This document shows positions 1 to 64,000 of a stretch of 64,000 nt of DNA, one piece after another. The DNA is from Patescibacteria group bacterium (GTDB lineage: Bacteria > Patescibacteriota > Patescibacteriia > UBA9570): positions 354,268 to 418,267 of the forward strand of contig JBAZWO010000001.1 in the NCBI GenBank assembly GCA_041660305.1, read 5' to 3'. Numbering within the stretch: the stretch's first letter is position 1; the number at the start of each line of letters is the position of its first letter. The position numbers were made by a program, and so were the translations under genes. The notes beneath the pieces were generated by a model. That model ran no database searches and had not been told where the DNA came from. It saw only the letters and a program-made list of their open reading frames with translations.

Positions 1-612
1 CTGATAATACAGCTTAATTAGCTCTTCGGTAGATAATTGAGTAATTTGCAAACCAATGGACGACAAGCCACCTACTACCGTATTAATGCGATAATCTAAT
101 TCTTTGCGATATTTAATAAATTTTTGCTCGGCTAATTTAATTACTCGATTAGGCGCGATTACCTCTTCGGCACGCAGAAACCAATTTTTGCGGGCGGTAG
201 ATAAAGCTGAATACGGCACTACTACATAAAACGTTTTTTCCATAATATCCGATAAAGTAACTAATTCACCAATAAACTGTTTGTACTCCTCGGTTTGCAC
301 TTTTAATAACTCATTAGTTTGTTTTTTGGCTAAATCTTCTAATTGATCCAGATATTTAGTAATAACTAAGCGCCGTGATTGCATAACAATTTGCACTTCG
401 AAATCTAATGAGTTTAAAAAACCAATGTACCCCTGAATAATAGCTTGTTGTTCATCTTCACTTTTTAGCGCAAAATTAATGGACGATACCAGTAATACTG
501 CCCGTAAAGTACCATCTTTTAATACCACCGTATCTTGCTTAATTTCCGCAATAACTAAATGCTGTTGGGTAGAAGGTAAATGAGTGGTTTTCTTTGGTTT
601 AACGATGGCCAT
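1..612 (-). CDS. VirB4/TrbE-like T4SS ATPase, N-terminal 204 codons (gene runs off left edge)
   Basis: Not in the ORF track. My manual translation of the minus strand from ATG at 612-610 is open to position 1: MAIVKPKKTTHLPSTQQHLVIAEIKQDTVVLKDGTLRAVLLVSSINFALKSEDEQQAIIQGYIGFLNSL... The start overlaps the PrgI-like stop by 14 nt. This N-terminal pattern and the position directly after a PrgI/VirB3-like gene are typical of VirB4/PrgJ-type ATPases. The Walker motifs would lie outside the window. Confidence 0.55.
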   Translation of the reverse strand, partial: MAIVKPKKTTHLPSTQQHLVIAEIKQDTVVLKDGTLRAVLLVSSINFALKSEDEQQAIIQGYIGFLNSLDFEVQIVMQSRRLVITKYLDQLEDLAKKQTNELLKVQTEEYKQFIGELVTLSDIMEKTFYVVVPYSALSTARKNWFLRAEEVIAPNRVIKLAEQKFIKYRKELDYRINTVVGGLSSIGLQITQLSTEELIKLYYQ

Positions 613-1045
613 GGTAAACATGATTAATATCATTAGAAGCGTATTTACCTTCACTATCCACCATGAGTGATAACTCAGCCAAACGTGAGCTAGTTAATTC
701 TGGCTTAGCGGTTGTATCGGTATTATCACCTTTTTTCTGACGACCAGTTTTTTGTGTGTACTTCATGGTGACGTGTTGCCAAACTGATAAGCGCGGTTGT
801 TTTAATGTTTGTACAATGCTTAACAAAAACACATGAAATGGCTGACTGTTAATTTTTACGAACGCCAGTACAATGCCAAAACCAACCACTATAATACCCG
901 GTACAATAAACAGTGCTAAACTTAAAATCTCATACAATAAAAAAGCCAGCCCAGCTGACACTAATAAAATAATAAATTGCCGCACCGAAATGGGGCCAAT
1001 TACCTTGGATTCTACTTCAATAAATTGTGGAACAGCGAATTGCAT
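599..1045 (-). CDS. PrgI/VirB3-like small membrane protein
   Basis: 148 aa. The N-terminus MQFAVPQFIEVESKVIGPISVRQFIILL is followed by two hydrophobic helices, as in PrgI-family proteins of Gram-positive-type T4SS. It is translationally coupled to the VirB4-like gene. Confidence 0.6.
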   Translation of the reverse strand: MQFAVPQFIEVESKVIGPISVRQFIILLVSAGLAFLLYEILSLALFIVPGIIVVGFGIVLAFVKINSQPFHVFLLSIVQTLKQPRLSVWQHVTMKYTQKTGRQKKGDNTDTTAKPELTSSRLAELSLMVDSEGKYASNDINHVYHGHR

Positions 1046-1055
1046 AATTTATTCA

Positions 1056-1140
1056 GACCCTTTCCCCCTACCCCCCTTCCCTGCAAGGCAGGGGGGAATT
1101 AATTATTCCCTCCCCTGCAGGGGAGGGCTAGGGAGGGGTC
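1056..1140. repeat. GC-rich hairpin repeat locus R1
   Basis: Contains the perfect palindrome ccctcccctgcaggggaggg (1108-1127) and the hairpin ccctgc-aag-gcaggg. It fills the only sizeable gap in the T4SS-like block and is C/G-rich in an AT-rich context. Confidence 0.8.
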
Positions 1141-1142
1141 TA

Positions 1143-2921
1143 TTAAAACCTTATTTGTTTATTTAAATCAGAAATAGCGTTAAATTCTTCTAAGGTAAGT
1201 GTAGTCACGTTTTGCGCCTGTAAATTATTAATTACTTCCGTTACCGACTGGTTAGTGGTAATAGATTTATTGCCAATATCTAAATATTGACTATTAAGTG
1301 GTGATGCTTTAAAACCCTTAATGCCTTCGGTTTTTTTATCCAACGATTCTTCGCCTAATAAATCAATTTTATCTTTAATTTTTAATACGGCTGTAGCTGG
1401 ATTATTAGCTAAGCGCCGAAATTCTACCAAATCCATGGCCCGTAATTCATCTATTGGCCCCATCACCATGGATTGTTGAAATTTCACGTCGTCAATAATA
1501 GGCTTGCGTTGCCGTTTTGGCCGCCGTAATTTTGGTAAAAACGCCATTGGATTAGCGGCTAAATTAATCTTATCCAAATCGCCGACATTATTAACCAGAG
1601 ACGTAGGCTTATCCGTGCGCTTTATTTGAACTGCCGCAATAGTTTTAGAAATATCAGCGAACTTTGGCTTTAATACTTCAGTTTCCGTCATGGCCTTACT
1701 AGTTTGTTCGTGCTCACTCAACCATTTCTTTACCATTAACGTAACCTGGCTAATTTGTAAAATAGTTAAATTTAATTGCTCTAAATAAATATGCAAATCC
1801 TGTGGTTTGCGTAACCCACGTAAAGCTGATTCTACAATTTCATTAAACCGCTTGGCCTTGACCACATCCGTAAATACAATACTTAACTTTTGCTGAATAA
1901 GTTTCCCTGCTTTAGCATAATCAATAGCTCCAGTATTCCCCTTAACCGCCTGGGCATGTTGCGCTATTTCCGCAGCGTCTGAATCCGTAAAGTGATCGGG
2001 GCCAAATGATTTGGCCTTTGTAAGCACTGCTGCCGTGGCCACCGGAAAATCTACCGGTGGACGAGCTTGTAAAGCAGTAGGCTCCTTAATTAAATCTTGA
2101 AATGTTTTCACGCTTTGTTTAGCTTCATTAATTAATTCATCATCATAAAGTTTAATCTCTCCATATTGTAACACACCTGGCAATGATTTGTCGTCATCGC
2201 CTAGAGCCACTTCTTCTTCAATGCCTTCTGGTGTAGCCGATGAATGACGTAAATGTTCATAGACAGTAAATAATAATTTTAGGTGCTGTTTTTCTATATC
2301 AGTTAGACGTAAAAAATTTTCGTTTTTCTTATAAAATAAACTCTGCTGTTCTTGCGTCATTACTGAACCAACAAATTCAACATATTCACTAAACCATAAT
2401 TTAAGCGTTGGCTGTTCTTCTTTGATGGGATGATAAAATATGGCCGAGGTAATAACTTCTTCATTAGTTAATAAAGCGTCTACCAAACGCCTCTTTAAAA
2501 CATCTCGTTCTTTATATAAAGTAGGAAATTGATATTGATCGATAATATGTTGCGATAAATTTTCTACCAGCACAATTTTTTCCACCAAATCATCTTCCGG
2601 TAATTCATATTTCTTTTTAAAATTAAATAACACCTTTAAATACTGGTGCAGTAATACAACTACGTCTGCTGTAGAAATGGCTTGGATAGCCATCCACTGC
2701 CCCTCAATTATTAACTCATCCAGTTCTTTAGCTTGTTCAGAATTGGTTTGTCTGAACTCCGGATGAAGCGCAAACCATTCTTTAAAAAATTTTTGATATT
2801 CAAGAATACTTGACGTATCACCAAATACTGCATTATCACGCAATTTCTGCTTAAATCCAGCATACACTTCAGGCTTGGTAAGATCTATTTTAAGAAGGTT
2901 TTCTTTACGAAAATATGTCAT
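1143..2921 (-). CDS. hypothetical protein, 592 aa, no obvious TM segment
   Basis: Long ORF, 12 nt downstream of the 978-aa gene. I recognise no motif in it. Confidence 0.7.
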   Translation of the reverse strand: MTYFRKENLLKIDLTKPEVYAGFKQKLRDNAVFGDTSSILEYQKFFKEWFALHPEFRQTNSEQAKELDELIIEGQWMAIQAISTADVVVLLHQYLKVLFNFKKKYELPEDDLVEKIVLVENLSQHIIDQYQFPTLYKERDVLKRRLVDALLTNEEVITSAIFYHPIKEEQPTLKLWFSEYVEFVGSVMTQEQQSLFYKKNENFLRLTDIEKQHLKLLFTVYEHLRHSSATPEGIEEEVALGDDDKSLPGVLQYGEIKLYDDELINEAKQSVKTFQDLIKEPTALQARPPVDFPVATAAVLTKAKSFGPDHFTDSDAAEIAQHAQAVKGNTGAIDYAKAGKLIQQKLSIVFTDVVKAKRFNEIVESALRGLRKPQDLHIYLEQLNLTILQISQVTLMVKKWLSEHEQTSKAMTETEVLKPKFADISKTIAAVQIKRTDKPTSLVNNVGDLDKINLAANPMAFLPKLRRPKRQRKPIIDDVKFQQSMVMGPIDELRAMDLVEFRRLANNPATAVLKIKDKIDLLGEESLDKKTEGIKGFKASPLNSQYLDIGNKSITTNQSVTEVINNLQAQNVTTLTLEEFNAISDLNKQIRF

Positions 2922-2933
2922 ATTTTATCATAA

Positions 2934-5870
2934 TTAATGGTGACCTAAAAGTTCACGCGCATCAGCTACAATAACATCTGGATTATATCCTCTCCCTCCA
3001 CCTTGTACTACCTTACGTAGGGTATTAAAATTGCGCATAGCCATACGGTACTCTCTTTCTCGGCCTATATATTGTGATTTGATTAATTTTACAAATTGTT
3101 GCTCAATTTCTTTTCTACTAAAAATGTTTTCCGCTGCATTAGTATTAAATAAGTTTTTTTGAATCAAATCACCGAATTGATGCATATTTTTAGCAATTAA
3201 AGTAGCTACCCCACCATCTAATTGATAATTACCACCTGGACCATACGAACCATAACCTAAACGATTAGCATTTCTGGCTATATTATTAGCGCCAACCTTA
3301 CTGGCTTCCCCATATCTACGAGTTTCACGTTCTTCATCACTACGCCACACTAATTCACCACCGACCGATTTTACCGCTTCAGCATACGCCCAGTGGTTAT
3401 TGCGTTTGGCATTCATGGAAACATTATTCATCACCGACATAGTTAATTCTTTATCAAGATGCAAATTCTTTTCCATCATGCTTTGAATGGCTTTTAAGCC
3501 TCGGCTATCAGCCGTAATACGATGTTTATCTTGATCTTCCTTACTCATATTAGAAAATTCTTCATCATCTAAAATTCTAACATTGCCGTGTCCATCATCC
3601 GCAAACCCTTTATGAGAAAAAGCATTCATAATTTCATTAGCATGCCCTACTTTAGCCATATGATCCATGGTAGCTAAAGCACCCATACCATCATTACCAG
3701 TAATTTGACTGCGCAATAAATCAATCAAAAAATCTTCATTATCATTACCTTGAATGCCTTTGGTTCGTTCACCAATAATATGATGTTCTTCATCAATGGC
3801 TTCATCATCAAGGGCTGGTGTTACTTTAGCTAATTTTTTACGCATATCTTCTAATACCGCTATCTCTTTATCTAATTCATTTTTCTGCACTCGAGTTTCA
3901 AGTTCAATAGCTTGTTGTAAATTACCAGTATTAATGTTTACCGGTTTACCATCTTTATCTGGTGTAGTAGTAATAGCATCACGAAGACGGGCTCTTTCAT
4001 CCTCAAATTGCTTATCACCGGCCTCTATGAAGCCGCCGTGTCCAGTAATATTAGCCGCTAACTCCGCAGACAGAGTAGCCTTTGTGTCCATTTCGCCAGT
4101 TTTGGTTGTTGGAGTTAATAATCTATCAATCTCAGCTAATTCACTTTTAATGTTTCTGATTTTATCTGCATCACCGGCCTCAAACTGTTCTTTATTTGTA
4201 ATTTTTTCTAATTCTTCTTCTTGTTTTTCTTTATGTTGTTCTAATAAGCCAGTGTTCATTGCATCACTCATATCCCAGTTTTTACCTGCTTGCCAATCAG
4301 GGTTTGCCTTGCGGCTATCCCACTCCGCTTGTTGGTTTTTTAGATCTTGTTCTTCCTCTATCTTTTGCTCGGCCGTCATTACTTGATTACCCTTTTGTTC
4401 TTTCGCTTTTGTATACTTTGTTTGTAAATCAGCAACTTTATCAAATTGATGTTCTGTATCATGAACAGTTTTATCATGAACACCTCTAAAGCTTTCTAAA
4501 CGTTTTTTCACCATACCAGACAAGCCAGAACGACCAAAACCAGGCAAATGATGTTCGTACGTATAACCAAGCGCACCAAACGCACCTAATAACTTGCCTT
4601 GTTTAGCACGTTTAGAAGCCTTGCTATAACCTTCGCTAAACTTAGTTTCTTTAATACGCTTACGCCGGGCTTGCATTTTCTCCCATTGTCGTGACATATT
4701 AACATCTACCCCCGTTTTATTTTGCAACCAATCTACTCCAGCATTAGTAGGCACTCTTGCACCTTTCCAAGCCAAAGCTAATAGGCCACCAAACGCTATC
4801 ATTTTACCAAAATTTAACGCCTTACCAACGGCGCTGCCAATTTCGGAAGAGCTGTCTTGCGCTATTTTTAGGCCGGCTAGAAGCATCATGGTGGAAATTA
4901 AGAACCCGGCAATCATGGAAGGCTGCATAGCATTAGCTAACGCTGTATTACTTTCAAAATTTTCTGCCATATCAGTACTTAACAATTCACTTTGTTGCTC
5001 TAAACTGGCAGTTTTGGCAGCCACAAACAGTGATAACCATAAGAAAAATACAATTAACGGCCCTACCGTTACATAACGGCTAAACATATCCCACCACTGT
5101 TTATAGTATTTCTCCGTAGCCGGCAAAATCATACAAGTGAAAGCTATTGGAGACAAAATAGTTAAAAACCAAATAAACACCAGCCGCGCTATTAACACTA
5201 CTAAATACACAGCTTGCACAAACACTAACACACATAACATTAACCCGGCGGCGGCTAATCCCAAAAAACCCTGTTTATCACTAAATTGATTAGCCACAGA
5301 ATCTATAGCGTTTGGATCAGCCACACTATCTCTTAATGATAAAATTTTATATAAACCAAATGCCTGCACAAAACCAACGTCCGCCGCATCTTTTATAGCA
5401 TTAGCAAAGGTTAATTGCACCACTTGAGCCGCATCTACAATTGCCCCACAAATAGCTTGCGAGTAATTTACCAACACCGCGGCTAAAATCATTTTCGGTA
5501 ATAATTTTTTCCAGGAATACGCTTCTATCTTAAATAATGTACCAAAAGCGATTACCAACATAATAACAATAAAAAACATATTGGAAATATCACGCAATAC
5601 ACCCCAACTCTCTCTAACAACAGTTAGCGTAGTAAAGCCAGTTAACATAGCCGCCCACACCACTAATTTACTCATGGTACTGGCCAAAACACCCATCAAC
5701 CAAATGAATGGCCAATAAATTAACCACGACAAAATTTTTAGTAGTACTGTTCCAGCCACACTAGTTATGGCAAACGCCTGCGCTGAATGCCATGGCATGA
5801 ACACCAACCCAAACACACTTAAACCAACTAGACTGTATTTTTTAATTTTTTTTATCACGTTACTTATCAT
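2934..5870 (-). CDS. polytopic membrane protein (VirB6/TrbL/PrgH-like by topology) with a long charged coiled-coil C-terminal half
   Basis: 978 aa. The first roughly 370 aa hold many hydrophobic helices (approx DNA 4745-5870), followed by a K/E/Q-rich region. Its position upstream of PrgI/VirB4-like genes mirrors prgH-prgI-prgJ order. The function call rests on context and topology only. Confidence 0.7.
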   Translation of the reverse strand: MISNVIKKIKKYSLVGLSVFGLVFMPWHSAQAFAITSVAGTVLLKILSWLIYWPFIWLMGVLASTMSKLVVWAAMLTGFTTLTVVRESWGVLRDISNMFFIVIMLVIAFGTLFKIEAYSWKKLLPKMILAAVLVNYSQAICGAIVDAAQVVQLTFANAIKDAADVGFVQAFGLYKILSLRDSVADPNAIDSVANQFSDKQGFLGLAAAGLMLCVLVFVQAVYLVVLIARLVFIWFLTILSPIAFTCMILPATEKYYKQWWDMFSRYVTVGPLIVFFLWLSLFVAAKTASLEQQSELLSTDMAENFESNTALANAMQPSMIAGFLISTMMLLAGLKIAQDSSSEIGSAVGKALNFGKMIAFGGLLALAWKGARVPTNAGVDWLQNKTGVDVNMSRQWEKMQARRKRIKETKFSEGYSKASKRAKQGKLLGAFGALGYTYEHHLPGFGRSGLSGMVKKRLESFRGVHDKTVHDTEHQFDKVADLQTKYTKAKEQKGNQVMTAEQKIEEEQDLKNQQAEWDSRKANPDWQAGKNWDMSDAMNTGLLEQHKEKQEEELEKITNKEQFEAGDADKIRNIKSELAEIDRLLTPTTKTGEMDTKATLSAELAANITGHGGFIEAGDKQFEDERARLRDAITTTPDKDGKPVNINTGNLQQAIELETRVQKNELDKEIAVLEDMRKKLAKVTPALDDEAIDEEHHIIGERTKGIQGNDNEDFLIDLLRSQITGNDGMGALATMDHMAKVGHANEIMNAFSHKGFADDGHGNVRILDDEEFSNMSKEDQDKHRITADSRGLKAIQSMMEKNLHLDKELTMSVMNNVSMNAKRNNHWAYAEAVKSVGGELVWRSDEERETRRYGEASKVGANNIARNANRLGYGSYGPGGNYQLDGGVATLIAKNMHQFGDLIQKNLFNTNAAENIFSRKEIEQQFVKLIKSQYIGREREYRMAMRNFNTLRKVVQGGGRGYNPDVIVADARELLGHH

Positions 5871-5882
5871 AGCACATTATGC

Positions 5883-8800
5883 TTAGTTTATCTTTTTATC
5901 TACCCAAACCGTAACCGGCATAATAGTTTCAGAGCCACATTGCTCGAAAACATCTCCGTCTATACTGGAATCATAGCGATTTACACCAGAAGATTTTTTA
6001 CTATTATCGGTACCGGAGCACCAATTCCAATTATCCACGGCCACTACCTTAATGATATATTCGCAATGAGATCCTAGCGTGTTTGCTTTACACTCATACA
6101 CATGAGTGAAAGGAAAGGTAGCGGATCGGCCTTCCCAAGGAAATGTTACCGAATCGGTTTTATCGCCATAATCCACATACACAAATGGGATTGGTTCTTG
6201 GTTAACATCGGCCTGCACATCAAACGAAAATTTCACGTTTGTACCGGTAGGAAATTGGTAATATTTGCCGTCTGCCGTAGTATTTAACTCCAATTTTATA
6301 TTATCTACTACCGGCTTCACGCCACAATATTCATTTTCCACCGGCCGGCTACCATCGTCCGTATCGCAAACCGACATGGCATCAAACACGTTATTACCAT
6401 TTTCTAAATCAACCCAGTAATTATCACCGGCGTTAAGATAAATATTACCTGTTTCTGAATATTGGTCTTCGGCCACCGGATCCAGCCGATAAAAATCGCC
6501 TATTACATCGGCAAACACGCGCCGCAAATAACCTACGGCCACATTAGCTGAAGCCGCCACGGCCTGTTGATAAGAATTAATCAGGTGATTATTGTTGGCG
6601 TACATGCCTTTATTACCAATAATATTGGAAGTGGCTGAATTAGTAACGCCCATGCATTTTCCAACAAAGGTTTTACCATTTTTTTCGCTTTTGCATTCGT
6701 CATCTATAATACAAGGAGTATTATATCTCATTGGATTGCCTACACACCACTGCTGTGAGCACGTGCCAATGCAGGAAATAGGCTGACCGGCGGTAGCGAT
6801 TTTGCTGTTTTCAGTGCCGGTAGCAATGTTGTACGAAATCGGCGGCTGGTTACCGTAGGTATTATATTGGTAAACATTGCTAGTGGTAGTATTAGTAGTG
6901 GTGTTTTTCTCTACGGTTTCAAATGTATCCCAAGTATCCGGCGTGCCCTCCAGCGGCGCCACGGAACCGAACGGCTTGTACGATGTTTTTAAGGTATCAG
7001 CCATGGTACCATCTGAACCGGCAAAAATATTATACGGGTCTGTGCCGGATAAACGATTGCTCCAAGCATGATGTGTGCCATCGTTGCCTACAGTATTGGC
7101 CAATAAAGCACAGGATTCACGCAAGTAGAAATTTATGTACATAGGCGCGTCATAAGTTAAAGTAATACCGGCCACTCCATCACTGGTTTTTTCAGCGGCA
7201 TAATAGAAAAAGGGATAAATTTTTTCTACATAGCCATTATCATTAAAATCAATGTACAAGCTAAAAACATTGCCGACATCCTTGTTTTCTAAATCATCTT
7301 TCATTTGTGTCCAACCAGGCCAAGTGGTATCTAACTCAATATAAGAAAAATCATCCCATATATTTCTATTTTGATCAATTGAGCCGCCCTTGATGCCACC
7401 ATACAACTCTCCACTATCAAATACTGTACCCATGTGCTTCCAAGGATTATTATCTTCTGCACAGTCGCCTACTCCCATAATGCATTTAACCGCGTTGTCT
7501 ACGCATGAAGATGTAAGCCAGGAGCCAGCGCTTCCCTCCGCTCTTAAAATCTCCCAATATAATTCCGCACTCGCGTTAGCGTCAGAGCCAGCGCTTTTTT
7601 TGCAACCAGCAACATTGGTATTAAAATTACTGTATGCCCAAGTATACACTAAATCGTAGCCGTTTGGCGTACTGGTTTTATTGTTGGGATTATATTGCTG
7701 TTTATAATAATCATAATTAGTGGTTATGCCTTTATTATTATCAAACGCTCCCCAAACGCCGCAGCCAATGCCATACGGGCTGCTGGATCCGGCGGCATCA
7801 TACGCATAACAGTATTGGTTTAATGGATCAACTTTACCGTCGGCATCATATTTAATAGCCCCATTATATAAATCCGTTAGCCAGATATTACCGGTAATAG
7901 TGTCCTGATCATTTTCTTCACGATCATATACTTCTAACGCGTGCCGATTATACCCCTCCGTGCTGTTTTTACCGCCGTCTAATTGCCCCCAATACGGAAA
8001 TTCGTTTTGCGCTCCAGTGCCATCCCCAGCTGAACCGGGATTAAACTCGATGGTTTCTATTTCGCTAACATGAATATTTTTTAATAATGGGTTAGCTATA
8101 ATAGCCGCTATATTGCCTTGATATAAATTATCTGCCTCATTAGGCATATCCCATTCTGCTACTCGGCTGTGATAAGCGCCACTAAATTTTTGTTTTTCTG
8201 AATCACTAGTTCCAGCGGCTAAACTATCAAACTTATACCAACCACCACCATTAATATCATTATTATTATAATCATTAACACTTAAGTGTTCACCGATAAA
8301 ACAAGTGTGGGCGCCAGACAACGGGTCAGGTGTCCCTAACAAAGCCATATTACAATCAGCGGTATCGGAACAGGCTACCCCCGTGCCAACAGCGCTACTG
8401 GCGCCATTTTTGGCGTCATTGCTTACACAAAACCCCGGTTTTTCATAACCTTTGGCCACCAAGCAATGATATACGTTCGACCGCGTAATTACACTGGTTG
8501 GCTCTTTCATTAACGAGGCTTCGCCGGCTATTACATCTAGCGGCCACCAAGTAAGACAGCGCTGTGTATTGGAAGGATCCAGCTCCAAACAATATCCTTG
8601 CCAGCCTCTATACTGATTACCATTAGCCGCTTGATAACTACATTGTTTCGCGTCGCTGTCTGGATACGCTCGGCACGATCGGGCAATTGGGCTTAAATCT
8701 CTATTTACTTCCAACACCGGCAACAGCGACACGTTATCCACGGCTATTTCCGTGCCATCCGAACCCAAGAATTGCAAACTGGTAATAATGCCTATTTCTT

Positions 8801-11800
8801 TATTCGCCAACACATACCCGCTGTTGTCTGCGCCAATTTTCTTCATATTGGTAAGCGTTAACGGCCCGAATGAATAATTTTTTAAATCGGTAGTTAATTG
8901 AAATTTTTCAGACTGATAGGCAACATTAGATGCTACGTCTGACACAATATCTGTATCATTTACCCAGTCGGTACTGGTAGTTCCATTAACAGTAAAAGTA
9001 TAAGTTTCACCGCCAGTAGCCGAAGCAATTCCAGCATAATAACCTGAAGAAAAAATGTTATTTTCTGTATCATTGCTAGCAACATCACTGGTAATTACAT
9101 AAACCGGCATGGGTACACTGGCTGCTGCCGTAATAGCATTAACTTCATTATTATCATCTCCTGGTAATTGCCCATCGTTTTGATCGGTCACTAGAATCAA
9201 GAAACGTGAAGCACCGTTACGAAAATTAATATGTTCCACTGAATCATCTGCTTGATAAAATTCATTATTAGCTGTTTCAATAATTGCTTCCCACGGATCT
9301 AATACACCATAACCAATACAGAAAGGGTAATCAGTCCAAACCCCATTGTTTTCTATGCATTTATCTGGCGTACTACCAGAAGTACTACAACAATTCAAAT
9401 TTTTAAACAAGGCTGTAATATCTGTTATATTATCCGTGGAATCTAATACCACATCTTGAATAGCGTCTTTATAACCAAGATAGTTTCCATCAGAATCATA
9501 AGAAGGTTCTAATCCTATGGAAACAAAAGAAAATTTAGCCGATACACCAGCATTGTCTAATTCTTTTACCAAAGCTGGGATGGCTTTATTAACAGCCATA
9601 ATTTCTTCAGTCATAGAGCTAGATGTATCAATCGCAAAGACAATATCAGCGCTACCATAGCCATTTACAAAACAATCTCTTAAACTATTCACTGCATCGC
9701 CGCTAGGCGTAGCCACATTGCTATAGTTAAAACACACCGACATAGCCGAAGGATTAGCATTATTATCCGCTATCGGCACATAATTATCGCTGGTGTACCG
9801 CCCGGCAAACGACAGCGCGTAAGTAGCTGACGGGTTAATCGTTTCATTTAAATCGTACTGCGCACCGCCGGAAAAAGCTTTGTTGGCCGTACCACCAGTG
9901 CTGGTGGTATAGCTGGTTAACGCCGGTGTAAAGGCTAATACGTTATTAGCATCAATCTCATCGCAATCATTTAAACAATCTAAAGATTTATCATATTGTT
10001 TTACTTTTACCAACGATTTGCCAATTCCGCTCCAGCCAGTTTTAGTAGTAGTGGTTTTACCGGCACGAAACGGCCAAGCTTCAAACGCGGCATTGTTCGG
10101 ACAATAATATGTAGCGTCAATATCGGCTGGATCCGCAGTATTATCTTCCGTGTATGACACTGGATCATTGCCTGGATCTTGATCTGTATATAAAACTCCT
10201 ATAGAATTTTCATAACACTGGCTGGTGGCATAATCTTCCTCATTAGTGGCGTTATGCAAACAAGCTCGTTTTGGATTAGCATCATCTCCCACGCAATACA
10301 AATCTTCAAACGTGCTGAATTCGATTAAATCTTTACTATTAGTGCCGTTATTAGCCACTTCGTACATCCAACCATAGGGATAATAACCCATTACACTAAA
10401 CGGCTCGTTACATTTAGCGGCCGGGTTGTTACTACCAGGATTCAAACAATTAATGTCTTCATTACAATACTTTCCGGGTAAATCTGAAGCGGTGTTGCAA
10501 CTGCGTTCTTGCGTCCAAATTAAACCGGCCTTGGTATAACCAGTTAAATTTTGCGCCGCCTGCAAACCATCGGTTTGCCCGGGATCGGACACAAAACCAA
10601 TATCCGCCGCGCTGTTTAGCTCTGTACTACTTGGTTTATCGGACCATTTTATACAATTGCCGTTGTCATCCATTTTGGTACAACCGCGAATATTCAAACA
10701 TTCGTTTTGCGTAGTGTCGTTGCTATCGGTATACACATAACCGGTTTCGCAAGCCAGCCATTCACTGCAAACCCGCTGATTTTTTACTTTTAATATGGTA
10801 TTAGTATCACAAGCATCCAACACTGTTCTACAGGTATCGCTCGTGGGCGTTAACATGCAAGTAGCACAGGCTAGCCCATCTTGCGCTTGAGTTTGCGTTT
10901 CCGTGGTAGCATCGCGAAACGCCACACAGCCAGCGCCGGCCGACACTTCGGTGCAAGTATTTACGCCGTTATTTTGTGCATGTTCCGCTGTGCCATCTAC
11001 CGTGTAATCTAAATAATAATAATGATCGTTTTGTTTTAAGCTAACATCGTCCACATACATTGGCGCCGTGCTATGATTAATCACAAACACTTTTATAGTT
11101 GTTATGGCTTTCCAAGTACCCTTATTGGTCGCGCAGTCATCGGCGTTAAAACTATTCGCTTTATCACAGCCATCGGTTGGCAACGTAACTGTGGAACCTA
11201 AACCAATATTGCCTTCCAAGCGATACCATTCTTCAGTTTGTTTAGTATTGCTTTCTTTAGGAATGGTAACGTGATCAGCCGTAACATAGGTTTGCGCAGT
11301 GCTTACATACAGTGGAACATCGGCGGCCCAATACATTAAACCAATGCTGAACTTGGCTGGATTATCTGTATCTAAACTAACATCATCAAATGAAGCCGCT
11401 GGCAGGCGCACTAACGCCTGCAGAGTATAAGAATTTTCTGCGCTTAATTTGGTAAGATCGCCATTATTAACAATGCCCGCGTTCATTAAATACAGCGCCG
11501 CCGCTCCAGTGCCGGCGTTAATGGCCTCGCCTGTATAATCGGCCGCCGTAGTCATTAGTACTTCGTAATCTTTAGCGGTGCAATTGCTATCACATTGTCC
11601 ATCGCCGTTTATATCTAATATCGCCGGTGAAATCCAGTTATCCGGGTAGCCGTTTGGCACATCTTCATCGCTGTACCAATCTCCCGTGCTATCATGCGTA
11701 TCATATTCAAAGCTGTAATTGCTTACCAGTTCCGCCTGATTCGGGCTATATGGATCCACATATTCCGTACAGCCGGATTGTTCATTCGGGCATTCGCCCG

Positions 11801-14800
11801 CCCAGCCAAAATCAGACCGTATATCTTTTAAAGTTATGCTATCTTTTAGATATTCATCTACATCTTCCGATATAGACGAAATACAGCGCGGTTTGGGCAA
11901 GCCGCTGTTCCAATCCGTTGGGTAACAATCCGCGTCTGTATTACACAGCGCGCCAATTTTATTAACCGTACTAGTAATGCTATTGCTATTACATACTCCG
12001 TTTAAAGGCTGTGAAGCATAAGCTTCCGTATTAATATTATATTGCACCGGACAATCTGGATAATCCGGATAATCTTCATCGGTTCTATTTTTAAACCAGC
12101 CTAGTATATCCGCTCCTTCATAATTTTTATAATCGCGTAAAGTACATGTTTTATCGCCTGGGTTTTTGAAATAGGCCGTACCATCATAATCGGAAGTATA
12201 TTGTTCACAAGCTAATTGAGCCTCTTCACACAAGCTGGTAGCATATTCATCCGGCCTATCGTATAAATAAACTGAACTGTAGCCATTTATTTCATTCGTT
12301 CGTTCATCAATATCCGGTAAGCCAAAAGCGGTACAACCATAAGCTGTTTGTGAACACTGCTGGTTAGTATCATAAACTAGTGTAACTGGTTTATCGGCTG
12401 ATACAATAGTATCGTCTTGCGTGTATTCATTATTTAACACGAAGCCTTCCGTGAACGGATTGCTAGAATTACTAGTATCCAGCATGGCTTCACAGCCTAC
12501 CGCTGTATCATTACATAACCGTTTGAATGATTTTAGATAATAAGTATTATTAGCTCGATCATTATATTCACGGCAACCTTCAAATTTTTGGCACAATCTG
12601 GCGCTGTCTTGCACCAAATACTGGCTATTTGATGAAGCTAAAGTAATAGTGTCTATATAAGCTTCCGCACCACCATATTGAATTACAAAAGCTTCATCTC
12701 CATCAATACTGGCGCTACTATCTAAAATTATCGGCCCTAATTGATAATATTGCCAACCGCCGGCTTGTTGCGGATCTAATTGCACATTGGCTTGCGCTGA
12801 ATCTGTAGTAACGCCATTGGTAGTAAAATAATAAGTGTTATCTAAACCGATTAAAGAAAATGTAGCTGTGCCGGGCTGGGTAACTTTGGCCCAAAACTTC
12901 AATACATAGGCTTTACCAGCTTCTAAAGCCGGCTCTTTAATAACATAAGTAATTGTATTGTTGGTGGCTCCATGCATTTGTAATGAATAGTCGCCCTGAA
13001 TAACTGAATCGTTCGCCGTAGCCACGGCGCCAGACCAACCTTCAAAAGAATTATCAGCAAAATCTTCTGTAATAATATCTTCCGTAGCACTGGCATTAGA
13101 GCCCTGATATTCTCGGCAACCAACCGCGGCCGTACCGCAAGCAGAACTGCTAGCTTTGAGGGCATAATAAGTGCGTTCATCTAAGCTATTGCGTAATGGG
13201 GTACAATTATCCGAGGCTACTACTGTTTGTGATTCATAACGATAATAAACCGTGCCGGTATCATCATCATCAATAAATTGTCGGCAGTCCGGATTAACAC
13301 CATATTTCATGTTATCAGCCACGTTACCATTTGGGCCACAATCCTGAATGGTTAATGTAGCGTCGGCATTGTCTACACAATTAGCATTCGATTCCTGGCT
13401 TAGCAAATCTAAATGCGTGCATGGCCCTCCTCCAGCTACATTACTTTTCTTTAGTAAATAATCTTCCACTTGCACTCCGCCGCTATTACTGCCCACAAAC
13501 GTATAATAAGTGGCAATGTTATTGTCACTGGTTTTTACGCATTGTTGTAACCGATTATAATATTCCAAGCCTTCGCCGCCTTCGGCTACTGCCGCTAAAT
13601 TGGTATATTCTTCACAACCTACTTGTGCTACTGAACATTGCTTAGCTGAAGCCGGCACAATGGATAGCAAAGGCATACAACTACCTTTACCGGCACACTG
13701 GCTATCATCAAAACAATGGGTGCTGTTATCACCGCTACAATAATAGCCCGTACGCTGAATGGCGCCAGTTTTTGATTTTTCATCCAACGAATTAATATTA
13801 CTGGAGGAGGCTACTAATGGAGCGTTATTAGTAAGTGGTGCTTCTTGATAAAAATCACAGCCTACATTATAATCATCGGTTTGCCCAATGGTAGTATCAC
13901 CATTACATTGGCTGCAGGCGGGATTACCGTAATCGTAACCTAGTGTACCATCGGCATTTTTTAATACACAAGTGTCAATGGCTTGTGGATTAGTAATTAA
14001 ACCTGGAATCTGATTAGTTTTATTACCAGCTTCTGTATACATTTCACAGCCAACATCTTCAGCTGAACAACTAATTACTTGTTCATTTAAATAAGTGGCG
14101 TTATTACCATAATTGCTATAACTGTCTGAAAAACTATCTGTTTCAGCTAATTGAGCCGCCTCAATATCCAGCGCGCAACCGGGTTGGCCATTAATGGCTA
14201 CTTGCACTTTAGAGTCATTTACATTGCTAGCCGGGAAAGACACGGTTAATGAGTAGTCCGTCCAAACACTATTATATACTGCCGTGGTAGTGTTATATAC
14301 CTGGTTGGAAGACCCGATACTATAATTAGCTTCACAATCAACTGCATTAGTAACCCGGGCTCGATACGCGAATGTAAACGTTCTATCGCTTAAATCGTAG
14401 CCGGTATCCACCGTGTTAGTAAAAGCGCTGCCGTCGGCTTCGGTAATAAGCTGCACGTAATTGGCATTAATATCCGTTTCAGCGTTTTCAAACACTTGCG
14501 CCGTAAGATTATTTTGCTGCCAGCCCTGGCACACACTGCCAACCGAGCAATTACTGGCCGTGGTACAGCCTTGGCCAGTATCGGAACAAAAGCCTAAAAG
14601 TGTTCGCTCGTTTTCGCCACCACCGCTTTTATAATCAAAATAGGCGTTAGGTAGCAAATTAGTATCTGGCAAAACGCGCAAATACCGTCTGCAACCAGCA
14701 TCTTCACTAGCACAAGTTTTTATCGTGTTATTAAAATATAAAGTGTCATTCTCTACCGCTGGAGTTTCAGGTGTTGTACCAATAATACAGGTGCTTCCAT

Positions 14801-17264
14801 TCGAATTAGTGCAAGAATAAGCCCCAACCGCTATTGCACAATCACAATTCATACCAACCGTATCTTTTGCTTCACACGCGGTAGTGGCTGAATAAGTAGG
14901 ATAATCAGCACCACACACGCCGCCGGCTTGAGTGGTATCTAACTGACATGCTGTAGTAGTAGCTGTATTGTTGTATTGCAAATCAATCGGACATTCTGTA
15001 TCACCGTCCTCCACCGTACAACTTTGTTGCGCGGTACAAGTACACGTACCAACTCCATTAACTTCATTATATGAAGGGTTGTTTTTACCACAAGTATCAC
15101 TTAACGAACACACACTTAATGGTTGCCCCTCGGTGTCGTTAATTACACACTGCCAATAATCGTACACGCCGTCAGCGTTAGTATCGGTACCACGTTCTGA
15201 ACCGGCGGCTACTTGGCAAGTTTTCTGCCAGTTACAACTACAGCTGGCGCTTGGTGCCATGGAAAAATTATTAGCCGCCGCATTAGCTTCGTTACAAGCC
15301 AAATAAGTACTACCAGAACTAGCACAATCAAATTTACCGGCTTCATCGGTACTAGCACAATACCATTTACAACCAGGGTCGGTAGCACAATCACCATAAT
15401 TTAAACTATTTTTTAAATAAGATACTGTGTTGCCTTGCGTATCTGTAAATGTTTGACAAGAGGCGTGTTCTGTATCACAACTTTTTCCAGCAAATTGGTA
15501 GGATCGTTTTTCTTGTGTGCAATAGCCATAAGCCAAACAATTACCATCATCTCCCGCCGCAATACAGCCCCGATTATCCGCGCAATAATTCAACCGCCCA
15601 GCGGCCACTACTTGTTGCGTAGCTAAATTAGCGTCGTCATCAACTGGAATAATAGAAGCGTAATCCGGCCCAGGCGCTTCTCGCTCACAATAATTTTGCG
15701 GCGCCAGTAAAACCCAATCCGGATCGATTAATTTACAGTACGGCGAATACGTGGAACACTCCGTATTATTTGACATTAACAACTGACAATCACGCCCCTC
15801 TTCGGCGCCACCACAAGCATCGTAACAATTCATAATCTGTTGCAGGGTAGGAATAGCGGCCTGGTAACAAGTATTATTATTATTATTATTATTTTCTGTA
15901 CCATTAATTTTTAACCGGTACTGCGAATACTCCGCGGCCAATTGCCAACCTACCGGCACAATGCGGTATTTTTTTAATAAGATAACACCTTTTTCGGTAA
16001 ACCCAGCATCATTGCTAATGCTGTTGCCCTCTAGGGTATTATCAACAAAGCTTAGTGGCGCACCATTTAGTGAATCAACAAATTCTTTTACGGTTAACTG
16101 CTGCTGAATAGCCTGCTGCATTTTTATACCCATGGCACAATTATTTACAGTTGGCTTAACATCAGCTGTAATCGGACAAACGGCTAATTCAGCTGTAATA
16201 TCATACTCGCCGGTACTATAAAAAGTAGGGTTTTTTAAATCGGCGTACATTTCTTCAGCCGCCTGCCGGCCAGTGGAACTACCTACAGACATTAATGAGC
16301 TTAAATTATTGGCCACATCCGGCACCATGCCGGCTTTAATGCGCTCTACTAATTTAGTAATTAAAGTGGTAGCAAAAATATTAACCGCGTTTACAGCCGG
16401 TTCTTCCGTCATCTGATACAACATGCTGGTTTTAGCATCAGTAACGTTGTTTTTATAAATTTGCTCCACCACTGAACCAGGCGTAACGATGGTTTTGGAA
16501 ATTAAAGCTACCTGATCTTTAAAATCAGAATTAAGCCGTTTTAATTCAGCCTCTTTTTGCGCTTCTATTTTTTTACTTAACGTTAATTCAGACACTTCTA
16601 AAGCAATTCCTAAAGGATTAGCCGTCGGATCGAAATGAGCTTCAAAAAATTTGTTAAAATCAGGGTCAGCGTAGGCTTTTTTCCAATTCTTGCCTAATTC
16701 AGTTAAAGTACAAGCCGGTTTAAATTGATCTGGAGATTGCGCCTGACCGAAATTAGTTTCTAAACCCAATGTTAAACTAATTCTAAAATCAGCTCCCGGA
16801 TCACATAAACCAGCCGCATTTAACCCAGTGGCTGTGGCAAAGCCTTGAATAGCACTGCCAAGTGTGGCATCACCTATCTTTAATATATACTCACCACCAG
16901 ACTCTTGAAACACACCTGCTTCCTGCCCATTAAAACCATAAGCCATCCAAGTAGCTGTGTCGTAGGCCAACCGGCTTAAAAATGTGTTTAAAGCGGTACG
17001 AACGGTAACATTAGCAACTCGTTTTCCCGTAGTACTAAGGAATTCTCCAATACTACTTAGTGCTCTACTAATTGACGCACCAAAATCCGCTACTGGCAGT
17101 CCACCACCACCAACCTCTCCAAATCCACCAGGATTAGTAATCATATTAGGATTAGAAAGAGCAGCATCCGCTCCTGCTGCTAATGTTAGTTTAGGAACAC
17201 CTAATAGAAAAACAAGGCTACATATTGTTATAACTTTATAAATATGCAACCACCGTTGTTTCAT
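5883..17264 (-). CDS. giant secreted cysteine-rich surface protein (3,793 aa) with vWA and PKD-like domains
   Basis: Uninterrupted 11.4-kb ORF with an N-terminal signal-like segment (ITICSLVFLLGVPKLTLAAGADA). It has very high Cys/Asn/Thr/Gly content, a recurring GC(R/E)EY motif, a vWA MIDAS motif DTSSS and a C-terminal PKD-like fold motif. Confidence 0.9.
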   Translation of the reverse strand: MKQRWLHIYKVITICSLVFLLGVPKLTLAAGADAALSNPNMITNPGGFGEVGGGGLPVADFGASISRALSSIGEFLSTTGKRVANVTVRTALNTFLSRLAYDTATWMAYGFNGQEAGVFQESGGEYILKIGDATLGSAIQGFATATGLNAAGLCDPGADFRISLTLGLETNFGQAQSPDQFKPACTLTELGKNWKKAYADPDFNKFFEAHFDPTANPLGIALEVSELTLSKKIEAQKEAELKRLNSDFKDQVALISKTIVTPGSVVEQIYKNNVTDAKTSMLYQMTEEPAVNAVNIFATTLITKLVERIKAGMVPDVANNLSSLMSVGSSTGRQAAEEMYADLKNPTFYSTGEYDITAELAVCPITADVKPTVNNCAMGIKMQQAIQQQLTVKEFVDSLNGAPLSFVDNTLEGNSISNDAGFTEKGVILLKKYRIVPVGWQLAAEYSQYRLKINGTENNNNNNNTCYQAAIPTLQQIMNCYDACGGAEEGRDCQLLMSNNTECSTYSPYCKLIDPDWVLLAPQNYCEREAPGPDYASIIPVDDDANLATQQVVAAGRLNYCADNRGCIAAGDDGNCLAYGYCTQEKRSYQFAGKSCDTEHASCQTFTDTQGNTVSYLKNSLNYGDCATDPGCKWYCASTDEAGKFDCASSGSTYLACNEANAAANNFSMAPSASCSCNWQKTCQVAAGSERGTDTNADGVYDYWQCVINDTEGQPLSVCSLSDTCGKNNPSYNEVNGVGTCTCTAQQSCTVEDGDTECPIDLQYNNTATTTACQLDTTQAGGVCGADYPTYSATTACEAKDTVGMNCDCAIAVGAYSCTNSNGSTCIIGTTPETPAVENDTLYFNNTIKTCASEDAGCRRYLRVLPDTNLLPNAYFDYKSGGGENERTLLGFCSDTGQGCTTASNCSVGSVCQGWQQNNLTAQVFENAETDINANYVQLITEADGSAFTNTVDTGYDLSDRTFTFAYRARVTNAVDCEANYSIGSSNQVYNTTTAVYNSVWTDYSLTVSFPASNVNDSKVQVAINGQPGCALDIEAAQLAETDSFSDSYSNYGNNATYLNEQVISCSAEDVGCEMYTEAGNKTNQIPGLITNPQAIDTCVLKNADGTLGYDYGNPACSQCNGDTTIGQTDDYNVGCDFYQEAPLTNNAPLVASSSNINSLDEKSKTGAIQRTGYYCSGDNSTHCFDDSQCAGKGSCMPLLSIVPASAKQCSVAQVGCEEYTNLAAVAEGGEGLEYYNRLQQCVKTSDNNIATYYTFVGSNSGGVQVEDYLLKKSNVAGGGPCTHLDLLSQESNANCVDNADATLTIQDCGPNGNVADNMKYGVNPDCRQFIDDDDTGTVYYRYESQTVVASDNCTPLRNSLDERTYYALKASSSACGTAAVGCREYQGSNASATEDIITEDFADNSFEGWSGAVATANDSVIQGDYSLQMHGATNNTITYVIKEPALEAGKAYVLKFWAKVTQPGTATFSLIGLDNTYYFTTNGVTTDSAQANVQLDPQQAGGWQYYQLGPIILDSSASIDGDEAFVIQYGGAEAYIDTITLASSNSQYLVQDSARLCQKFEGCREYNDRANNTYYLKSFKRLCNDTAVGCEAMLDTSNSSNPFTEGFVLNNEYTQDDTIVSADKPVTLVYDTNQQCSQTAYGCTAFGLPDIDERTNEINGYSSVYLYDRPDEYATSLCEEAQLACEQYTSDYDGTAYFKNPGDKTCTLRDYKNYEGADILGWFKNRTDEDYPDYPDCPVQYNINTEAYASQPLNGVCNSNSITSTVNKIGALCNTDADCYPTDWNSGLPKPRCISSISEDVDEYLKDSITLKDIRSDFGWAGECPNEQSGCTEYVDPYSPNQAELVSNYSFEYDTHDSTGDWYSDEDVPNGYPDNWISPAILDINGDGQCDSNCTAKDYEVLMTTAADYTGEAINAGTGAAALYLMNAGIVNNGDLTKLSAENSYTLQALVRLPAASFDDVSLDTDNPAKFSIGLMYWAADVPLYVSTAQTYVTADHVTIPKESNTKQTEEWYRLEGNIGLGSTVTLPTDGCDKANSFNADDCATNKGTWKAITTIKVFVINHSTAPMYVDDVSLKQNDHYYYLDYTVDGTAEHAQNNGVNTCTEVSAGAGCVAFRDATTETQTQAQDGLACATCMLTPTSDTCRTVLDACDTNTILKVKNQRVCSEWLACETGYVYTDSNDTTQNECLNIRGCTKMDDNGNCIKWSDKPSSTELNSAADIGFVSDPGQTDGLQAAQNLTGYTKAGLIWTQERSCNTASDLPGKYCNEDINCLNPGSNNPAAKCNEPFSVMGYYPYGWMYEVANNGTNSKDLIEFSTFEDLYCVGDDANPKRACLHNATNEEDYATSQCYENSIGVLYTDQDPGNDPVSYTEDNTADPADIDATYYCPNNAAFEAWPFRAGKTTTTKTGWSGIGKSLVKVKQYDKSLDCLNDCDEIDANNVLAFTPALTSYTTSTGGTANKAFSGGAQYDLNETINPSATYALSFAGRYTSDNYVPIADNNANPSAMSVCFNYSNVATPSGDAVNSLRDCFVNGYGSADIVFAIDTSSSMTEEIMAVNKAIPALVKELDNAGVSAKFSFVSIGLEPSYDSDGNYLGYKDAIQDVVLDSTDNITDITALFKNLNCCSTSGSTPDKCIENNGVWTDYPFCIGYGVLDPWEAIIETANNEFYQADDSVEHINFRNGASRFLILVTDQNDGQLPGDDNNEVNAITAAASVPMPVYVITSDVASNDTENNIFSSGYYAGIASATGGETYTFTVNGTTSTDWVNDTDIVSDVASNVAYQSEKFQLTTDLKNYSFGPLTLTNMKKIGADNSGYVLANKEIGIITSLQFLGSDGTEIAVDNVSLLPVLEVNRDLSPIARSCRAYPDSDAKQCSYQAANGNQYRGWQGYCLELDPSNTQRCLTWWPLDVIAGEASLMKEPTSVITRSNVYHCLVAKGYEKPGFCVSNDAKNGASSAVGTGVACSDTADCNMALLGTPDPLSGAHTCFIGEHLSVNDYNNNDINGGGWYKFDSLAAGTSDSEKQKFSGAYHSRVAEWDMPNEADNLYQGNIAAIIANPLLKNIHVSEIETIEFNPGSAGDGTGAQNEFPYWGQLDGGKNSTEGYNRHALEVYDREENDQDTITGNIWLTDLYNGAIKYDADGKVDPLNQYCYAYDAAGSSSPYGIGCGVWGAFDNNKGITTNYDYYKQQYNPNNKTSTPNGYDLVYTWAYSNFNTNVAGCKKSAGSDANASAELYWEILRAEGSAGSWLTSSCVDNAVKCIMGVGDCAEDNNPWKHMGTVFDSGELYGGIKGGSIDQNRNIWDDFSYIELDTTWPGWTQMKDDLENKDVGNVFSLYIDFNDNGYVEKIYPFFYYAAEKTSDGVAGITLTYDAPMYINFYLRESCALLANTVGNDGTHHAWSNRLSGTDPYNIFAGSDGTMADTLKTSYKPFGSVAPLEGTPDTWDTFETVEKNTTTNTTTSNVYQYNTYGNQPPISYNIATGTENSKIATAGQPISCIGTCSQQWCVGNPMRYNTPCIIDDECKSEKNGKTFVGKCMGVTNSATSNIIGNKGMYANNNHLINSYQQAVAASANVAVGYLRRVFADVIGDFYRLDPVAEDQYSETGNIYLNAGDNYWVDLENGNNVFDAMSVCDTDDGSRPVENEYCGVKPVVDNIKLELNTTADGKYYQFPTGTNVKFSFDVQADVNQEPIPFVYVDYGDKTDSVTFPWEGRSATFPFTHVYECKANTLGSHCEYIIKVVAVDNWNWCSGTDNSKKSSGVNRYDSSIDGDVFEQCGSETIMPVTVWVDKKIN
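6020..6290 (-). other. PKD-like domain at the C-terminus of the giant protein
   Basis: FSFDVQADVNQEPIPFVYVDYGDKTDS...FTHVYEC...YIIKVVAVDNWNW resembles the PKD consensus (WDFGDG...HTY...Y.V.L.V.D). Confidence 0.5.
9085..9650 (-). other. von Willebrand factor A (vWA) domain inside the giant protein
   Basis: The sequence DIVFAIDTSSSMTEEI (MIDAS DxSxS, codons at 9615-9629) ... FLILVTDQNDG ... PVYVITSD follows a typical vWA beta-alpha-beta pattern. Confidence 0.7.
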
Positions 17265-17272
17265 AATAAAAT

Positions 17273-17998
17273 TTAATTCGTTGAAGTGTTAGAAGATTCT
17301 TGTAAAGTTTGTTGATACAACTGCTGTAGTGTAGCATCATCAATACTATTTAATTCCTCGTCTGTCATGCCGTTTTGTTTTAGAATTTCTCTAATCTGAC
17401 TGCTATTTAAATTAGATAGATTACTATTAACATTATTACCACTGGTTTCTGTTAAAGCATCAGCATAAAGCGTTACTAAATCCTCATCACTAATCCCTGC
17501 TAAATCTTCGCTAGACGCTCCTAAACTTATTAATTCTTCCCTAATGTCAGCGGCTTTTTTTGTATCAGCAGTAGTATTAGTATTAGCATTAATATTAACA
17601 TTACTTACCAATACGTTAGTATTACCAACATTTGCATCCACTAAACTACTAGAACAAGTTTTTCCGGATTGGCAATTTGGATCGGTGCCTTTATCAATTT
17701 CATCTTTATCATTTAAACCATCCGAGTCGGAATCAGTTATATATGGGCTAGTTTTATTAATGTACAACTCAGCAAAATCACTTAAACCATCTCCATCGGT
17801 ATCTTTTATACTTAAATCAGCTAATTCTTGCTGGCGTTTTAACAACGGGTTAGTATCAGTTAAATCGGTGTCTTGGCTTAATAAAAATGGAGCTAGGCTA
17901 TTAATTCTTGAATAAATTGAATAAGTTCCTCCCACAAATATAGCTACTCCACTTAGCACAAATATCCAAAATATTTGTGTCTTTTTTTTATTTTCCAC
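17273..17998 (-). CDS. membrane-anchored protein with thrombospondin-type-3-like Ca-binding repeats
   Basis: 241 aa with an N-terminal TM helix, then DTDGDGLSDFAE and DSDSDGLNDKDEIDKGTDP repeats. It lies 8 nt upstream of the giant gene and 7 nt downstream of rsmA. Confidence 0.7.
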   Translation of the reverse strand: MENKKKTQIFWIFVLSGVAIFVGGTYSIYSRINSLAPFLLSQDTDLTDTNPLLKRQQELADLSIKDTDGDGLSDFAELYINKTSPYITDSDSDGLNDKDEIDKGTDPNCQSGKTCSSSLVDANVGNTNVLVSNVNINANTNTTADTKKAADIREELISLGASSEDLAGISDEDLVTLYADALTETSGNNVNSNLSNLNSSQIREILKQNGMTDEELNSIDDATLQQLYQQTLQESSNTSTN

Positions 17999-18005
17999 GT
18001 GTCGA

Positions 18006-18887
18006 TTATATCATGAATGATTCAAATTTGTCAACTAGTTCTAACCACTGATTTAAACTCAATTCTTGAGCCCTGGCTTGCCATGATATTTGGCTGTCTA
18101 AAAAAAACTGTTCGAGAATCTTTTTTTCTAATTGTTGTTGTTTAAAAGTTGCGTTTACTAAGTTTTTGATTAATAATTTACGTTTTTGGGCAAAACCGGC
18201 TTTAACCACACTAAAAAATAACTTTTCTTGGCTGGTTGGAATTAAGTCTTGTTGGTGAATAGCTGATAATTCTAAAATGGCGCTGTGTACTTTGGGTGCT
18301 GGGTAAAACGCGGCTGGTGGAATTATTTTAATTATTTTTGGCTTACAATAGGCCTGAACTGAAATAGCTAAAATGCTTAATTGCCCCGGTTTAGCAACAA
18401 TCCGCTCGGCCACCTCTTTTTGCACCAACAATACCATTTGTTTAGGATATGGTTGCTCGGTTAATAATTTTCTTAAAATTTGAGCCGTAATTTGATACGG
18501 CAAGTTAGCCACTACCGAATATGAACCATTACTTAAACCAAAATCAGCTAAATTTACTTGCAAAGCATCGTTTTGTACTATTTCTAAGTTCGGATATTGT
18601 TGCGCCACTTGTTGTAAATGTGATATTAAACGCCTATCTAACTCAATAGCAATTACCCGTTTAGCGTGTTTTACTAATTGTTCGGTTAGAATACCTAAAC
18701 CAGGGCCAATTTCTACAATGGTATCGGTTTTTTGTAGAGACGCCCCGCGGGGCGTCTCTACACCACATTTATACGTATCTATTATTGTTTTTAAAACCGT
18801 TTCATCGCACAAAAAATTTTGGCCAATGTCGGTATTTGGGCGAATATTTAATTGTTTTAGTTGTTGAAAAATATTAATCTTTGTCAT
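18006..18887 (-). CDS. rsmA: 16S rRNA (adenine1518/1519-N6)-dimethyltransferase
   Basis: Shows the GQNFL motif, the SAM-binding motif VEIGPGLGILT, and ANLPYQIT. It carries a 30-nt palindrome in-frame (see 18733-18762). Confidence 0.9.
   Translation of the reverse strand: MTKINIFQQLKQLNIRPNTDIGQNFLCDETVLKTIIDTYKCGVETPRGASLQKTDTIVEIGPGLGILTEQLVKHAKRVIAIELDRRLISHLQQVAQQYPNLEIVQNDALQVNLADFGLSNGSYSVVANLPYQITAQILRKLLTEQPYPKQMVLLVQKEVAERIVAKPGQLSILAISVQAYCKPKIIKIIPPAAFYPAPKVHSAILELSAIHQQDLIPTSQEKLFFSVVKAGFAQKRKLLIKNLVNATFKQQQLEKKILEQFFLDSQISWQARAQELSLNQWLELVDKFESFMI
18733..18762. repeat. perfect 30-nt palindrome tgtagagacgccccg/cggggcgtctctaca inside rsmA
   Basis: The 15+15 nt are perfectly self-complementary. 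The palindrome encodes ..CGVETPRGASLQ.. just before the SAM motif and shares the core GTAGAGACGC/GCGTCTCTAC with 23581-23612. Confidence 0.9.
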
Positions 18888-18896
18888 AATATTTTA

Positions 18897-18975
18897 CCCT
18901 CTAAGCTACCTCTCCCTGTCCTCCGGACATCCCTCCCCTATTAGGGGAGGGAAAGAGGGGGGGGTAAATTTCCCC
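18897..18975. repeat. GC-rich hairpin repeat locus R2
   Basis: Contains gctacctctccc followed by the hairpin ccctcccc-tatta-ggggaggg (18931-18951). It forms the C-terminal tail of the tsaC ORF. Confidence 0.8.
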
Positions 18976-19464
18976 TTGTCTATGCACAATTATTTTATTA
19001 CGTTTACATTCCACCACCGTAGACGGCTGGCATTTTTTTAATTTACCCATATTTATATAAAAAATATTTTTTATATATTTTTTATTTTTTAAATTATATA
19101 TTTCCGGCTCACCGGATTTATTAAAACTGGTAGCAATTAATGGCGCGCCGGCACGTTTGGCTAATTGTTTTGCAATAGTATTATTCGGTACACGTACCGC
19201 ATATTTTTTAGACACCACAATCGATAACGGTCCTGGCCAGTATTTTTTGGCTAATTTTTTCTGACAACTATTTAACTTAAAAAAACGCTCCGCTTGATAT
19301 AACGATGCGGCAATCAGAGTAAATTTAGGGTCTTTACGCCCCTTTATAGCCATGATTTTTTTAATGGCAGTCTTATTTCTAAAATCACAGCCAATGGCAT
19401 AAGCCGTGTCCGTTGGGTATACTACAATACCGCCTACCTCTCCCTCTTTCCCTCTCTTAAACAT
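18901..19464 (-). CDS. tsaC: L-threonylcarbamoyladenylate synthase (YrdC/Sua5 domain)
   Basis: The core GGIVVYPTDTAYAIGC...IKGRK...WPGPLSIVV is YrdC-like. The ORF-track start at 19578 and the last roughly 20 codons are read-through of repeat loci R3/R2, so I chose ATG 19464. Both termini remain uncertain. Confidence 0.75.
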   Translation of the reverse strand: MFKRGKEGEVGGIVVYPTDTAYAIGCDFRNKTAIKKIMAIKGRKDPKFTLIAASLYQAERFFKLNSCQKKLAKKYWPGPLSIVVSKKYAVRVPNNTIAKQLAKRAGAPLIATSFNKSGEPEIYNLKNKKYIKNIFYINMGKLKKCQPSTVVECKRNKIIVHRQGEIYPPLFPSPNRGGMSGGQGEVA

Positions 19465-19570
19465 CCTACCTCTATCCCCGACCCTTTCCCCTAAACAGGG
19501 GAAAGGGAGTAATGCAATTAGATTCTTCCCCCTCTCCTTAGAGGAGAGGGGGCTAGGGGGTGAGGTAGGC
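19432..19570. repeat. composite MITE-like repeat locus R3 (two hairpins, inverted ends)
   Basis: The left end gcctacctc and the right end gaggtaggc are inverted. Inside are hairpins ccctttcccct-aaaca-ggggaaaggg (19483-19508) and cccctctcc-ttag-aggagagggg. Positions 19461-19509 are identical to 23517-23565. Confidence 0.85.
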
Positions 19571-19574
19571 TGTT

Positions 19575-22004
19575 TCATTTAATTACTATACTTACCAATT
19601 TCTTTGGCACCACAATAACTTTCACTATTTCTTTTCCAGAAATATATTGTTGCACTTTATTACTCGCTAACGCCTTATCTTTAATTATCTGTTCATTATC
19701 CACTTCACTCGCTGATAATTCAATTTTATCACGTACTTTTCCGTTCACTTGTATAACCATTAAATAGCTTACATTCACTAATTTGGTTTCGTCATATTTT
19801 GGCCAATCTTGAAACAAATTTTCAGACCAATGTTTTTGTTCTCGTAACTCTTCAGCCAAATGTGGTGCGAACGGGTAAATTAACTGTAAATATATTTTAA
19901 GTTGCGCTTCTTGTAATTTCGGTTGTTCTGCATAGCTATTTAGACAAATCATTAATTGCGAAATAGCTGTGTTAAATTTAAATTGTTCAATATCTTCAGT
20001 AACTTTTTTTATTGTTTGATGTAAAGCCAGATCAACAGTATTACTTGCATTATCTGTTTTTACCGATTGATAAACATTCCAAATCTTTTCTAAAAACCGT
20101 CTCATCCCTTTTATGCTCTGCGGATCCCACGGTTTTGTTTCTTCAAACGGGCCCATGAACATTTCGTATAAGCGCATGGTATCGGCGCCAAAATCTTGCA
20201 CAATGGCATCGGGATTCACCACATTGCCTCTAGATTTGCTCATTTTCTGATGATCTTCGCCTAAAATCATGCCCTGATTACGCAGTGCTTTGAACGGCTC
20301 TCTGCCCACTGCTTTTGGAATAAACCCAAAATCTTGTAAGGCTTTATGAAAAAATCGGGCATACAGTAAATGCAGTACTGCGTGCTCGGCACCGCCTACA
20401 TACATATCTACCGGCAACCACTGTTTTAATTTTTCCGGATCAGCAAATTGTTTAGCATTATGCGGATCGCAGTAACGTAAATAATACCAAGATGAACAGA
20501 CAAACGTATCCATGGTATCAACTTCAAAATGCCAGCCGGCTCCATATAATTTCTCAGCCAAATCTTTATATGATTTAGAACTGCCTAACGGCGAGGTGCC
20601 TTTTGGCCTGTAATCAACATCTGTGGGTAACAATAACGGCAAATGCTCTTCTTTAATCGGATGAGCATTACCCTGTGGATCATAAACAATAGGTATAGGA
20701 GCACCCCAGTAGCGCTGGCGAGAAATTAACCAGTCACGAATTTTATAATTAGTTACTCTTTTACCCCAACCTTGTTTTTCTAAATAATCCATGATTTTTT
20801 CAGTAGCTACGTGAATATCTAATCCATTTAAAAAATCACTATTTATCATAGTACCTTGCTCTTCTTGTACCTGTTCCCGCTTACTAATAGTAGCTGTATC
20901 TCCATCCTTACCAACTACAACTCTGATCACTTCGATGCCCATAGCTTGAGCGAATTCAAAATCACGTACGTCATGACCTGGTACACCAACCACAGCTCCT
21001 GTGCCAACAGAGGCTAATACAAAATCAGAAATATATACAGGCAATCTTTTATTATTCAGTTTATTAATAACATAACTACCAGTAAACACACCCGTTTTCT
21101 TTTTGCCTTCTGAGATGCGCTCTAACTCAGTTTTTTTTACTGTTTGTTCAATATAGCTTGCCGTGGCTGTATAATTAGGAAATAATTTTAAGTTAGTTTG
21201 AACAAATTTACTATCTGGTGCTAAAACCACAAAAGTTGCGCCAAAGTTAGTGTCCGGTCTAGTAGTAAACACTGTGATATGTTGATCAGAATTTTCTAAA
21301 TCATAATCAATATTAATACCAACACTTTTTCCTATCCAATTTCTCTGCATTAATTTAATCGGCTCTGGCCAATCTATGCTATCTAAATCAGCTAATAATT
21401 TATCTGCGTAATCTGTGATTCTAAAAAACCATTGTTCAAGATCTTTCTGCATAACTGGATTTTTACAGCGCTCACACGCGCCATTCACTACTTGTTCATT
21501 CGCTAATACCGTTTGGCAACTAGCACACCAATTAACATGCGCTTTTTTTCTATACGCTAAACCGTGTTGATACATTTGCAAAAATATCCATTGCGTCCAA
21601 CAATAATATTCAGGCGAAGACGTATCTATTTCTCTAGACCAATCATAACTAAATCCCAATGCTTTAATTTGTCGTGTAAAATTTTTAATGTTGTTATGCG
21701 TAGAAGTATCAGGATCTACACCGGTTTTAATGGCGTAATTCTCGGCCGGCAAACCAAAGGCGTCCCAGCCCATGGGATGTAATACATTAAAACCACCCAT
21801 GCGTTTATAACGGGAAAAAATATCGGTAGCGGTGTAGCCTTCCGGGTGGCCAACATGCAAGCCATTAGCTGAAGGATAAGGAAACATGTCTAAACAATAA
21901 AATTTGGGTTTAGTAGAATTATCAGCGGCCTGATAATAATTGTTGTCTTGCCAATATTTTTGCCATTTTGGCTCAATAATATTTGGCTGATATTTATTAT
22001 CCAT
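19575..22004 (-). CDS. leuS: leucyl-tRNA synthetase
   Basis: 809 aa with the class I HIGH-type motif (PYPSANGLHVGH) and KMSKS (QKMSKSRGN). Collinear LeuS similarity is evident throughout. Confidence 0.95.
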   Translation of the reverse strand: MDNKYQPNIIEPKWQKYWQDNNYYQAADNSTKPKFYCLDMFPYPSANGLHVGHPEGYTATDIFSRYKRMGGFNVLHPMGWDAFGLPAENYAIKTGVDPDTSTHNNIKNFTRQIKALGFSYDWSREIDTSSPEYYCWTQWIFLQMYQHGLAYRKKAHVNWCASCQTVLANEQVVNGACERCKNPVMQKDLEQWFFRITDYADKLLADLDSIDWPEPIKLMQRNWIGKSVGINIDYDLENSDQHITVFTTRPDTNFGATFVVLAPDSKFVQTNLKLFPNYTATASYIEQTVKKTELERISEGKKKTGVFTGSYVINKLNNKRLPVYISDFVLASVGTGAVVGVPGHDVRDFEFAQAMGIEVIRVVVGKDGDTATISKREQVQEEQGTMINSDFLNGLDIHVATEKIMDYLEKQGWGKRVTNYKIRDWLISRQRYWGAPIPIVYDPQGNAHPIKEEHLPLLLPTDVDYRPKGTSPLGSSKSYKDLAEKLYGAGWHFEVDTMDTFVCSSWYYLRYCDPHNAKQFADPEKLKQWLPVDMYVGGAEHAVLHLLYARFFHKALQDFGFIPKAVGREPFKALRNQGMILGEDHQKMSKSRGNVVNPDAIVQDFGADTMRLYEMFMGPFEETKPWDPQSIKGMRRFLEKIWNVYQSVKTDNASNTVDLALHQTIKKVTEDIEQFKFNTAISQLMICLNSYAEQPKLQEAQLKIYLQLIYPFAPHLAEELREQKHWSENLFQDWPKYDETKLVNVSYLMVIQVNGKVRDKIELSASEVDNEQIIKDKALASNKVQQYISGKEIVKVIVVPKKLVSIVIK

Positions 22005-22011
22005 AATCGAT

Positions 22012-22040
22012 ATTGTAATGGTTTATGCATATTCTCACAA
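22012..22040 (-). promoter_or_regulatory. sigma70-like promoter of leuS positioned for a leaderless mRNA
   Basis: On the minus strand: TTGTGA (22040-22035), 17 nt, TACAAT (22017-22012), 7 nt, then ATG (22004). Confidence 0.45.
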
Positions 22041-22075
22041 GGATATGATAATATCATATTTTTTGTTCTGGCACA

Positions 22076-22104
22076 TTGACTGAACAATGAAAAAATGATA
22101 GATT
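22076..22104 (+). promoter_or_regulatory. sigma70-like promoter of the LysM-M23 gene positioned for a leaderless mRNA
   Basis: TTGACT (22076-22081), 17 nt, TAGATT (22099-22104), 7 nt, then ATG (22112). Confidence 0.5.
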
Positions 22105-22111
22105 GGACAAC

Positions 22112-23497
22112 ATGTCTTTAAGATTAAAACAACTAAGCATATCCACTCTAGTGTTATTACTGAAAGCATTAAAAACATTATTTTATACGTTGTGGTGGAT
22201 CATAAAAATAGTATTTTCTCCAATTATTATTTTATTAAAAATGGCCATAAAACCAGTGTTACTATATGGTTATCACTGGTATTTAAAATTTTATTCTTTA
22301 TTAAAACGTTCCGCGTTTGTACAAAATCGCATTTTATTTTTATTTAGCCATAAATATTTTATTCATGTAGTAATTGTGTTAATGGCTATTTTTGTTACCG
22401 GTACAAATATTAAGGCTAAAGAGCTTAATAACACTAGTGATTTTGGCAAACAATCGGCTTTATACAAAATTGTACAAGAATCCAATGGAGAAATGAACGA
22501 TGTAGTTATTGTGGAAAAAGGTTTAATCCAAAATAATACCAATAGTCAACGTTATCTAGACACTTCCGGGAGCATTGTTAGTAATGTTAGTAAAATTGAT
22601 CCAGATTCAGAAGCAGCTAGTTTAGGCGATAAAAAAACTGGTATTACTACAGAAACCGCCACCATGGCCACTAATACGCAAATTCAAACCAAAACAGGCC
22701 ACCGAGCTGAAGCGGTAGAATACACTGTAAAAAATGGTGAAAATATTGGCATTATTGCTAATCGCTTTGGGATTTCTAGTAATAGTATCTTATGGGCCAA
22801 TGATTTATCAGATAACGCTGTAATTAAACCTGGCGATACCATAAAGATTCCACCGGCCTCTGGCTACACTTACCAAGTAGCTCAAGATGATACGCTAGAA
22901 AAAATCATCGCCAAATATTCTGGTGATATGAATGAAACCATTAAAATTAATGGCATTGGCGAGGATCATATAATTCCAGTTGGCTCAAAAATTATTATTG
23001 TGGGAGGCAAACCACCGCCACCGCCTACGCCAATTATTAATAATAGTTATTTAGCTAATTCTTCTTCGTCTAATCGATCTTCGTCTAGCGATCCTTATGT
23101 AAATCGCAATGCCGCGGCTAAAATAACCGGCGGTAAGTTAAATTGGCCGATTGGCTGCCAATCGCGCATGACTACTTATTGGGGTCACGCCGGTAACGCT
23201 CGTGATTTTCCTTGCCCAATTGGCACGCCTATTTATGCGGCTACAGAAGGGGTTTTTTATGTGCGCTTTACCGGACAAATCGGCCATGGTTACGGTAATT
23301 GTGGTGATGTAGTTGGTCCAAACGGTATTACTACCCGTTATGCACATATGTCTTACTTCAATGTTTCCAACGGCCAACACGTTAGTCGTGGTCAAGTACT
23401 GGGTTTTGTGGGCATGACCGGCCGAACCACTGGCCCTCATTTACATTTTGAAGTACACATTAACGGCCGCGCCTACGATCCGATTCAGTTTTATTAA
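22112..23497 (+). CDS. LysM-domain M23 family metallopeptidase (peptidoglycan endopeptidase)
   Basis: Has N-terminal TM helices and two LysM-like repeats (YTVKNGENIGIIANRFGIS; YQVAQDDTLEKIIAKYSG). A PPPPPTP linker precedes the M23 motifs HAGNARDF..G and GMTGRTTGPHLHFEV. I prefer ATG 22112 over the track's TTG 22103 because of the promoter geometry. Confidence 0.85.
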   Translation: MSLRLKQLSISTLVLLLKALKTLFYTLWWIIKIVFSPIIILLKMAIKPVLLYGYHWYLKFYSLLKRSAFVQNRILFLFSHKYFIHVVIVLMAIFVTGTNIKAKELNNTSDFGKQSALYKIVQESNGEMNDVVIVEKGLIQNNTNSQRYLDTSGSIVSNVSKIDPDSEAASLGDKKTGITTETATMATNTQIQTKTGHRAEAVEYTVKNGENIGIIANRFGISSNSILWANDLSDNAVIKPGDTIKIPPASGYTYQVAQDDTLEKIIAKYSGDMNETIKINGIGEDHIIPVGSKIIIVGGKPPPPPTPIINNSYLANSSSSNRSSSSDPYVNRNAAAKITGGKLNWPIGCQSRMTTYWGHAGNARDFPCPIGTPIYAATEGVFYVRFTGQIGHGYGNCGDVVGPNGITTRYAHMSYFNVSNGQHVSRGQVLGFVGMTGRTTGPHLHFEVHINGRAYDPIQFY

Positions 23498-23498
23498 A

Positions 23499-23566
23499 TA
23501 CCTACCTCACCTCCTAACATCCTACCTCTATCCCCGACCCTTTCCCCTAAACAGGGGAAAGGGAGA
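23499..23566. repeat. GC-rich hairpin repeat locus R4
   Basis: Contains cctacctcac.. followed by acatcctacctctatccccgaccctttcccctaaacaggggaaagggag, which is identical over 49 nt to part of R3. Confidence 0.9.
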
Positions 23567-23580
23567 ATTTTATAAAAAAA

Positions 23581-23612
23581 TAGTAGAGACGCATTGCAAT
23601 GCGTCTCTACTA
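23581..23612. terminator. perfect 32-nt palindrome, probable bidirectional terminator between convergent genes
   Basis: tagtagagacgcattg/caatgcgtctctacta is preceded by an A-run and followed by a T-run. It sits between the M23 gene (+) and the receiver gene (-). Confidence 0.7.
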
Positions 23613-23624
23613 TTTTAGATTTAT

Positions 23625-24011
23625 TTACTGATCCAAAACCTTTTTAATCTTCTCTACAATTTCTCCAGTAGTAAAGTTCGCTTTCACCAGATAATCCACT
23701 GCGCCTAACTGTAAGCCATGTTCAATTTTACTTTCTTGGCCAAAATTAGATAAAATAATTACTGGAATATTTTTAATAGCTGTATTAGCATGTTTTTTTA
23801 ATTTGCCTAATACTTCAAACCCGTCCATACCAGGCAACATAATGTCTAACAAAATAATGTCTGGCTTATATTCTTCAGCTTTTTTATAGCCAGTTTCACC
23901 ATCACCGGCTAAGCCTATATCAAAACCTTCTTTGTCTAATTTGGTTGATATTAATTCACTTAAAAACTTATCATCTTCGATAATAAGTACCTTGGCTTTT
24001 TGTCCTCCCAT
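23625..24011 (-). CDS. single-domain response regulator (CheY-like receiver)
   Basis: 128 aa with VLIIEDD, DIILLDIMLPGMDG and a conserved K in the VDYLVKA region. Confidence 0.85.
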   Translation of the reverse strand: MGGQKAKVLIIEDDKFLSELISTKLDKEGFDIGLAGDGETGYKKAEEYKPDIILLDIMLPGMDGFEVLGKLKKHANTAIKNIPVIILSNFGQESKIEHGLQLGAVDYLVKANFTTGEIVEKIKKVLDQ

Positions 24012-24073
24012 ACTTGGTTATTAAATAAAAATAAGCTATGCTGACAGTATACTAAATAGTTAAATATTAGTAA

Positions 24074-24793
24074 ATGGGCATATTATATTGCGTCAGTACC
24101 CCAATTGGCAACCTAGCCGATATTACCATACGAGCTTTGGATATTTTAAAAACCGTAAATACTATTTTGTGCGAAGATACCCGCACTACCAAAACACTCT
24201 TAAAACACTATCAAATTAATACTCCTACTGAATCTTATCACCAAAATTCTACCGCTCAACAAGCCGCACAGATTATTACTAGATTACAATCTGGAGAAAA
24301 CCTAGCCTTAGTAAGTGATGCCGGCACCCCGGGTATTTCCGATCCTGGTAGCTTATTAATTCAGCAGGTACTAGCCGCTGGTATTACTGTTACCCCTATT
24401 CCAGGAGCCACGGCTTTAATTTGCGCTCTACAAGCCGCTGGTGTAGATATCAGTTCCTTTGTATATTTAGGTTTTCTCCCGCACAAAAAAGGCCGGCAAA
24501 CGTTATTTAACTATATTGCTCAAGAAACACGTACCGTAGTATTTTATGAATCCCCACACCGCATTTTAAAAACATTAACTGCTTTAAAAAACTGTAAGCG
24601 TAATATTGTATTAGCCCGTGAACTCACCAAAATTCACGAAGAATTCATCCGCGGCACCGCCGAACAAGTATACGTTGAACTTTTCAAGCGCCCAAAAATT
24701 TTAGGCGAGTTTGTGGTGATAATACATACCTCTCCCCTAGCCCCTCTCCTAATAGGAGAGGGGAATGATGAAATATATTTAGTACCTCGTTAA
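24074..24793 (+). CDS. rsmI: 16S rRNA (cytidine1402-2'-O)-methyltransferase
   Basis: The sequence LYCVSTPIGNLADITIRAL..L..V..ILCEDTR...SDAGTPGISDPG is the tetrapyrrole-methylase-fold RsmI pattern. The last roughly 20 codons run into repeat R5, so the true C-terminus is uncertain. Confidence 0.85.
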   Translation: MGILYCVSTPIGNLADITIRALDILKTVNTILCEDTRTTKTLLKHYQINTPTESYHQNSTAQQAAQIITRLQSGENLALVSDAGTPGISDPGSLLIQQVLAAGITVTPIPGATALICALQAAGVDISSFVYLGFLPHKKGRQTLFNYIAQETRTVVFYESPHRILKTLTALKNCKRNIVLARELTKIHEEFIRGTAEQVYVELFKRPKILGEFVVIIHTSPLAPLLIGEGNDEIYLVPR

Positions 24794-25124
24794 TATTGTT
24801 TATCACCTGATTATTACTAAATCTCAATACTGTATATCCTAATTGCAATAAATACAAATCTCTAGCTTGATCACGCTCTATCTGTTTTTCATGAATCAAG
24901 CCATCAACTTCAATAATAAGTTTTGCTTTTCTACAATAAAAATCTGCAATATATCGCCCAATAGGATGTTGCCTCTTAAATTTTGCGTTATTAATTTGCT
25001 TCCTACGTAATTGTTGCCATAAAATATATTCTGCTGTAGTTTGTTTTTCACGTAATTTTTTTGCAATGTAATGTAATTTAGTTTGAAATTGTATTGCTTG
25101 ATTATTTTTTGATGTTACTAGCAT
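24684..25124 (-). CDS. DUF559 (Vsr-like endonuclease fold) protein
   Basis: LWQQLRRKQINNAKFKRQHPIGRYIADFYCRKAKLIIEVDGLIHE...D..RD..L...GY.VLRF.N..V is a classic DUF559 signature. The tail HHSPLLLGEGLGERY... is read-through of repeat R5. Confidence 0.75.
   Translation of the reverse strand: MLVTSKNNQAIQFQTKLHYIAKKLREKQTTAEYILWQQLRRKQINNAKFKRQHPIGRYIADFYCRKAKLIIEVDGLIHEKQIERDQARDLYLLQLGYTVLRFSNNQVINNINEVLNIFHHSPLLLGEGLGERYVLSPQTRLKFLGA
24727..24764. repeat. GC-rich hairpin repeat locus R5 (left inverted end of the DUF559 unit)
   Basis: tacctctcccctagcccctctccta (24727-24751) lies next to the hairpin cccctctcct-aat-aggagagggg. Confidence 0.85.
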
Positions 25125-25140
25125 AAAATATTTTATAATT

Positions 25141-25216
25141 CTCCCTTTCCCCTATTTAGGGGAAAGGGTTGGGGATAGAGGTAGAATTTTTAGGAGAGGG
25201 GCTGGGGGAGAGGTAG
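25141..25216. repeat. GC-rich hairpin repeat locus R6 (right inverted end of the DUF559 unit)
   Basis: Hairpin ccctttcccct-attta-ggggaaaggg is followed by ttggggatagaggtag. Then taggagaggggctgggggagaggta (25191-25215) is the reverse complement of the R5 25-mer with one mismatch. Confidence 0.85.
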
Positions 25217-25221
25217 AATTT

Positions 25222-26742
25222 TTATTGCCCATTAAACACTTGCCGATACTGCAGTGCTTCGCGTAAATGGGCCGGGGTAATTTCCGCTTGGTGGGCTAAA
25301 TCGGCAATGGTTCTGGCTACTCGCAAAATACGGTGATAACTACGCGGAGATAATTGCAGGCGTTGCATGGCTTGTTTCATAATTTGTTTACCGGTAGCAT
25401 CTAATTGGCAATAGTGCTCAATTTGCTGAACATTCATGTAGGCATTACGAGAAATAACTACTTGCTGATAACGTTGTTGCTGTACTTGTACTGCTTGTTC
25501 TACCCGCTTACGAATACTAGCCGAAGATTCTTGAATTTGTGTAGTATTGGTTAACGTATCAAACGTTACCCTGGGCACATAACAACACAAATCCATTCTA
25601 TCTAATAACGGTCCGGATAATTTTTTTTGATATTTGGTGATTTGTTGCGGCGTGCAAGTGCACTCTTTTTCTTGATCGCCAACATAACCACATGGACATG
25701 GATTTAAACTGCCTACAAAAATACATTTGGCCGGATACGTAACCGTTTGTTCTGCCCGGGCTACTGTAATTACCCTATCTTCTAATGGTTGCCGCAGAGC
25801 CTCTAATACCATCCGGCTAAATTCTGGCAGCTCATCTAAATACAATACCCCGTGTTGCGCCAACGATATTTCACCAGGTCGTGGTAATCTACCACCACCC
25901 ACAATGGAAACCATCGATGAAGAATGGTGCGGCTGACGAAATGGCCGTGTGTTTAAAATAGCACTACGCGCCGTTAATAAGCCGGCAATGCTGTATAACC
26001 GCGTTACCTCTAATATTTCCGTGGCCGTCATGGGTGGCAAAATTGATAACAATGTTTTAGCTAAAATAGTTTTACCAGAACCTGGTGGCCCAAATAACAA
26101 AATATGATGCCCACCGGCCGCCACAATTTCCAAAGCTCGTTTAATCATGGTTTGTCCTTTAATATAGCTAAAATCTTGGTCAGTAACCGGCAGATGCGCT
26201 GTGGGTGGCAAATATGGTGCCGGTTTGATTAATTGCTGACCAGTGCAATGATTAATCATTTCGCTTAATGATTTAATTGGTAAAACTATTAATTTAGGTA
26301 CTAGCGTAGCTTCTTTATGATTAATTTGCGGCACAATAATTTGTTTAATATATTGCTCTTGCGCCATCATGGCCATGGCTAACACACCGCGCACCGGCTG
26401 TACATTACCATCTAAAGATAATTCGCCCACACATAAACCCATGTTTTCTGGCAAGATAATTTGTTGCGTAGCTGCTAAAATACCTAACGCAATTGGCAAA
26501 TCATAGCTTGGACCTTCTTTGGGTAAATCGGCCGGCGCTAAATTAACTACTACTTTTATATCGGGAAAAGTTTTGCCAACATGTTTAATGGCCGCTCTAA
26601 TTCGTTCCCGTGATTCTTGAATGGCCGCATCTGGCAAGCCAACAATGGTAAAACTAGGAAAACCAACCGAAACATCCACCTGTACTTCTACAATTTGCGA
26701 AGATAAGCCGCTAATAGCGGCTGAATATAATTTTACAATCAT
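25222..26742 (-). CDS. comM: Mg-chelatase-like ATPase, YifB/ComM family
   Basis: Has an N-terminal Lon-protease-like domain, a Walker A motif (LLFGPPGSGKT) and a C-terminal ChlI-like region. I chose ATG 26742 (MIVKLYSAAISG...) rather than the track's TTG 26790. Confidence 0.85.
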   Translation of the reverse strand: MIVKLYSAAISGLSSQIVEVQVDVSVGFPSFTIVGLPDAAIQESRERIRAAIKHVGKTFPDIKVVVNLAPADLPKEGPSYDLPIALGILAATQQIILPENMGLCVGELSLDGNVQPVRGVLAMAMMAQEQYIKQIIVPQINHKEATLVPKLIVLPIKSLSEMINHCTGQQLIKPAPYLPPTAHLPVTDQDFSYIKGQTMIKRALEIVAAGGHHILLFGPPGSGKTILAKTLLSILPPMTATEILEVTRLYSIAGLLTARSAILNTRPFRQPHHSSSMVSIVGGGRLPRPGEISLAQHGVLYLDELPEFSRMVLEALRQPLEDRVITVARAEQTVTYPAKCIFVGSLNPCPCGYVGDQEKECTCTPQQITKYQKKLSGPLLDRMDLCCYVPRVTFDTLTNTTQIQESSASIRKRVEQAVQVQQQRYQQVVISRNAYMNVQQIEHYCQLDATGKQIMKQAMQRLQLSPRSYHRILRVARTIADLAHQAEITPAHLREALQYRQVFNGQ

Positions 26743-26847
26743 AAAAAAATGATAAATAAAAACGCCACCCTGTGTTCGGGGAGCGCTCAATACCGGTACT
26801 ATATCACAAAATAACCTGTTTGTTAACCCAACTAGGGGTTAACATCA

Positions 26848-27186
26848 CTAACACCCGGGTTTATCCCGGTGTGTTAGTATGGAATTCATGTTCAGTTTTT
26901 GCTTCAATAACGCTAATTTTTCTTGATTATCATTAATTTGTACCCGATTATTTTTTTGTAATTTACATTGCTCGCAACGCTGTGTTAAAATCCAGTTTCC
27001 ATGATCTAAAAATAAATCAACTGGCTTCATTAAGCCATTACACTTAGCTAAACGATCACCCGGATTAATATCTACGTGTTTCGATGTAAAACATTCTGGA
27101 CAATGATTAGTATACCCATTGCCAATTACATTAGTGCCACAAAATTCGCAAACAAAATTTTCAATGGTGCGTTGAAATTTTTTCAT
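26848..27186 (-). CDS. RNHCP-domain zinc-ribbon protein
   Basis: FVCEFCG...YTNHCPECFTSKHVD...CNGLM.P...CEQC. I chose ATG 27186 (MKKFQR). The track's longer N-terminus overlaps lspA heavily. Confidence 0.6.
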   Translation of the reverse strand: MKKFQRTIENFVCEFCGTNVIGNGYTNHCPECFTSKHVDINPGDRLAKCNGLMKPVDLFLDHGNWILTQRCEQCKLQKNNRVQINDNQEKLALLKQKLNMNSILTHRDKPGC

Positions 27187-27640
27187 AGCGCCATAACCAA
27201 ATAAACCAAATGAGCATAGCGGCCACAATATACACATCGGCCAGATTAAAAATACTGCCTAACCATAACCAAATAAAATCAATTACTCCGCCGTATTGCC
27301 AACGATCATATAAATTACTAAACGCACCAATTAAAATAAGTAATAATAAAAAATATTCTTTAAGATTTTTTTGTTGGATGGCCTGCCACCAGCGCCAAGT
27401 AATAAATACTAACACTCCCACCATTAAACTATAATAAATAATGGGAAATAACGGCAAACTAAAGGCCATGTCTTGATTCAAATAATACTGTAACCAAATA
27501 ACACCACCCGCACCATAATGTTGCGTGGAATTAGTAATAAAAAAATACTTCACCCAGCGATCCAGCACAAACAATATTATTGCTGTAACGGTGCTAGCCA
27601 TCCAAAAATATTTAACATTAGTTAACGATCTATTTAACAT
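27161..27640 (-). CDS. lspA: lipoprotein signal peptidase II
   Basis: Four TM helices, plus NLYDR and IFNLADVYI (catalytic Asp motifs). Confidence 0.8.
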   Translation of the reverse strand: MLNRSLTNVKYFWMASTVTAIILFVLDRWVKYFFITNSTQHYGAGGVIWLQYYLNQDMAFSLPLFPIIYYSLMVGVLVFITWRWWQAIQQKNLKEYFLLLLILIGAFSNLYDRWQYGGVIDFIWLWLGSIFNLADVYIVAAMLIWFIWLWRYEKISTHH

Positions 27641-27995
27641 TGGTTTCAGCCGCCGGATTGGCTTGCAAACGCGCTAATGGAATATCTTGGCCGGTATTTT
27701 TATCTTTGCCATAAGTGCCGCTTTTCATGCGCTCTAATGCCGCTTTAACACTAGTTAAACGTTGTTGCAATTGCGCGGTGACCGATAAATTTACTGCGTA
27801 ATCCTGTACTTCATCGGGAGAATCAGAACCAGGATCAGCTGGATTATCATCGCCATAATTTGGAAATTTAGCTGCATAATCTCCTGGCACATGTTCGCCT
27901 ACGTCTGGATTCGCTACCATGGCTAATTCTTCGTTTAATTCAGTTTGTTCTTTTAACAAAGCTTGTTTTAATTCATCTAATATTTTTTTGTCCAT
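27630..27995 (-). CDS. DksA/TraR-family-like protein lacking the Cys4 finger
   Basis: Coiled-coil N-terminus (LKQALLKEQTELNEEL) and a C-terminal G.YG.....G..I...RL. ATG is at 27995; the track start at 28004 is TTG. Confidence 0.5.
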   Translation of the reverse strand: MDKKILDELKQALLKEQTELNEELAMVANPDVGEHVPGDYAAKFPNYGDDNPADPGSDSPDEVQDYAVNLSVTAQLQQRLTSVKAALERMKSGTYGKDKNTGQDIPLARLQANPAAETNVK

Positions 27996-28029
27996 ATAAC
28001 ACAAATTACCGGCCTATTAATTAGGGGGT

Positions 28030-28487
28030 TGCTTATTTTACTTAATTTATAGTGGTTAACCTGCACCGAATTTTGTAGATTAATGGCTATAAATTAGCAA
28101 TGTAAAAGGATTTTCGGGGGTGTCCCCCCAGCAACCGGCCATTACGGCCATAAATATGCCTGAGAACACCCCCATACTTTAAGTTAACCTTGTCTATCCC
28201 GTCTTAACGACGGAACGAGCAAAGAATTTCTACTTAAAGCAGAAGTGCTTTGTTCTACTCTCTGCTGGTGATAGTAGTTCAATCTCGCGTATAGCGAGAT
28301 CTCTCTAGTAAGTCGCTGTCCCTCGATCTCGCCGAAGCAAGATATAAATGAGGGCTGGCGAAGAAAAAATTTTATTTTTATTTTTTCCAGCAAATTTCCT
28401 ACCAGAGAAATATTTATGTCTAAGTTATCCTTAGAAATAAATTTCTCCCTAGTAGCTTGAGTTATTCACATGTAATGAGCAATTAAT
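28030..28487 (-). ncRNA. candidate structured RNA or long structured 5' leader, class unknown
   Basis: A near-consensus promoter drives it on the minus strand: TTGACC (28522-28517), 17 nt, TATACT (28499-28494). The body is locally GC-rich with many compact hairpins. These include c(UUCG)g within aucuugc-uucg-gcgagau, aucucgc-uauac-gcgagau, ccguc-guuaa-gacgg and ggcc-guaau-ggcc, plus competing pairings GGGGGUGU/ACACCCCC versus GGGGGG-aca-CCCCC. There is no convincing ORF. Confidence 0.4.
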
Positions 28488-28618
28488 GTATTAAGTATAG
28501 CAGAAACTAGATAACGGGTCAATAATATGGTGTAATATTGATTAATTATTGCTAATATTAGTATATAATAAAACAAATAGTTTTATTGTTAACTATACCT
28601 AGTTTATACACAACATTA

Positions 28619-29185
28619 TTAACAAGCTGTGGATAACACGATTTTTTTCACTTCTTCAGCCGCTTCGGCTAGTTTTCCCTCTTCATTAACTACTAAATAA
28701 TCCCAATCTAATAAATGCTCTAATTCGCGTTGCGCGGTTTGTAGGCGCTGTTTAATCACATCAGAACTATCCGTTTCTCTGTTAACTAAGCGTTTTTCTA
28801 GATACTCATAAGACGGCGGCATAATAAAGATGGTAACTGCGCCAGGTACCATTTTTTTATAAGCCCGCGCACCTTGTGGATCTACTTTTACAATTACCAC
28901 GTTATTACTAGCTAATTTTTGTTCCACTTCAGCTTTGGTACAACCGTATAAATTACCGTACACTTCGGCCCATTCTATTAGCTGTTGTTTAGCTACTAAA
29001 TCCTCAAACTCTGCTTTATCGATAAAATAATAAGGTTTCCCGGCAGATTCGATAACCCGTTTTGAACGTGTAGTAGTAGTAATTACTTGAGCAAATACTA
29101 AACCGTCAGTTTTTACCTGATTAATTACCGAATCTTTGCCGGCGCCCGATGGGCCGGTAACTACAAATAGTTTTCCTTTAGCCAT
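28619..29185 (-). CDS. gmk: guanylate kinase
   Basis: GPSGAGKDS P-loop, TTTR..R..E..G..Y.F, 188 aa. Confidence 0.9.
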   Translation of the reverse strand: MAKGKLFVVTGPSGAGKDSVINQVKTDGLVFAQVITTTTRSKRVIESAGKPYYFIDKAEFEDLVAKQQLIEWAEVYGNLYGCTKAEVEQKLASNNVVIVKVDPQGARAYKKMVPGAVTIFIMPPSYEYLEKRLVNRETDSSDVIKQRLQTAQRELEHLLDWDYLVVNEEGKLAEAAEEVKKIVLSTAC

Positions 29186-29189
29186 GAAA

Positions 29190-31340
29190 TTATCTATTTA
29201 ATAATGCCTTGCGTGATAAAGAAATTTTACCATTAACTCGATCTACTTCCAAGACTTTTACTTTTACTTCATCACCTTCTTTTACTACATCAGTTACTTT
29301 TTCTACTCGCTCATTAGCTAATTGAGAAATATGAATCATGCCATCTTGATTAGGAGTTAGGCTAACAATAGCGCCAATTTGCTTACTAGGATTGTTTCTA
29401 TCCGCAATTATTTTAATTACTGTGCCGGTATAAATTTCTCCTGGCACAACTTTTTTTACCACTCCTTTAATTAATTCTAACGCTTTTTTCATAGCGCCTG
29501 GATCCGCCGCTGTTACATAAACCTTGCCATCATCTTCAATATCTATTGCTACACCAGTTTCATCAATAATTTTATTAATCACTTTACCACCAGGACCAAT
29601 TAATTCACCAATTTGTTCTACTTCGATTTGTAAAATTTCAATGCGTGGAGCAAATTGCGATAATTCTTTACGTGGTGCCGCTAACGTAGCTTGCATGTTG
29701 GCTAATAATGTTTGGCGAGCTTGTTTGGCTTTTACAAATACAGCCTGCACCATAGCTAACGTTAAACCATCAAATTTAATATCTAACTGAATAGCGGTAA
29801 TACCAGTGCTAGTACCGGCTACTTTAAAATCCATGGAACGATCGTAATCCTCTACATCTTGAATATCGGTTAAAATCTTATACTCGGCTTTAGAATTAGG
29901 TGCTTTAAACGCAATGCCAAGCGCAATACCAGCTACTGGCTGTTTAATAGGTACGCCTGCATCCATTAATGATAATGACGAGCCACAAATAGAACCTTGC
30001 GAAGATGAGCCATTGGAAGATAACACCTCGGATACTACCCGAATGGTATAAGGAAACTGTTCTTTTGGCGGTAACACGGCTAATAACGCTTTTTCAGCTA
30101 AAGCCCCGTGACCAATTTCCCGCCGACCTGGCCCACGCATGGGCTGTGCTTCACCTACAGAAAATGGTGGAAAATTATAATGATGAAAATAACGCCGTTT
30201 TTCATCATTTAACCGCATAGTATCAAAAATCTGCTCGTTACTAGGAGAGCTTAGGGTAACAATGGATAATACTTGAGTATCGCCGCGTTGAAACATACCA
30301 GAACCATGCACGCGTGGTACTAAACCAACGCTAGTAGCTAATGGCCTAATTTCATCCAAACCCCGATCATCGACCCGCTTGCCTTCAGCAAAAATACGAC
30401 GCACCATTTCGTTTTGGAATAACTCTTCAAAATGTAAACCGGCATATTTACGGCTAACTGCGTCATCGACTGGAAATTGTTCTAGTAGCGCTTTATTAAT
30501 CACCGAGAAACGATGATGACGTTCACGTTTATTGCCTTTACCAAATAAATTAGCCCCTTCCGCTTTAAAATGAGCATCAGCTTTTTGTTCGGCGGCTTGT
30601 TTTAACGTAACTACTTCAGCGGGTAATTCCGGTAAAGTAACGGCTATCTTGGCCTTGCCTATGTCTTTTTGAATGGTTTGTAATAGCTCGATTACCGGCT
30701 GTAATTGCTGTAAACCATATTCAATGGCTTTAAATGTAACATCTTCACTAGCTTCCCGGCCATCGGCTTCTAACATAACCGTTTCCATATTGCGCCCAGA
30801 CACAAATACGTTAATATCGCTGGTGTCTAGTTGTTCAGAAGTTGGATTTAAGAAATATTCACCAGCTTTTCCAGCTACAATACAGCCGGCTAATGGCCCT
30901 TGCCATGGAATATTAGAAACCATTAAGACAGCGGCGGCACCAATTAACCCAGCAATATCTGAATCGCTGTTTTCATCATACGATAATACGGTAACAACTA
31001 TTTGAATATCATTACGAATGCGTTCATCAAATAACGGCCGAATAGACCGATCGATTAATCTACCAGATAATACAGAATCATCAGACGGCCGCCCTTCTCG
31101 CTTAATAAAGCGTGAACCGGAAATTTTACCAGCCGCGTACATATTTTCTTTATACTCTACCATTAGCGGAAAATACGACAAACCTTCGCGAATATTATCG
31201 GACATGACTGCTGTGGCTAAAATCATGGTATCACCATAACGTACGGTACAAGCAGCGTTAGCCTGGCCAGCCAAGCGATTAAATTCAATTACCAATGGGC
31301 GATTGCCCCAATTAATTTCATAACGTTTGATATCTGTCAT
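29190..31340 (-). CDS. pnp: polyribonucleotide nucleotidyltransferase (PNPase)
   Basis: 716 aa with two RNase PH domains, a KH domain (GPGGKVINKI) and a C-terminal S1 domain (GEIYTGTV...GMIHISQL). Confidence 0.95.
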   Translation of the reverse strand: MTDIKRYEINWGNRPLVIEFNRLAGQANAACTVRYGDTMILATAVMSDNIREGLSYFPLMVEYKENMYAAGKISGSRFIKREGRPSDDSVLSGRLIDRSIRPLFDERIRNDIQIVVTVLSYDENSDSDIAGLIGAAAVLMVSNIPWQGPLAGCIVAGKAGEYFLNPTSEQLDTSDINVFVSGRNMETVMLEADGREASEDVTFKAIEYGLQQLQPVIELLQTIQKDIGKAKIAVTLPELPAEVVTLKQAAEQKADAHFKAEGANLFGKGNKRERHHRFSVINKALLEQFPVDDAVSRKYAGLHFEELFQNEMVRRIFAEGKRVDDRGLDEIRPLATSVGLVPRVHGSGMFQRGDTQVLSIVTLSSPSNEQIFDTMRLNDEKRRYFHHYNFPPFSVGEAQPMRGPGRREIGHGALAEKALLAVLPPKEQFPYTIRVVSEVLSSNGSSSQGSICGSSLSLMDAGVPIKQPVAGIALGIAFKAPNSKAEYKILTDIQDVEDYDRSMDFKVAGTSTGITAIQLDIKFDGLTLAMVQAVFVKAKQARQTLLANMQATLAAPRKELSQFAPRIEILQIEVEQIGELIGPGGKVINKIIDETGVAIDIEDDGKVYVTAADPGAMKKALELIKGVVKKVVPGEIYTGTVIKIIADRNNPSKQIGAIVSLTPNQDGMIHISQLANERVEKVTDVVKEGDEVKVKVLEVDRVNGKISLSRKALLNR

Positions 31341-31364
31341 ATGTATTGTAATGTTTCTTAACTT

Positions 31365-31417
31365 ACCTACGAACTGCAGATTCTCACGTTAGTGAGAGAA
31401 CCTATGTGTTCGTAGAT
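31365..31417 (-). promoter_or_regulatory. long stem-loop in the pnp 5' leader (candidate RNase III/autoregulation hairpin)
   Basis: Outer stem ctacgaac/gttcgtag (31367-74 / 31408-15) encloses inner stem ttctcac-gtta-gtgagaa. It lies 25 nt upstream of the pnp ATG, and E. coli pnp has an analogous processed leader hairpin. Confidence 0.4.
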
Positions 31418-31457
31418 AAGCGCTAATTAAATTATAGATATTAAATGAACTTGAAAA

Positions 31458-31494
31458 CAACACTAACCTAGATATTTCTACCTAGGTTAGTGTT
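31458..31494 (-). terminator. rpsO terminator/attenuator hairpin
   Basis: 13-bp perfect stem aacactaacctag/ctaggttagtgtt, followed on the minus strand by GUUUUC. It lies 25 nt downstream of the rpsO stop. Confidence 0.65.
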
Positions 31495-31518
31495 TTGATT
31501 TAAAAAATAATACAACAT

Positions 31519-31791
31519 CTAGACGCTGTCCTTTAATTTTAACGCTTTAATTAAGGTTTCGTAACCCGAACGGTTTTCTTTCTTTAAATAACGTAATAAT
31601 CTGCGGCGTTGGCCAACTTTTTTTAATAAACCACGTCGAGAAGACACGTCTTTCTTATGTATTTGTAAATGTGATGTTACATCATTAATCTCATACGTTA
31701 ACAAAGCAATTTGTACCTGGGGAGACCCGGTATCATCTTGCTTGGTAGCGTATTTTTTAATTATTTTATCTTTCTGTTCTTTCGTAAGCAT
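31519..31791 (-). CDS. rpsO: 30S ribosomal protein S15
   Basis: [14 protein letters not shown]...[14 protein letters not shown]...HKKD..SRRGLL..V..RR.LL.YL. I chose ATG 31791. Confidence 0.9.
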
Positions 31792-31946
31792 ACGATTTTG
31801 TTCTATTCTTAGCAATATCCGAGTCAACCGCGGTGTCGCCGGAAGCCCAGGTATCGACTACTGGTTAGTTAAGTAATTGCTAGTGTAACAATTTTATAAA
31901 AATCGGTCAATTAGTTTATAAAAACTGTTAAAAATACAAAAAATAC

Positions 31947-32486
31947 CTAAACTTTATTACCTGGTTTTGGCAGCCTAGCTCGTAATGGCCGAATTAATAA
32001 CGAATCTTTAAATTCCGCTAAATCCACGAAACGTTCAGCTTCGGCGCGTAATAAGCTGGAAGATGATGGACCGAAGGCTAATACTTCAGCCCGGCAACCT
32101 AACGCTTTCACATGTTTTAAAAGTTCCGCAAAATCACCATCGCCAGATACTAACACTACTACATCTAGCTTATCGGCTAAGCGCATAATATCCATGGCGA
32201 TACCCACGTCCCAATCCCCTTTTTTGGCGCCACCATAAAATACTTGTAAATCCTTGCTGCGAATTTCCAAACCACGTTTTTCTAACGATTCAAAAAACGA
32301 TTGCTCTTGTTTGCTTTCGGCGCGAATTACATAAGCAATCGCGCGAATTAACGTACGCTCGGCTAAGGCAATATCTAGCACTTTGCCAAAATCCACTTTT
32401 TGGCCATACAGTGCTTTAGCAGAATAATACATGTTTTGTATATCCACAAACACACCCACGCGTTGTTGTTGTAATTTTGTTGTCAT
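31947..32486 (-). CDS. NYN-domain (LabA/DUF88) protein
   Basis: VGVFVDIQNMYYS...DVGIAMDIM......DVVVLVSGDGDFAELL. I chose ATG 32486. Confidence 0.75.
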   Translation of the reverse strand: MTTKLQQQRVGVFVDIQNMYYSAKALYGQKVDFGKVLDIALAERTLIRAIAYVIRAESKQEQSFFESLEKRGLEIRSKDLQVFYGGAKKGDWDVGIAMDIMRLADKLDVVVLVSGDGDFAELLKHVKALGCRAEVLAFGPSSSSLLRAEAERFVDLAEFKDSLLIRPLRARLPKPGNKV

Positions 32487-32517
32487 AATACTGTTATTAT
32501 AGCACGTTATTAATAAT

Positions 32518-32650
32518 GTTTGAAACACTGATGTCGCTGATAAATGCTGATGACACAGATAAATACAAATGCATTAAATTGCATTATCTGTGAAATCAGA
32601 AATTTCATCAGCGTCATCTGTGATTCGAGTATTTTAAATCAGTGTTTCAA
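32518..32650. repeat. about 130-nt imperfect long palindrome in a divergent intergenic region
   Basis: Outer 13-bp inverted repeat ttgaaacactgat / atcagtgtttcaa. Inner complementary pairs are cacagataa/ttatctgtg and gctgatga/tcatcagc. Confidence 0.7.
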
Positions 32651-32680
32651 TTTTTGTAATAGTGTCGTACAATACCTTAC

Positions 32681-33607
32681 ATGTCCACACTTGATAAATT
32701 AATTACTGATTTTTTGGAATATTTAGAGATTGAAAAAAATCGGTCGCAAAAAACGATTCGTAATTATAGTTTTTATTTACATCGGTTTGCTAGCATGACC
32801 AAACTATCCAACCCTAATGCCATCACCAGTGCTGTGGTACGTAATTATCGTTTACAATTAAATCGTTTACCCAATTTGCGCTTTAACACTAATTTAAAAA
32901 AGAAAACGCAAAATTATCATCTCATTGCTTTGCGTGCGTTCTTAAAATATCTAGCCAAGCGCGATATTGTTTCACTAGCTCCAGACAAAATTGAACTCGC
33001 CAAGCAAGAAGACCGGCAAATTGAATATTTAATGGGCTCGGAATTGGAAGAATTATTGGCCGCACCATTAAAATCATCCGCGTCCATTATTTCCTATCGC
33101 GACAAAGCCATTCTAGAATTATTATTCTCTACCGGTTTACGTGTATCTGAATTAGCTAATCTAAAAATTGGAGACGTTAATTTAAAACGAGAAGAATTTT
33201 CAGTACGCGGTAAAGGTAGTAAAATTAGGTTGGTATTTTTATCGGAACAAGCCCGCTACTGGCTAAAAGAATATCTATCCAAACGCCAAGATACGGCGCC
33301 GTATTTATTTGTAGCCCATGATCGCGCCAGTATTGCCCGTGATAAAAACGAACAGCCAAAACCGTTAACATCGCGCTCCATTGAGCGCCTGATTCAACAT
33401 TATGCTAAACAAGTAGGTATTATGAAACGTATTACACCACACACGTTACGCCATAGTTATGCTACAGATTTATTAAGTAACGGTGCTGATATTCGTTCCG
33501 TCCAGACTATGTTAGGCCATTCTTCTATTACCACTACGCAAATCTATACGCACGTAACCAATCAACAATTAAAAGAAACCTATAAAAAATTTCACCGGGT
33601 TCACTAA
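32681..33607 (+). CDS. tyrosine recombinase, XerC/XerD family
   Basis: SAM-like N-domain, then R...HTLRHSYATDLL..GADIRSVQTMLGHSSITTTQIYTHV (R-H-R-Y catalytic pattern). TACAAT lies 7 nt upstream of the ATG. Confidence 0.85.
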   Translation: MSTLDKLITDFLEYLEIEKNRSQKTIRNYSFYLHRFASMTKLSNPNAITSAVVRNYRLQLNRLPNLRFNTNLKKKTQNYHLIALRAFLKYLAKRDIVSLAPDKIELAKQEDRQIEYLMGSELEELLAAPLKSSASIISYRDKAILELLFSTGLRVSELANLKIGDVNLKREEFSVRGKGSKIRLVFLSEQARYWLKEYLSKRQDTAPYLFVAHDRASIARDKNEQPKPLTSRSIERLIQHYAKQVGIMKRITPHTLRHSYATDLLSNGADIRSVQTMLGHSSITTTQIYTHVTNQQLKETYKKFHRVH

Positions 33608-33635
33608 TTGTAACCCACCGGCCTAAAGCCGGGGA

Positions 33636-35345
33636 TTACAAAGATTGTACCCATTCTACACTGGTAGTTACCGGCAATTGATAGCGACCGGTGCTGGAAC
33701 TGTATTGTTGTTGGGCGCTATTAAATAATTGGGTTGTGACAGTATTAGTGTTTGATAAAAAAATACTAGCTGTTTTATTATCACTCATACCCCACAATGC
33801 GTATTGATTTTGATTGTTCACTTGGAACCGTGTTAAATATTGATTCGTTCTAGTGGAAACAGCTAAATCATCAATGCGCACAATATGTTCTTCATTATCA
33901 GCTACAGCTATATCATTATTATCTAATACAAATCCTACTGCTTTAATAGGCTGATTAATTACGCCGTTATTATTACCACCCCAATGCGCCGCCGAGCTTG
34001 ATAACTGAACTGTATAACGCAACCACTGTGCTGGCATGTAGCCTAAATTATATTGAAACGTTTCACCACTCTTATCAATAATTCTTACCCGCAACGTGGT
34101 ATCATCGTTATTACCTTTTAATTTAAGCTGAATGGACCGCGTATTTAATGGTAAATTTTTTTCTAACATAATCGGCGCATAACAATTACCCTTTCCAAAC
34201 TGGTAACTTATACGTAACTTACTTTCTTTCGGACGATCCTTCACATTACCAGTAGTACACACTTCATCTTGTATATGCCACCCCTGATTACGATTAAAAT
34301 TATCAAATAATTTTACTTGGGTTAAACCGGCATCAATTACGGTTGTATTGTCTAATTTATTTTTTATAAATTGATAAGCCGTTTTAGCTGGTTTATCTGT
34401 ATAAACATTAGTAAATAATCCAAAATATTTATCGGTTAATGTAGGATCGCTCGCTGTATCGGTTAAGCTATACCAAAATACTTTTTGTACATCTGGCACA
34501 CTCAAAGCTATGGTATACAGCCTGGTTAAATAATCAGCTTGCGTTTGTTCGCTTACTCCGGCTGCGGCAGTAGTCCAGCCCACTTCTGTTAACCAAATTG
34601 GCACTGTTTTTTGTTGCCAATATCTACTAACCGCTTTTACATTATATAAATCTGTTACTAGCGTATTTAAATTATTAACCGTATCTTCTGGCGCGTAATT
34701 AAAATTGCTACCAACCTGCCGATATGGATGTACTGCTACTACGTCCATAATATTTGGCTCGGTTAAATTTTTATACACCTTGGTTAAAAAATCAGTATCC
34801 GCTCCAGATAAGCCGCCTAGCACTATTTTAGCATTGGGATTTTTTGTTTTAATAGCGTTAGCCGCCGCCTCTAAATAAAGCGCATAAGTAGCGGCATCAC
34901 TTTTCCAAAACCCTGAATTATTCGGTTCATTCCAAATTTCCCAGTAAGTAATGTTGTCTTTGTAATGATCGGCTACCGTGCCCACATAATCTTGCCACGC
35001 CATCATATTCGGCGGATCAAATTCACTGGTAGCTGCCCACTTACTACTATAAGTTAACAAGCCTAAAATTTGGATATTATGCGCTTGGTATGCTTGTACC
35101 GCTTGATCGTACTGTGTAAACGAATATTGATCGTCTATCGATTCTACCACATCCCAATTAAATTCTTCTCGCCCCCATTGTACACCTGTGTTTTGCGCCT
35201 GTTGCATTACCATTGCCCAGTCTGCCGGAATAATCCGCTGGCGTAAATGAATATTGGCGCCAAAAGCATCGTGTATAGAAAATGTACTGGCTTGCACTAA
35301 TACCGGCTGTAAACATAACATTACAGCCAACACTATTTTTTTCAT
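33636..35345 (-). CDS. secreted clan GH-A (TIM-barrel) glycoside hydrolase with a C-terminal beta-rich domain
   Basis: Signal peptide MKKIVLAVMLCLQPVLVQA. YWEIWNEPN is the acid/base NEP motif, and WLTEVGW is the nucleophile Glu. I chose ATG 35345, a 4-nt overlap with the upstream gene. Confidence 0.7.
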   Translation of the reverse strand: MKKIVLAVMLCLQPVLVQASTFSIHDAFGANIHLRQRIIPADWAMVMQQAQNTGVQWGREEFNWDVVESIDDQYSFTQYDQAVQAYQAHNIQILGLLTYSSKWAATSEFDPPNMMAWQDYVGTVADHYKDNITYWEIWNEPNNSGFWKSDAATYALYLEAAANAIKTKNPNAKIVLGGLSGADTDFLTKVYKNLTEPNIMDVVAVHPYRQVGSNFNYAPEDTVNNLNTLVTDLYNVKAVSRYWQQKTVPIWLTEVGWTTAAAGVSEQTQADYLTRLYTIALSVPDVQKVFWYSLTDTASDPTLTDKYFGLFTNVYTDKPAKTAYQFIKNKLDNTTVIDAGLTQVKLFDNFNRNQGWHIQDEVCTTGNVKDRPKESKLRISYQFGKGNCYAPIMLEKNLPLNTRSIQLKLKGNNDDTTLRVRIIDKSGETFQYNLGYMPAQWLRYTVQLSSSAAHWGGNNNGVINQPIKAVGFVLDNNDIAVADNEEHIVRIDDLAVSTRTNQYLTRFQVNNQNQYALWGMSDNKTASIFLSNTNTVTTQLFNSAQQQYSSSTGRYQLPVTTSVEWVQSL

Positions 35346-36364
35346 ATCTTTATTTTGCCACGTTTTAGAAAAACATAACAGCCAAGCCATAATGGCACCA
35401 TTAACCAGATTAATTTAATACTGGGAAAACACAGCCAAATAGTAAGATCAATTACTACCCAATGATAAATATAAATAGACAAGGTAGCATTGCCTAACAA
35501 ACGTAATACTGCTAAACAATATTTTATAATGCTACTTTTTATGCTTTCTAACCAAACAAATAAATAAACTAATAAAAACAGTATACTACTACTAGCTACT
35601 AAATAAAACGGTTTTAATGGATACATGTACTCTTCTAGCCGTAACGATTGATTAGTAACCGCATAATAATACACATAACCAATTGTTAACAATAAACTAA
35701 TAGAAAATAATTCACCGCGTCGTCGCTCAAAACCTAATTGTGCAAAAATAATGCCTAATAAATATGGTTGGATCCAAAATAATGGCGGCACCAACACGGT
35801 ATGTTCACCGTATAACAACTGTAAAATTGGTTGCTGCGCTGGATAATAAAAATAATTAATGATTAATGACCCAATAAATATAGCTAATACTCCTAACACC
35901 GGATACTTAATAGTTTTTATTAACCATAATATGAGTGGTGAAACTAACAACAACAATCCAATAGTAAATATAATAGTAATCGGCACAGAAAAAGCTTGAA
36001 ATAAAAAAATATGTTTTATATCAAATATATTTTTTTCAGAAAATTGCCAAAAAAACGGTTCAGTTTTAAAATTAAACACCCCTAATTTAATTACACTATA
36101 TAAAAAATAAATGCCAATTAACTCTGCTCCGCGGCGTAATAATTTTTTACTAACTAGCATTAATGGTTTGTTAAAATACGCTACATATACCACACTCCCT
36201 ACTAACGCAATAAATAAAAACACACTGGGATACAATAATTCCTTTAACCAACCCTGCATGTTTGACAATGGTATATTAGACCAATCTAATAAGTGCACCA
36301 ACATTACTCCTAATATGGCTAAGCCTTTTAAATAAGAAATATAATTATTACGTTTTTTGTCCAT
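35342..36364 (-). CDS. integral-membrane acyltransferase (acyltransferase-3/OafA-like)
   Basis: About 10 TM helices with N-terminal ISYLKGLAILGVMLVHL. ATG 36364 is used; the track start is GTG 36370. Confidence 0.6.
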   Translation of the reverse strand: MDKKRNNYISYLKGLAILGVMLVHLLDWSNIPLSNMQGWLKELLYPSVFLFIALVGSVVYVAYFNKPLMLVSKKLLRRGAELIGIYFLYSVIKLGVFNFKTEPFFWQFSEKNIFDIKHIFLFQAFSVPITIIFTIGLLLLVSPLILWLIKTIKYPVLGVLAIFIGSLIINYFYYPAQQPILQLLYGEHTVLVPPLFWIQPYLLGIIFAQLGFERRRGELFSISLLLTIGYVYYYAVTNQSLRLEEYMYPLKPFYLVASSSILFLLVYLFVWLESIKSSIIKYCLAVLRLLGNATLSIYIYHWVVIDLTIWLCFPSIKLIWLMVPLWLGCYVFLKRGKIKI

Positions 36365-36401
36365 ACACACTTCAACATTATACTAGTTTTAACAAAAAAT
36401 A

Positions 36402-36431
36402 AAATAACCCTTGAATTATCAAGGGTTATTT
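36402..36431 (-). terminator. rho-independent terminator
   Basis: aaataaccctTGA-attat-TCAagggttattt, followed on the minus strand by a T-rich run. It lies 20 nt downstream of the 36451 stop. Confidence 0.65.
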
Positions 36432-36450
36432 ATCTTAAAACACTTGTGTT

Positions 36451-37281
36451 TTATTCAACTGTTGGCAATGTACTACCTACTTGCTGCATATCATAAACCG
36501 CCATAGTGGCTGTATAAACATCTTCCGTAACCACTACATAAGTTTCTCGGCTAGCCGTATCAGTTAATGTTTCTAAACTAGCTTCCGCTTGTGTAACTAA
36601 TGTATTAGCGGTATTAATAACCTGCTCATAAAGCGCTGTATCAACATCCTGATTCTTTGGATTTAAATTATAAGCTTTGTATTTTCCTAATTGTATTTGC
36701 GCTAAGCCAACCGCCGCTCGATCCACTTCTACTAATTTAGTTACACCATCAGTATACACATCTACTCCTAAATCTTTTAATTCAGCTTTGCTATCATACA
36801 ACACTTGCGCAGCCTCTTGGCGAGCCTGCACTAACTGCTCCGAACTAGTAGCTGTACCAACATCGGTTTTTAGAGATTCTAAAGTTTTTTGGGTAGCATC
36901 AATAGTAGTTTGTAATTCTTTTTTTGTAGCCGCTGATAACACAATCGTGGTATCATTTTGTAGTTTTTCTTCTGCTGTAGTTAGGGCTGTTAATGCTTGG
37001 TCTAGTAAACTTAATACGGCTTGTTGACGTTGTTCAAATGCTTTAGTTTTTATAGTAGCAGCCGTTTCACCGGTAACTACCGTTTTAGTACCTTTGGCTT
37101 GTGCAACTTGTAAATCCAGTGTAGCTAAAGTATCAAATAATGCCTGTTTTTGATATTGAACAGCAGCTGAAATAGGCAATGTAGTAATCATGGTAATGGC
37201 GGCCGCAATACCAAAATACAAGGTAACATGGTGATAGGTATCGTTAGGGCATTTTTTAGTTGGACATTTTTTTGTTGGCAT
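36451..37281 (-). CDS. membrane-anchored alpha-helical protein, unknown function
   Basis: 276 aa with N-terminal duplicated PTKKCP-PTKKCP, one TM helix, then an A/T/Q/L-rich helical region. Confidence 0.55.
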   Translation of the reverse strand: MPTKKCPTKKCPNDTYHHVTLYFGIAAAITMITTLPISAAVQYQKQALFDTLATLDLQVAQAKGTKTVVTGETAATIKTKAFEQRQQAVLSLLDQALTALTTAEEKLQNDTTIVLSAATKKELQTTIDATQKTLESLKTDVGTATSSEQLVQARQEAAQVLYDSKAELKDLGVDVYTDGVTKLVEVDRAAVGLAQIQLGKYKAYNLNPKNQDVDTALYEQVINTANTLVTQAEASLETLTDTASRETYVVVTEDVYTATMAVYDMQQVGSTLPTVE

Positions 37282-37377
37282 AAAAATTTTTATTTTTCTA
37301 CTTAAATTATTAAAATATTAATAACATTATACCGCAAATTTTCATCTCCGTCAATATCGTGTTATGCTGTAAGTACT

Positions 37378-37992
37378 ATGAACCTTGCTTTTATCGGTAA
37401 CGGTGATTATTTTTCCTGTCGCCAGCAATTAAAAAAATATGACTTATTAATTGCATTAGATGGCGGCGCTAACCACTGTTGCGTTATGAATATTTCACCA
37501 CATTATATTATTGGCGATAATGATTCTTGTACAAAAAATACGGCTAAATTTTTTAATACCGTTCCTAGAATTATATTACAAAATCAAACTACATCCGATT
37601 TACAAAAAGCTCTGTGCTGGTGTAAAAAGAAATTTAATAAATCGCTTGAATGTATAGATTTGTTTTGCGTTACCAGCACTACTCGCCCCGATCACGCCCA
37701 AGCCGCTATTCAAGCTTTAGTACATGTGCCGTTTATTAAAAAAATATATACCGGTCAGCACACCATTCAATGTTTACATGCCAATGATACTGTAAGATTA
37801 ACAAAAACCAAATCAAATAGAATTTCTTTAATTCCTTACGGCAAAACTGCTCACGTAACTTTAACCGGTTTAGCTTGGTCTGGTAATAACTTGCTATTAA
37901 ACGCCACTACTCATTCCGGCATCTCCAACCATATTACCGCTAAACAGGCCAGTGTTCAGGTAAATAACGGAACGGTTTTATTAATTCGTTAA
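37378..37992 (+). CDS. thiamine pyrophosphokinase
   Basis: LIALDGGANH......P.YIIGDNDS and DLQKAL resemble TPK catalytic-domain motifs. 204 aa. Confidence 0.6.
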   Translation: MNLAFIGNGDYFSCRQQLKKYDLLIALDGGANHCCVMNISPHYIIGDNDSCTKNTAKFFNTVPRIILQNQTTSDLQKALCWCKKKFNKSLECIDLFCVTSTTRPDHAQAAIQALVHVPFIKKIYTGQHTIQCLHANDTVRLTKTKSNRISLIPYGKTAHVTLTGLAWSGNNLLLNATTHSGISNHITAKQASVQVNNGTVLLIR

Positions 37993-38054
37993 TCAAACTT
38001 CAACGACAACTTTAAGCTCACGTTTGCTTGGCTTATGTGATATACTTTTGGTAT

Positions 38055-38696
38055 ATGTCTATCATAAAAGATTTTCCAAAAATAGAATCACCGTTTGTTC
38101 GAAAACTAGTGAACGACCACTATATCGTAACGCCGGAAATTAATCCGGAGTATGCTTGGGTGTTTCAGGAAGTCGGCGTGCGGGCAGTTGATAAAATTGA
38201 TGGTACGAATGTATGTTTACGCATTAGTGGCGGCCAAGTAACCAATGTGTTTAATCGTCAAAATGAAAAATTTGTGTTTCCGCCAGCCATTACCCAAACT
38301 GCTTGGGAAGGAGCATGTCTGGAAGGTATCGCCCGAGCGATTCAAAAAGACTGGTTACACAATTTAATCGACGGAGACTATTTTGGTGAATTAATTGGGG
38401 AATTAATTAATGGCAATCCTCAACAATTAACCGGACATTTATGGGTGCCGTTTAATTATCTAGCAAGAAAATGCCATTGGCGCAGTTGGATAAAAAATCA
38501 GTATCCGAAAGATTATGAATCAATTTCACAATGGTTTAAAGATTTACCGTCATTATTTAATCAAACACAAAAACTTCCTCCGGTAATGGCCGAAGGACTG
38601 GTGTTTTATCATCCAGATGGCAAACGCCTGGCTAAATTACGCCGCGATATGTTTGATTGGTTTGAGGGCGAGCGGCACCATTTCAGCGCTTACTAG
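38055..38696 (+). CDS. small nucleotidyltransferase of the RNA/DNA-ligase superfamily (KxDG motif)
   Basis: VDKIDGTNVCLRI matches ligase motif I (KxDGxN). About 213 aa from ATG 38055. Confidence 0.45.
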   Translation: MSIIKDFPKIESPFVRKLVNDHYIVTPEINPEYAWVFQEVGVRAVDKIDGTNVCLRISGGQVTNVFNRQNEKFVFPPAITQTAWEGACLEGIARAIQKDWLHNLIDGDYFGELIGELINGNPQQLTGHLWVPFNYLARKCHWRSWIKNQYPKDYESISQWFKDLPSLFNQTQKLPPVMAEGLVFYHPDGKRLAKLRRDMFDWFEGERHHFSAY

Positions 38697-38704
38697 TAGC
38701 CTAG

Positions 38705-39121
38705 CTACTTCTTCAACTGCCGATAAATGCCAGCTAATTGTTCATCGAACGTAATCAATTCAAACCCAAAGGTTAAAGCTAAATATAAATTAGAATAATC
38801 TGTTAACCCTAATGGTTTAGTTAGTTTTTGTTGTTCGATAAATTTAATCGTACGACGAATAAATTCACTATTCATATCAATTTGATCTATTAACTTATGT
38901 TTGCTAATAAACCAATAAAATTTCAACGCCTCCGTATGAGACATTTTATTTGTCAGTAATGTAAACACCTCTTGCACAATAAAATTAGATACAACTACTC
39001 CTCGATCTGTCTTTTCTAACGTTCTAAATATCTTATTAGCTTTTTCATGTAGCGTATCCTTGCTGTTATGCAAACCTATCCACACATTTGAATCTATTAA
39101 TGCGTATCTATTTAATTCCAT
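38705..39121 (-). CDS. PIN-domain toxin (VapC-like)
   Basis: ALIDSNVWI (first acidic residue), ..VQEV.., ..TDY.. 138 aa, overlapping the upstream antitoxin gene by 14 nt. Confidence 0.7.
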   Translation of the reverse strand: MELNRYALIDSNVWIGLHNSKDTLHEKANKIFRTLEKTDRGVVVSNFIVQEVFTLLTNKMSHTEALKFYWFISKHKLIDQIDMNSEFIRRTIKFIEQQKLTKPLGLTDYSNLYLALTFGFELITFDEQLAGIYRQLKK

Positions 39122-39413
39122 AAACTACCTCGTCTACCATTTGGCTAAGATTTGGATCTCCCGAATAACAAATTTTATCATAATCATCAAAAAAACTGTT
39201 GTATTTTTTTTCTTGTGCTTCCTGCATATAAGGCAAATAAGCTGTAAAAATTTCTTTTTCAGATTCTTCTGGAATATATGTGCCAACTTTTTTTCCGTTT
39301 TTTACTACGGTATATATTTTACTAGCTGGTTTACTGGTAATTTTAGATAAATTACGAATAAACTCACGAATGGAGATAATTGTTTGTTCTTGGGATAATG
39401 TAGCTAAATTCAT
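39108..39413 (-). CDS. Phd/YefM-like antitoxin
   Basis: 101 aa with N-terminal TIISIREFIRNLSKI... typical of Phd/YefM. It is translationally coupled to the PIN gene. Confidence 0.6.
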   Translation of the reverse strand: MNLATLSQEQTIISIREFIRNLSKITSKPASKIYTVVKNGKKVGTYIPEESEKEIFTAYLPYMQEAQEKKYNSFFDDYDKICYSGDPNLSQMVDEVVYGIK

Positions 39414-39489
39414 AAAATGATAAAGTTTAACAATTGTATGTCTTAATGTTATATAATTGTTAGATAGTTGTCAAACATTTCCCATATAT

Positions 39490-39750
39490 CTATGTTGAAG
39501 TAAGCTTCCAACACACAAAGTGAGTTATGAACATAATACAAATCCCAATAATAAATATTGGCACTGTTGGAAATAAAATGTCTAGCGGCCATTCAAATAC
39601 TTCTGTCATACCAATGTCTTGCTTGCCAGTAAGAGCTTGAAAATGTGGAATAAACTCTGTACGAGATCGATAGATAAAATAAATAATTACGCTATAAACA
39701 CCTAATAAATAGGCAAGACTATAGGGAACGAGTTTTTTAAAAATATTCAT
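39490..39750 (-). CDS. small membrane protein (3 TM)
   Basis: 86 aa, hydrophobic, no recognisable motif. Confidence 0.45.
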   Translation of the reverse strand: MNIFKKLVPYSLAYLLGVYSVIIYFIYRSRTEFIPHFQALTGKQDIGMTEVFEWPLDILFPTVPIFIIGICIMFITHFVCWKLTST

Positions 39751-39768
39751 ATTATTGTTGTTGATTAA

Positions 39769-40083
39769 TCAAACTTTATGATTACTAATTATTGTTCGTT
39801 TTTTAACACGTTGAACTACTAATACAGTTACAAGATAAAGCGAGGCGTATATGCTGCCAATAAGATAAGGCAATACATCAAAAAACAGTGCCAGATTTTG
39901 ATTTATTAATTTTGAAAAAATGATATTTGCTAAGTGGCAGAAACTTTGCGTTAGCAGAAAACCAATAAACATAGAGATGGTTATAAAATAATTCCGCTCC
40001 GACAGTGTCACGAAATTAAAAACATAGACACACCAAGTAAGAACCAAAAAAATAACAATTGCAATAATATAATGTTTTTTCAT
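39769..40083 (-). CDS. small membrane protein (3 TM)
   Basis: 104 aa, hydrophobic, no recognisable motif. Confidence 0.45.
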   Translation of the reverse strand: MKKHYIIAIVIFLVLTWCVYVFNFVTLSERNYFITISMFIGFLLTQSFCHLANIIFSKLINQNLALFFDVLPYLIGSIYASLYLVTVLVVQRVKKRTIISNHKV

Positions 40084-40232
40084 AATACTTGAACCTATTT
40101 AATTAACCCAATCTACGCTTGAACTCTTTTATATTTTTTTCAAGCGCACATTTGGTTGGCCGATGAAGAAAAAAACTTTCTTTACAATTTTTTATCTCCA
40201 CGGCCGCACCTCCTTTCTAACAACTAACAAAA

Positions 40233-41927
40233 CTAATGAACCCAGTTGTCGCAGTAGCCGTACTGGCGACAATACATATCAACATCACCGTTCCAAACGT
40301 ACTTGGCGCCGGAAGCCATCGCCACGCTTCCCTTGAGCGTAGAGAAACTAGCTTCGATCCAAGCAACGCCGTAGACCATTGCGCTAGTGTTGTTGAGATA
40401 GTACGCCTCAACTGCACTAGCCGCGATTTCGACCGCGTCCAACGTCACTGATCCGGCGGTACCAGTGTGATAGATAGCTTCGCCACGAGTTGCGCTGTTA
40501 TCCACGATTGAGGAATCGTGGATGGCGATGTAGGCCTCGCCGACCGGGCCACTGCCACCATCAATGCTATTGAAATAAATGCCACCACCCAACTCCGCGA
40601 CGTTGTCGGAAACGTCACAGTAGTCCATAGTGAAATTCGACGTATCATGTAGATAAACACCGCCGCCGTTGGTAGCTGTGTTGTTCACGATCCGAGTCCA
40701 CCACACACCCACGTTGGTAGAGTCGTATACGGCAATCCCTCCTCCATCCTCGCTCTCGATACCAGCGAGCTCGAAGTTGGAGATATACACGCTGTTGGCC
40801 TCGGAAACAACAATGCCCGCCAGGCCATTTTCCGCTCCCTGGCTGATCAAAATCGGCTGGCTATGATCACGATTCGGGGACAGATCAACGCCAACAACAC
40901 TCAAAAAGCTTGCGTACTTACCTATGCTGAACCCGTAGTGCCCGCCATCTTTTGGGCAAACAACAATGTCCATGACATAGACGTATGCGTAATCCACCGC
41001 TTCCTGAATGTTATCAAAGTTCGCTAGTACGTTGTCTGGCGTCCAGTCTTCGGGACCATTGAACACCGACACGAGCCCATCTGGATTCATAGTGCCATCG
41101 CAGTCCTCATCCGTCTTATCACACACCTCTATAGCATCAGGATGAACATAGACACTTCCGTCATTGCAGTCACCCCCGCAGGTGGCATACCCATCACCGT
41201 CCTTATCGAAGTCTTCGTCGATTTTTCCGTCGCAGTCCTGATCCACACCATCACACGTCTCAGGAGAGTAAGGATGAATAGTCTTGTTCGCATCATCGCA
41301 GTCGGCGGCCATGGTAATGTATCCTTCCGGCTGGCCACTGCACGAAGTAACGGCGTTGTTTGGATCACCGTAATAGTCACCATCAGCGTCACGATAGTAA
41401 GTGATGGTGATACCGTCGTCGATTTTGCCATTGCAACCATCGTCTATTCCATTACAAAGTTCCGGAGCATTTATGTATACATCAGGGTTGTTGTCGTCAC
41501 AGTCTCCGTGCATTAAAGCCTGACCGTCACCGTCTACATCGATTAGGTCCTTACCATCACAATTCTGATCAATGTTGTCGTAGGGAACCTCGTCTGCGCC
41601 CGGATAAATGGTAGAATCCTGATCATCACAGTCTTCGTTACCGTATTCCAACGCTCCATCACCATCCTGATCCCATTCATCCGAATCGCCATTGCAGTTT
41701 TGATCCACGTAATCGTAGAAGACTTCCGGCGCTCCCGGATGAATTGAAGCATCATAGTCATCACAATCACATTCATCGGGTTGCGGCGAACTATCTGCTG
41801 CCGCTGTCATACTACTGGTCATAGCTTGCACCGATTCACAAGCCGGCCAGCCGTCACCATCCTGATCTGACGCCCCACATCCAACCAACAAAAAACCTAC
41901 AAACAACCAAACTGCTAACCGTTTCAT
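40233..41927 (-). CDS. lipoprotein with five MopE-like Cys-rich metal-binding repeats and a C-terminal parallel beta-helix
   Basis: Lipobox MKRLAVWLFVGFLLVGC from ATG 41927. Repeats follow the form DCDD.D..I.PGA.E.....D.(N/D)C(D/N)G five times. The C-terminal part has GGGI(A/Y) PbH1-like repeats. The gene is visibly much more GC-rich than its flanks. Confidence 0.8.
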   Translation of the reverse strand: MKRLAVWLFVGFLLVGCGASDQDGDGWPACESVQAMTSSMTAAADSSPQPDECDCDDYDASIHPGAPEVFYDYVDQNCNGDSDEWDQDGDGALEYGNEDCDDQDSTIYPGADEVPYDNIDQNCDGKDLIDVDGDGQALMHGDCDDNNPDVYINAPELCNGIDDGCNGKIDDGITITYYRDADGDYYGDPNNAVTSCSGQPEGYITMAADCDDANKTIHPYSPETCDGVDQDCDGKIDEDFDKDGDGYATCGGDCNDGSVYVHPDAIEVCDKTDEDCDGTMNPDGLVSVFNGPEDWTPDNVLANFDNIQEAVDYAYVYVMDIVVCPKDGGHYGFSIGKYASFLSVVGVDLSPNRDHSQPILISQGAENGLAGIVVSEANSVYISNFELAGIESEDGGGIAVYDSTNVGVWWTRIVNNTATNGGGVYLHDTSNFTMDYCDVSDNVAELGGGIYFNSIDGGSGPVGEAYIAIHDSSIVDNSATRGEAIYHTGTAGSVTLDAVEIAASAVEAYYLNNTSAMVYGVAWIEASFSTLKGSVAMASGAKYVWNGDVDMYCRQYGYCDNWVH

Positions 41928-42011
41928 GCCACACCTCTCACAAACAGAAGGCTCATCATTCATTGCCACCAGAATATCCCGGCGGAACAACAAATCCGCG
42001 CGCACCCTTCC

Positions 42012-42148
42012 TATGCACCCGGGAAATAAATCCTACCTTCCATCCCCAACCCTTCCCTCCTATAAAGAGGGAAGGGAGAAATTTCTCCTCCTCCCTTTAT
42101 AGGGGAGGAGGTTGGGAGGTGGGGTAGACATTAATTCCCGAGTGCATA
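42012..42148. repeat. composite MITE-like repeat locus R7 with an extra outer inverted repeat
   Basis: Outer IR tatgcacccgggaa / ttcccgagtgcata (13/14). Inner ends are tcctaccttccatccccaac / gttgggaggtggggtaga. Two hairpins are present: cccttccctc-ctataaa-gagggaaggg and ctcctcctccc-tttata-ggggaggag. Confidence 0.85.
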
Positions 42149-42303
42149 TAGAAACTGTTTGCAAATTTTTAAAGAACCACTTAAAGAACGAAAAACCAGA
42201 CTAACAAACTCTCTCTCTCTTCAATATATTGTTTTACGATGTATTTGACATAAAAAATTTTATGATTGAATTAAGTAACTATTTTTGTTATGCTGTTTTA
42301 ACT

Positions 42304-42516
42304 ATGACAAAACCAGAACAAGCTACCCTGCAACGGGTACTAAATGTGGTGCTTGATGTGCAAGATCAGCAGCGTTTGACCAACCAGCGCTTAGCTCATC
42401 TTGAACAGCAACAGACCACCACTACTAATAGGTTAGATGAATTTCTAACCTTGGCGAATCGTCATGAGGCTGAAATTGCTTCGTTGCGATTTTTGTATCA
42501 AAGAGCGAATAATTGA
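42304..42516 (+). CDS. small coiled-coil protein, unknown
   Basis: 70 aa from ATG 42304 (MTKPEQATLQRVLNVVLDVQDQQ...). The start is uncertain. Confidence 0.4.
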   Translation: MTKPEQATLQRVLNVVLDVQDQQRLTNQRLAHLEQQQTTTTNRLDEFLTLANRHEAEIASLRFLYQRANN

Positions 42517-42523
42517 ATTTTTA

Positions 42524-42566
42524 CTCCCCTTCTCCTAGTTAGGAGAAGGGGTTGGGGGTTGAGGTA
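42524..42566. repeat. GC-rich hairpin repeat locus R8
   Basis: ccccttctcc-tagtt-aggagaagggg followed by ttgggggttgaggta. Confidence 0.8.
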
Positions 42567-43317
42567 TTAACCGCAACTCATTCTTCCAATACTGTTCCGT
42601 AAAAAACATGGCCGGATCTAAATCGCGCACTACTTTATTTTCTAAAAACGTTACTTTACTAATTAATTCTTTTTGTTCGTTCATTAATTTATAAGAAAAT
42701 ACTGTTTGAGTAGCTGGATCCAGCACAATTTCTACGTATTTTTCAATATTGCTTTGTTGGTACTCAACCGGAAACGGATATAATACGCGCAACACCGTTT
42801 TACCGCCCACTGTTTCATTATGCTGTTCTAATGGCTTACTTAAATCCACCTTACCTTCTTTTAAAGGGTTGATAATACTGAACGGACTGTGTTGTAACAT
42901 TTCATTATAAAAATTATGTTTTGTTTCATCTAAAGAACCACATTCATATTGCTTGTTTAATGCTAAACAAGATTTATTAATATTAGATATTAGCAATAAA
43001 CTCATTTCTGCTGATTCATTTGTATCTATATTTTTACTAACCATGTCCATTCTGCCATTACCACCTAAACCCCATAGTTTTATTTCAGATTGTTGTTCAT
43101 TTAAATCACCATTACTCTCCACCGATGTAATATGAATATATCGAAACTGCTCATTCATATGAACACTCGCCTGTTCTAAGGCTTTGGCCACAGTAACCCC
43201 TAAATTAATAGCCAATGGCGGCTGTTTAAAAATTGGCACTATGTTTATAGCCGTAAATATGGTTATTACAATAATAGCTACCGCTAAACCTTCTATGATT
43301 ATTTTTCGTTTGATCAT
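42535..43317 (-). CDS. membrane-anchored hypothetical protein
   Basis: 260 aa with an N-terminal TM helix. The last roughly 10 codons (IPQPPTPSPN) are read-through of R8. Confidence 0.55.
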   Translation of the reverse strand: MIKRKIIIEGLAVAIIVITIFTAINIVPIFKQPPLAINLGVTVAKALEQASVHMNEQFRYIHITSVESNGDLNEQQSEIKLWGLGGNGRMDMVSKNIDTNESAEMSLLLISNINKSCLALNKQYECGSLDETKHNFYNEMLQHSPFSIINPLKEGKVDLSKPLEQHNETVGGKTVLRVLYPFPVEYQQSNIEKYVEIVLDPATQTVFSYKLMNEQKELISKVTFLENKVVRDLDPAMFFTEQYWKNELRLIPQPPTPSPN

Positions 43318-43423
43318 AAATGATTAATTAACTAATATACATCTTTATTCGATGTATAAGCATTGTAATACGATATATATTAAAGTCAATCCCAAGAACT
43401 CGGGACTTGTGGATAAATAATAA

Positions 43424-43467
43424 CTCCCTTTCCCCTTTTTAGGGGAAAGGGCCGGGGATAGAGGTAG
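43424..43467. repeat. GC-rich hairpin repeat locus R9
   Basis: ccctttcccct-ttttt-aggggaaaggg followed by ccggggatagaggtag. Confidence 0.85.
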
Positions 43468-43473
43468 AAGTTA

Positions 43474-44892
43474 TTACTCCTTAAACGCGTTCAAATCCGC
43501 CAAGGTTTCTTTATAGGCTTTCATGGCTGTACGAGCGTCAGACTCGGATAAATTTGCTAAATCTTTTATAATATTTTCAGCAGATGGCTTTAAATAAGCT
43601 AGGGTATTTTTTTTTGGATCATCCATTACTTCATCTAACAATTTATGCAATACTAACGCAATTTTAGCACCGGGCTTCATACCGCAATCTTTTATTAAAA
43701 TATTGCCGTCTAGCGCTAACATATTTACACTCACCGGATCTTTCTGCACATATTCTAAACGCTTTTCTAATTCAACTAATTTATAAGGTTTGTCTTTATA
43801 TACACCAGAGCCCATCCTGTCCGCCATGCGTATCGCCATTAAATCATTAATATTTTCTGCTCCAACTCGGCGCAAAATACGGCGAATACCGGCATCGGTA
43901 ATTACGTTCAACGTATAATAAAACATGTGGTGCCGAATTAAGTGCGTTACTTTTTGCATATCATCGTTTGAACACGCTAACCGGCGCATAATCGCCCGGG
44001 CTTGTTTAGCACTCACGTATTCATGTTGATAAAAAGTGCTATTTTTACCGTTCCCCTGCTTCACGGCCGGCTTGCCAATATCGTGCAACAGCGCGGCTAA
44101 GCGCAACCGCCAATCGTCCGACGGGCAAAACTGCATGGATAATAAATTATGAGCAAACACCGTATAGATATGGTGCAGGTTTTGGGTCACGCCAAAACCG
44201 GCTTCTAATTCTGGGATAATTATTTTTAATAAGCCGCTTTCGTGCAACAGCCAAAAAGCTTTTAACGAATCCTCTGCACTGATCATTTTAATTAACTCAT
44301 CACGAATTCGTTCGGCAGATACATGCTTAATTAACTGATTGTTTTTTATAATCGCTTGCCAAGTGTGTTTCTCAATCTTAAACCGTAGCTGGCTAGAAAA
44401 CCGAATAGCGCGTAACATGCGCAAAGCATCCTCATTAAAACGTTCATCAGCGTTACCTACTGCCCGTAACAAACCACTTTTAATATCTTGTTCTCCGTCA
44501 AATTCATCATAAATTTTATTACCATCAAACGCTAACGCATTAATCGTAAAATCGCGCCGCGCTAAATCTTCTTTTAAACTAACGCCAAATTGCACTTTAT
44601 CCGGATGCCGGAAATCGGAATACTGGCCATCTGATCGAAACGTAGTTACTTCTATATCTAGCGCTCCGCTTCTTACTGTAACCGTGCCAAAATCATTTAA
44701 ATACAAAGTTTTTGGAAAAACTGCCTGTATTTGTTTGGGCAAAGCATTGGTTGTAACATCCCAATCTTTAGGCTCGTTACCTAATATTAAATCACGCAAA
44801 CAGCCGCCTACCACATAGCCGGCATAATGATTGGCTTGTAAGGTTTGCAATACCTGTTGAACTTCTGGCGGTAACTTGATACGATAGGTCAT
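43474..44892 (-). CDS. cca: CCA-adding enzyme / tRNA nucleotidyltransferase with HD domain
   Basis: GGCLRDLILG..PKDWDVTT, RRDFTINA and the HD motif (LLHDIGKP). Confidence 0.85.
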   Translation of the reverse strand: MTYRIKLPPEVQQVLQTLQANHYAGYVVGGCLRDLILGNEPKDWDVTTNALPKQIQAVFPKTLYLNDFGTVTVRSGALDIEVTTFRSDGQYSDFRHPDKVQFGVSLKEDLARRDFTINALAFDGNKIYDEFDGEQDIKSGLLRAVGNADERFNEDALRMLRAIRFSSQLRFKIEKHTWQAIIKNNQLIKHVSAERIRDELIKMISAEDSLKAFWLLHESGLLKIIIPELEAGFGVTQNLHHIYTVFAHNLLSMQFCPSDDWRLRLAALLHDIGKPAVKQGNGKNSTFYQHEYVSAKQARAIMRRLACSNDDMQKVTHLIRHHMFYYTLNVITDAGIRRILRRVGAENINDLMAIRMADRMGSGVYKDKPYKLVELEKRLEYVQKDPVSVNMLALDGNILIKDCGMKPGAKIALVLHKLLDEVMDDPKKNTLAYLKPSAENIIKDLANLSESDARTAMKAYKETLADLNAFKE

Positions 44893-44912
44893 ACCAAGTC
44901 AGAATACCTGAT

Positions 44913-44981
44913 TTGTCCTCGTAGTTCAATGGATCCTCCTTCGCTCCTAAATCGGAGCTACGGCGGACAAGTAGAACATCA
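44913..44981 (+). pseudogene. tRNA 5' fragment (acceptor/D-arm-like) split by a 38-nt hairpin insertion
   Basis: gtcctcg-tagttcaatgga[..38 nt..]tagaaca matches the D-arm of the adjacent tRNA-Arg (tagttcaatggatagaaca). No anticodon or T arm follows. The insert plus flanks fold as an imperfect long hairpin (ttgtcc..cgtag / ctacg..ggacaa). Confidence 0.45.
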
Positions 44982-45056
44982 GCCCCGATAGTTCAATGGA
45001 TAGAACACTAGCCTTCTAAGCTAGATATGCAGGTTCGATTCCTGCTCGGGGCACCA
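44982..45056 (+). tRNA. tRNA-Arg (anticodon UCU), CCA encoded
   Basis: Manual cloverleaf: acceptor GCCCCGA/TCGGGGC, D arm GTTC-AATGGATA-GAAC, anticodon arm CTAGC-CTTCTAA-GCTAG, T arm CAGGT-TCGATTC-CCTGC, then discriminator A plus CCA. Confidence 0.9.
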
Positions 45057-45081
45057 AATAATTACTTATGCACCATTACAT

Positions 45082-45110
45082 TTGACTAAAAAATAATATC
45101 GGTTTAACAT
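45082..45110 (+). promoter_or_regulatory. sigma70-like promoter placed for a leaderless small ORF
   Basis: TTGACT (45082-87), 17 nt, TAACAT (45105-10), 7 nt, then ATG 45118. Confidence 0.4.
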
Positions 45111-45117
45111 TGCCAGT

Positions 45118-45177
45118 ATGAAACAAGCACGACAATTTAATTCAAGTTTCACTACTACCACAACCACTACTTCTTAG
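45118..45177 (+). CDS. 19-codon small ORF with seven consecutive Thr codons (candidate leader peptide)
   Basis: MKQARQFNSSFTTTTTTTS*. The stop codon overlaps a copy of the downstream terminator's 3' arm. Confidence 0.3.
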   Translation: MKQARQFNSSFTTTTTTTS

Positions 45178-45213
45178 GGTTGCGTAACGTTGTATTACAA
45201 AAAAACATCTACT

Positions 45214-45241
45214 GCGACCCTAGGGTCGCTCTTTTGTTTTT
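45214..45241 (+). terminator. rho-independent terminator
   Basis: gcgacc-ctag-ggtcgc followed by tcttttgttttt. Confidence 0.7.
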
Positions 45242-45370
45242 GCCTATTTTAATAAATCTATAATTTATGTCCCGTATGATCAAATTAATACTAAACAATT
45301 GCCAATTATACACTACCTATCCTATTCATAGTCCTGGACGGTAAGTTTTGCTATAACACAAATAAACTTT

Positions 45371-45398
45371 AAAACCGTCTAGCTGGACGGTTTTTTGT
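45371..45398 (+). terminator. rho-independent terminator
   Basis: aaaaccgtc-tagctg-gacggtttt followed by ttgtttt. Confidence 0.7.
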
Positions 45399-45419
45399 TT
45401 TGCTCATTGTCAAAAAAAT

Positions 45420-45528
45420 ATCCCTGGGGAGCGTTGTCGGCACAAGTGGCACAGAGAACAATTTCGTTCTTGCCTGCCCAAGATTATGCCGACAAGTTCT
45501 CCTCAGGCGAGGAGAAAAGGAGTATGTA
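45420..45528 (+). promoter_or_regulatory. structured leader upstream of a 64-codon ORF (candidate cis-regulatory RNA)
   Basis: 9-bp closing helix ttgtcggca/tgccgacaa (45433-41 / 45487-95) encloses ggca..tgcc and agaac-aatttc-gttct. The hairpin ctcctc-aggc-gaggag abuts the AAGGAG Shine-Dalgarno sequence. Confidence 0.35.
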
Positions 45529-45723
45529 ATGGAAAAAGTTGTGTTTGAGTTTGAGAACGTAAATTACGAAGTCTCAATAGAGACCTTCGTAAAAAAGTCA
45601 GGGGCTGTAATCCAATTGCCATCAGGGCGGTTGGTAAAAGTGGTTGATTGGAGGATATATCACCTAAACTTCCTGTTAGAAGTGCAGGAAATGGAGGTGA
45701 TAAAAGCGGAGGTGATTAAGTAA
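45529..45723 (+). CDS. hypothetical 64-aa protein
   Basis: ATG preceded by AAGGAG at -8, one of the few clear SD sites in the window. The track's TTG-initiated upstream extension runs through the structured leader. Confidence 0.45.
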   Translation: MEKVVFEFENVNYEVSIETFVKKSGAVIQLPSGRLVKVVDWRIYHLNFLLEVQEMEVIKAEVIK

Positions 45724-45819
45724 TCATCTTCGCAGCCGCTCCACTGAGGTAAGGAGCGGCTACAAAAAAGAAAAATAGAAACTTAGGGAAGAGCTCTGGA
45801 GCCTTTCAAACCAGCGTCC

Positions 45820-45846
45820 GCCGATAACGATATATCGGCTTTTTTT
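45820..45846 (+). terminator. rho-independent terminator
   Basis: gccgata-acgata-tatcggc followed by ttttttt. Confidence 0.65.
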
Positions 45847-45847
45847 A

Positions 45848-45876
45848 TTGACAAAAGCACAATTTTTATCTAATGT
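45848..45876 (+). promoter_or_regulatory. consensus-like promoter positioned for a leaderless mRNA
   Basis: TTGACA (45848-53), 17 nt, TAATGT (45871-76), 6 nt, then ATG 45883. Confidence 0.5.
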
Positions 45877-45882
45877 ACAATC

Positions 45883-46116
45883 ATGCCTGATATTAATTTA
45901 ACCAATAAAAAAAGAAAGCAATATTTCAAAGAAATCTTTGTTAATCTTATTTATGACAACATGGCTATGGAGAATGAAACTGTTTTTTCCAAAAAAAGTA
46001 TTGCTGAACGTTATAAATTACAAATTAATAACTTAATTAAGGAAGGCGCTCATAATAAAATTGTTATTCCGAACTCATACTATGTCAAAGACAAAGCCGT
46101 CTTATCGCGAAACTAA
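45883..46116 (+). CDS. hypothetical 77-aa protein upstream of and overlapping the Fic gene start
   Basis: ORF with the promoter above. Its position suggests a Fic partner, but no S/TxxxE(G/N) inhibitory motif was recognised. Confidence 0.4.
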   Translation: MPDINLTNKKRKQYFKEIFVNLIYDNMAMENETVFSKKSIAERYKLQINNLIKEGAHNKIVIPNSYYVKDKAVLSRN

Positions 46117-46642
46117 GTTTGGCATTCTTTCTATTAAAGAAATTGAAATTATGATTACTGATGGTGTTGCAAATGTAAACGCTTTTTTATTGCGCGAATA
46201 CGATAATTTACCTATTAACATTGAAACAGCCAAAGAATTACATGAAAAAGTTGCTGGTTATGTTTTTAAAGAAGCAGGAAATTTTAGAAAACACGAAGTA
46301 ACAATTGGAAAATATGAACCGCCAAAGTTTTTTCAAATCTGTGAACTTATGGCAAATTGGGAATCTGATTATAATGAGCGGCATAAACACGCAAAAACTC
46401 AAGACGAAAAAATTGAACTGTTAGCCTGGATGATGCATTAATTTTTATTAATCCATCCTTTTTTTGATTATAACGGTCGAGTTGCTCGATTGCTTGGCCA
46501 ATTATTTCTTCTACAGCACCAGTTGCCCATTTCCAGTTTTGTCGGCATAAAACGCACTGACTATGCAACCGCCATGAAAACAGCAACGGTTGAACATGAG
46601 TTAAAAAGTGTAATTGAATTAATAAACAAAAGCATCCAATAA
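46082..46642 (+). pseudogene. Fic/DOC-family gene interrupted by one in-frame TAA
   Basis: Reading straight through TAA at 46439-46441 in the same frame gives ...LLAWMMH*FLLIHPFFDYNGRVARLLGQLFLL... This is the Fic core motif HPFxDxNGRxxR, located just after the stop. Confidence 0.7.
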
Positions 46643-46694
46643 TAACATTGGCTCCTGTATAAATAAAACCGGTGCTTCATGTAATGTTTAAAAA

Positions 46695-47015
46695 CTAATA
46701 ACGCCGTAGTTTTTTATAAGCCTGCATTATCTGAATAATGAGCGCCTCTTCTTCTGCCGTAATTGGTTCTTCACCTAATAAAACTTTTCGTACGGTTGTT
46801 AAATGCTCTGTTTTAAGATTAACTCTTATTAATAGCGTGATCGTTTGCTCAACCTTACTTTCTTCACGACCATATTTATCACGTAATAATTTTAATGTTG
46901 GCGACTCATTGGCACTATTTGCTTCTTTAGCTTCTAATCTTCTGCTTAATTCATTTATTGTTACATCTTCTCCTCTTTTTGGTTTTGCTTTTATTAACAC
47001 TTCATTTTTTACCAT
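46695..47015 (-). CDS. hypothetical 106-aa protein
   Basis: ORF only, with a charged helical composition. Confidence 0.4.
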   Translation of the reverse strand: MVKNEVLIKAKPKRGEDVTINELSRRLEAKEANSANESPTLKLLRDKYGREESKVEQTITLLIRVNLKTEHLTTVRKVLLGEEPITAEEEALIIQIMQAYKKLRRY

Positions 47016-47139
47016 ATAAACATTATTAAATCATCTATTGTTTTTTACAATAACCAATATACAACAATAGTTATTAGTTTGGCAAATAAGATCCCTGCAA
47101 CCATTATCTCTTACTTTACAATTATTCTTAACTGTTGTA

Positions 47140-47172
47140 AACTAAACATATGAATATTTATAATGTTTAGTT
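47140..47172. promoter_or_regulatory. 10-bp inverted repeat abutting the AbiEi start (candidate autoregulatory operator)
   Basis: aactaaacat-N13-atgtttagtt ends 1 nt before ATG 47174. AbiEi antitoxins are known to autoregulate via promoter inverted repeats. Confidence 0.4.
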
Positions 47173-47173
47173 C

Positions 47174-47764
47174 ATGAAATACGAAACCAAGCCTATTTCT
47201 GCTATCTTACGGTCTAATAACACGGTTTTTACTTTTAAAGACGTGGCTTTAATTTGGGGAAACACCAATAAGATTACTACCATTTCCAGTGTAAATTACT
47301 ATATAAAAACCGGCCAGCTTTATCGTATTCGCAAGGGCATTTATGCTAAAAACGAACATTATAACAAACTGGAATTTGCCACAAAACTATATCCACCGGC
47401 CTATATCAGTTTAGAAACGGTGCTTAGGCAAACCGGAGTTATTTTTCAATACTACAGCCAAATTTTTGTAGTAAGCTATTTAACGCGTCAACTTGAGGTG
47501 GATAAGCAAAAATACGTTTATCGACGCATTAAAGAACAAATTTTGACTAACCAATTAGGCCTGGTTAAAAAAGATAATTATTTTATTGCCGATAAAGAGC
47601 GTGCTTTTCTTGATATGTTATATCTACGAAAAAATTTCTCTTTCGACAATTTATCATCAATAAATTGGGCTAGTTGTTTTGTAATAGCTAAAATTTACGA
47701 AAATAAAACCTTAATTAAAAAATTAAATTCTTATTATAAAGACTATAAGTATGTTAGAACGTAA
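47174..47764 (+). CDS. AbiEi-family type IV antitoxin / transcriptional regulator
   Basis: N-terminal wHTH-like region ending ..GQLYRIRKGIYA, typical of AbiEi. It overlaps the AbiEii gene by 14 nt. Confidence 0.7.
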   Translation: MKYETKPISAILRSNNTVFTFKDVALIWGNTNKITTISSVNYYIKTGQLYRIRKGIYAKNEHYNKLEFATKLYPPAYISLETVLRQTGVIFQYYSQIFVVSYLTRQLEVDKQKYVYRRIKEQILTNQLGLVKKDNYFIADKERAFLDMLYLRKNFSFDNLSSINWASCFVIAKIYENKTLIKKLNSYYKDYKYVRT

Positions 47765-48455
47765 TCAACACAAAGCCATGTTATTGCGCATTCTTAAACA
47801 GATTTACGCCGATACCACTGTCGGCCCTTGCTTGGGTTTTAAAGGTGGTACAGCCGCTTTCTTATTCTATGGTTTAGATCGCTTTTCAGTAGATTTAGAC
47901 TTTGATTTGTTAGACAAAAATAAAGAAGAATATATTTTTGAAAAAATAAGCGCTATATTAAAAAATCACGGTATCATCCGAGAACAGTATAAAAAATATA
48001 ACACCGTATTTTTTATGTTGTCATATGCGGAAGAATTGCATAATATAAAAATTGAAATTTCTAAAAGAAAATTAACAACCAATTACAATTTGCTGAATTA
48101 TCTTGGCATTCCAATGTTGGTAATAACGCGCGAAGATATGTTCGCCTATAAACTAATTGCTATGTGTGAGAGAAACAAATCTGCTAATCGTGATATTTAC
48201 GATATTTGGTTTTTCTTAAAAAATAATTGGCCATTAAACACACTACTTATTGAACAACATAGCGGTAAAAATTTTTCAGCTTATCTTAAACAAGCCATAA
48301 CTTATATTAAAAATTATAATGATGCTTATATTCTAGATAGTATCGGTGAATTGCTGAATGAGCCGCAAAAAATATGGGTAAAATCAAACCTAAAACAAGA
48401 AGTATTGTTTTTACTTAAAGTAATGCTGGACGTTACTACTGCACCACGAAATTAA
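47751..48455 (+). CDS. AbiEii/AbiGii-family nucleotidyltransferase toxin (DUF1814)
   Basis: GFKGGTAAFLFYGLDRFSVDLDFDL is the hallmark N-terminal NTase motif. Confidence 0.8.
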   Translation: MLERNQHKAMLLRILKQIYADTTVGPCLGFKGGTAAFLFYGLDRFSVDLDFDLLDKNKEEYIFEKISAILKNHGIIREQYKKYNTVFFMLSYAEELHNIKIEISKRKLTTNYNLLNYLGIPMLVITREDMFAYKLIAMCERNKSANRDIYDIWFFLKNNWPLNTLLIEQHSGKNFSAYLKQAITYIKNYNDAYILDSIGELLNEPQKIWVKSNLKQEVLFLLKVMLDVTTAPRN

Positions 48456-49545
48456 ACGCAGTTTGCAAATCCATGGCGTCGGGATCGCTCCAAACTAAGC
48501 CGTGCACGGCTTCGCCTGGCTGTACTCTGTTAGAGCCAGTACCGGTGATTAAAGTATAGCCAGCGCTGGCGGTGCAACTTTTTCCGGTGTTGTATTCATG
48601 TACGGCGCAAATTTCATCCGGCGTCATTAACGTATCATCAGCCATGGCTATAGTAGCAGTATGGTATTGCTCCAAGCGCAACGAACCAACGCTGGCTCGT
48701 TCACCGTCCGGCACTGGAAAACCACACATGTTAAAAGACACGCGCAACGGTTCGGAAAAATTAAACGCCGCTATTTGTTCAGTAGTTGGCGCCGTACTAA
48801 CCAGGCCGTTAGCGCCAGTGTACCACATGTTAATGGCGTCGGTGCTAGAAAATGTAACCACGCCGCGTTTCCAATTAACATATTTAATCAATTCAATTAG
48901 TAATGGGCTAAGAAAATTGCTGTCGGTTGGCCCTTCGGCATAACTCCAAGCGGTGTCCTCGGTTGGCACCGGAGCAATATCTAAAATACCAGTAATCCCA
49001 TAATTTTGCATTAATGTTTGATTTCTATCGGTGATTAAACGCTCTTCAATGATCGGCAATAACATGCCGCCCATGCTGTGGCCAACTAAAATTTTTGTTG
49101 GATAATAATTATCACCAGCCGGATCGTTTACTTTATCTAACACTGCAATAACAGCCTGGGCGTAATCGTCCATCGTTAAAGCGCCGTAAGCTACATCGCG
49201 CGGCTGTGTGCTTAGATCATGCCCCGGTAAAGCCGGCATAATAAAACCAGCGATCTGCTGGCTGGCCGGCATAGAACTCCAAGCCGTGACAAAATTATCC
49301 CAAATTTCCGGCCCGCCGGAATAACCGTGCACTAACACAGCATACTTGGTGGCCGTAGGAGCGGCGACCGGATTTTGAGCCACGCGCACTTGCATCACAA
49401 AACTGCCAGCATGATCTGGAATGCTAACAGGCATCATAACATCATCAAATACTAGTGTCGGGCTAGCCGCTGTTGCTGTTTGGCTTTTACCTAACAATAA
49501 CACGCTAACCAATAAAATGACTAGGTAAACAACTCTTCTGGCCAT
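48436..49545 (-). CDS. secreted alpha/beta-hydrolase (esterase/lipase-like)
   Basis: Signal peptide MARRVVYLVILLVSVLLLGKSQTATA from ATG 49545, and the nucleophile elbow GHSMGG. It is visibly GC-richer than its neighbours. Confidence 0.75.
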   Translation of the reverse strand: MARRVVYLVILLVSVLLLGKSQTATAASPTLVFDDVMMPVSIPDHAGSFVMQVRVAQNPVAAPTATKYAVLVHGYSGGPEIWDNFVTAWSSMPASQQIAGFIMPALPGHDLSTQPRDVAYGALTMDDYAQAVIAVLDKVNDPAGDNYYPTKILVGHSMGGMLLPIIEERLITDRNQTLMQNYGITGILDIAPVPTEDTAWSYAEGPTDSNFLSPLLIELIKYVNWKRGVVTFSSTDAINMWYTGANGLVSTAPTTEQIAAFNFSEPLRVSFNMCGFPVPDGERASVGSLRLEQYHTATIAMADDTLMTPDEICAVHEYNTGKSCTASAGYTLITGTGSNRVQPGEAVHGLVWSDPDAMDLQTAFNFVVQ

Positions 49546-49656
49546 AGAATTTATATTAATTATTAAATTACAAAAAAACTGCACCCACTGTACAGCTATT
49601 ACAAATAACGTCAAGCTATTTGATCACAATTGTGTACTATTTAAATACCAACTGTT

Positions 49657-50655
49657 TTAGCTAATCTTGGCGCGTAATTGCGCTAATTCTGTTTGTAGCT
49701 GTTCTGGCAATATAACCTGTTTTTTATTCAGTAGTGCAATAAAAGCCAATAGAGCTTGCTGTAAACTATTTGGACCAATCAGCGTGGGATCTGGTTCTAG
49801 ATAGATTATTTTTAAAGCTTGGTTATTTTTTACTAAAACAAAATGTCCAGTGGTTAATAATACGCGACCATAATGTAAATATTCGGTTAATGCCTGTTTT
49901 AACACTGGCTTATACCCTCCTACAATAATAGTATAAGCCGCTGTATGTAAAAGCATGTGAATATCATTGCCACCATCACCGGCTACCATGCTTTGATAAT
50001 GATATTGTTGCTCTAAATAAATTACCGCATCTTTTTTATCTACGGCCACCACATCTAAATTATAATCGGCTAGATTATTTTCTAATACATAATTAGCCGA
50101 AACTATGATGTTCAGCTTAGATAAACCAACTTGTTTAAAAATCATTTGAAAACGATATTGGATATTTAAAGCCTCTTGGACTGTAGCTATAAAATGATAA
50201 GAGATTTTAAATGGTTGGCGCTCACCGGTATAATTCAGCTGATCTTGCGGTTGAAATTGAAAATTGATATTCGGAAATAAATTTTGTATGGTTTGTTCCA
50301 AATCTTGGCATAGCGGATATAATACTGATCGCTTAAAACCGCTTGTTTCTTGCACGTATTGCTCGTAACGACGATCTAATTGATAAGTGCCGTTCGGCTG
50401 TTTAACGTATAAACGTGTGCCTAATTCACAGGCTAAAATATTAAATGGCAATTCCCCGCTAAATTTAGCAGTATCTAACAACATAACATCAACGGATCTG
50501 CCCGTAACAGCAATTAATGGAATTTGATACTGTTTTAAAATAGCCGTAATAGCTAATGTAGTTTCCCAATAATTTTCTTGTTGTTGTAAATGATGACGTT
50601 CGTCTAAAACAAATGTTCCGTCGATATCTGTAAATAAAGCTAGGGCTGTTTGCAT
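49657..50655 (-). CDS. HAD-superfamily (IIB-like) phosphatase
   Basis: Motif I FTDIDGTF and motif IV GDGGNDIHML. 332 aa. Confidence 0.7.
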   Translation of the reverse strand: MQTALALFTDIDGTFVLDERHHLQQQENYWETTLAITAILKQYQIPLIAVTGRSVDVMLLDTAKFSGELPFNILACELGTRLYVKQPNGTYQLDRRYEQYVQETSGFKRSVLYPLCQDLEQTIQNLFPNINFQFQPQDQLNYTGERQPFKISYHFIATVQEALNIQYRFQMIFKQVGLSKLNIIVSANYVLENNLADYNLDVVAVDKKDAVIYLEQQYHYQSMVAGDGGNDIHMLLHTAAYTIIVGGYKPVLKQALTEYLHYGRVLLTTGHFVLVKNNQALKIIYLEPDPTLIGPNSLQQALLAFIALLNKKQVILPEQLQTELAQLRAKIS

Positions 50656-50663
50656 AATAATTA

Positions 50664-51980
50664 TTAATTACGCAACCGCTGCATCATGTTTACTCGCTGA
50701 TTAATTAATTTAGCCGTACCAATATCCGACCGATGAATTAACGGACCAGTAATTTTTTTAATTTCTTGTTCAACCATTTGTTCTGCTGTCACTAAATTAT
50801 CAGCCGCTCCCACCAGCGCTACCGTACGCGAACCTTTTTCAATTAAGCCTTGGGCTGTTTTATCTACCGAACCATAAAATACCTGTACCTTATCGGTATC
50901 TACCTCGGTTACATTAATAAGCTGATCTTTACAAGGTTTTTCCGGATAGCCTTGTGGCACTAAATATTTACACACCGAAGCTTTTGCCTGAAATGATACG
51001 TTAATCTTATTTAAAGTGCCGTTCATAATAGCTTCGGTAATTTTCACTAAATCAGTATTCAAAATCATCATTAAATTCATAATTTCTGGATCACCAAAAC
51101 GTACATTATATTCAATTAATTTTACGCCGTTTTTTACAGCCATAAATCCGCCATACAACACGCCTTTATAGGCTTGCTTGTATTTATCTTGAATGGCTTG
51201 CAACGTTTGTTCGTTAATAGTTTTAGCTTGTTGTACGTCTTGTTCAGTAATAAATGGCAAACGATGATTCGACATGCTGTAAGATCCCATGCCACCAGTA
51301 TTTGGACCGGTATCATCTACCCCTAACCGTTTATGATCTTGCACTACCGGTAAATGGATTACGTGTGTTCCATCCGATAAGCTCATTAACGAAAATTCCT
51401 GCCCAATTAATTTTTCTTCTAGCACCACTTGCTTATCACCTTTACTAAATAATTCCTTACAATACTCAACGGCATCATTAACGGTTTGTAATTGCTCACC
51501 CATTATTTTTACGCCTTTGCCGCCGGTTAACCCGTCTGGTTTTACCACACACTGACCATTTAAAATATTATTAATATATTCCTCAATGCCTGCCACTGAA
51601 AAAAAAGTTTTAAATAACGGCGAGGCGTTAATATGATATTCATCTAATAATGCCCGCGCAAACCCCTTGGAAGATTCTAATTGCGCTAAAACTTGGGTGG
51701 GACCAATACAAAAAATACCCTCTGCCTGTAGCACATCGGCTATACCAACCGCCAACGGATCTTCCGGGCCAATCCAGGCTATATCAATCACTCGTTGTTT
51801 AGCCCATGATACAATAGCAGTTATGTCTGTTGCTTTTCCTAGGCCGATTTCTTTTACTAATTGCTTAATACCAGGATTAGTAGTTGAACCATAATTATAT
51901 AACTCCACATCAACGTGTTGAGCTAATTTCCAAACTAGTGCGTGCTCACGCGCACCACAACCAACTACTAAAATCTTCAT
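50664..51980 (-). CDS. purD: phosphoribosylamine-glycine ligase
   Basis: MKILVVGCGAREHAL, ATP-grasp core, GPNTGGMGSY. Confidence 0.9.
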   Translation of the reverse strand: MKILVVGCGAREHALVWKLAQHVDVELYNYGSTTNPGIKQLVKEIGLGKATDITAIVSWAKQRVIDIAWIGPEDPLAVGIADVLQAEGIFCIGPTQVLAQLESSKGFARALLDEYHINASPLFKTFFSVAGIEEYINNILNGQCVVKPDGLTGGKGVKIMGEQLQTVNDAVEYCKELFSKGDKQVVLEEKLIGQEFSLMSLSDGTHVIHLPVVQDHKRLGVDDTGPNTGGMGSYSMSNHRLPFITEQDVQQAKTINEQTLQAIQDKYKQAYKGVLYGGFMAVKNGVKLIEYNVRFGDPEIMNLMMILNTDLVKITEAIMNGTLNKINVSFQAKASVCKYLVPQGYPEKPCKDQLINVTEVDTDKVQVFYGSVDKTAQGLIEKGSRTVALVGAADNLVTAEQMVEQEIKKITGPLIHRSDIGTAKLINQRVNMMQRLRN

Positions 51981-51999
51981 AACCGTTAGCTGCTATTAA

Positions 52000-53487
52000 T
52001 TATTTATTAATCGGCGTACAAGCGGCTTTGTCTTCTAAACGCATTTTTTCATTAGCCGCTATTACTTGCTCGGTAATGTCTGCTGTAGGATATTTTTTAG
52101 AAAAACAACCCGTACAAAACTTTTGCGCTAATGATTTTTCGGTATTTACGGCTTTAACCATGTCTTCTATCGTTTGATAAATAAGCCAGTCCGCTCCAAT
52201 ATATTTACGAATGGATTCATTATCTTTATGATTAGCAATCAGTTCTTGTCGGGTAGGAATATCTACTCCATATAAACAAGGGCTAACCACCGGTGAAGAT
52301 GCTGAAGCAACATACACTTTTTTAGCTCCAGCCGCTCGTAACATTTGCACAATTTCCTTAGCCGTAGTACCACGCACAATACTATCATCTACCAACAATA
52401 CGTTCTTGCGCTTTATTTCTAGTGGTTGCGGATTTAATTTATATTTTACAGATTTTACCCGCTTAGCTTGACCGGGCATAATAAACGTTCGTCCAATAAA
52501 ATTATTTTTTACTAAGCCTTCCCGATATTTCACTCCTAAATCATGTGCTAAGGCTAAAGCAGCAGTATTGGAAGTAGATGGAGCTGGAATTACTACATCT
52601 ATTTTTAATTTAGCTTGTAATGGTTTAATGCGTTTGGCTAAAATTTCACCCATGCGCAAACGTGCTTTGTAAACGGAAATGTTGTTTTCTAAAGAATCTG
52701 GCCGAGAAAAATACACATATTCAAATATACAAGGGTGCAATTTGGCAGACGCTATTTGTTTTGTATGTACAACTCGTTTACTATCAATAAAAATACATTC
52801 GCCAGCCCCAACGTCTTTTACATATTCCAAGCCCATCATGTTAAACATCACGGATTCGGATGTAAACGCGTATTCCGCCTGTTTGCCAGAACCACGTTTT
52901 CCAAAAATCATTGGCCGAATACCATATGGATCACGAAAACCAAATAAACCATAGCCCGCAATAATACCAGTAACTGAATAAGCGCCCTTACAACGTTTAT
53001 ATACTCCTTGCACGGCGGCAAACACCTTTTCTGGCATCTTACTAGTTTTACTATTTTGTTTGGCTAATTCTTGAGCAAACACCGCTAAAATAACTTCTAC
53101 ATCACAACCAGAATTTACTTGCCAAAGATCTTTCTCTACTAGTTCTTTTTTTAGTTCCAAAAAATTCGATAAATTACCGTTGTGCGCCATGGCGATACCA
53201 TAGGGATGATGCACATAAAATGGCTGAGCATCTTCTAGACCACCTTTACCTACTGTAGCATAACGAATGTGTCCAATACCAAGATTACCCGTTAACCGCC
53301 GCATAGTACCGGCGTGAAAATTATCCCGCACAAAACCAATGCCTTTTTTTAAATGAAAGCTATGCTCATCATAGGTTAAAATCCCACAGGCATCGTGTCC
53401 ACGATGTTGCAGAGAAATTAATCCATCATACACATCTTGCGCTACTGTACTTTGTTCTTTACCATAAATGCTAAATATTCCACACAT
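52000..53487 (-). CDS. purF: amidophosphoribosyltransferase
   Basis: MCGIFSIYG (N-terminal nucleophile Cys), LQHRGHDACGI, and the PRPP loop VLLVDDSIVRGTT. Confidence 0.95.
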   Translation of the reverse strand: MCGIFSIYGKEQSTVAQDVYDGLISLQHRGHDACGILTYDEHSFHLKKGIGFVRDNFHAGTMRRLTGNLGIGHIRYATVGKGGLEDAQPFYVHHPYGIAMAHNGNLSNFLELKKELVEKDLWQVNSGCDVEVILAVFAQELAKQNSKTSKMPEKVFAAVQGVYKRCKGAYSVTGIIAGYGLFGFRDPYGIRPMIFGKRGSGKQAEYAFTSESVMFNMMGLEYVKDVGAGECIFIDSKRVVHTKQIASAKLHPCIFEYVYFSRPDSLENNISVYKARLRMGEILAKRIKPLQAKLKIDVVIPAPSTSNTAALALAHDLGVKYREGLVKNNFIGRTFIMPGQAKRVKSVKYKLNPQPLEIKRKNVLLVDDSIVRGTTAKEIVQMLRAAGAKKVYVASASSPVVSPCLYGVDIPTRQELIANHKDNESIRKYIGADWLIYQTIEDMVKAVNTEKSLAQKFCTGCFSKKYPTADITEQVIAANEKMRLEDKAACTPINK

Positions 53488-53499
53488 AAATAAAACTCA

Positions 53500-54876
53500 T
53501 TAAATAAATTTAATAAGATCTGGTGCTAAGCCTAAATAATTTGCCGGCGTAAGCTTTTTTAATTCTTGTTTGGTTTTTGTTGGTATATCTAACTCACTAA
53601 TAAATTGATGCATAATAACCTTGGTTAATGTAGTGCCACGAGTTAACTGCTTCAACTGTTCATACGGCGCTGGCTTACCTAAACGACGCATTACCGTTTG
53701 AATCGGCTCGGCTAACACTTCCCAATGTTCATCCAACTCGGCTGCTAAACGTGTTTGATTAGGCGTTACACGCTGCCAAGCTTTCATAGTATTATCTACA
53801 GCTAATATAGAATGCGCCAACGCCACGCCTTGATTACGCAATACGGTACTATCGGTTAAATCGCGCTGCATACGAGACACTAACAATTTTTCTGCTAAAT
53901 GATTAAGCAGCGCATTGGCAATGCCTATATTACCTTCGCTGTTTTCAAAAAAGATTGGGTTAATTTTATGCGGCATAGCAGACGAACCAACTTCACCAGC
54001 TTTATTTTCTTGAATAAATAAACCCCGAGAAATATATTGCCACATGTCTTGATCGAAATCTTTAATAATAGTATTGCTCCGTAGCACTGTGTGATACGAT
54101 TCGGCTAACCGATCATGTGCTTCAATTTGGGTAGTTAATAAATTTGGCTCTAAGCCCAGCTTGGTAATAAACCGCTTAGTAAATTGTACCCAGTTAATAT
54201 TAGGATAAGCACATACATGCGCTGCCCAAGTACCGGTGGCACCTGATAATTTTCCAGTAAATGGAATCTGTTTCAACACCGTTATTTGCCGACGTAACCG
54301 ATGAGCTACTACGGCCAATTCTTTACCAACGGTAGTGGGAGTAGCTGGTTGACCATGAGTTAAGCTTAACATGGCTAACTTACTATATTGTTTGGCACCT
54401 TGCTTTAAAATATCAAATAAATTTTGCACCTTGGGTAAATACACTTCTGCCACAGCATCACGCCACATTAATGTGTACGCTAAATTATTTATATCTTCGC
54501 TGGTTAAACCAAAATGCACAAATTCTAACAGTTTTTTTAGACTACTGTTTTTTAAACGGTCTTTAATATAATATTCTACCGCTTTAACATCGTGTTTAGT
54601 GGTACGCTCAATATCTTTTACTTGTTGCGCTTCTCCTACAGTAAATCCATCCCTCCCATACAAATCAATTAATTCTTGCCGCTCTACTTTGGTAATTTTG
54701 CGTAATTCTGGCAATTTTGCATCCTCAATTAAGGCTAACAAATACGTTACTTCTACTTGAATGCGGTAACGAATTAGGGCGTGTTCGGAAAAATAACCAC
54801 TTAGAATAGACAGGTCTTTACGATAGCGACCATCGATAGGAGAAATAGCTTCCAATGAATCAATAATTGGGCTCAT
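53500..54876 (-). CDS. purB: adenylosuccinate lyase
   Basis: SPIDGRY, the fumarate-lyase signature GSSAMPHKINP, 458 aa. Confidence 0.9.
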   Translation of the reverse strand: MSPIIDSLEAISPIDGRYRKDLSILSGYFSEHALIRYRIQVEVTYLLALIEDAKLPELRKITKVERQELIDLYGRDGFTVGEAQQVKDIERTTKHDVKAVEYYIKDRLKNSSLKKLLEFVHFGLTSEDINNLAYTLMWRDAVAEVYLPKVQNLFDILKQGAKQYSKLAMLSLTHGQPATPTTVGKELAVVAHRLRRQITVLKQIPFTGKLSGATGTWAAHVCAYPNINWVQFTKRFITKLGLEPNLLTTQIEAHDRLAESYHTVLRSNTIIKDFDQDMWQYISRGLFIQENKAGEVGSSAMPHKINPIFFENSEGNIGIANALLNHLAEKLLVSRMQRDLTDSTVLRNQGVALAHSILAVDNTMKAWQRVTPNQTRLAAELDEHWEVLAEPIQTVMRRLGKPAPYEQLKQLTRGTTLTKVIMHQFISELDIPTKTKQELKKLTPANYLGLAPDLIKFI

Positions 54877-54898
54877 ACTGCTTACTTTATAACATGTT

Positions 54899-56149
54899 TT
54901 ATAATATCTGACAATCTTGCGAATAAGGATTATAAAGCAAATACGTTTGTAATATATTAGCGGCTATATTCATGCGTTCAGTAATAGAAGACGCTGGAAT
55001 ATGTAACTCCCAAATAGTTCCTTTTAACACATTATTTAAATGCAATTTTTGTGTCACTAGCTTACCTGTATAATCATTAATATCCCGCACTAACACATTT
55101 ACTGTATCCGGTGCCGCCTGCCATTTTAATTCATATTGTTCCTGTGTAGCGTTAACTAGTAAATTTGTTTTTACTAACTGCGTAGTTAATGTTGGTAATG
55201 TTGCCTCATTAGCATTATGCCAAATTTCCCAATAGCCTTTGCACGTTATTGTTACGTTATAGCCTAGTTGTTGCAATACTTGTTCAGCCATAGCCGCTTG
55301 GTTAACCAATTGTGGTGCAGTAACATAAATATCTAAACTAGTAGTAGCAGCTTGATAGCGCTTAATTAAAGCTGTACCGGATTGCCAATGTAACGACTGG
55401 GCTACTGGCACAAAATTTTGTTCTAATGATTTACGTAATCCAGCCATTAATACTGTACCGGTTTCTTCTCGTTCTATTTCCGGAATATAGCCTAAGATGT
55501 TACCAGCTGGATTACAGATACCAGCAATACTCTCAATGGCACCGTTTGGATTAGCAGGAAATTCATTAGTTATAGTACCATTAGCCACGCAATATTTAAA
55601 CACAATTTGATGATTATGTTCTAATTCGGTTAATAACGTTTCTGGAAATAAAAATCGCCCAGCCCCATCAGCTACTCGAGCCGCCAACACTATATTTTGA
55701 GTCAAACCATTCGTAAATACAGTACGTACTGCTGGTGTAACCATTTTTATATAAACCGCTTCATGATACAAGCCTACCCCCAAAACATCTTGACCTTGTT
55801 TACGAACATTTAAAGCTGTAGCTCCGGCTAAAGCCTGCTGAGTTACTCCGGGCAATAAGCCAGCCTCAATTAATATTTGGCAACCATTGCCAATCCCTAA
55901 AACTGGTTTACCTTGTTGTGCTAACTGTTTTATCTTTTGCATGATCAACGAACGAGCCGCTATTACACCCGGCCTAATTCTATCACCATAGGAAAAGCCA
56001 GCTGGTAATATGATAGCCGCCGCATTATCTAACTTATTTACTTCGTGCCACAATACCCGCTGCGTAGCTAATCCAACGCTGTTCGCCGCTCGTTCGATTT
56101 CGGCTACACCGGTAGTGCCTGGAAAATGAATAATGGCAATTTGGGACAT
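54899..56149 (-). CDS. PurQ-like (FGAM synthase glutaminase-fold) protein with substituted catalytic residues and a roughly 190-aa C-terminal extension
   Basis: IAIIHFPGT...ILPAGFSYGD...GKPVLGIGNGCQILIEAGLLPG aligns with PurQ. Canonical GxCNGFQ is GIGNGCQ here, and canonical MPHPER is IPEIER. The extension has two segments that look loosely PurS-like. Confidence 0.65.
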   Translation of the reverse strand: MSQIAIIHFPGTTGVAEIERAANSVGLATQRVLWHEVNKLDNAAAIILPAGFSYGDRIRPGVIAARSLIMQKIKQLAQQGKPVLGIGNGCQILIEAGLLPGVTQQALAGATALNVRKQGQDVLGVGLYHEAVYIKMVTPAVRTVFTNGLTQNIVLAARVADGAGRFLFPETLLTELEHNHQIVFKYCVANGTITNEFPANPNGAIESIAGICNPAGNILGYIPEIEREETGTVLMAGLRKSLEQNFVPVAQSLHWQSGTALIKRYQAATTSLDIYVTAPQLVNQAAMAEQVLQQLGYNVTITCKGYWEIWHNANEATLPTLTTQLVKTNLLVNATQEQYELKWQAAPDTVNVLVRDINDYTGKLVTQKLHLNNVLKGTIWELHIPASSITERMNIAANILQTYLLYNPYSQDCQIL

Positions 56150-56301
56150 ATAATTAATATATAGTTTACCTTATTTAACAGATAAATGGTACTCTTCACT
56201 ACACTCCACTACTCACCTCTGCTTCGCATGAAGCTACGCAGGAGCTGAACACTGGGAAGTGCCTGTAGGTGGGAATTGTGACAGGCAACACGTGGAACTG
56301 G

Positions 56302-56880
56302 CTATTCCGAATTACAAAACTCGATAGCCAGCTCGCGGACTTTTTGCCAATTAGCCGGCTCATCTTTTGAGCCTATAATTAAGCGTCCGCTTTGAGAAAC
56401 GATCAGTACACTACGCGCGGCGGCTGCATGCCGCGTGATAACATCGACCACCTCTTCGGCCGGCAGAAGGCCGAGCGCTCCCAGCATCAATATGCCGGTG
56501 GCTGCATGATTAAAATCATGCGTATAAAAAACGAACCGCTGGTTTTTTGGTATCTTGTTCGCCAACAAGATACCGTAAGGAGTATGATCACACCACCCCT
56601 CTTTCACATCTTCCCACCACTCCTGAATTTCAGGAACGGTTGCGTAAGCCTCCGGCATTTTTCGCCGAAAGGCTTCTTGTTTCAGCGCTTCCAGCTCACA
56701 CTTAAGCTGGATTCCTCGATCAGGAAGATCGATGTCTAGCACTACAGCCCGAAAAATTACCCAGTCCATACGCCGAATAAACGGCAGTGTTTCTTCCGCA
56801 TTCGTGACTACAAAAACATCATCCCATTCGGGTATAATGTTTATGTGATCTTCAACCCAGAGAATCCTTTCTGTTTTCAT
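56302..56880 (-). CDS. hypothetical 192-aa protein, faint receiver-like N-terminus, GC-rich
   Basis: ILWVEDH...VVLDIDLPD loosely recalls REC domains. Composition is clearly GC-richer than the flanking pur genes. Confidence 0.5.
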   Translation of the reverse strand: MKTERILWVEDHINIIPEWDDVFVVTNAEETLPFIRRMDWVIFRAVVLDIDLPDRGIQLKCELEALKQEAFRRKMPEAYATVPEIQEWWEDVKEGWCDHTPYGILLANKIPKNQRFVFYTHDFNHAATGILMLGALGLLPAEEVVDVITRHAAAARSVLIVSQSGRLIIGSKDEPANWQKVRELAIEFCNSE

Positions 56881-57138
56881 AAAAACTCCTAATTTTCAAT
56901 GAACAAAAATTCTTAGAAACCATTCCTAAGAACTAAGTAAGTATAAATAGCAATTAATATAATGTTTATACTATTACCAACAGTATGTGCAAATATTGCT
57001 ATTTTAGCCTTTATTTGCTATACTAATATTGTCGATATAATTTCCACAACAACTATGATATCCACAGCGAGTTTTGACTCACCAGACATATCTAAAATCC
57101 AATCTTAAATATGTCTGGCAAAATCATAATTATACAAC

Positions 57139-57167
57139 TTGACTAATTTAATTTAATAGATTAAAAT
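57139..57167 (+). promoter_or_regulatory. sigma70-like promoter positioned for a leaderless mRNA
   Basis: TTGACT (57139-44), 17 nt, TAAAAT (57162-67), 6 nt, then ATG 57174. Confidence 0.5.
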
Positions 57168-57173
57168 AGCCAT

Positions 57174-58400
57174 ATGTATATTACTCGTTACATTGAGAAA
57201 ACAATCCTTGAAATCACCAAATCTTTTAAGGTACTATACCTTGGCGGTCCAAGACAGGTGGGGAAAACCACTGTTTTGAAACATTTGGCAGAAAAACAGC
57301 AAAGAAACTATGTAACGTTAGATAACTTAAATGATAGGAACTTAGCCAAAAAAGATCCTGAACTTTTTTTACAAAAATATCCAGCGCCACTGTTTATTGA
57401 TGAAGTACAATATGCTCCGGATTTATTTTCCTACATTAAAATTCGAGTTGATCAATCACAAATAAATGGTAGTTACTGGCTAACCGGTTCTCAACAATTT
57501 CGTGTCATGAAAAATGTGCATGAATCTCTAGCTGGACGAGTTGGTATTATACAGTTATTAGGTTTATCTAATGCTGAAATTGATAGGAAACCTTTTTTAT
57601 CACAACCTTTCTTGCCAAGCAGCCAACCACTGTCTCCACAATTTTTAACGTCTTTGGGAAGTATTAATCCAATCTTTAATAAAATACTAACTGGATTTTT
57701 CCCCTATTTTTGGCGTAACAACGTTACTGACAGAACTACGTTTTATAATTCATATCTGCAAAGTTATATTGAACGTGATTTGCAAGCTATCTTTGGCCTC
57801 ACAAAATTAGCTGAATTTCAAACCTTTATCAGGTTATGCGCCGCTAGATCTGGTCAATTATTGAATTATTCCGAGTTAGCCAAGGATAGCGACATTTCAG
57901 TACATGCTGCTAAAGAATGGCTCAGTATTTTACAAAGCACTATGCAAGTGTATTTATTACGACCTTATTATCGTAACTTCTCTAAACGCTTAATTAAGGC
58001 ACCAAAACTGTACTTTTTGGATACTGGTTTAGCAACTCACTTAACTAAATGGCCAGACGCACAAACGTTGCAGGCCGGAGCCATGGCTGGATCTTTTTTT
58101 GAAACTTATGTAATAAGTGAAATTATTAAAAGCTATTTGTTTCGTGGCCTTGAACCACCATTATCGTATTTCCGTGATAAAGAAGGTCATGAAGTAGACT
58201 TATTAATTGAATCTGGACAAAAAGTTTACCCAGTTGAAGTAAAATTAGCTAGTCGAGTGCAAACCAAAGATATTCCAAGTATGTTCTATTTACAGAAAAA
58301 GTTACCTAATTGTGCTGATGGTGGAGTCATTTGTTTATCACCTCAACGCTATCCGATTACACGAGGCATTGATGCTATACCTGTTGAAGAAATTCAATAA
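57174..58400 (+). CDS. AAA-type ATPase with DUF4143-like C-terminal domain
   Basis: Walker A GGPRQVGKTT, Walker B LFIDEVQ, and a C-terminal E.DLL...(restriction-endonuclease-like) region typical of the AAA_14/DUF4143 family. Confidence 0.75.
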   Translation: MYITRYIEKTILEITKSFKVLYLGGPRQVGKTTVLKHLAEKQQRNYVTLDNLNDRNLAKKDPELFLQKYPAPLFIDEVQYAPDLFSYIKIRVDQSQINGSYWLTGSQQFRVMKNVHESLAGRVGIIQLLGLSNAEIDRKPFLSQPFLPSSQPLSPQFLTSLGSINPIFNKILTGFFPYFWRNNVTDRTTFYNSYLQSYIERDLQAIFGLTKLAEFQTFIRLCAARSGQLLNYSELAKDSDISVHAAKEWLSILQSTMQVYLLRPYYRNFSKRLIKAPKLYFLDTGLATHLTKWPDAQTLQAGAMAGSFFETYVISEIIKSYLFRGLEPPLSYFRDKEGHEVDLLIESGQKVYPVEVKLASRVQTKDIPSMFYLQKKLPNCADGGVICLSPQRYPITRGIDAIPVEEIQ

Positions 58401-58402
58401 TT

Positions 58403-59164
58403 ATGATTTCAACAACCATTTTTGAACAACTAGGCTTTTCTCCCAAAGAAACAGCAGTCTATTTAGCCCTGCTGGAATTGGACTCTGCCACGCCAACAGA
58501 AATTAGTAAAAAAACTAGCTTGAATAGAACTAGTTGTTACGATGTACTCGAAAGCCTTATGAAAAAAGGCTTAATTAGCAAATTCAAAAAGAAGAGCAAA
58601 ATTTACTTTCATGCGGGAGACCCGAAGCGATTAATTCACTATTTGGAACGTGAACGGGAAGAATTTGATAAAAAAATCAAAACTCAGCAACAACTAGTTG
58701 AACAAGTGTTGCCTGAATTAGCTTCGTTATTACATCCGCAAAGCACTAAACCTAAAGTAACGTTTTATGAAGGAGAAAAAGGCATGCGGGAAGCCTATGA
58801 AGATACGCTCAACGCTAAAGAAACGATTTTAGCCTATGCCAATGTGGAAACCATGCATGAAGGCTTGCCGAATTTTTTTCCTGAATATTACGCTCGGCGC
58901 GCTAAAGCCAAAATAGCGATTAAAGCTATTATGCCCAAAAACGTTTCCTCTATTGAACGGGCGACTAAAGACAAAACCGAATTACGGGAATCTGTATTGT
59001 TGCCTGATGTTACAACAACATTTTCACCTGAAGTGAATATTTACAACGATAAAGTATTGATCGCTTCGTGGAAAGAAAAAATAGCGGTGGTAATTGAATC
59101 TCGTGAGTTTGCCCAGTTGCAGAAATTAATTTATCAGCTGGTGTGGCAAAGTTTGAAACATTAA
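58403..59164 (+). CDS. TrmB-family transcriptional regulator
   Basis: N-terminal wHTH LGFSPKETAVYLALLELDSATPTEISKKTSLNRTSCYDVLESLMKKGLI. It starts 2 nt after the ATPase stop. Confidence 0.7.
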   Translation: MISTTIFEQLGFSPKETAVYLALLELDSATPTEISKKTSLNRTSCYDVLESLMKKGLISKFKKKSKIYFHAGDPKRLIHYLEREREEFDKKIKTQQQLVEQVLPELASLLHPQSTKPKVTFYEGEKGMREAYEDTLNAKETILAYANVETMHEGLPNFFPEYYARRAKAKIAIKAIMPKNVSSIERATKDKTELRESVLLPDVTTTFSPEVNIYNDKVLIASWKEKIAVVIESREFAQLQKLIYQLVWQSLKH

Positions 59165-60343
59165 TTATACCTGCGCTAACTTTTCTAACTGCTTTCGATA
59201 GATTTTGATATTAATTGATTTATTAGCTGCTTTAGCCACGACACTCGAAACTTCTACGAGTAACCTTGGATCAAACGGTTTAGGCAACAAATAATCTTTA
59301 CTAAATGATAAGCGTTTTAATTTGTACGCCTTTAATACAGTTTTAGGTACTGGTTGGTGAGCTAGCTTTGCTAACGCGTAAGTAGCGGCTAGTTTCATGT
59401 GTTCAGTAATAGTGGTAGCTCGTACATCTAAGGCGGCTCGAAAAATAAAGGGAAAGCCTAGTACATTATTGATTTGATTCGGCCTATCACTTCGACCGGT
59501 AGCAAGAATAATGTCCGGACGAGATTGTTTAGCGAGTTCATAACTAATTTCTGGATCTGGATTAGCCAAAGCAAACACAATTGGATTAGCGGCCATACTT
59601 TTTAACATAGCGGACGTAACAATATTGGCTACGGATAAGCCTACAAACACATCGGCACCAATTAAATAACCTGCTAATTTACTAATCGTTTGTTTATTTA
59701 CTACCTTTATATTTTGTGGCTTAACACCTAGTTGAATATAAAAATTTTTGCAAGCGGTACCGGCGGCACCAGCGCCGGAAAATACGACCCTGATTTTCTT
59801 GATGTCTTTTTTGATTAATGCTAAGGCGTTTAATAATGCGGCGCCAGATACAATAGCGGTACCGTGTTGATCATCGTGAAACACGGGAATAGAGCAGCGT
59901 TTTTTTAAGGCTTGTTCTATTTCAAAACAAGCCGGCGCGGCAATATCTTCTAAATTAATGCCGCCAAAACTATCGGCTAAACTGGCTACAATGTTAATGA
60001 ATTTTTTTGGATCACGTTCATTAATCTCTAAATCAATCGCGTCGATACCCGCAAATTTTTTAAATAATACACACTTTCCTTCCATTACCGGCTTACTAGC
60101 TAAAGCGCCGGTATTACCTAACCCTAACACTGCCGTGCCATTACTAATTACCGCCACCAAATTTGCTTTGTTGGTATACCGATAAGCTAACGCTGGATTA
60201 CGTACAATGGCTTTAACTGGTTCAGCCACACCTGGCGTATAAGCTAATGCTAAATCATGCTGCGTAGTACAAGGCTTGGTAATTTGCATACCGATTTTTC
60301 CAGCCGGTTTTTTTTCATGATACCGTAAAGCAGCTTGTTTCAT
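59165..60343 (-). CDS. NAD(P)-dependent malic enzyme (short form)
   Basis: DLALAYTPGVAEP, FHDDQHGTAIV, the Rossmann motif GAGAAG, 392 aa. Confidence 0.85.
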   Translation of the reverse strand: MKQAALRYHEKKPAGKIGMQITKPCTTQHDLALAYTPGVAEPVKAIVRNPALAYRYTNKANLVAVISNGTAVLGLGNTGALASKPVMEGKCVLFKKFAGIDAIDLEINERDPKKFINIVASLADSFGGINLEDIAAPACFEIEQALKKRCSIPVFHDDQHGTAIVSGAALLNALALIKKDIKKIRVVFSGAGAAGTACKNFYIQLGVKPQNIKVVNKQTISKLAGYLIGADVFVGLSVANIVTSAMLKSMAANPIVFALANPDPEISYELAKQSRPDIILATGRSDRPNQINNVLGFPFIFRAALDVRATTITEHMKLAATYALAKLAHQPVPKTVLKAYKLKRLSFSKDYLLPKPFDPRLLVEVSSVVAKAANKSINIKIYRKQLEKLAQV

Positions 60344-60345
60344 AA

Positions 60346-60912
60346 TTAAGCCGATAATAAACTAGCTAAACGCTGTTTAGATTTCACTTCCACATTTTTA
60401 AATAGATTATTTCCCTTGGTATCGATAGCGCAAATTACTGGAAAATCTTTTACTTGTAGCTCCCAAATAGCATCTGTCATGCCAAATTCGGTTTTATACA
60501 CATTTAATACTTTGGTAATACAATGCGCGTATAATACCGCGGCCCCACCAATAGCGGTGCAATAAATACCTTTGTGTAATAATTGCTCTTGCACTGCTAC
60601 ATTCATACCACCTTTACCAACAATGGCTTTAAGTTGATATTTTTTTAATAACTCCGGTGTATAATAATCAAACCGGGCACTAGTAGTTGGGCCAGCGGCT
60701 AAAATATGAAAATTCTTATCGATCTGTTCGTACATCGGCCCACAATGATACAACACGGCACCGTGTAACGGCTTAAAATTGTGCTGTAACAACCAACGAT
60801 GGGCTTTATCTCGTGCCGTAAAAAAACTGCCCGTAAACAACACTTCATCACCAAACCGGACTTGTTTTATTTCGCTTAATTTAGCGTTGGTATTTAAATG
60901 AATAATAGCCAT
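60346..60912 (-). CDS. class I (Fe-S) fumarate hydratase, beta subunit
   Basis: GDEVLFTGSFFTARDKAH, GPTTSAR, GKGGM. 188 aa. Confidence 0.8.
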   Translation of the reverse strand: MAIIHLNTNAKLSEIKQVRFGDEVLFTGSFFTARDKAHRWLLQHNFKPLHGAVLYHCGPMYEQIDKNFHILAAGPTTSARFDYYTPELLKKYQLKAIVGKGGMNVAVQEQLLHKGIYCTAIGGAAVLYAHCITKVLNVYKTEFGMTDAIWELQVKDFPVICAIDTKGNNLFKNVEVKSKQRLASLLSA

Positions 60913-60924
60913 TATTTTTTAAAT

Positions 60925-61812
60925 TTACGGTAAAATTAATGTGGCTCGACGCATACTCCAACAGCCCACTGATACGCCTACAAACCAAGACGCTGGATGT
61001 ACATAACGTACCGTACTTTTTACAGACAAAGCCGTAGTATTGCCACCTATACCCATAGGGCCAATGCCTAGTTGATTAATTTTTTTTAGTAAGCGCTTTT
61101 CTAACGCCGCTAATTTTGGTTCTTTATTGTGTGCGGCCAAGGGTAAAATATGCCGGTTTTTAGCACGATAACTAGCTTCTTCCATGTTACCACATACCGC
61201 CACACCAATAATATAAGGTGGGCAACCTCGCCCTTGGGCTCGCATTACAGTATCTAACACGCAGCGCTCAATACCAGCTAAATCACGCTCCGCATTAATA
61301 CTGACATCTGGTAGCTGATATACGCGCGATACATTTTCCGAACCACCGCCTTTTAATAATAATTGAATTACCGTACGATCTTTAGTTTCTTTAAAATAAA
61401 TCACTGGATAATTACCTACTACTTTTCCAGTAATAATATCTAACGCATTCGCTCGTAATGGCACATGTTGAGTGGCTAAGGTAGTAGCGTCTTTAATTAG
61501 TCGTTTTAAATCGAGTTGTTTATATTTTTTACTTTGATATTGCACATATAGTAATGGTATCCCAGTATCCTGACACAGTGAGCGATGTTCAGTTTTAGCT
61601 AATGCAATATTATGTAGCATGGTTTTTAATACATGTTTAGCGCGTGGCTCGTGTTCTTTACGCAAACTTTGGGTGAGAGCCGTTACTACATCACTAGGTA
61701 ATTCATGAATAGCTACCCGATATAAATCCTGCAGCGCTGGCAATAAAGCTGATCGTGTTGGCTTGCCTTTAAAAATGAGTGTATTACCTTGTTGTATTAT
61801 TTTGTTTACCAT
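60925..61812 (-). CDS. class I (Fe-S) fumarate hydratase, alpha subunit
   Basis: CQDTGIPLLYV, LKGGGSEN, GCPPYIIGV. ATG 61812 overlaps the upstream stop by 7 nt. Confidence 0.8.
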   Translation of the reverse strand: MVNKIIQQGNTLIFKGKPTRSALLPALQDLYRVAIHELPSDVVTALTQSLRKEHEPRAKHVLKTMLHNIALAKTEHRSLCQDTGIPLLYVQYQSKKYKQLDLKRLIKDATTLATQHVPLRANALDIITGKVVGNYPVIYFKETKDRTVIQLLLKGGGSENVSRVYQLPDVSINAERDLAGIERCVLDTVMRAQGRGCPPYIIGVAVCGNMEEASYRAKNRHILPLAAHNKEPKLAALEKRLLKKINQLGIGPMGIGGNTTALSVKSTVRYVHPASWFVGVSVGCWSMRRATLILP

Positions 61813-63851
61813 ACATTTTGTGGCCAACCTCTTAACCAACTATCAGCTAACTCTCCAACGGGTATATTTAATATTGTAACATTACCATTACGCAAGATAA
61901 ATAACTCATCGGCTCGAATTTGCCCAATCGGATAAACTGTTAATTGCTGAGCTTGAGCCTGACGTTGTAATGATGGTAATAACCGCGGATCTACTTCGAT
62001 AACAAATCCACTGGTTTCAGAAAATAGTTTTTGAGTAACAGTTAAGTCAGTATCTGGTATAGCTAATAAATTAATATCTATACCCGTACGTAATTTACCG
62101 GCTGCTCCATAACACATATCAGCTAATGTTTTAAATAAACCACCCCTACTAATACTATGGCAAGTTGGCACTAACCGTTCTGTAATAATATTTTGTATAA
62201 ATGATAATTGCATTTTTATGTTAGTGAGTTCTGGTTGTGGCAATGTTTTGCCTAATTCATTGTAAAGCGTATATAAAATAGATCCACCTAATTCTTTTTT
62301 GCGTTTACCAATTAAACAGATGGTATTACCTGGCTGAATAAAATCTAACGTCACGGCATTAGCAGCATCATTAATTTTACCAAAACCAGTAACTACTACT
62401 GGCCATGGATTAAGACTAGTTTGTAATTTTTCTGGTGCATACCAACCAGTCCGCTGTGATATGATTGGTAATTGTAAAGCTTGCACTGCCATATTAATAC
62501 CACGGACTTGTTCACTCCAGCTTAACTCTAAGGTATCTTGTTCAGCTTGCGTATAATCAACTGCTAAACACCAGGGCTGAGCACCGGTAGCCGCTATTTG
62601 ACATGCACTGGTCACTACGGCATTTACCGCCTGCCAATATGGTGAGATAGCCGCTTGACGCACATTGCTAGCCAAACTAACAGCTATGCCTACACTAGAG
62701 CCTTGTTCTAATAACGGTGCTATAATACCAGCGTCCGCTTGCTTAATTTCTAACACGGTATGACCGCCTACTGTAGTATCGTATTGCTGTTGTTTAGCAA
62801 AATTAGCGGCCAATTCTGGATGAGCAATAAAACGCATGGCTATTTGCTCCATATTCTGCACTTCTTCCCAAGCCGGTTCAGTAGTACGCACCAACCAAGT
62901 ACCTGTTGACATATTTAATGACGGCCTGGTTGTAATTTGTGCACCAGGTTTATTATTAATCATTATAGTCTGGTTACCGGCCTGAATAACACCTAAATTG
63001 TATACTTGCGCCGCACTAACTAAATCCGCTAATTTCCAGGTTGTCTGAAAATATTGTTGCACCGTATTTACTAAATTATCCGGCACTAATAATATTAACC
63101 CTGTAACTGCTGCATTGAGTAGATTTGGCGTATTTAGTTCCGCAGTTTCTGTGCAAGTAATTTGGGCGCTAGCTCCTACTGTAGTTTGTAGTAATTGCAA
63201 AACAGTACCTAATATACCATTAGTTCCCACTGGTCTAGTGTTGATTTGTTCGCTGTTAGGTAAAGTAGCTATGGCTGCTAATAAATGTTGGCTTAATAAT
63301 GCATCAGTTTGTTTAGCAAAACTGCCCACAAAAATAATCTGGGTTCCAATAATATTAGCTTGTTCTGTTTTTATTACAGTCTGAGCTGGTATACTAAATA
63401 AACCAAGCGCACCGGCTTGTACTAAACAACGCTCACTCACTAACGGTGAAAAACCAAACCAAGCGGCTTGTTGTGCCACACCACAATAGCTACTTAATAT
63501 ACCACTACCCTTGGCGGCTTGTTGCCAAGTTTGTGCCATACCAACATGGCTATGATAAGCACTAATGGGTCGAGCTCGAGCACAAGCTACTTCGTGTAAT
63601 ACTTGCTTAGCTAATTGCCAACTAGTTTCCTGTACATTAGTTAATTTTGGACAAACCGCTTGACTAGCTACTACTAAATAATAATGTGTTTGTTGAATGG
63701 TATCTAACCAAATTACTCCTACCTGCTGATCGGTTCCTAAACGTTGCCCAGGTACTGTAGTTTTAAATGGCGGCGTTACAGCATAATGTTGCTGCAACAA
63801 AGTAGTTCTAGCTATTTTTTTTTGTATATCAATTAAAACATCTTCCGCCAT
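61806..63851 (-). CDS. highly divergent PurL-like (AIR-synthase-fold) protein
   Basis: The C-terminal half retains PurL-like strings (CHSISRGGLFKTLADMCYG; LFSETSGFVIEV). The position of the canonical ESHNHPS motif reads ASQAVCP. Confidence 0.55.
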   Translation of the reverse strand: MAEDVLIDIQKKIARTTLLQQHYAVTPPFKTTVPGQRLGTDQQVGVIWLDTIQQTHYYLVVASQAVCPKLTNVQETSWQLAKQVLHEVACARARPISAYHSHVGMAQTWQQAAKGSGILSSYCGVAQQAAWFGFSPLVSERCLVQAGALGLFSIPAQTVIKTEQANIIGTQIIFVGSFAKQTDALLSQHLLAAIATLPNSEQINTRPVGTNGILGTVLQLLQTTVGASAQITCTETAELNTPNLLNAAVTGLILLVPDNLVNTVQQYFQTTWKLADLVSAAQVYNLGVIQAGNQTIMINNKPGAQITTRPSLNMSTGTWLVRTTEPAWEEVQNMEQIAMRFIAHPELAANFAKQQQYDTTVGGHTVLEIKQADAGIIAPLLEQGSSVGIAVSLASNVRQAAISPYWQAVNAVVTSACQIAATGAQPWCLAVDYTQAEQDTLELSWSEQVRGINMAVQALQLPIISQRTGWYAPEKLQTSLNPWPVVVTGFGKINDAANAVTLDFIQPGNTICLIGKRKKELGGSILYTLYNELGKTLPQPELTNIKMQLSFIQNIITERLVPTCHSISRGGLFKTLADMCYGAAGKLRTGIDINLLAIPDTDLTVTQKLFSETSGFVIEVDPRLLPSLQRQAQAQQLTVYPIGQIRADELFILRNGNVTILNIPVGELADSWLRGWPQNVW

Positions 63852-63860
63852 AACTAAATA

Positions 63861-64000
63861 TTTAATCTACCGTAATCGTAGCTTTACGTTCAGCACCTAC
63901 CGATACCAACCGAATTGGTGTTTGTGTAGCATCCGCAATAAAAGCTAAATAATCTTTCATCTTTTTTGGTAGTGCTTTATAACCTTTTTGTATAATATCC
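63861..64000 (-). CDS. purA: adenylosuccinate synthetase, C-terminal fragment (gene runs off right edge)
   Basis: My manual translation ...YKALPKKMKDYLAFIADATQTPIRLVSVGAERKATITVD* matches the PurA C-terminal pattern LP..a..Y...IE...g.PI..vS.GP.R..TI. Confidence 0.6.

Follow-up and report, generated by a model that had tools for sequence, protein, structure and literature searches.

Intrastrand triplex motif repeats inserted at gene junctions of a Patescibacteria genome and their possible partnership with DUF559 nucleases

The GC-rich repeats dispersed through a 64,000-nucleotide stretch of a Patescibacteria genome (the whole analyzed stretch, hereafter the window) are, judged by the anatomy of their sequences, intrastrand triplex motifs of the class II purine type, and they are the Patescibacteria version, with a different consensus, of the BoxC/PIT class of Escherichia coli. 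Units of this family are lineage-specific insertions, and they recurrently adjoin genes of the DUF559 domain family. The repeats probably form a lineage-specific triplex-motif family inserted at gene junctions, the parent of which would be a DUF559 gene unit bracketed by two such motifs.

The initial annotation of the window had described nine loci (R1 to R9) with one architecture, and all nine were confirmed; they hold all 12 complete three-domain units of the window, 7 on the plus strand and 5 on the minus strand (Table 1), and no complete unit was found in 40 shuffled sequences. A scan for perfect hairpins with a stem of at least 8 bp and a pyrimidine-only 5' arm detected 12 in the window versus none in each of 30 dinucleotide shuffles, and the same scan found no purine-first perfect hairpin in the window. 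Eleven of the 12 hairpins are family members, the exception being the hairpin at 45497. The absence from shuffled sequence supports the initial view of a real dispersed family with conserved hairpins. Six of the nine loci cluster in 18.9-25.2 kb; no units were present between 44 and 64 kb or in the next 9.4 kb past the window end. Further copies were found in other gene contexts, and other contigs (31.7 kb) of a metagenome in which this organism also occurs carry 10 units, compared with 12 in the 64-kb window. At least seven arm types occur in one genome, with compensatory change across all three domains.

Table 1. Repeat units, half copies, and the DUF559 gene of the window. Arms and tracts are separated by slashes from the loops; fractions give valid triplets.
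Feature	Coordinates	Strand	Description
R1 left unit	1056..1097	-	Imperfect hairpin; G-rich strand CCCCCCTGCC TTGCA GGGAAGGGGGG TAG GGGGGAAAGGG TCT
R1 right unit	1108..1138	+	Pyrimidine arm CCCTCCCC, loop TGCA, purine arm GGGGAGGG, loop CTA, third-strand tract GGGAGGGG; 8/8
R2 second third-strand tract, joined by mini-hairpin	18907..18929	-	TGTCCGGAGGACA + GGGAGAGGTAG on minus strand
R2 unit	18930..18965	+	TCCCTCCCCT / ATT / AGGGGAGGGA / AAG / AGGGGGGGGT; 9/10
R3 half copy	19436..19467	+	Third-strand complement, pyrimidine arm, loop; without purine arm
R3 left unit	19468..19507	-	CCCTTTCCCCT / GTTT / AGGGGAAAGGG / TCG / GGGATAGAGGT; 10/11
R3 right unit	19528..19566	+	CCCCCTCTCCT / TAG / AGGAGAGGGGG / CTA / GGGGGTGAGGT; 11/11
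R4	23501..23563	-	Short half copy 23501-23521 + unit 23524-23563; 10/11
DUF559 (Vsr/EDxHD-like endonuclease) ORF, 146 aa	24684..25124	-	Domain aa 17-116
R5 unit	24728..24763	-	CCCCTCTCCT / ATT / AGGAGAGGGG / CTA / GGGGAGAGGT; 10/10
R6 unit	25143..25182	+	CCCTTTCCCCT / ATTT / AGGGGAAAGGG / TTG / GGGATAGAGGT; 10/11
R6 half copy	25186..25216	+	TTAGGAGAGGGGCTGGGGGAGAGGTAG; 96% complementary to 24727-24752
R7 left unit	42037..42076	-	CCCTTCCCTC / TTTATAG / GAGGGAAGGG / TTG / GGGATGGAAG; 9/10
R7 right unit	42087..42123	+	CCTCCTCCC / TTTATAG / GGGAGGAGG / TTG / GGAGGTGGG; 9/9
R8 unit	42526..42565	+	CCCCTTCTCCT / AGTT / AGGAGAAGGGG / TTG / GGGGTTGAGGT; 11/11
R9 unit	43426..43465	+	CCCTTTCCCCT / TTTT / AGGGGAAAGGG / CCG / GGGATAGAGGT; 10/11

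Every unit, approximately 40 nt long, has the same order on its G-rich strand: a pyrimidine arm, an A/T loop, a purine arm, a 3-nt loop, and a second purine tract, the third domain, whose 3' terminus is GGTAG (CTACC on the C-rich strand). The hairpin is homopyrimidine/homopurine (9-11 bp) with the pyrimidine arm always 5'; 11 stems of the window are perfect (8-11 bp) and one is imperfect. The first loop measures 3-7 nt in the window units, and the second 3 nt in all 11 perfect ones; among 19 copies, two have a 2-nt second loop and the other 17 a 3-nt one. A minority variant, seen at R2 and also in L008, L009, Turneriella, and GC-rich IMG/VR loci, carries a 13-nt mini-hairpin instead of the second loop. 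The hairpins have a predicted stability as DNA of -11 to -13 kcal/mol (z-scores -2.6 to -5.1) under nearest-neighbour folding, which models the hairpin only, the triplex being outside its scope; doublets fold with their outer tracts paired.

The second purine tract mirrors the purine arm, with G opposite G and A or T opposite A. Across the 19 copies, the purine-motif triplex rule is obeyed at 189 of 197 positions: an arm A is faced by A in 22 cases, by T in 16, and by G in none, and an arm G by G in 89 cases and by A in four. Swapping tracts among the 13 distinct arm types lowered this validity from 0.965 to 0.78, and none of 20,000 permutations reached the observed tract-arm validity. A pyrimidine-motif reading of the C-rich strand fits more poorly (82% versus 96% for the purine motif). 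The sequence (c)tacctc..cccc, initially described as a flank, is not a terminal tag but a third-strand domain, mirroring the purine arm and covarying with it, and the family therefore belongs with the BoxC/PIT intrastrand triplex motifs. In the folded state, the G-rich tract would turn back antiparallel onto the purine arm to form G.G-C, A.A-T, and T.A-T triplets within the G strand.

The BoxC/PIT class of triplex motifs was not considered in the initial annotation. BoxC, the PIT (potential intrastrand triplex) element, and TM_ECO are one and the same repeat as far as the survey of Holder et al. (2015, NAR 43:10126, PMC4666352; Hoyne/Maher 2000 as cited there) describes them, with the pattern CCCTCNCCC N3-6 GGGNGAGGG N3 GGGNGAGGG. 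The G-strand of TM_ECO folds as a triplex in vitro, with no stable triplex detected in vivo by DMS footprinting, and mobility genes were never seen near BoxC/PIT/TM repeats according to this main survey (PMC4666352). The units described here share with TM_ECO the C-rich arm, the 3-6-nt loop, the G-rich arm, the 3-nt loop (TTA and CCG being common to both), and the mirroring G-rich tract, as well as a length of ~37-45 nt, tens of copies in two orientations, frequent inverted pairs, and a patchy occurrence between related genomes without a nearby transposase. They differ in their more varied arms, the third tract ending in GGTAG, the mini-hairpin variant, and the host, an AT-rich member of the Patescibacteria (38% GC); the strict TM_ECO consensus has no match in the window, although the same pattern does match E. 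coli K-12 beside ycjD. Moreover, the units here extend into ORF ends, in contrast to the strictly intergenic location described for TM_ECO (PMC4666352). DUF559 bracketing is recognized here; the same adjacency at E. coli ycjD goes unmentioned in that paper.

Units are arranged as singlets, half copies, and inverted doublets with outward third-strand tracts. The composite, MITE-like structure proposed for R3 and R7 was borne out, each consisting of two units in inverted orientation, and R1 is also a doublet of two inverted units. The three half copies without a purine arm (at R3, R4, and R6) each lie just outside a full unit. The reported identity of 19461-19509 and 23517-23565 is genuine, but its length is 50 rather than 49 nt (19460-19509 and 23516-23565, 100%). 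In addition, 19434-19509 is 88% complementary to 25141-25216 over 76 nt, 24727-24752 is 96% complementary to 25190-25215 over 26 nt, and the sequence of the R1 left unit recurs in L017/L019.

The location at gene boundaries noted initially holds for all nine loci, and the units run into ORF ends. The R1 right unit ends 4 nt short of the stop of a 592-aa ORF; the R2 unit encodes a 20-aa TsaC tail (PPLFPSPNRGGMSGGQGEVA); R4 lies between the M23 peptidase stop and a canonical U-tract terminator right beside it (23577-23616); and R5 separates the convergent RsmI and DUF559 genes, both ORFs of which read through it. The R6 hairpin end (GGGAG after the purine arm) is 16 nt upstream of the DUF559 ATG, and the R6 half copy ends 5 nt from the ComM stop codon. 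A 260-aa ORF has its final 9 codons and its TAG stop inside the R8 unit, and the R9 element (GGTAG) ends at 43467, with the stop of the CCA-adding enzyme a few nucleotides on, at 43474. The elements are not unusually stop-free: their 1-4 open frames of six approximate those of random windows of equal length. Like the Rickettsia palindromic elements and other intragenic repeats, they are in-frame palindromic insertions that add peptides to conserved proteins, but at extreme gene ends rather than internally; a closer analogue of the Rickettsia elements is a separate GTAGAGACGC hairpin inside ksgA.

Five loci could be compared with relatives of the same gene order (LeuRS 64-73% identical; L016 ComM 62% identical), in which the genes overlap or nearly abut and carry no repeats; ~73 kb of the relatives' DNA contains no unit. 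In these genomes LeuRS, TsaC, and KsgA form a translationally coupled string with ATGA overlaps or 2-nt spacers, the ComM and RsmI stops of L016 are 2 nt apart, and the RR/M23 spacer of a relative holds a terminator only. These empty or overlapping junctions demonstrate that the units are lineage-specific insertions. The initial annotation had set a lack of further copies and of presence/absence variation against its own proposal; neither lack holds, since further copies exist and relatives differ in the presence or absence of units. The insertions displaced stop codons and extended TsaC (225 aa here versus 179-187 aa in relatives), RsmI (239 aa versus 219 aa in L016), and DUF559, and units landing on a stop or start codon were absorbed into the ORF. 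Calling the resulting tails artefactual is too strong: at RsmI, TsaC, and DUF559 the element occupies the ancestral stop position, and the extended ORF is therefore what the DNA encodes. The TsaC head begins in frame at the conserved ATGA LeuRS/TsaC junction and thus is not dismissible as an artefact; translation could also start at an internal ATG (19462-19464). The TsaC N-terminus is no clean insertion, ~11 ancestral codons being gone, and none of the nine loci showed a target-site duplication, flanking direct repeats, or a conserved target. Ortholog alignments ruled out the heads and tails as ancestral protein parts.

The DUF559 gene at the ComM/RsmI junction, missing there in relatives, encodes a clear member of its family (PF04480; 131 bits versus a cut-off of 20.6) with all 15 invariant columns of 44 homologues and a match to PDB 3HRL (E = 6e-36); its profile also matches PDB 3R3P, deposited as 'mobile intron protein' (E = 4e-6). 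The last ~30 aa of the ORF come from R5 and sequence antisense to rsmI. The gene is bracketed by inverted R6 (left end) and R5 (right end), with 26-nt outer inverted repeats that are 96% complementary. This bracketing was missed in the initial annotation. R3 (19434-19570) is collinear with both ends of the DUF559 unit, 80 nt at ~88% and ~50 nt at ~80%, and is therefore MITE-like: below 150 nt, it has terminal inverted repeats and both termini of a gene-carrying unit without the internal gene. In contrast to MITEs, the repeats here lack target-site duplications as well as a DDE or other recognized transposase, a domain search of the window ORFs having found no transposase, and the 'autonomous' unit carries just a ~120-aa nuclease. 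With the EDxHD/Vsr-like homing endonucleases (3R3P, I-Bth0305I), DUF559 shares the E-x-D-G-x-x-H core and a small, free-standing, patchily distributed gene, but it lacks an intron or intein context and its flanks are triplex motifs. We know of no DUF559 protein with an established cleavage specificity.

These observations suggest that DUF559 may be the partner that spreads such repeats. The parent element would probably be the ~490-bp unit in which two inverted motifs bracket the DUF559 (Vsr/EDxHD-like) gene; doublets such as R3 would be its internally deleted, non-autonomous derivatives, and singlets further remnants. By analogy with RAYT and REP/REPIN, the nuclease may recognize or nick the folded motif in transiently single-stranded DNA, leading to its copying.

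The association of units with DUF559 genes recurs elsewhere. L023, with the other DUF559 paralog of this genome, shows the same kind of bracketing, by a different unit subfamily. In a Kerfeldbacteria genome (L024/L025) and another member of the Patescibacteria (L026), a unit lies over the DUF559 3' end; a pyrimidine/purine hairpin is located ~108 nt upstream of the ATG in L024/L025, and none was found in L026 within only 119 nt of upstream sequence. Four Patescibacteria loci have a unit over the DUF559 stop codon, always in the same orientation, and three of them also have a unit or pyrimidine/purine hairpin upstream. In the 22-kb stretch of E. coli K-12 that was examined, ycjD is the one annotated DUF559 gene; its stop codon falls within the loop of a degenerate unit, and further downstream the same strand carries a strict TM_ECO. 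BoxC copies in E. coli are not accompanied by the ycjD 3' fragment (1-2 places per genome versus a median of 16). Across 52 IMG/VR DUF559 loci, which are not phylogenetically independent, perfect 6-triplet units have a density of 4.7 per 10 kb at up to 150 nt from the gene, compared with 0.85 per 10 kb farther away. Adjacent units were found in 7-8 of 25 IMG/VR DUF559 clusters (~30%), including 18 of 18 members of one GC-rich cluster; in GC-rich DNA the relaxed motif gives 3.4 background hits per 10 kb. The third-strand tracts point outward from DUF559 in Patescibacteria and inward in the GC-rich cluster.

Alternatively, the triplex motifs and insertions could be real and DUF559 unrelated to them, both piling up in insertion-tolerant junctions while the repeats spread by replication slippage, template switching, or gene conversion. 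The ComM/RsmI junction of L015 is indeed occupied by another small nuclease gene (PDDEXK_3) and is free of units, 17-18 of the 25 IMG/VR clusters lack an adjacent unit, the half-plus-full arrangements resemble slippage products, and TM_ECO loci are described as unstable (PMC4666352). We nevertheless consider this improbable given the recurrent geometry: the placement over the stop codon in the four Patescibacteria loci has a chance probability of ~2e-6 (a rough estimate from junction counts), units lie 31-43 nt past the domain match in seven IMG/VR loci, the units at the DUF559 genes of L024/L025 and L026 are the only full ones in their loci, and TM_ECO is 167 nt from ycjD with just ~23 copies in 4.6 Mb. 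We give little credence to the possibility that the units are primarily RNA elements, either terminators lacking U-tracts, as the initial annotation had suggested, or 3'-end stabilizing hairpins selected at gene ends, with spread and DUF559 adjacency secondary. Every unit is at a gene end, often 3-8 nt past a stop codon, the hairpins are stable, a unit separates fusA from tuf in L007, and pyrimidine-motif triplexes are possible in RNA (PMC4666352). However, proximity to stop codons is expected anyway because the genome is almost without intergenic DNA, only one of 12 units passes a hairpin-plus-T-run scan, and that marginally, and the genome uses canonical U-tract terminators. Of the Rfam covariance models, one tRNA alone reaches the gathering score, with nothing credible at E ≤ 5 in 18.8-25.3 kb. 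R2 and R3 are inside the LeuRS-TsaC-KsgA string, where termination would be harmful since these genes overlap in relatives. Units occur in both orientations relative to transcription, relatives do without them, the use of A or T in the third tract agrees better with the DNA-only purine motif than with the RNA-capable pyrimidine motif, and TM_ECO/PIT elements acted neither as promoters nor as terminators in E. coli (PMC4666352).

It is very unlikely that the family consists of classical REPs/REPINs, GTAG-tagged palindromes moved by a RAYT (an IS200/IS605-like Y1 transposase) encoded elsewhere in the genome. The REP/BIME/REPIN elements with their RAYT system were reportedly described by Nunvar in 2010 and by Bertels and Rainey in 2011. 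REPs and BIMEs are short palindromic repeats at gene ends that form inverted doublets (Di Nocera 2013, PMC3733652), and the units here, likewise GC-rich palindromes at gene ends, have the GGTAG (CTACC) terminus, inverted doublets as the likely mobile form, one small nuclease-type gene between two inverted repeats, and different subfamilies around different paralogs. But the GTAG stands 14 nt 3' of the hairpin, in opposite polarity to REPs, which have GTAG or CGTC directly at one end of the palindrome, and is missing from copies in other phyla; the mirroring tract between tag and hairpin has no REP counterpart and is left unexplained by the REP model; no window ORF has a Y1_Tnp domain; and the bracketed gene is DUF559, of the PD-(D/E)XK/Vsr-like type, rather than a RAYT with its Y1 HUH fold. 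Finally, the ORFs stay open through the elements and the TsaC head starts at a conserved junction, as expected if the heads and tails were conserved functional parts of TsaC, RsmI, and other proteins, yet this is hardly conceivable: every such segment is missing from the orthologs in four relatives, and the same nucleotide sequence recurs in non-coding positions on both strands.

E. coli has been known to carry BoxC/PIT/TM repeats since the 1990s, and they are abundant in many bacteria, but to our knowledge no function, origin, or way of spreading has been found for them, nor are we aware of an assigned function for the very widespread DUF559 domain. The present analysis adds triplex-motif repeats in a reduced, AT-rich Patescibacteria genome, where they stand out sharply; orthologous empty sites that show them to be insertions remodelling protein termini; and a DUF559 gene between inverted motifs together with a deletion derivative, a gene-repeat architecture with further occurrences in other phyla and at ycjD of E. 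coli. In practice, the units break metagenome assemblies and mislead gene callers on protein ends. Because the DUF559-repeat architecture is recurrent, an old descriptive puzzle becomes testable by experiment in E. coli K-12. We tentatively propose, as a possibility still open to considerable doubt, that DUF559 proteins are the cognate nucleases of BoxC/PIT-type repeats across bacteria, that motif-DUF559-motif is a minimal selfish element whose ends are recognized as folded hairpin/triplex DNA, and that singlets and doublets, including E. coli BoxC, are its non-autonomous derivatives. If true, this would constitute a second REP/RAYT-like system, mechanistically distinct from the first, and would provide a function for DUF559 and an origin for BoxC.

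All nine repeat loci (R1-R9) proposed in the initial annotation were found in the window as described. The 49-nt identity reported there was recovered by a repeat finder as a perfect 50-nt duplicate (19460-19509 = 23516-23565), along with a 76-nt inverted match of 88% between R3 and R6 and a 26-nt inverted match of 96% between 24727-24752 and 25190-25215. Perfect hairpins with an all-pyrimidine 5' arm occurred 12 times in the 64 kb compared to none in 30 dinucleotide shuffles, and the same scan detected no hairpins of the opposite polarity in the window. A direct scan for complete units of three domains (pyrimidine arm, purine arm, and a second purine-rich tract) revealed 12 in the window and none in 40 shuffles, recovering every copy with zero background. 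The C/G-rich units are conspicuous, since the G+C content of the window is 38%; the suggested depletion of stop codons within the elements was rejected. No Rfam family matched them, either at the gathering score or at E <= 5. The commonest hairpin, scanned against the genome collection, gave four single matches, all in other phyla; three had the three-domain layout and the fourth, in a 'Klebsiella' MAG, was a plain long palindrome. The R7 doublet is nested in a longer repeated unit of ~200 nt that carries a separate outer inverted repeat (TATGCACCCGGGAA / TTCCCGAGTGCATA) as well as an A-rich tail made of AAAGAAC repeats; a ~80% identical copy of the longer unit lies in an unrelated context on a JGI contig (L009, 6395-6640).

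On the G-rich strand, every unit shows the same order of domains: a pyrimidine arm of 8-11 nt, an A/T-rich loop of 3-7 nt, a purine arm complementary to the first, a 3-nt second loop, and a second purine-rich tract ending in ..GGT-AG. The second loop is TCG, TTG, CCG, or CTA in the window units and also TTA, CTG, AAG, or CAA in the wider set. The last tract, previously read as a flank, is in fact the purine arm in reverse rather than its reverse complement, with G opposite G and either A or T opposite A. In 19 copies from the window, the JGI contigs L007-L010, and chance finds in Turneriella and Fibrobacteres MAGs, this rule was obeyed at 189 of 197 positions; opposite an arm A, the tract carried A in 22 cases, T in 16, and G in none. 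When the 13 distinct arms were each matched to tracts taken from other subfamilies, compliance fell from 0.965 to 0.78 (sd 0.03), and in none of 20,000 permutations was it as high as observed. A mirror relation is impossible by Watson-Crick pairing and, judged by its base correspondences, is that of a predicted antiparallel purine-motif triple helix (G.G-C, A.A-T, T.A-T).

Other readings of the units were weighed against this one. A pyrimidine-motif, RNA-capable triplex (an H-DNA mirror reading of the C-rich strand) fitted more poorly, at 82%, since a T frequently faces A in the G-strand tract and turns into a mismatching A on the other strand. A direct-repeat reading, in which the flank is Watson-Crick paired with the purine arm, equaled the mirror in two subfamilies and was worse in three when compared by hand; the permutation test favors the mirror reading. 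The units are not classical REP elements, palindromic repeats linked to a Y1 transposase: their GTAG lies 14 nt from the hairpin, on the wrong side, and is absent from the copies in other phyla, and the window contains no Y1 transposase.

The architecture of the window family is the same as that of the E. coli BoxC repeat, which was rediscovered as the PIT element and then named TM_ECO (PMC4666352), whereas its sequence is different: the strict TM_ECO pattern, CCCTCNCCC N3-6 GGGNGAGGG N3 GGGNGAGGG (PMC4666352), had no match in the window. TM_ECO has TTA or CCG as second loops, occurs in both orientations and frequently in inverted pairs, and differs strongly in copy number among close relatives (PMC4666352). 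Its triplex forms in vitro but not demonstrably in vivo, it has no promoter or terminator activity, it is associated with local genomic instability, and a mobility gene has never been found near it (PMC4666352). The most fitting classification of the repeats is as a new sequence family among the intrastrand triplex motifs (BoxC/PIT), a structural class already known.

The initial annotation had proposed a presence/absence comparison with relatives, and in this comparison the junctions lack units in the relatives and are filled in the window (see the table). The window LeuRS is identical to an NCBI protein of a Patescibacteria group bacterium; the next closest is 73% identical, and those of Kerfeldbacteria ~62%. 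The relatives keep the gene orders M23 peptidase - LeuRS - TsaC - KsgA - giant protein and ComM - RsmI - response regulator (RR) - M23. Three-domain units were absent from ~73 kb of the relatives' DNA, compared to 12 in the window, a further one just past its left end, and 10 in L007-L010 (31.7 kb in all), contigs from metagenome Ga0172379, which also holds the window organism. From these sequence comparisons, we concluded that the units are insertions. Neither a target-site duplication nor a conserved target was seen at the insertions, and host codons were lost at one site; slippage or repair-associated copying is a possible mode of insertion. The closeness of the units to stop codons needs no special explanation, since the genome has almost no intergenic DNA. 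Other assemblies of the window organism are identical where they overlap and are broken at the repeats; the ends of contigs from these assemblies (L001, L002) fall at R4 and within R6 (window 23587-23591 and 25184), indicating that the repeats break short-read assemblies. In one relative (L015), a single family-type hairpin follows the response-regulator gene (14350-14373).

Gene junctions compared between relatives and the window, and positions of window features
Feature	Coordinates	Strand	Relatives	Window
LeuRS/TsaC and TsaC/KsgA junctions			ATGA overlap or 2 nt apart	135-nt R3, ~70-nt R2
TsaC length			179-187 aa	225 aa
ComM and RsmI stops			2 nt apart (L016)	495 nt apart
RsmI length			219 aa	239 aa
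RR/M23 spacer	23577-23616 (terminator)		U-tract terminator only	like terminator and R4
DUF559 ORF	24684-25124	minus		bracketed by R6 and R5
ksgA	18006-18887	minus
Hairpin inside ksgA	18733-18762			second, unrelated family
Longer repeat around R7	41985-42230
Giant ORF	5883-17264	minus	position conserved, 2166 to >4077 aa	3793 aa; weak CBM_4_9 match its only one
PrgI gene	599-1045			type-IV-secretion-like
Xer-like tyrosine recombinase	32681-33607			Phage_integrase, 160 bits; sole recombinase-type gene, no repeat nearby
PIN-domain gene	38705-39121
Fic/DOC fragment	46061-46441
AbiEii toxin and upstream partner ORF	47174-48455

Further genes of the window were recorded alongside. Next to the giant ORF are two others (978 and 592 aa), neither with a Pfam match; further type-IV-secretion-like genes near it (TraC-like and VirB4-like) lie just beyond the window start. 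The PIN, Fic/DOC, and AbiEii genes form a toxin-antitoxin/defence-type cluster in the repeat-free half of the window. The terminator in the RR/M23 spacer is canonical, bidirectional, and intrinsic (AGTAGAGACGC attgcaa GCGTCTCTACT with A and T runs) and directly adjoins R4; its GTAGAGACGC core is common to the hairpin inside ksgA. The latter (TGTAGAGACGCCC cgcg GGGCGTCTCTACA) is in frame and adds nine residues, CGVETPRGA, that four orthologues lack; a like hairpin is in frame inside TsaC of a relative (VETLSYASL, L014 4978-5013).

The repeats supply the predicted ends of several proteins. In RsmI, the element starts at the last ancestral codon and adds SPLAPLLIGEGN and 8 further residues; the TsaC C-terminus runs from ..GEIY into PPLFPSPNRGGMSGGQGEVA out of R2; and the DUF559 ORF reads through R5 into sequence antisense to rsmI. 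The initial annotation had called such tails artefactual; their derivation from the repeats was upheld, and an artefact of ORF calling was not, as the three tails are encoded by the DNA. The status of the TsaC head is ambiguous: the ancestral ATGA junction survives (19575-19578) with R3 in frame behind ATGAAACAG, ~11 ancestral N-terminal codons are missing, and an internal ATG (19462-19464, after GAGGTAGG) could be an alternative start.

The DUF559 gene, a member of a Vsr/EDxHD-like endonuclease family, is absent from the ComM/RsmI junction of the relatives. R6, consisting of a half copy (a unit without the purine arm) and a full unit, lies 16 nt upstream of its ATG, and R5 covers its 3' end; the third-strand tracts point outward, forming the 26-nt inverted repeat. 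R3 aligns to both ends of this DUF559 unit (80 nt at ~88% and ~50 nt at ~80%), with the order and the two subfamilies preserved and an 18-nt spacer in place of the gene. The MITE-like reading of R3 was supported, its relation to the DUF559 unit being that of a MITE to its parent element. By our count, the two flanking subfamilies are also the most numerous among the dispersed copies. A second, 57% identical DUF559 paralog of the same genome (L023) is bracketed alike by a different subfamily, and its TAG stop falls in the first loop of the downstream unit. One Kerfeldbacteria DUF559 gene (L024/L025) and the gene of L026 have a unit over the 3' end, the sole full units in those loci; a pyrimidine/purine hairpin lies ~108 nt upstream of the ATG in L024/L025, and none was seen in the 119 nt of upstream sequence of L026. 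Proline-rich and then Gly/Glu/Arg-rich C-terminal tails, the kind encoded by units, were identified by eye in ~18 of 120 DUF559 homologues. The association is not universal, and the idea of a DUF559 gene next to every unit was rejected, none being near the units in L003-L010.

Many homologues from other phyla have recurrent non-triplex tails, ..NIQKLNASSNDGV and ..QKQNTPRRAESKSPL (P0278, P0288, P0292, P0304, P0305, P0353, and others), some carrying the JGI label 'HisF/cyclase'; these tails suggest that other repeat families too may abut DUF559 3' ends. In L015, whose ComM is 70% identical, a PDDEXK_3 small nuclease gene and a PALP gene occupy the ComM/RsmI junction in place of DUF559 (11613-11930), and the junction resembles a landing site for genes of small nucleases.

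Outside Patescibacteria, the TGA stop of the E. coli K-12 DUF559 gene ycjD lies in the loop of a degenerate unit, and a strict TM_ECO follows 167 nt downstream on the same strand; with ~23 TM_ECO per 4.6 Mb, we estimated the chance of this adjacency at ~0.002. The interval between ycjD and fabI (L027 11270-11400) has part of the ycjD 3' end in duplicate (ETVLENIRQGLNR...) and then a degenerate motif, GAAAGGGTTAGGGGCTG, ahead of the intact BoxC as read from the gene. Of 5426 complete E. coli genomes, 3378 carry ycjD; in strains without it, the region is too rearranged to provide a clean empty site, and a TetR/efflux operon abuts fabI. A search of E. coli genomes for ycjD 3'-end fragments traveling with BoxC copies found none. 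Among 52 IMG/VR loci, perfect 6-triplet units numbered 4.7 per 10 kb within 150 nt of DUF559 and 0.85 per 10 kb elsewhere, counts that are not phylogenetically independent. Their positions recur, with a unit 31-43 nt beyond the domain match in seven loci, and units are adjacent in 7-8 of 25 DUF559 clusters formed at 60% identity. One GC-rich cluster had adjacent units in 18 of 18 members in a relaxed scan, whose motifs also occur as background in GC-rich DNA; the members inspected have the DUF559 gene between doublets of a mini-hairpin variant. Lineages differ in how the third tract is oriented with respect to the gene. Short motifs (CCCCCCTTTAGAAAAGGGGGGTTGGGGGGATTTG) accompany the closest DUF559 in the viral collection (L028, 51% identical): a tandem set of three immediately upstream of the gene and another three 1.2 kb downstream (52-165 and 1723-1839).

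Among PDB entries, 3HRL and, less strongly, 3R3P ('mobile intron protein') were hit by the DUF559 profile, a result compatible with a homing-type nuclease; we found no published link between DUF559 and repeats. We concluded that the finding is real and that the repeats behave as small insertions remodeling gene ends in a Patescibacteria genome. What stands out most is the DUF559 gene bracketed by units, along with its deletion derivative; the two offer a candidate for the missing partner of the repeats.

Follow-up and report, generated by a model that had tools for sequence, protein, structure and literature searches.

The locus examined here raises the question of whether a small gene for a predicted endonuclease of the DUF559 family, flanked on both sides by a hairpin repeat in inverted orientation, encodes the enzyme partner of that repeat, in the way that RAYT transposases partner the REP sequences around them. 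The gene lies in a 64,000-nt stretch of a Patescibacteria genome (assembly GCA_041660305.1, contig JBAZWO010000001.1, positions 354,268 to 418,267; hereafter "the window"), the relevant features of which are collected in Table 1. The initial annotation, which had proposed such a partnership, delimited a 489-bp unit by a 25-mer that recurs inverted with 24 of 25 positions identical, and this proved correct: TACCTCTCCCCTAGCCCCTCTCCTA is found at 24727-24751 (+) and its reverse complement, with one mismatch, at 25191-25215, while not a single such inverted match arose by chance in 100 dinucleotide shuffles. A repeat search returned slightly longer arms (24727-24752 and 25190-25215; 26 nt, 96 % complementary), which are 437 nt apart. 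ORF and unit mapping likewise bore out that the segment holds nothing but the DUF559 gene and one extra hairpin, the latter being a complete unit of a second subtype, and that the ATG (25124-25122) is located 16 nt from the right repeat block (starting at 25141). The further claim that the conserved domain ends exactly at the left repeat was close but not exact, as the last helix ends at residue 119 and the repeat-encoded tail starts from S121, so that domain end and repeat start agree within 1-4 residues. The remaining residues of the ORF (121-146) are read through from the left unit and the antisense end of rsmI.

Each unit combines a C-rich tail with a G+C-rich hairpin and spans 36-45 nt. 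In the left terminal unit, the hairpin reads CCCCTCTCC-TAATA-GGAGAGGGG and, as DNA, folds with −11.1 kcal/mol (z = −4.0). The right end is built differently: its outer half unit lacks the second hairpin arm and is followed on its inner side by a full unit, the subtype of which is shared by the solo copies at 19466, 23522, and 43425. As a single strand, the entire cassette is predicted to be closed by a terminal stem of about 25 bp (z = −7.8). Scans of the cassette for Rfam families, promoters, and terminators gave nothing above chance; its hairpins are not followed by T-runs and are therefore not intrinsic terminators.

Table 1. Cassette, host genes, and hairpin units in the window (coordinates of the 64,000-nt stretch; strand "." for features given without direction).
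Feature	Position	Strand	Remarks
Head-to-head doublet of units	1065..1138	.	unit detection
Solo unit downstream of tsaC	18907..18953	+	unit detection
ORF-less doublet	19434..19568	-	full unit, 18-nt spacer, full unit, half unit; same asymmetric architecture as the cassette
Solo "half + full" unit	23503..23564	+	between M23 peptidase gene and response-regulator gene
rsmI, host gene at the insertion point	24074..24727	+	conserved protein ends at H218
DUF559 (Vsr/EDxHD-like) predicted endonuclease ORF	24684..25124	-	146 aa; folded domain ~aa 6-119
Whole inserted cassette	24727..25216	.	left unit, DUF559 ORF, right full unit, right half unit
Left terminal unit	24727..24763	+	14-nt C-rich tail (24727-24740) and hairpin 24741-24763
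Right inner full unit	25141..25184	-	hairpin 25143-25168 (CCCTTTCCCC stem) and tail 25169-25184
Right outer half unit	25190..25216	-	tail and one arm; mates with left unit, one mismatch
comM/yifB, host gene on the other side	25222..26790	-	stop codon 5 nt from the cassette
Head-to-head doublet	42034..42127	.	fold z = −4.3
Solo unit	42525..42566	-	unit detection
Solo unit	43425..43467	-	unit detection, inverted-repeat search

The point of insertion can be read from the two host genes, both of them housekeeping genes. In the window, the RsmI reading frame continues from H218, the conserved final residue, directly into the left unit, which begins at the last base of the H218 codon, the very position of the stop codon in relatives; the listed rsmI ORF extends to 24793 only because the unit replaced this stop codon. 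On the other side, the DUF559 ORF lies downstream of comM and on the same strand. The annotation had suggested a search for empty sites, and an empty comM-rsmI junction was indeed present in relatives (L083/L084 and L085/L086; in L085 at 7490-7560), which keep both genes with stop codons 7-16 nt apart and lack the cassette, and in which no units were detected throughout 13.5 + 8.8 kb. The 489 bp are therefore an insertion at the rsmI stop codon. Given that these relatives are distant (64 % identity in ComM), a stepwise arrival of units and gene at the junction is conceivable as well.

As to the protein, PF04480 (DUF559) matches residues 17-116 with E = 2e-38 and 131 bits (cut-off 20.6). An AF2 model with a mean pLDDT of 83.7 and a disordered tail was compared to known structures by Foldseek and retrieved 3HRL (E = 1e-7, TMt 0.82) and I-Bth0305I (3R3P; E 6.6e-4, TM 0.74, 27 % identity), while Vsr (1VSR) gave an E of 0.11. 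The modeled fold matches 3HRL and the catalytic domain of a proven homing endonuclease. DUF559 has the Vsr/EDxHD-type PD-(D/E)XK fold, unlike HUH tyrosine transposases, and a profile search of the ORF detected neither a HUH/Y1 domain nor any known transposase class, the only matches being DUF559 and MTES_1575. Strand transfer is beyond the reach of a PD-(D/E)XK nuclease alone. The residues E72, D74, H78, and D85 are present and invariant across 26 relatives, and dN/dS of DUF559 amounts to 0.10-0.16, which, together with the modeled fold, suggests an enzyme that has been kept working. In Caulobacter, a DUF559 protein (VsrA) causes DNA damage in vivo (PMC12907096), which, like the example of I-Bth0305I, lends indirect support to a predicted endonuclease activity.

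Hairpin units also occur elsewhere in the window, every one of them in an intergenic spacer. The ORF-less doublet at 19434-19568 aligns with both ends of the window cassette and with those of the second cassette of this genome (on contig L001, see below), folds into a three-way junction (z = −5.1), and is a candidate for either a non-autonomous derivative or an empty target. Composites of a half and a full unit were also seen at 19434-19509 (76 nt, 88 %), at 23503-23564, where the corresponding spot in L083 has no unit, and twice in L001. In REP/RAYT systems, a GTAG (or CGTC) tag directly adjoins the palindrome; tails in this genome end in GGTAG, 13-16 nt from the stem, and the tag is absent from the cross-phylum consensus. 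Across phyla, units are about 76 % identical. A closer kinship between the two ends of one cassette was considered and rejected, as they are 0.79 alike versus 0.76 for unrelated units, the unit family being conserved everywhere.

The annotation had also called for other DUF559 paralogues to be checked for flanking repeats. The second DUF559 gene of this genome (P0002 on L001), 54 % identical to that of the window and its sister in the DUF559 tree, is likewise flanked, namely by a unit on the plus strand at 6083-6122 and a block of a full and a half unit on the minus strand at 6549-6631. Relative to the asymmetric ends, the ORF is oriented in opposite directions in the two paralogues, which argues against a rigid block, unless the inverted repeats recombined later. 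The statistical association, proposed as a test at the same time, was assessed in a set of about 80 species-representative DUF559 loci from Cyanobacteria, Chloroflexota, Bacteroidota, Planctomycetota, Proteobacteria, and Peribacteria; an iterated nhmmer profile of the unit did not get beyond 40 of 82 sources owing to covariation of the stems, and a structure-based detector was used instead. Within 250 nt of DUF559, unit density reached 3.36 per kb as compared to 0.113 per kb elsewhere, a 30-fold enrichment that confirmed the link. Hairpin centers concentrate at −200 to −350 and +150 to +250 nt from the catalytic motif, and orientation is stereotyped, with tails pointing outward from the gene: outer upstream units (−300 to −400) are mostly on the plus strand and downstream units mostly on the minus strand, with both strands mixed nearest the gene. 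Some unit pairs form perfect terminal inverted repeats of 37 nt (L057). Other DUF559 clades are accompanied by a different unit family with a CCCCTAAATCCCC-hairpin, that is, the flanking repeat family changes with the clade. Conversely, DUF559 fills 20 of 38 brackets formed by head-to-head units and is the sole recurrent cargo; among the 25 most frequent families of each list, covering 254 other unit-adjacent ORFs, there was neither a transposase nor a nuclease. The analogy to REP/RAYT systems drawn in the initial annotation thus stands insofar as the link between DUF559 and hairpins is real, specific, and general, with both paralogues bracketed and enrichment across phyla, but not with respect to the enzyme, which is not RAYT-like.

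At 31 of the 80 loci, cassettes reside in frame inside host genes (LeuRS, MetH, PriA, HsdR/S/M, HisF). Since the units are nearly devoid of stop codons, read-through of a cassette is possible, and relatives carry it in frame and apparently unspliced inside essential proteins. Inteins and group I or II introns were considered and rejected, as no Hint/intein family was present in nine host-DUF559 fusion proteins and the window cassette had no Rfam match. The LeuRS loop (NWIGxS..TTRPDT) is particularly informative: of 80 metagenomic loci, 14 contain DUF559 in the LeuRS frame, 49 are empty, and none has units without DUF559. Among isolates, the LeuRS insert is present in Aequorivita todarodis KCTC 62141 (L046). 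Occupied and empty alleles are intermixed on the LeuRS tree, so occupancy is patchy. In L233, the insert is still in frame and has lost its E-x-D-x3-H catalytic motif, the degeneration expected from a homing cycle. Site B in MetH received the cassette on two occasions, from a LeuRS-type lineage in one case and from a MetH-A-type lineage in the other. The comM-rsmI and LeuRS sites both display presence/absence polymorphism at one precise site, as is the case for free-standing homing endonuclease genes.

Other observations weigh on how recently such cassettes moved. No target-site duplication and no direct repeat outside the tails was detected in 21 cassettes, nor did a conserved target motif emerge beyond the tails. 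All-against-all blastn returned no near-identical cassettes at different sites, every similar pair being an orthologous locus; an identical protein (P0106) encoded on 16 contigs has the same neighbors each time, and within this genome, 78 kb contained no near-identical copies, the paralogues being 54 % identical. With similar cassettes confined to orthologous loci and the context of P0106 constant, there is no sign of recent movement. Several cassettes have stayed at their locus in related species, under purifying selection, which would fit a domesticated gene, too. None of 89 pattern-selected units in 80 virus-classified contigs lies beside DUF559, so solo units far outnumber cassettes; a later screen yielded one bracketed DUF559 in another virus-classified contig (L209). 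In a collection of phage genomes, a relative is encoded in 3 of 50,697 records, and cultured phages are thus no obvious vector.

Taken together, the window element is very likely a mobile cassette that moves as a block, and it is probably a compact, selfish element of the homing endonuclease type, the ends of which belong to the solo-hairpin family. We lean towards a homing-type mechanism driven by DUF559 itself as the mode of its movement. Very probably, the cassette arrived as a single block; it entered the short gap that separates the convergent genes rsmI and comM, at the stop codon of the former, with the DUF559 nuclease presumably acting as its own mobility enzyme. Like a homing endonuclease, it would break the unoccupied site, and repair would then copy the cassette in; new insertions would go into gene ends and surface loops. 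Solo hairpins and doublets of head-to-head units belong to the sequence family of the cassette ends; most likely they are ends-only (MITE-like) derivatives or targets, which may spread via this nuclease. Of all steps, the last is the least certain, and that DUF559 also mobilizes the solo units is put forward only tentatively.

Of the alternatives, a domesticated system of the REP/RAYT kind survives best, although we consider it unlikely. Here, a low-copy, vertically inherited host nuclease would generate and maintain solo hairpins in trans, and the flanking copies would be its signature. Such a system would accommodate orthologous DUF559 loci persisting across related species (dN/dS ~0.1), solo units much more numerous than genes, a repeat family that tracks the nuclease clade, and REPIN-like doublets with stable folds; moreover, RAYT genes are themselves flanked by REPs or TIRs (PMC3733652). 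It is harder to reconcile with an enzyme of another class that lacks a HUH/Y1 domain, with block presence or absence at a single LeuRS site defined to the codon and with patchy distribution, with the in-frame residence in essential genes, a niche of selfish elements, or with two diverged DUF559 copies in one genome. REPs are, as a rule, species-specific, as opposed to the unit conserved across phyla.

It is less probable still, and in our view rather improbable, that another enzyme, for example, a HUH transposase of the RAYT/TIRYT type, or a host process moves the units, with DUF559 as a mere passenger or as a homing gene that invades unit doublets. RAYT-like "TIRYT" genes are flanked by TIRs that share GGGGWSAS (Di Nocera et al.), a motif to which the commonest tail, GGGGTGAG, conforms, whereas the window tails GGGGATAG and GGGGGAGA do not. 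Units abound in virus-classified contigs without DUF559, the window contains an ORF-less doublet of identical architecture, and between these asymmetric ends the ORF may face either way, all of which would be in line with such a scenario. Nevertheless, no Y1 transposase is among the most frequent families of the unit-adjacent ORFs described above, units alone occur in none of the 49 empty LeuRS-loop alleles, and the change of unit family with DUF559 clade is unexpected for a generic passenger.

A further proposal, which we regard as very improbable, is that of an invertible segment, in which DUF559 expression would be switched by inversion between the inverted repeats, either site-independent or driven by a recombinase. 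A "DUF559 domain-containing protein" was reported as 14-fold enriched among inverted-repeat-flanked candidates for "programmed inversion" (Milman et al. 2023, PMC9881135), an enrichment that the terminal repeats suffice to explain. From one paralogue to the other, the orientation of the ORF with respect to the asymmetric ends is reversed, and the ORF, which lies downstream of comM, has no promoter-like site of its own upstream, as would suit a switch; however, there is no invertase gene nearby, and inversion would be lethal for the 31 in-frame insertions. Finally, the caveat of the initial annotation that the repeats merely prefer short intergenic spacers, so that the gene fell between two of them by chance, retains practically no probability despite the intergenic position of all window units and the units on both sides of tsaC and two other ordinary window genes, being already refuted by the 30-fold enrichment and the block-wise presence and absence at comM-rsmI and in the LeuRS loop, while head-to-head bracketing of both paralogues by chance would have an estimated probability of about 6e-4 (~12 of ~75 spacers occupied, orientation aside).

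A cassette of the homing type invites comparison with several known systems. It resembles the Vsr-like/EDxHD homing endonucleases in its catalytic fold, in being free-standing or embedded in conserved genes, and in its sporadic occurrence at fixed sites. I-Bth0305I has a long N-terminal DNA-binding region, which the short DUF559 ORF lacks. The known members, which include I-Bth0305I (Taylor et al. 2011, PMC3239194) and the "fractured gene" endonucleases (Dassa et al. 2009, PMC2677866), reside in group I introns, between split-intein halves, or split the host gene in two. In contrast, the DUF559 cassette is bounded by conserved hairpin inverted repeats, its ends also form a dispersed repeat family, and in relatives the nuclease and the host protein are translated in one reading frame. 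Stand-alone inserts without intron or intein and hairpins upstream of ORFs have, however, been described (PMC2677866). The "ShiLan domain" of a phage methylase, which hides an HNH endonuclease, is an in-frame, non-splicing homing insertion (PMC11855218) that shares with the in-frame DUF559 insertions a conserved host gene, the lack of host-frame stops and of intein or intron features, and a presumed surface loop. Yet its nuclease is encoded in another frame, whereas DUF559 is read in the host frame, flanked by hairpins, and spread over many host genes and phyla.

From the REP/REPIN-RAYT systems, or REPtrons (PMC3337134, PMC3116915, PMC3733652), come the parallels of a nuclease gene between inverted copies of a hairpin repeat that is found genome-wide, of inverted, REPIN-like doublets, of repeats inside genes, and of a gene that persists at low copy number under purifying selection. 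RAYTs, however, belong to the HUH tyrosine transposases and act on single-stranded REP DNA, which they cut at a GTAG tag, while DUF559 is of the PD-(D/E)XK/Vsr type, the unit with its C-rich tail of ~13 nt is conserved across phyla, and the DUF559 gene and its repeats come and go together. With IS elements and their MITEs, the cassettes share terminal inverted repeats (here 26-40 nt) that enclose a single small enzyme gene, as well as the existence of ORF-less doublets carrying these ends; they differ in that the cassette has no target-site duplication, DUF559 belongs to no known transposase class, and the copies within the genome are old (54 % identity). Palindromic elements inside genes are exemplified by those of Rickettsia (RPE), reportedly described by Ogata et al. 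in 2000, and a likeness to these and other intragenic palindromic repeats is apparent in the solo units contained in LeuRS of L040/L076. To our knowledge, RPE have no enzyme partner, whereas the hairpin repeat described here is physically linked to a specific nuclease gene. RPE are also mentioned in the context of REPs and TIRs (PMC3733652).

A published description of a hairpin-flanked DUF559 cassette was not found in searches with the family name and with repeat-derived peptides, and the papers in the searched library that mention DUF559 do not assign it a role. As a tentative generalization, the cassettes might constitute a pan-bacterial selfish class of ~0.45 kb (a DUF559 gene plus hairpin inverted repeats) that occupies gene ends and unspliced surface loops, with the repeats that encode "PSP..GEG..GVR" as ends-only derivatives in bacteria and phages, and with DUF559 as the missing enzyme partner, operating by a mechanism unrelated to HUH transposases. 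For a large family of unknown function, this provides a candidate role, namely to serve as nuclease in a very small mobile cassette whose ends are defined and which occurs in bacteria of many phyla and often in frame inside essential genes; LeuRS and MetH in many Bacteroidota carry a complete nuclease domain in frame, apparently without splicing. Reading these loci as cassettes would explain ORFs with "PSP..GEG..GVR" tails, DUF559 proteins that are named "HisF/cyclase", and the flagging of DUF559 as a target of "programmed inversion". It also proposes a candidate enzyme for a short hairpin repeat family that is conserved across phyla. If the nuclease recognizes the hairpin or doublet structure, this would offer a new model for the spread of palindromic repeats, and the nuclease, being small and specific for a structure or sequence, might also be of practical use.

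As judged from the comparison with related genomes, the 489 bp between rsmI and comM of this Patescibacteria MAG represent an insertion. The unoccupied sites that the initial annotation had suggested seeking in relatives were found in L083/L084 and L085/L086 (fetched loci with the gene order of the window; ComM 64 % identical), where the stop codons of comM and the convergent rsmI lie 7-16 nt apart and no unit whatever was detected in the 13.5 and 8.8 kb scanned. RsmI of the window reaches the conserved last residue H218 (218-220 aa in relatives) and is directly followed by the left unit, and the comM stop codon sits 5 nt beyond the outer right unit; the cassette therefore exactly fills the junction. 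At the same hot spot, the nearest relative (L082, ComM 70 % identity) harbors a second cassette type, in which another small PD-(D/E)XK nuclease gene, PDDEXK_3 (PF13366), is combined with cognate inverted repeats and followed by a PALP gene.

The arms of the window cassette form an inverted pair with one mismatch, a match that occurred 0 times in shuffled sequence and that lengthens to 26 nt with 96 % complementarity. As first described, they bracket a DUF559 gene and one additional complete hairpin unit, with nothing else in between, and the ATG is placed 16 nt from the right repeat block. The claim that the domain ends where the repeat begins also holds, since the ORF passes into its repeat-encoded tail one to four residues past the last helix. 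In the AF2 model, residues 6-119 are confident and this tail is disordered. Among solved structures, the model is closest to the DUF559 protein 3HRL and to the catalytic domain of the homing endonuclease I-Bth0305I, with Vsr being more distant, and the window protein has E72, D74, H78, and D85, which are invariant in the family. For orthologous pairs, dN/dS amounts to 0.10-0.16 in intergenic and in-frame settings alike.

Features of the window (coordinates without locus name), of related loci, and of host genes with nested DUF559 domains
Feature	Position or loci	Strand	Remarks
Left arm	24727-24751		25-mer
Right arm	25191-25215		reverse complement of left arm
DUF559 gene	24684-25124	-	PF04480, E=2e-38
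Complete hairpin unit between arms	25141-25184		
Doublet with cassette architecture	19434-19568		18-nt spacer
tsaC, mechanical ORF	18901-19578		lengthened through unit
rsmI, mechanical ORF	24074-24793		lengthened through unit
G+C-high stretch	40001-42000		G+C 0.486
ORF in G+C-high stretch	40233-42005		590 aa
Long ORF	5883-17264	-	3,793 aa
PDDEXK_3 cassette	L082 7527-7980		own perfect 20-nt inverted repeat GAAACACTGATGCCACTGAT; third copy near 9180-9200
Second-family DUF559 loci	L017, L018, L026, L037, L042, L062, L075		flanks of DUF559 match
Second-family DUF559 loci, other group	L025, L039, L043, L044, L047, L065, L069, L074		flanks of DUF559 match
LeuRS host			between catalytic core and editing domain (Pfam)
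MetH host			two DUF559 sites (Pfam)
PriA host			nested (Pfam)
HsdR, HsdS, HsdM hosts			nested (Pfam)
Eco57I/MmeI-like enzyme host			nested (Pfam)
HisF host			at N-terminus (Pfam)
DUF559-HisF fusion	L074 9857-11107		in frame

Each unit consists of a C-rich tail (CTACCTC-N-CCCC-N-A-N in this genome) and a G+C-rich hairpin, whose pyrimidine arm (9-11 nt) is joined to the purine arm by a loop of 3-7 nt; in a longer form, the unit is preceded by a 'half unit' consisting of a tail and a single arm. Nine loci with units were counted in the 64-kb window, namely, three head-to-head doublets, four solo loci, and the two DUF559 flanks; all lie in short intergenic spacers. The hairpins are predicted to be stable as single strands (z-scores of -2.6 to -5.1), and the doublets to fold into three-way junctions with both tails paired with each other. 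Anchoring on the tail only, a perfect hairpin of at least 8 bp followed in 213 of 443 cases, as compared to 3 after shuffling, and each differing stem has its own matching complement; as stems differ yet stay complementary, structure is maintained and not sequence alone. One doublet shares the asymmetric architecture of the cassette with a spacer in place of the ORF, and the doublets are hence most simply explained as ends-only derivatives or else as empty targets.

Several units extend neighboring ORF calls, for example, those of tsaC and rsmI, where read-through yields tails like PSPLSSKERG and SPLAPLLIGEG; in annotated proteins, sequences of this kind are artefacts of the repeat. Elsewhere in the window, the G+C content of ~0.38 is exceeded in one stretch that coincides with a 590-aa ORF followed by a unit doublet, and a single very long ORF occupies the minus strand.

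The other DUF559 paralogue of this genome (P0002, 54 % identity, at locus L001) is likewise bracketed, with a unit(+) on its upstream side and, downstream, a full(-)+half(-) block. In 80 loci with DUF559 relatives, taken from genomes that represent species in at least six phyla, the same unit flanks the gene on either side (consensus CCCtCaCCCCyAr followed by CCCCTCTCC-loop-GGAGAGGGG), with conservation setting in sharply 13 nt ahead of the stem. Unit density is 3.36/kb within 250 nt of DUF559 versus 0.113/kb over the remaining 1.2 Mb, and positions are stereotyped with the tails pointing outward. The proposed partnership of nuclease and repeat, including orientation and distance, has strong statistical support. 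Loci scoring negative for this first family carry a second one, the CCCCTAAATCCCC-hairpin, which is restricted to particular DUF559 clades and whose pattern (G)CCCC(C)TAAATCCCC(C)-loop-GGGGGA replaces the CCTCACCCC family there; which repeat family is present depends on the clade of the nuclease. Head-to-head brackets contain DUF559 in 20 of 38 cases, and transposases and nucleases are absent from the 25 most frequent families listed per set for the 254 other unit-adjacent ORFs.

Most units are solo, and none of 89 pattern-selected units in 80 of the virus-classified contigs adjoins DUF559. The 21-nt unit pattern CCTCACCCCYARCCCCTCTCC was found in at least 120 virus-classified IMG/VR contigs (L097-L216), often immediately 5' of a start codon; many of these contigs are Mu-like, with Gp27, GemA, Gam, and Mu portal protein genes adjoining the units. 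In the downstream DUF559 flank of L003 (4700-4900), the purine arm is tandemly expanded (in-frame translation GEGSKKGEGSKEGEGSK...).

A long host ORF encloses the DUF559 domain and both units in frame in 31 of the 80 loci, and no intein domain was found in the Pfam-checked nestings. Insertions in MetH fall cleanly within loops, and loci filled at one site are empty at the other. Among 80 metagenomic Bacteroidota LeuRS genes, the loop was empty in 49 (commonest length 25 aa), 14 carried DUF559 in the frame of LeuRS, and none carried units without it. As occupied alleles are moreover interspersed among empty ones in the LeuRS tree, gene and repeats are gained and lost jointly and sporadically, as is typical of homing elements. 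Jumps from host gene to host gene are also indicated by the DUF559 tree. The insert of L233 is still in frame with LeuRS and has lost the catalytic motif (VEFSGKEDEA vs IEVDGxxH), and is apparently a copy undergoing degeneration. An in-frame solo unit (PPSPLEKGLGDEA) in the LeuRS editing domain of L040 and L076 (~120 aa past TTRPDT), where other LeuRS have a short loop, resembles Rickettsia palindromic elements. The JGI label 'imidazole glycerol-phosphate synthase subunit HisF / cyclase' on several DUF559 proteins probably arose from a HisF fusion of the L074 type.

The cassette best fits a compact selfish element composed of an endonuclease gene and hairpin-containing terminal inverted repeats. 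It would travel as one block, most probably by homing-type break-and-copy, and the scarcity of stop codons in its ends would allow gene ends and protein loops to accommodate it. ORF orientation relative to the asymmetric ends is opposite in the two paralogues; hence the terminal repeats must also recombine with each other, or entry must be possible in both orientations. Vsr-like homing endonucleases are an established class (PMC2677866, PMC3239194), and an in-frame homing insert without splicing is on record for a phage methylase (PMC11855218). REP-RAYT systems are the known precedent in which hairpins found genome-wide flank the nuclease gene to which they belong (PMC3337134, PMC3116915, PMC3733652). 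Of the original analogy to this system, in which the nuclease would recognize or mobilize the solo hairpins, the DUF559-repeat link stands, whereas homing-type, block-wise movement is the more probable route. A link to the RAYT-like 'TIRYT' genes, whose terminal inverted repeats have GGGGWSAS in common (PMC3733652), is a possible rival account.

The literature searched described no element that combines a DUF559 gene with conserved hairpin ends, residence in frame, and a dispersed family of solo units, the only trace being a table entry with 14-fold enrichment of DUF559 among inverted-repeat-flanked inversion candidates (PMC9881135). The window cassette belongs to a widespread and seemingly undescribed type of element.
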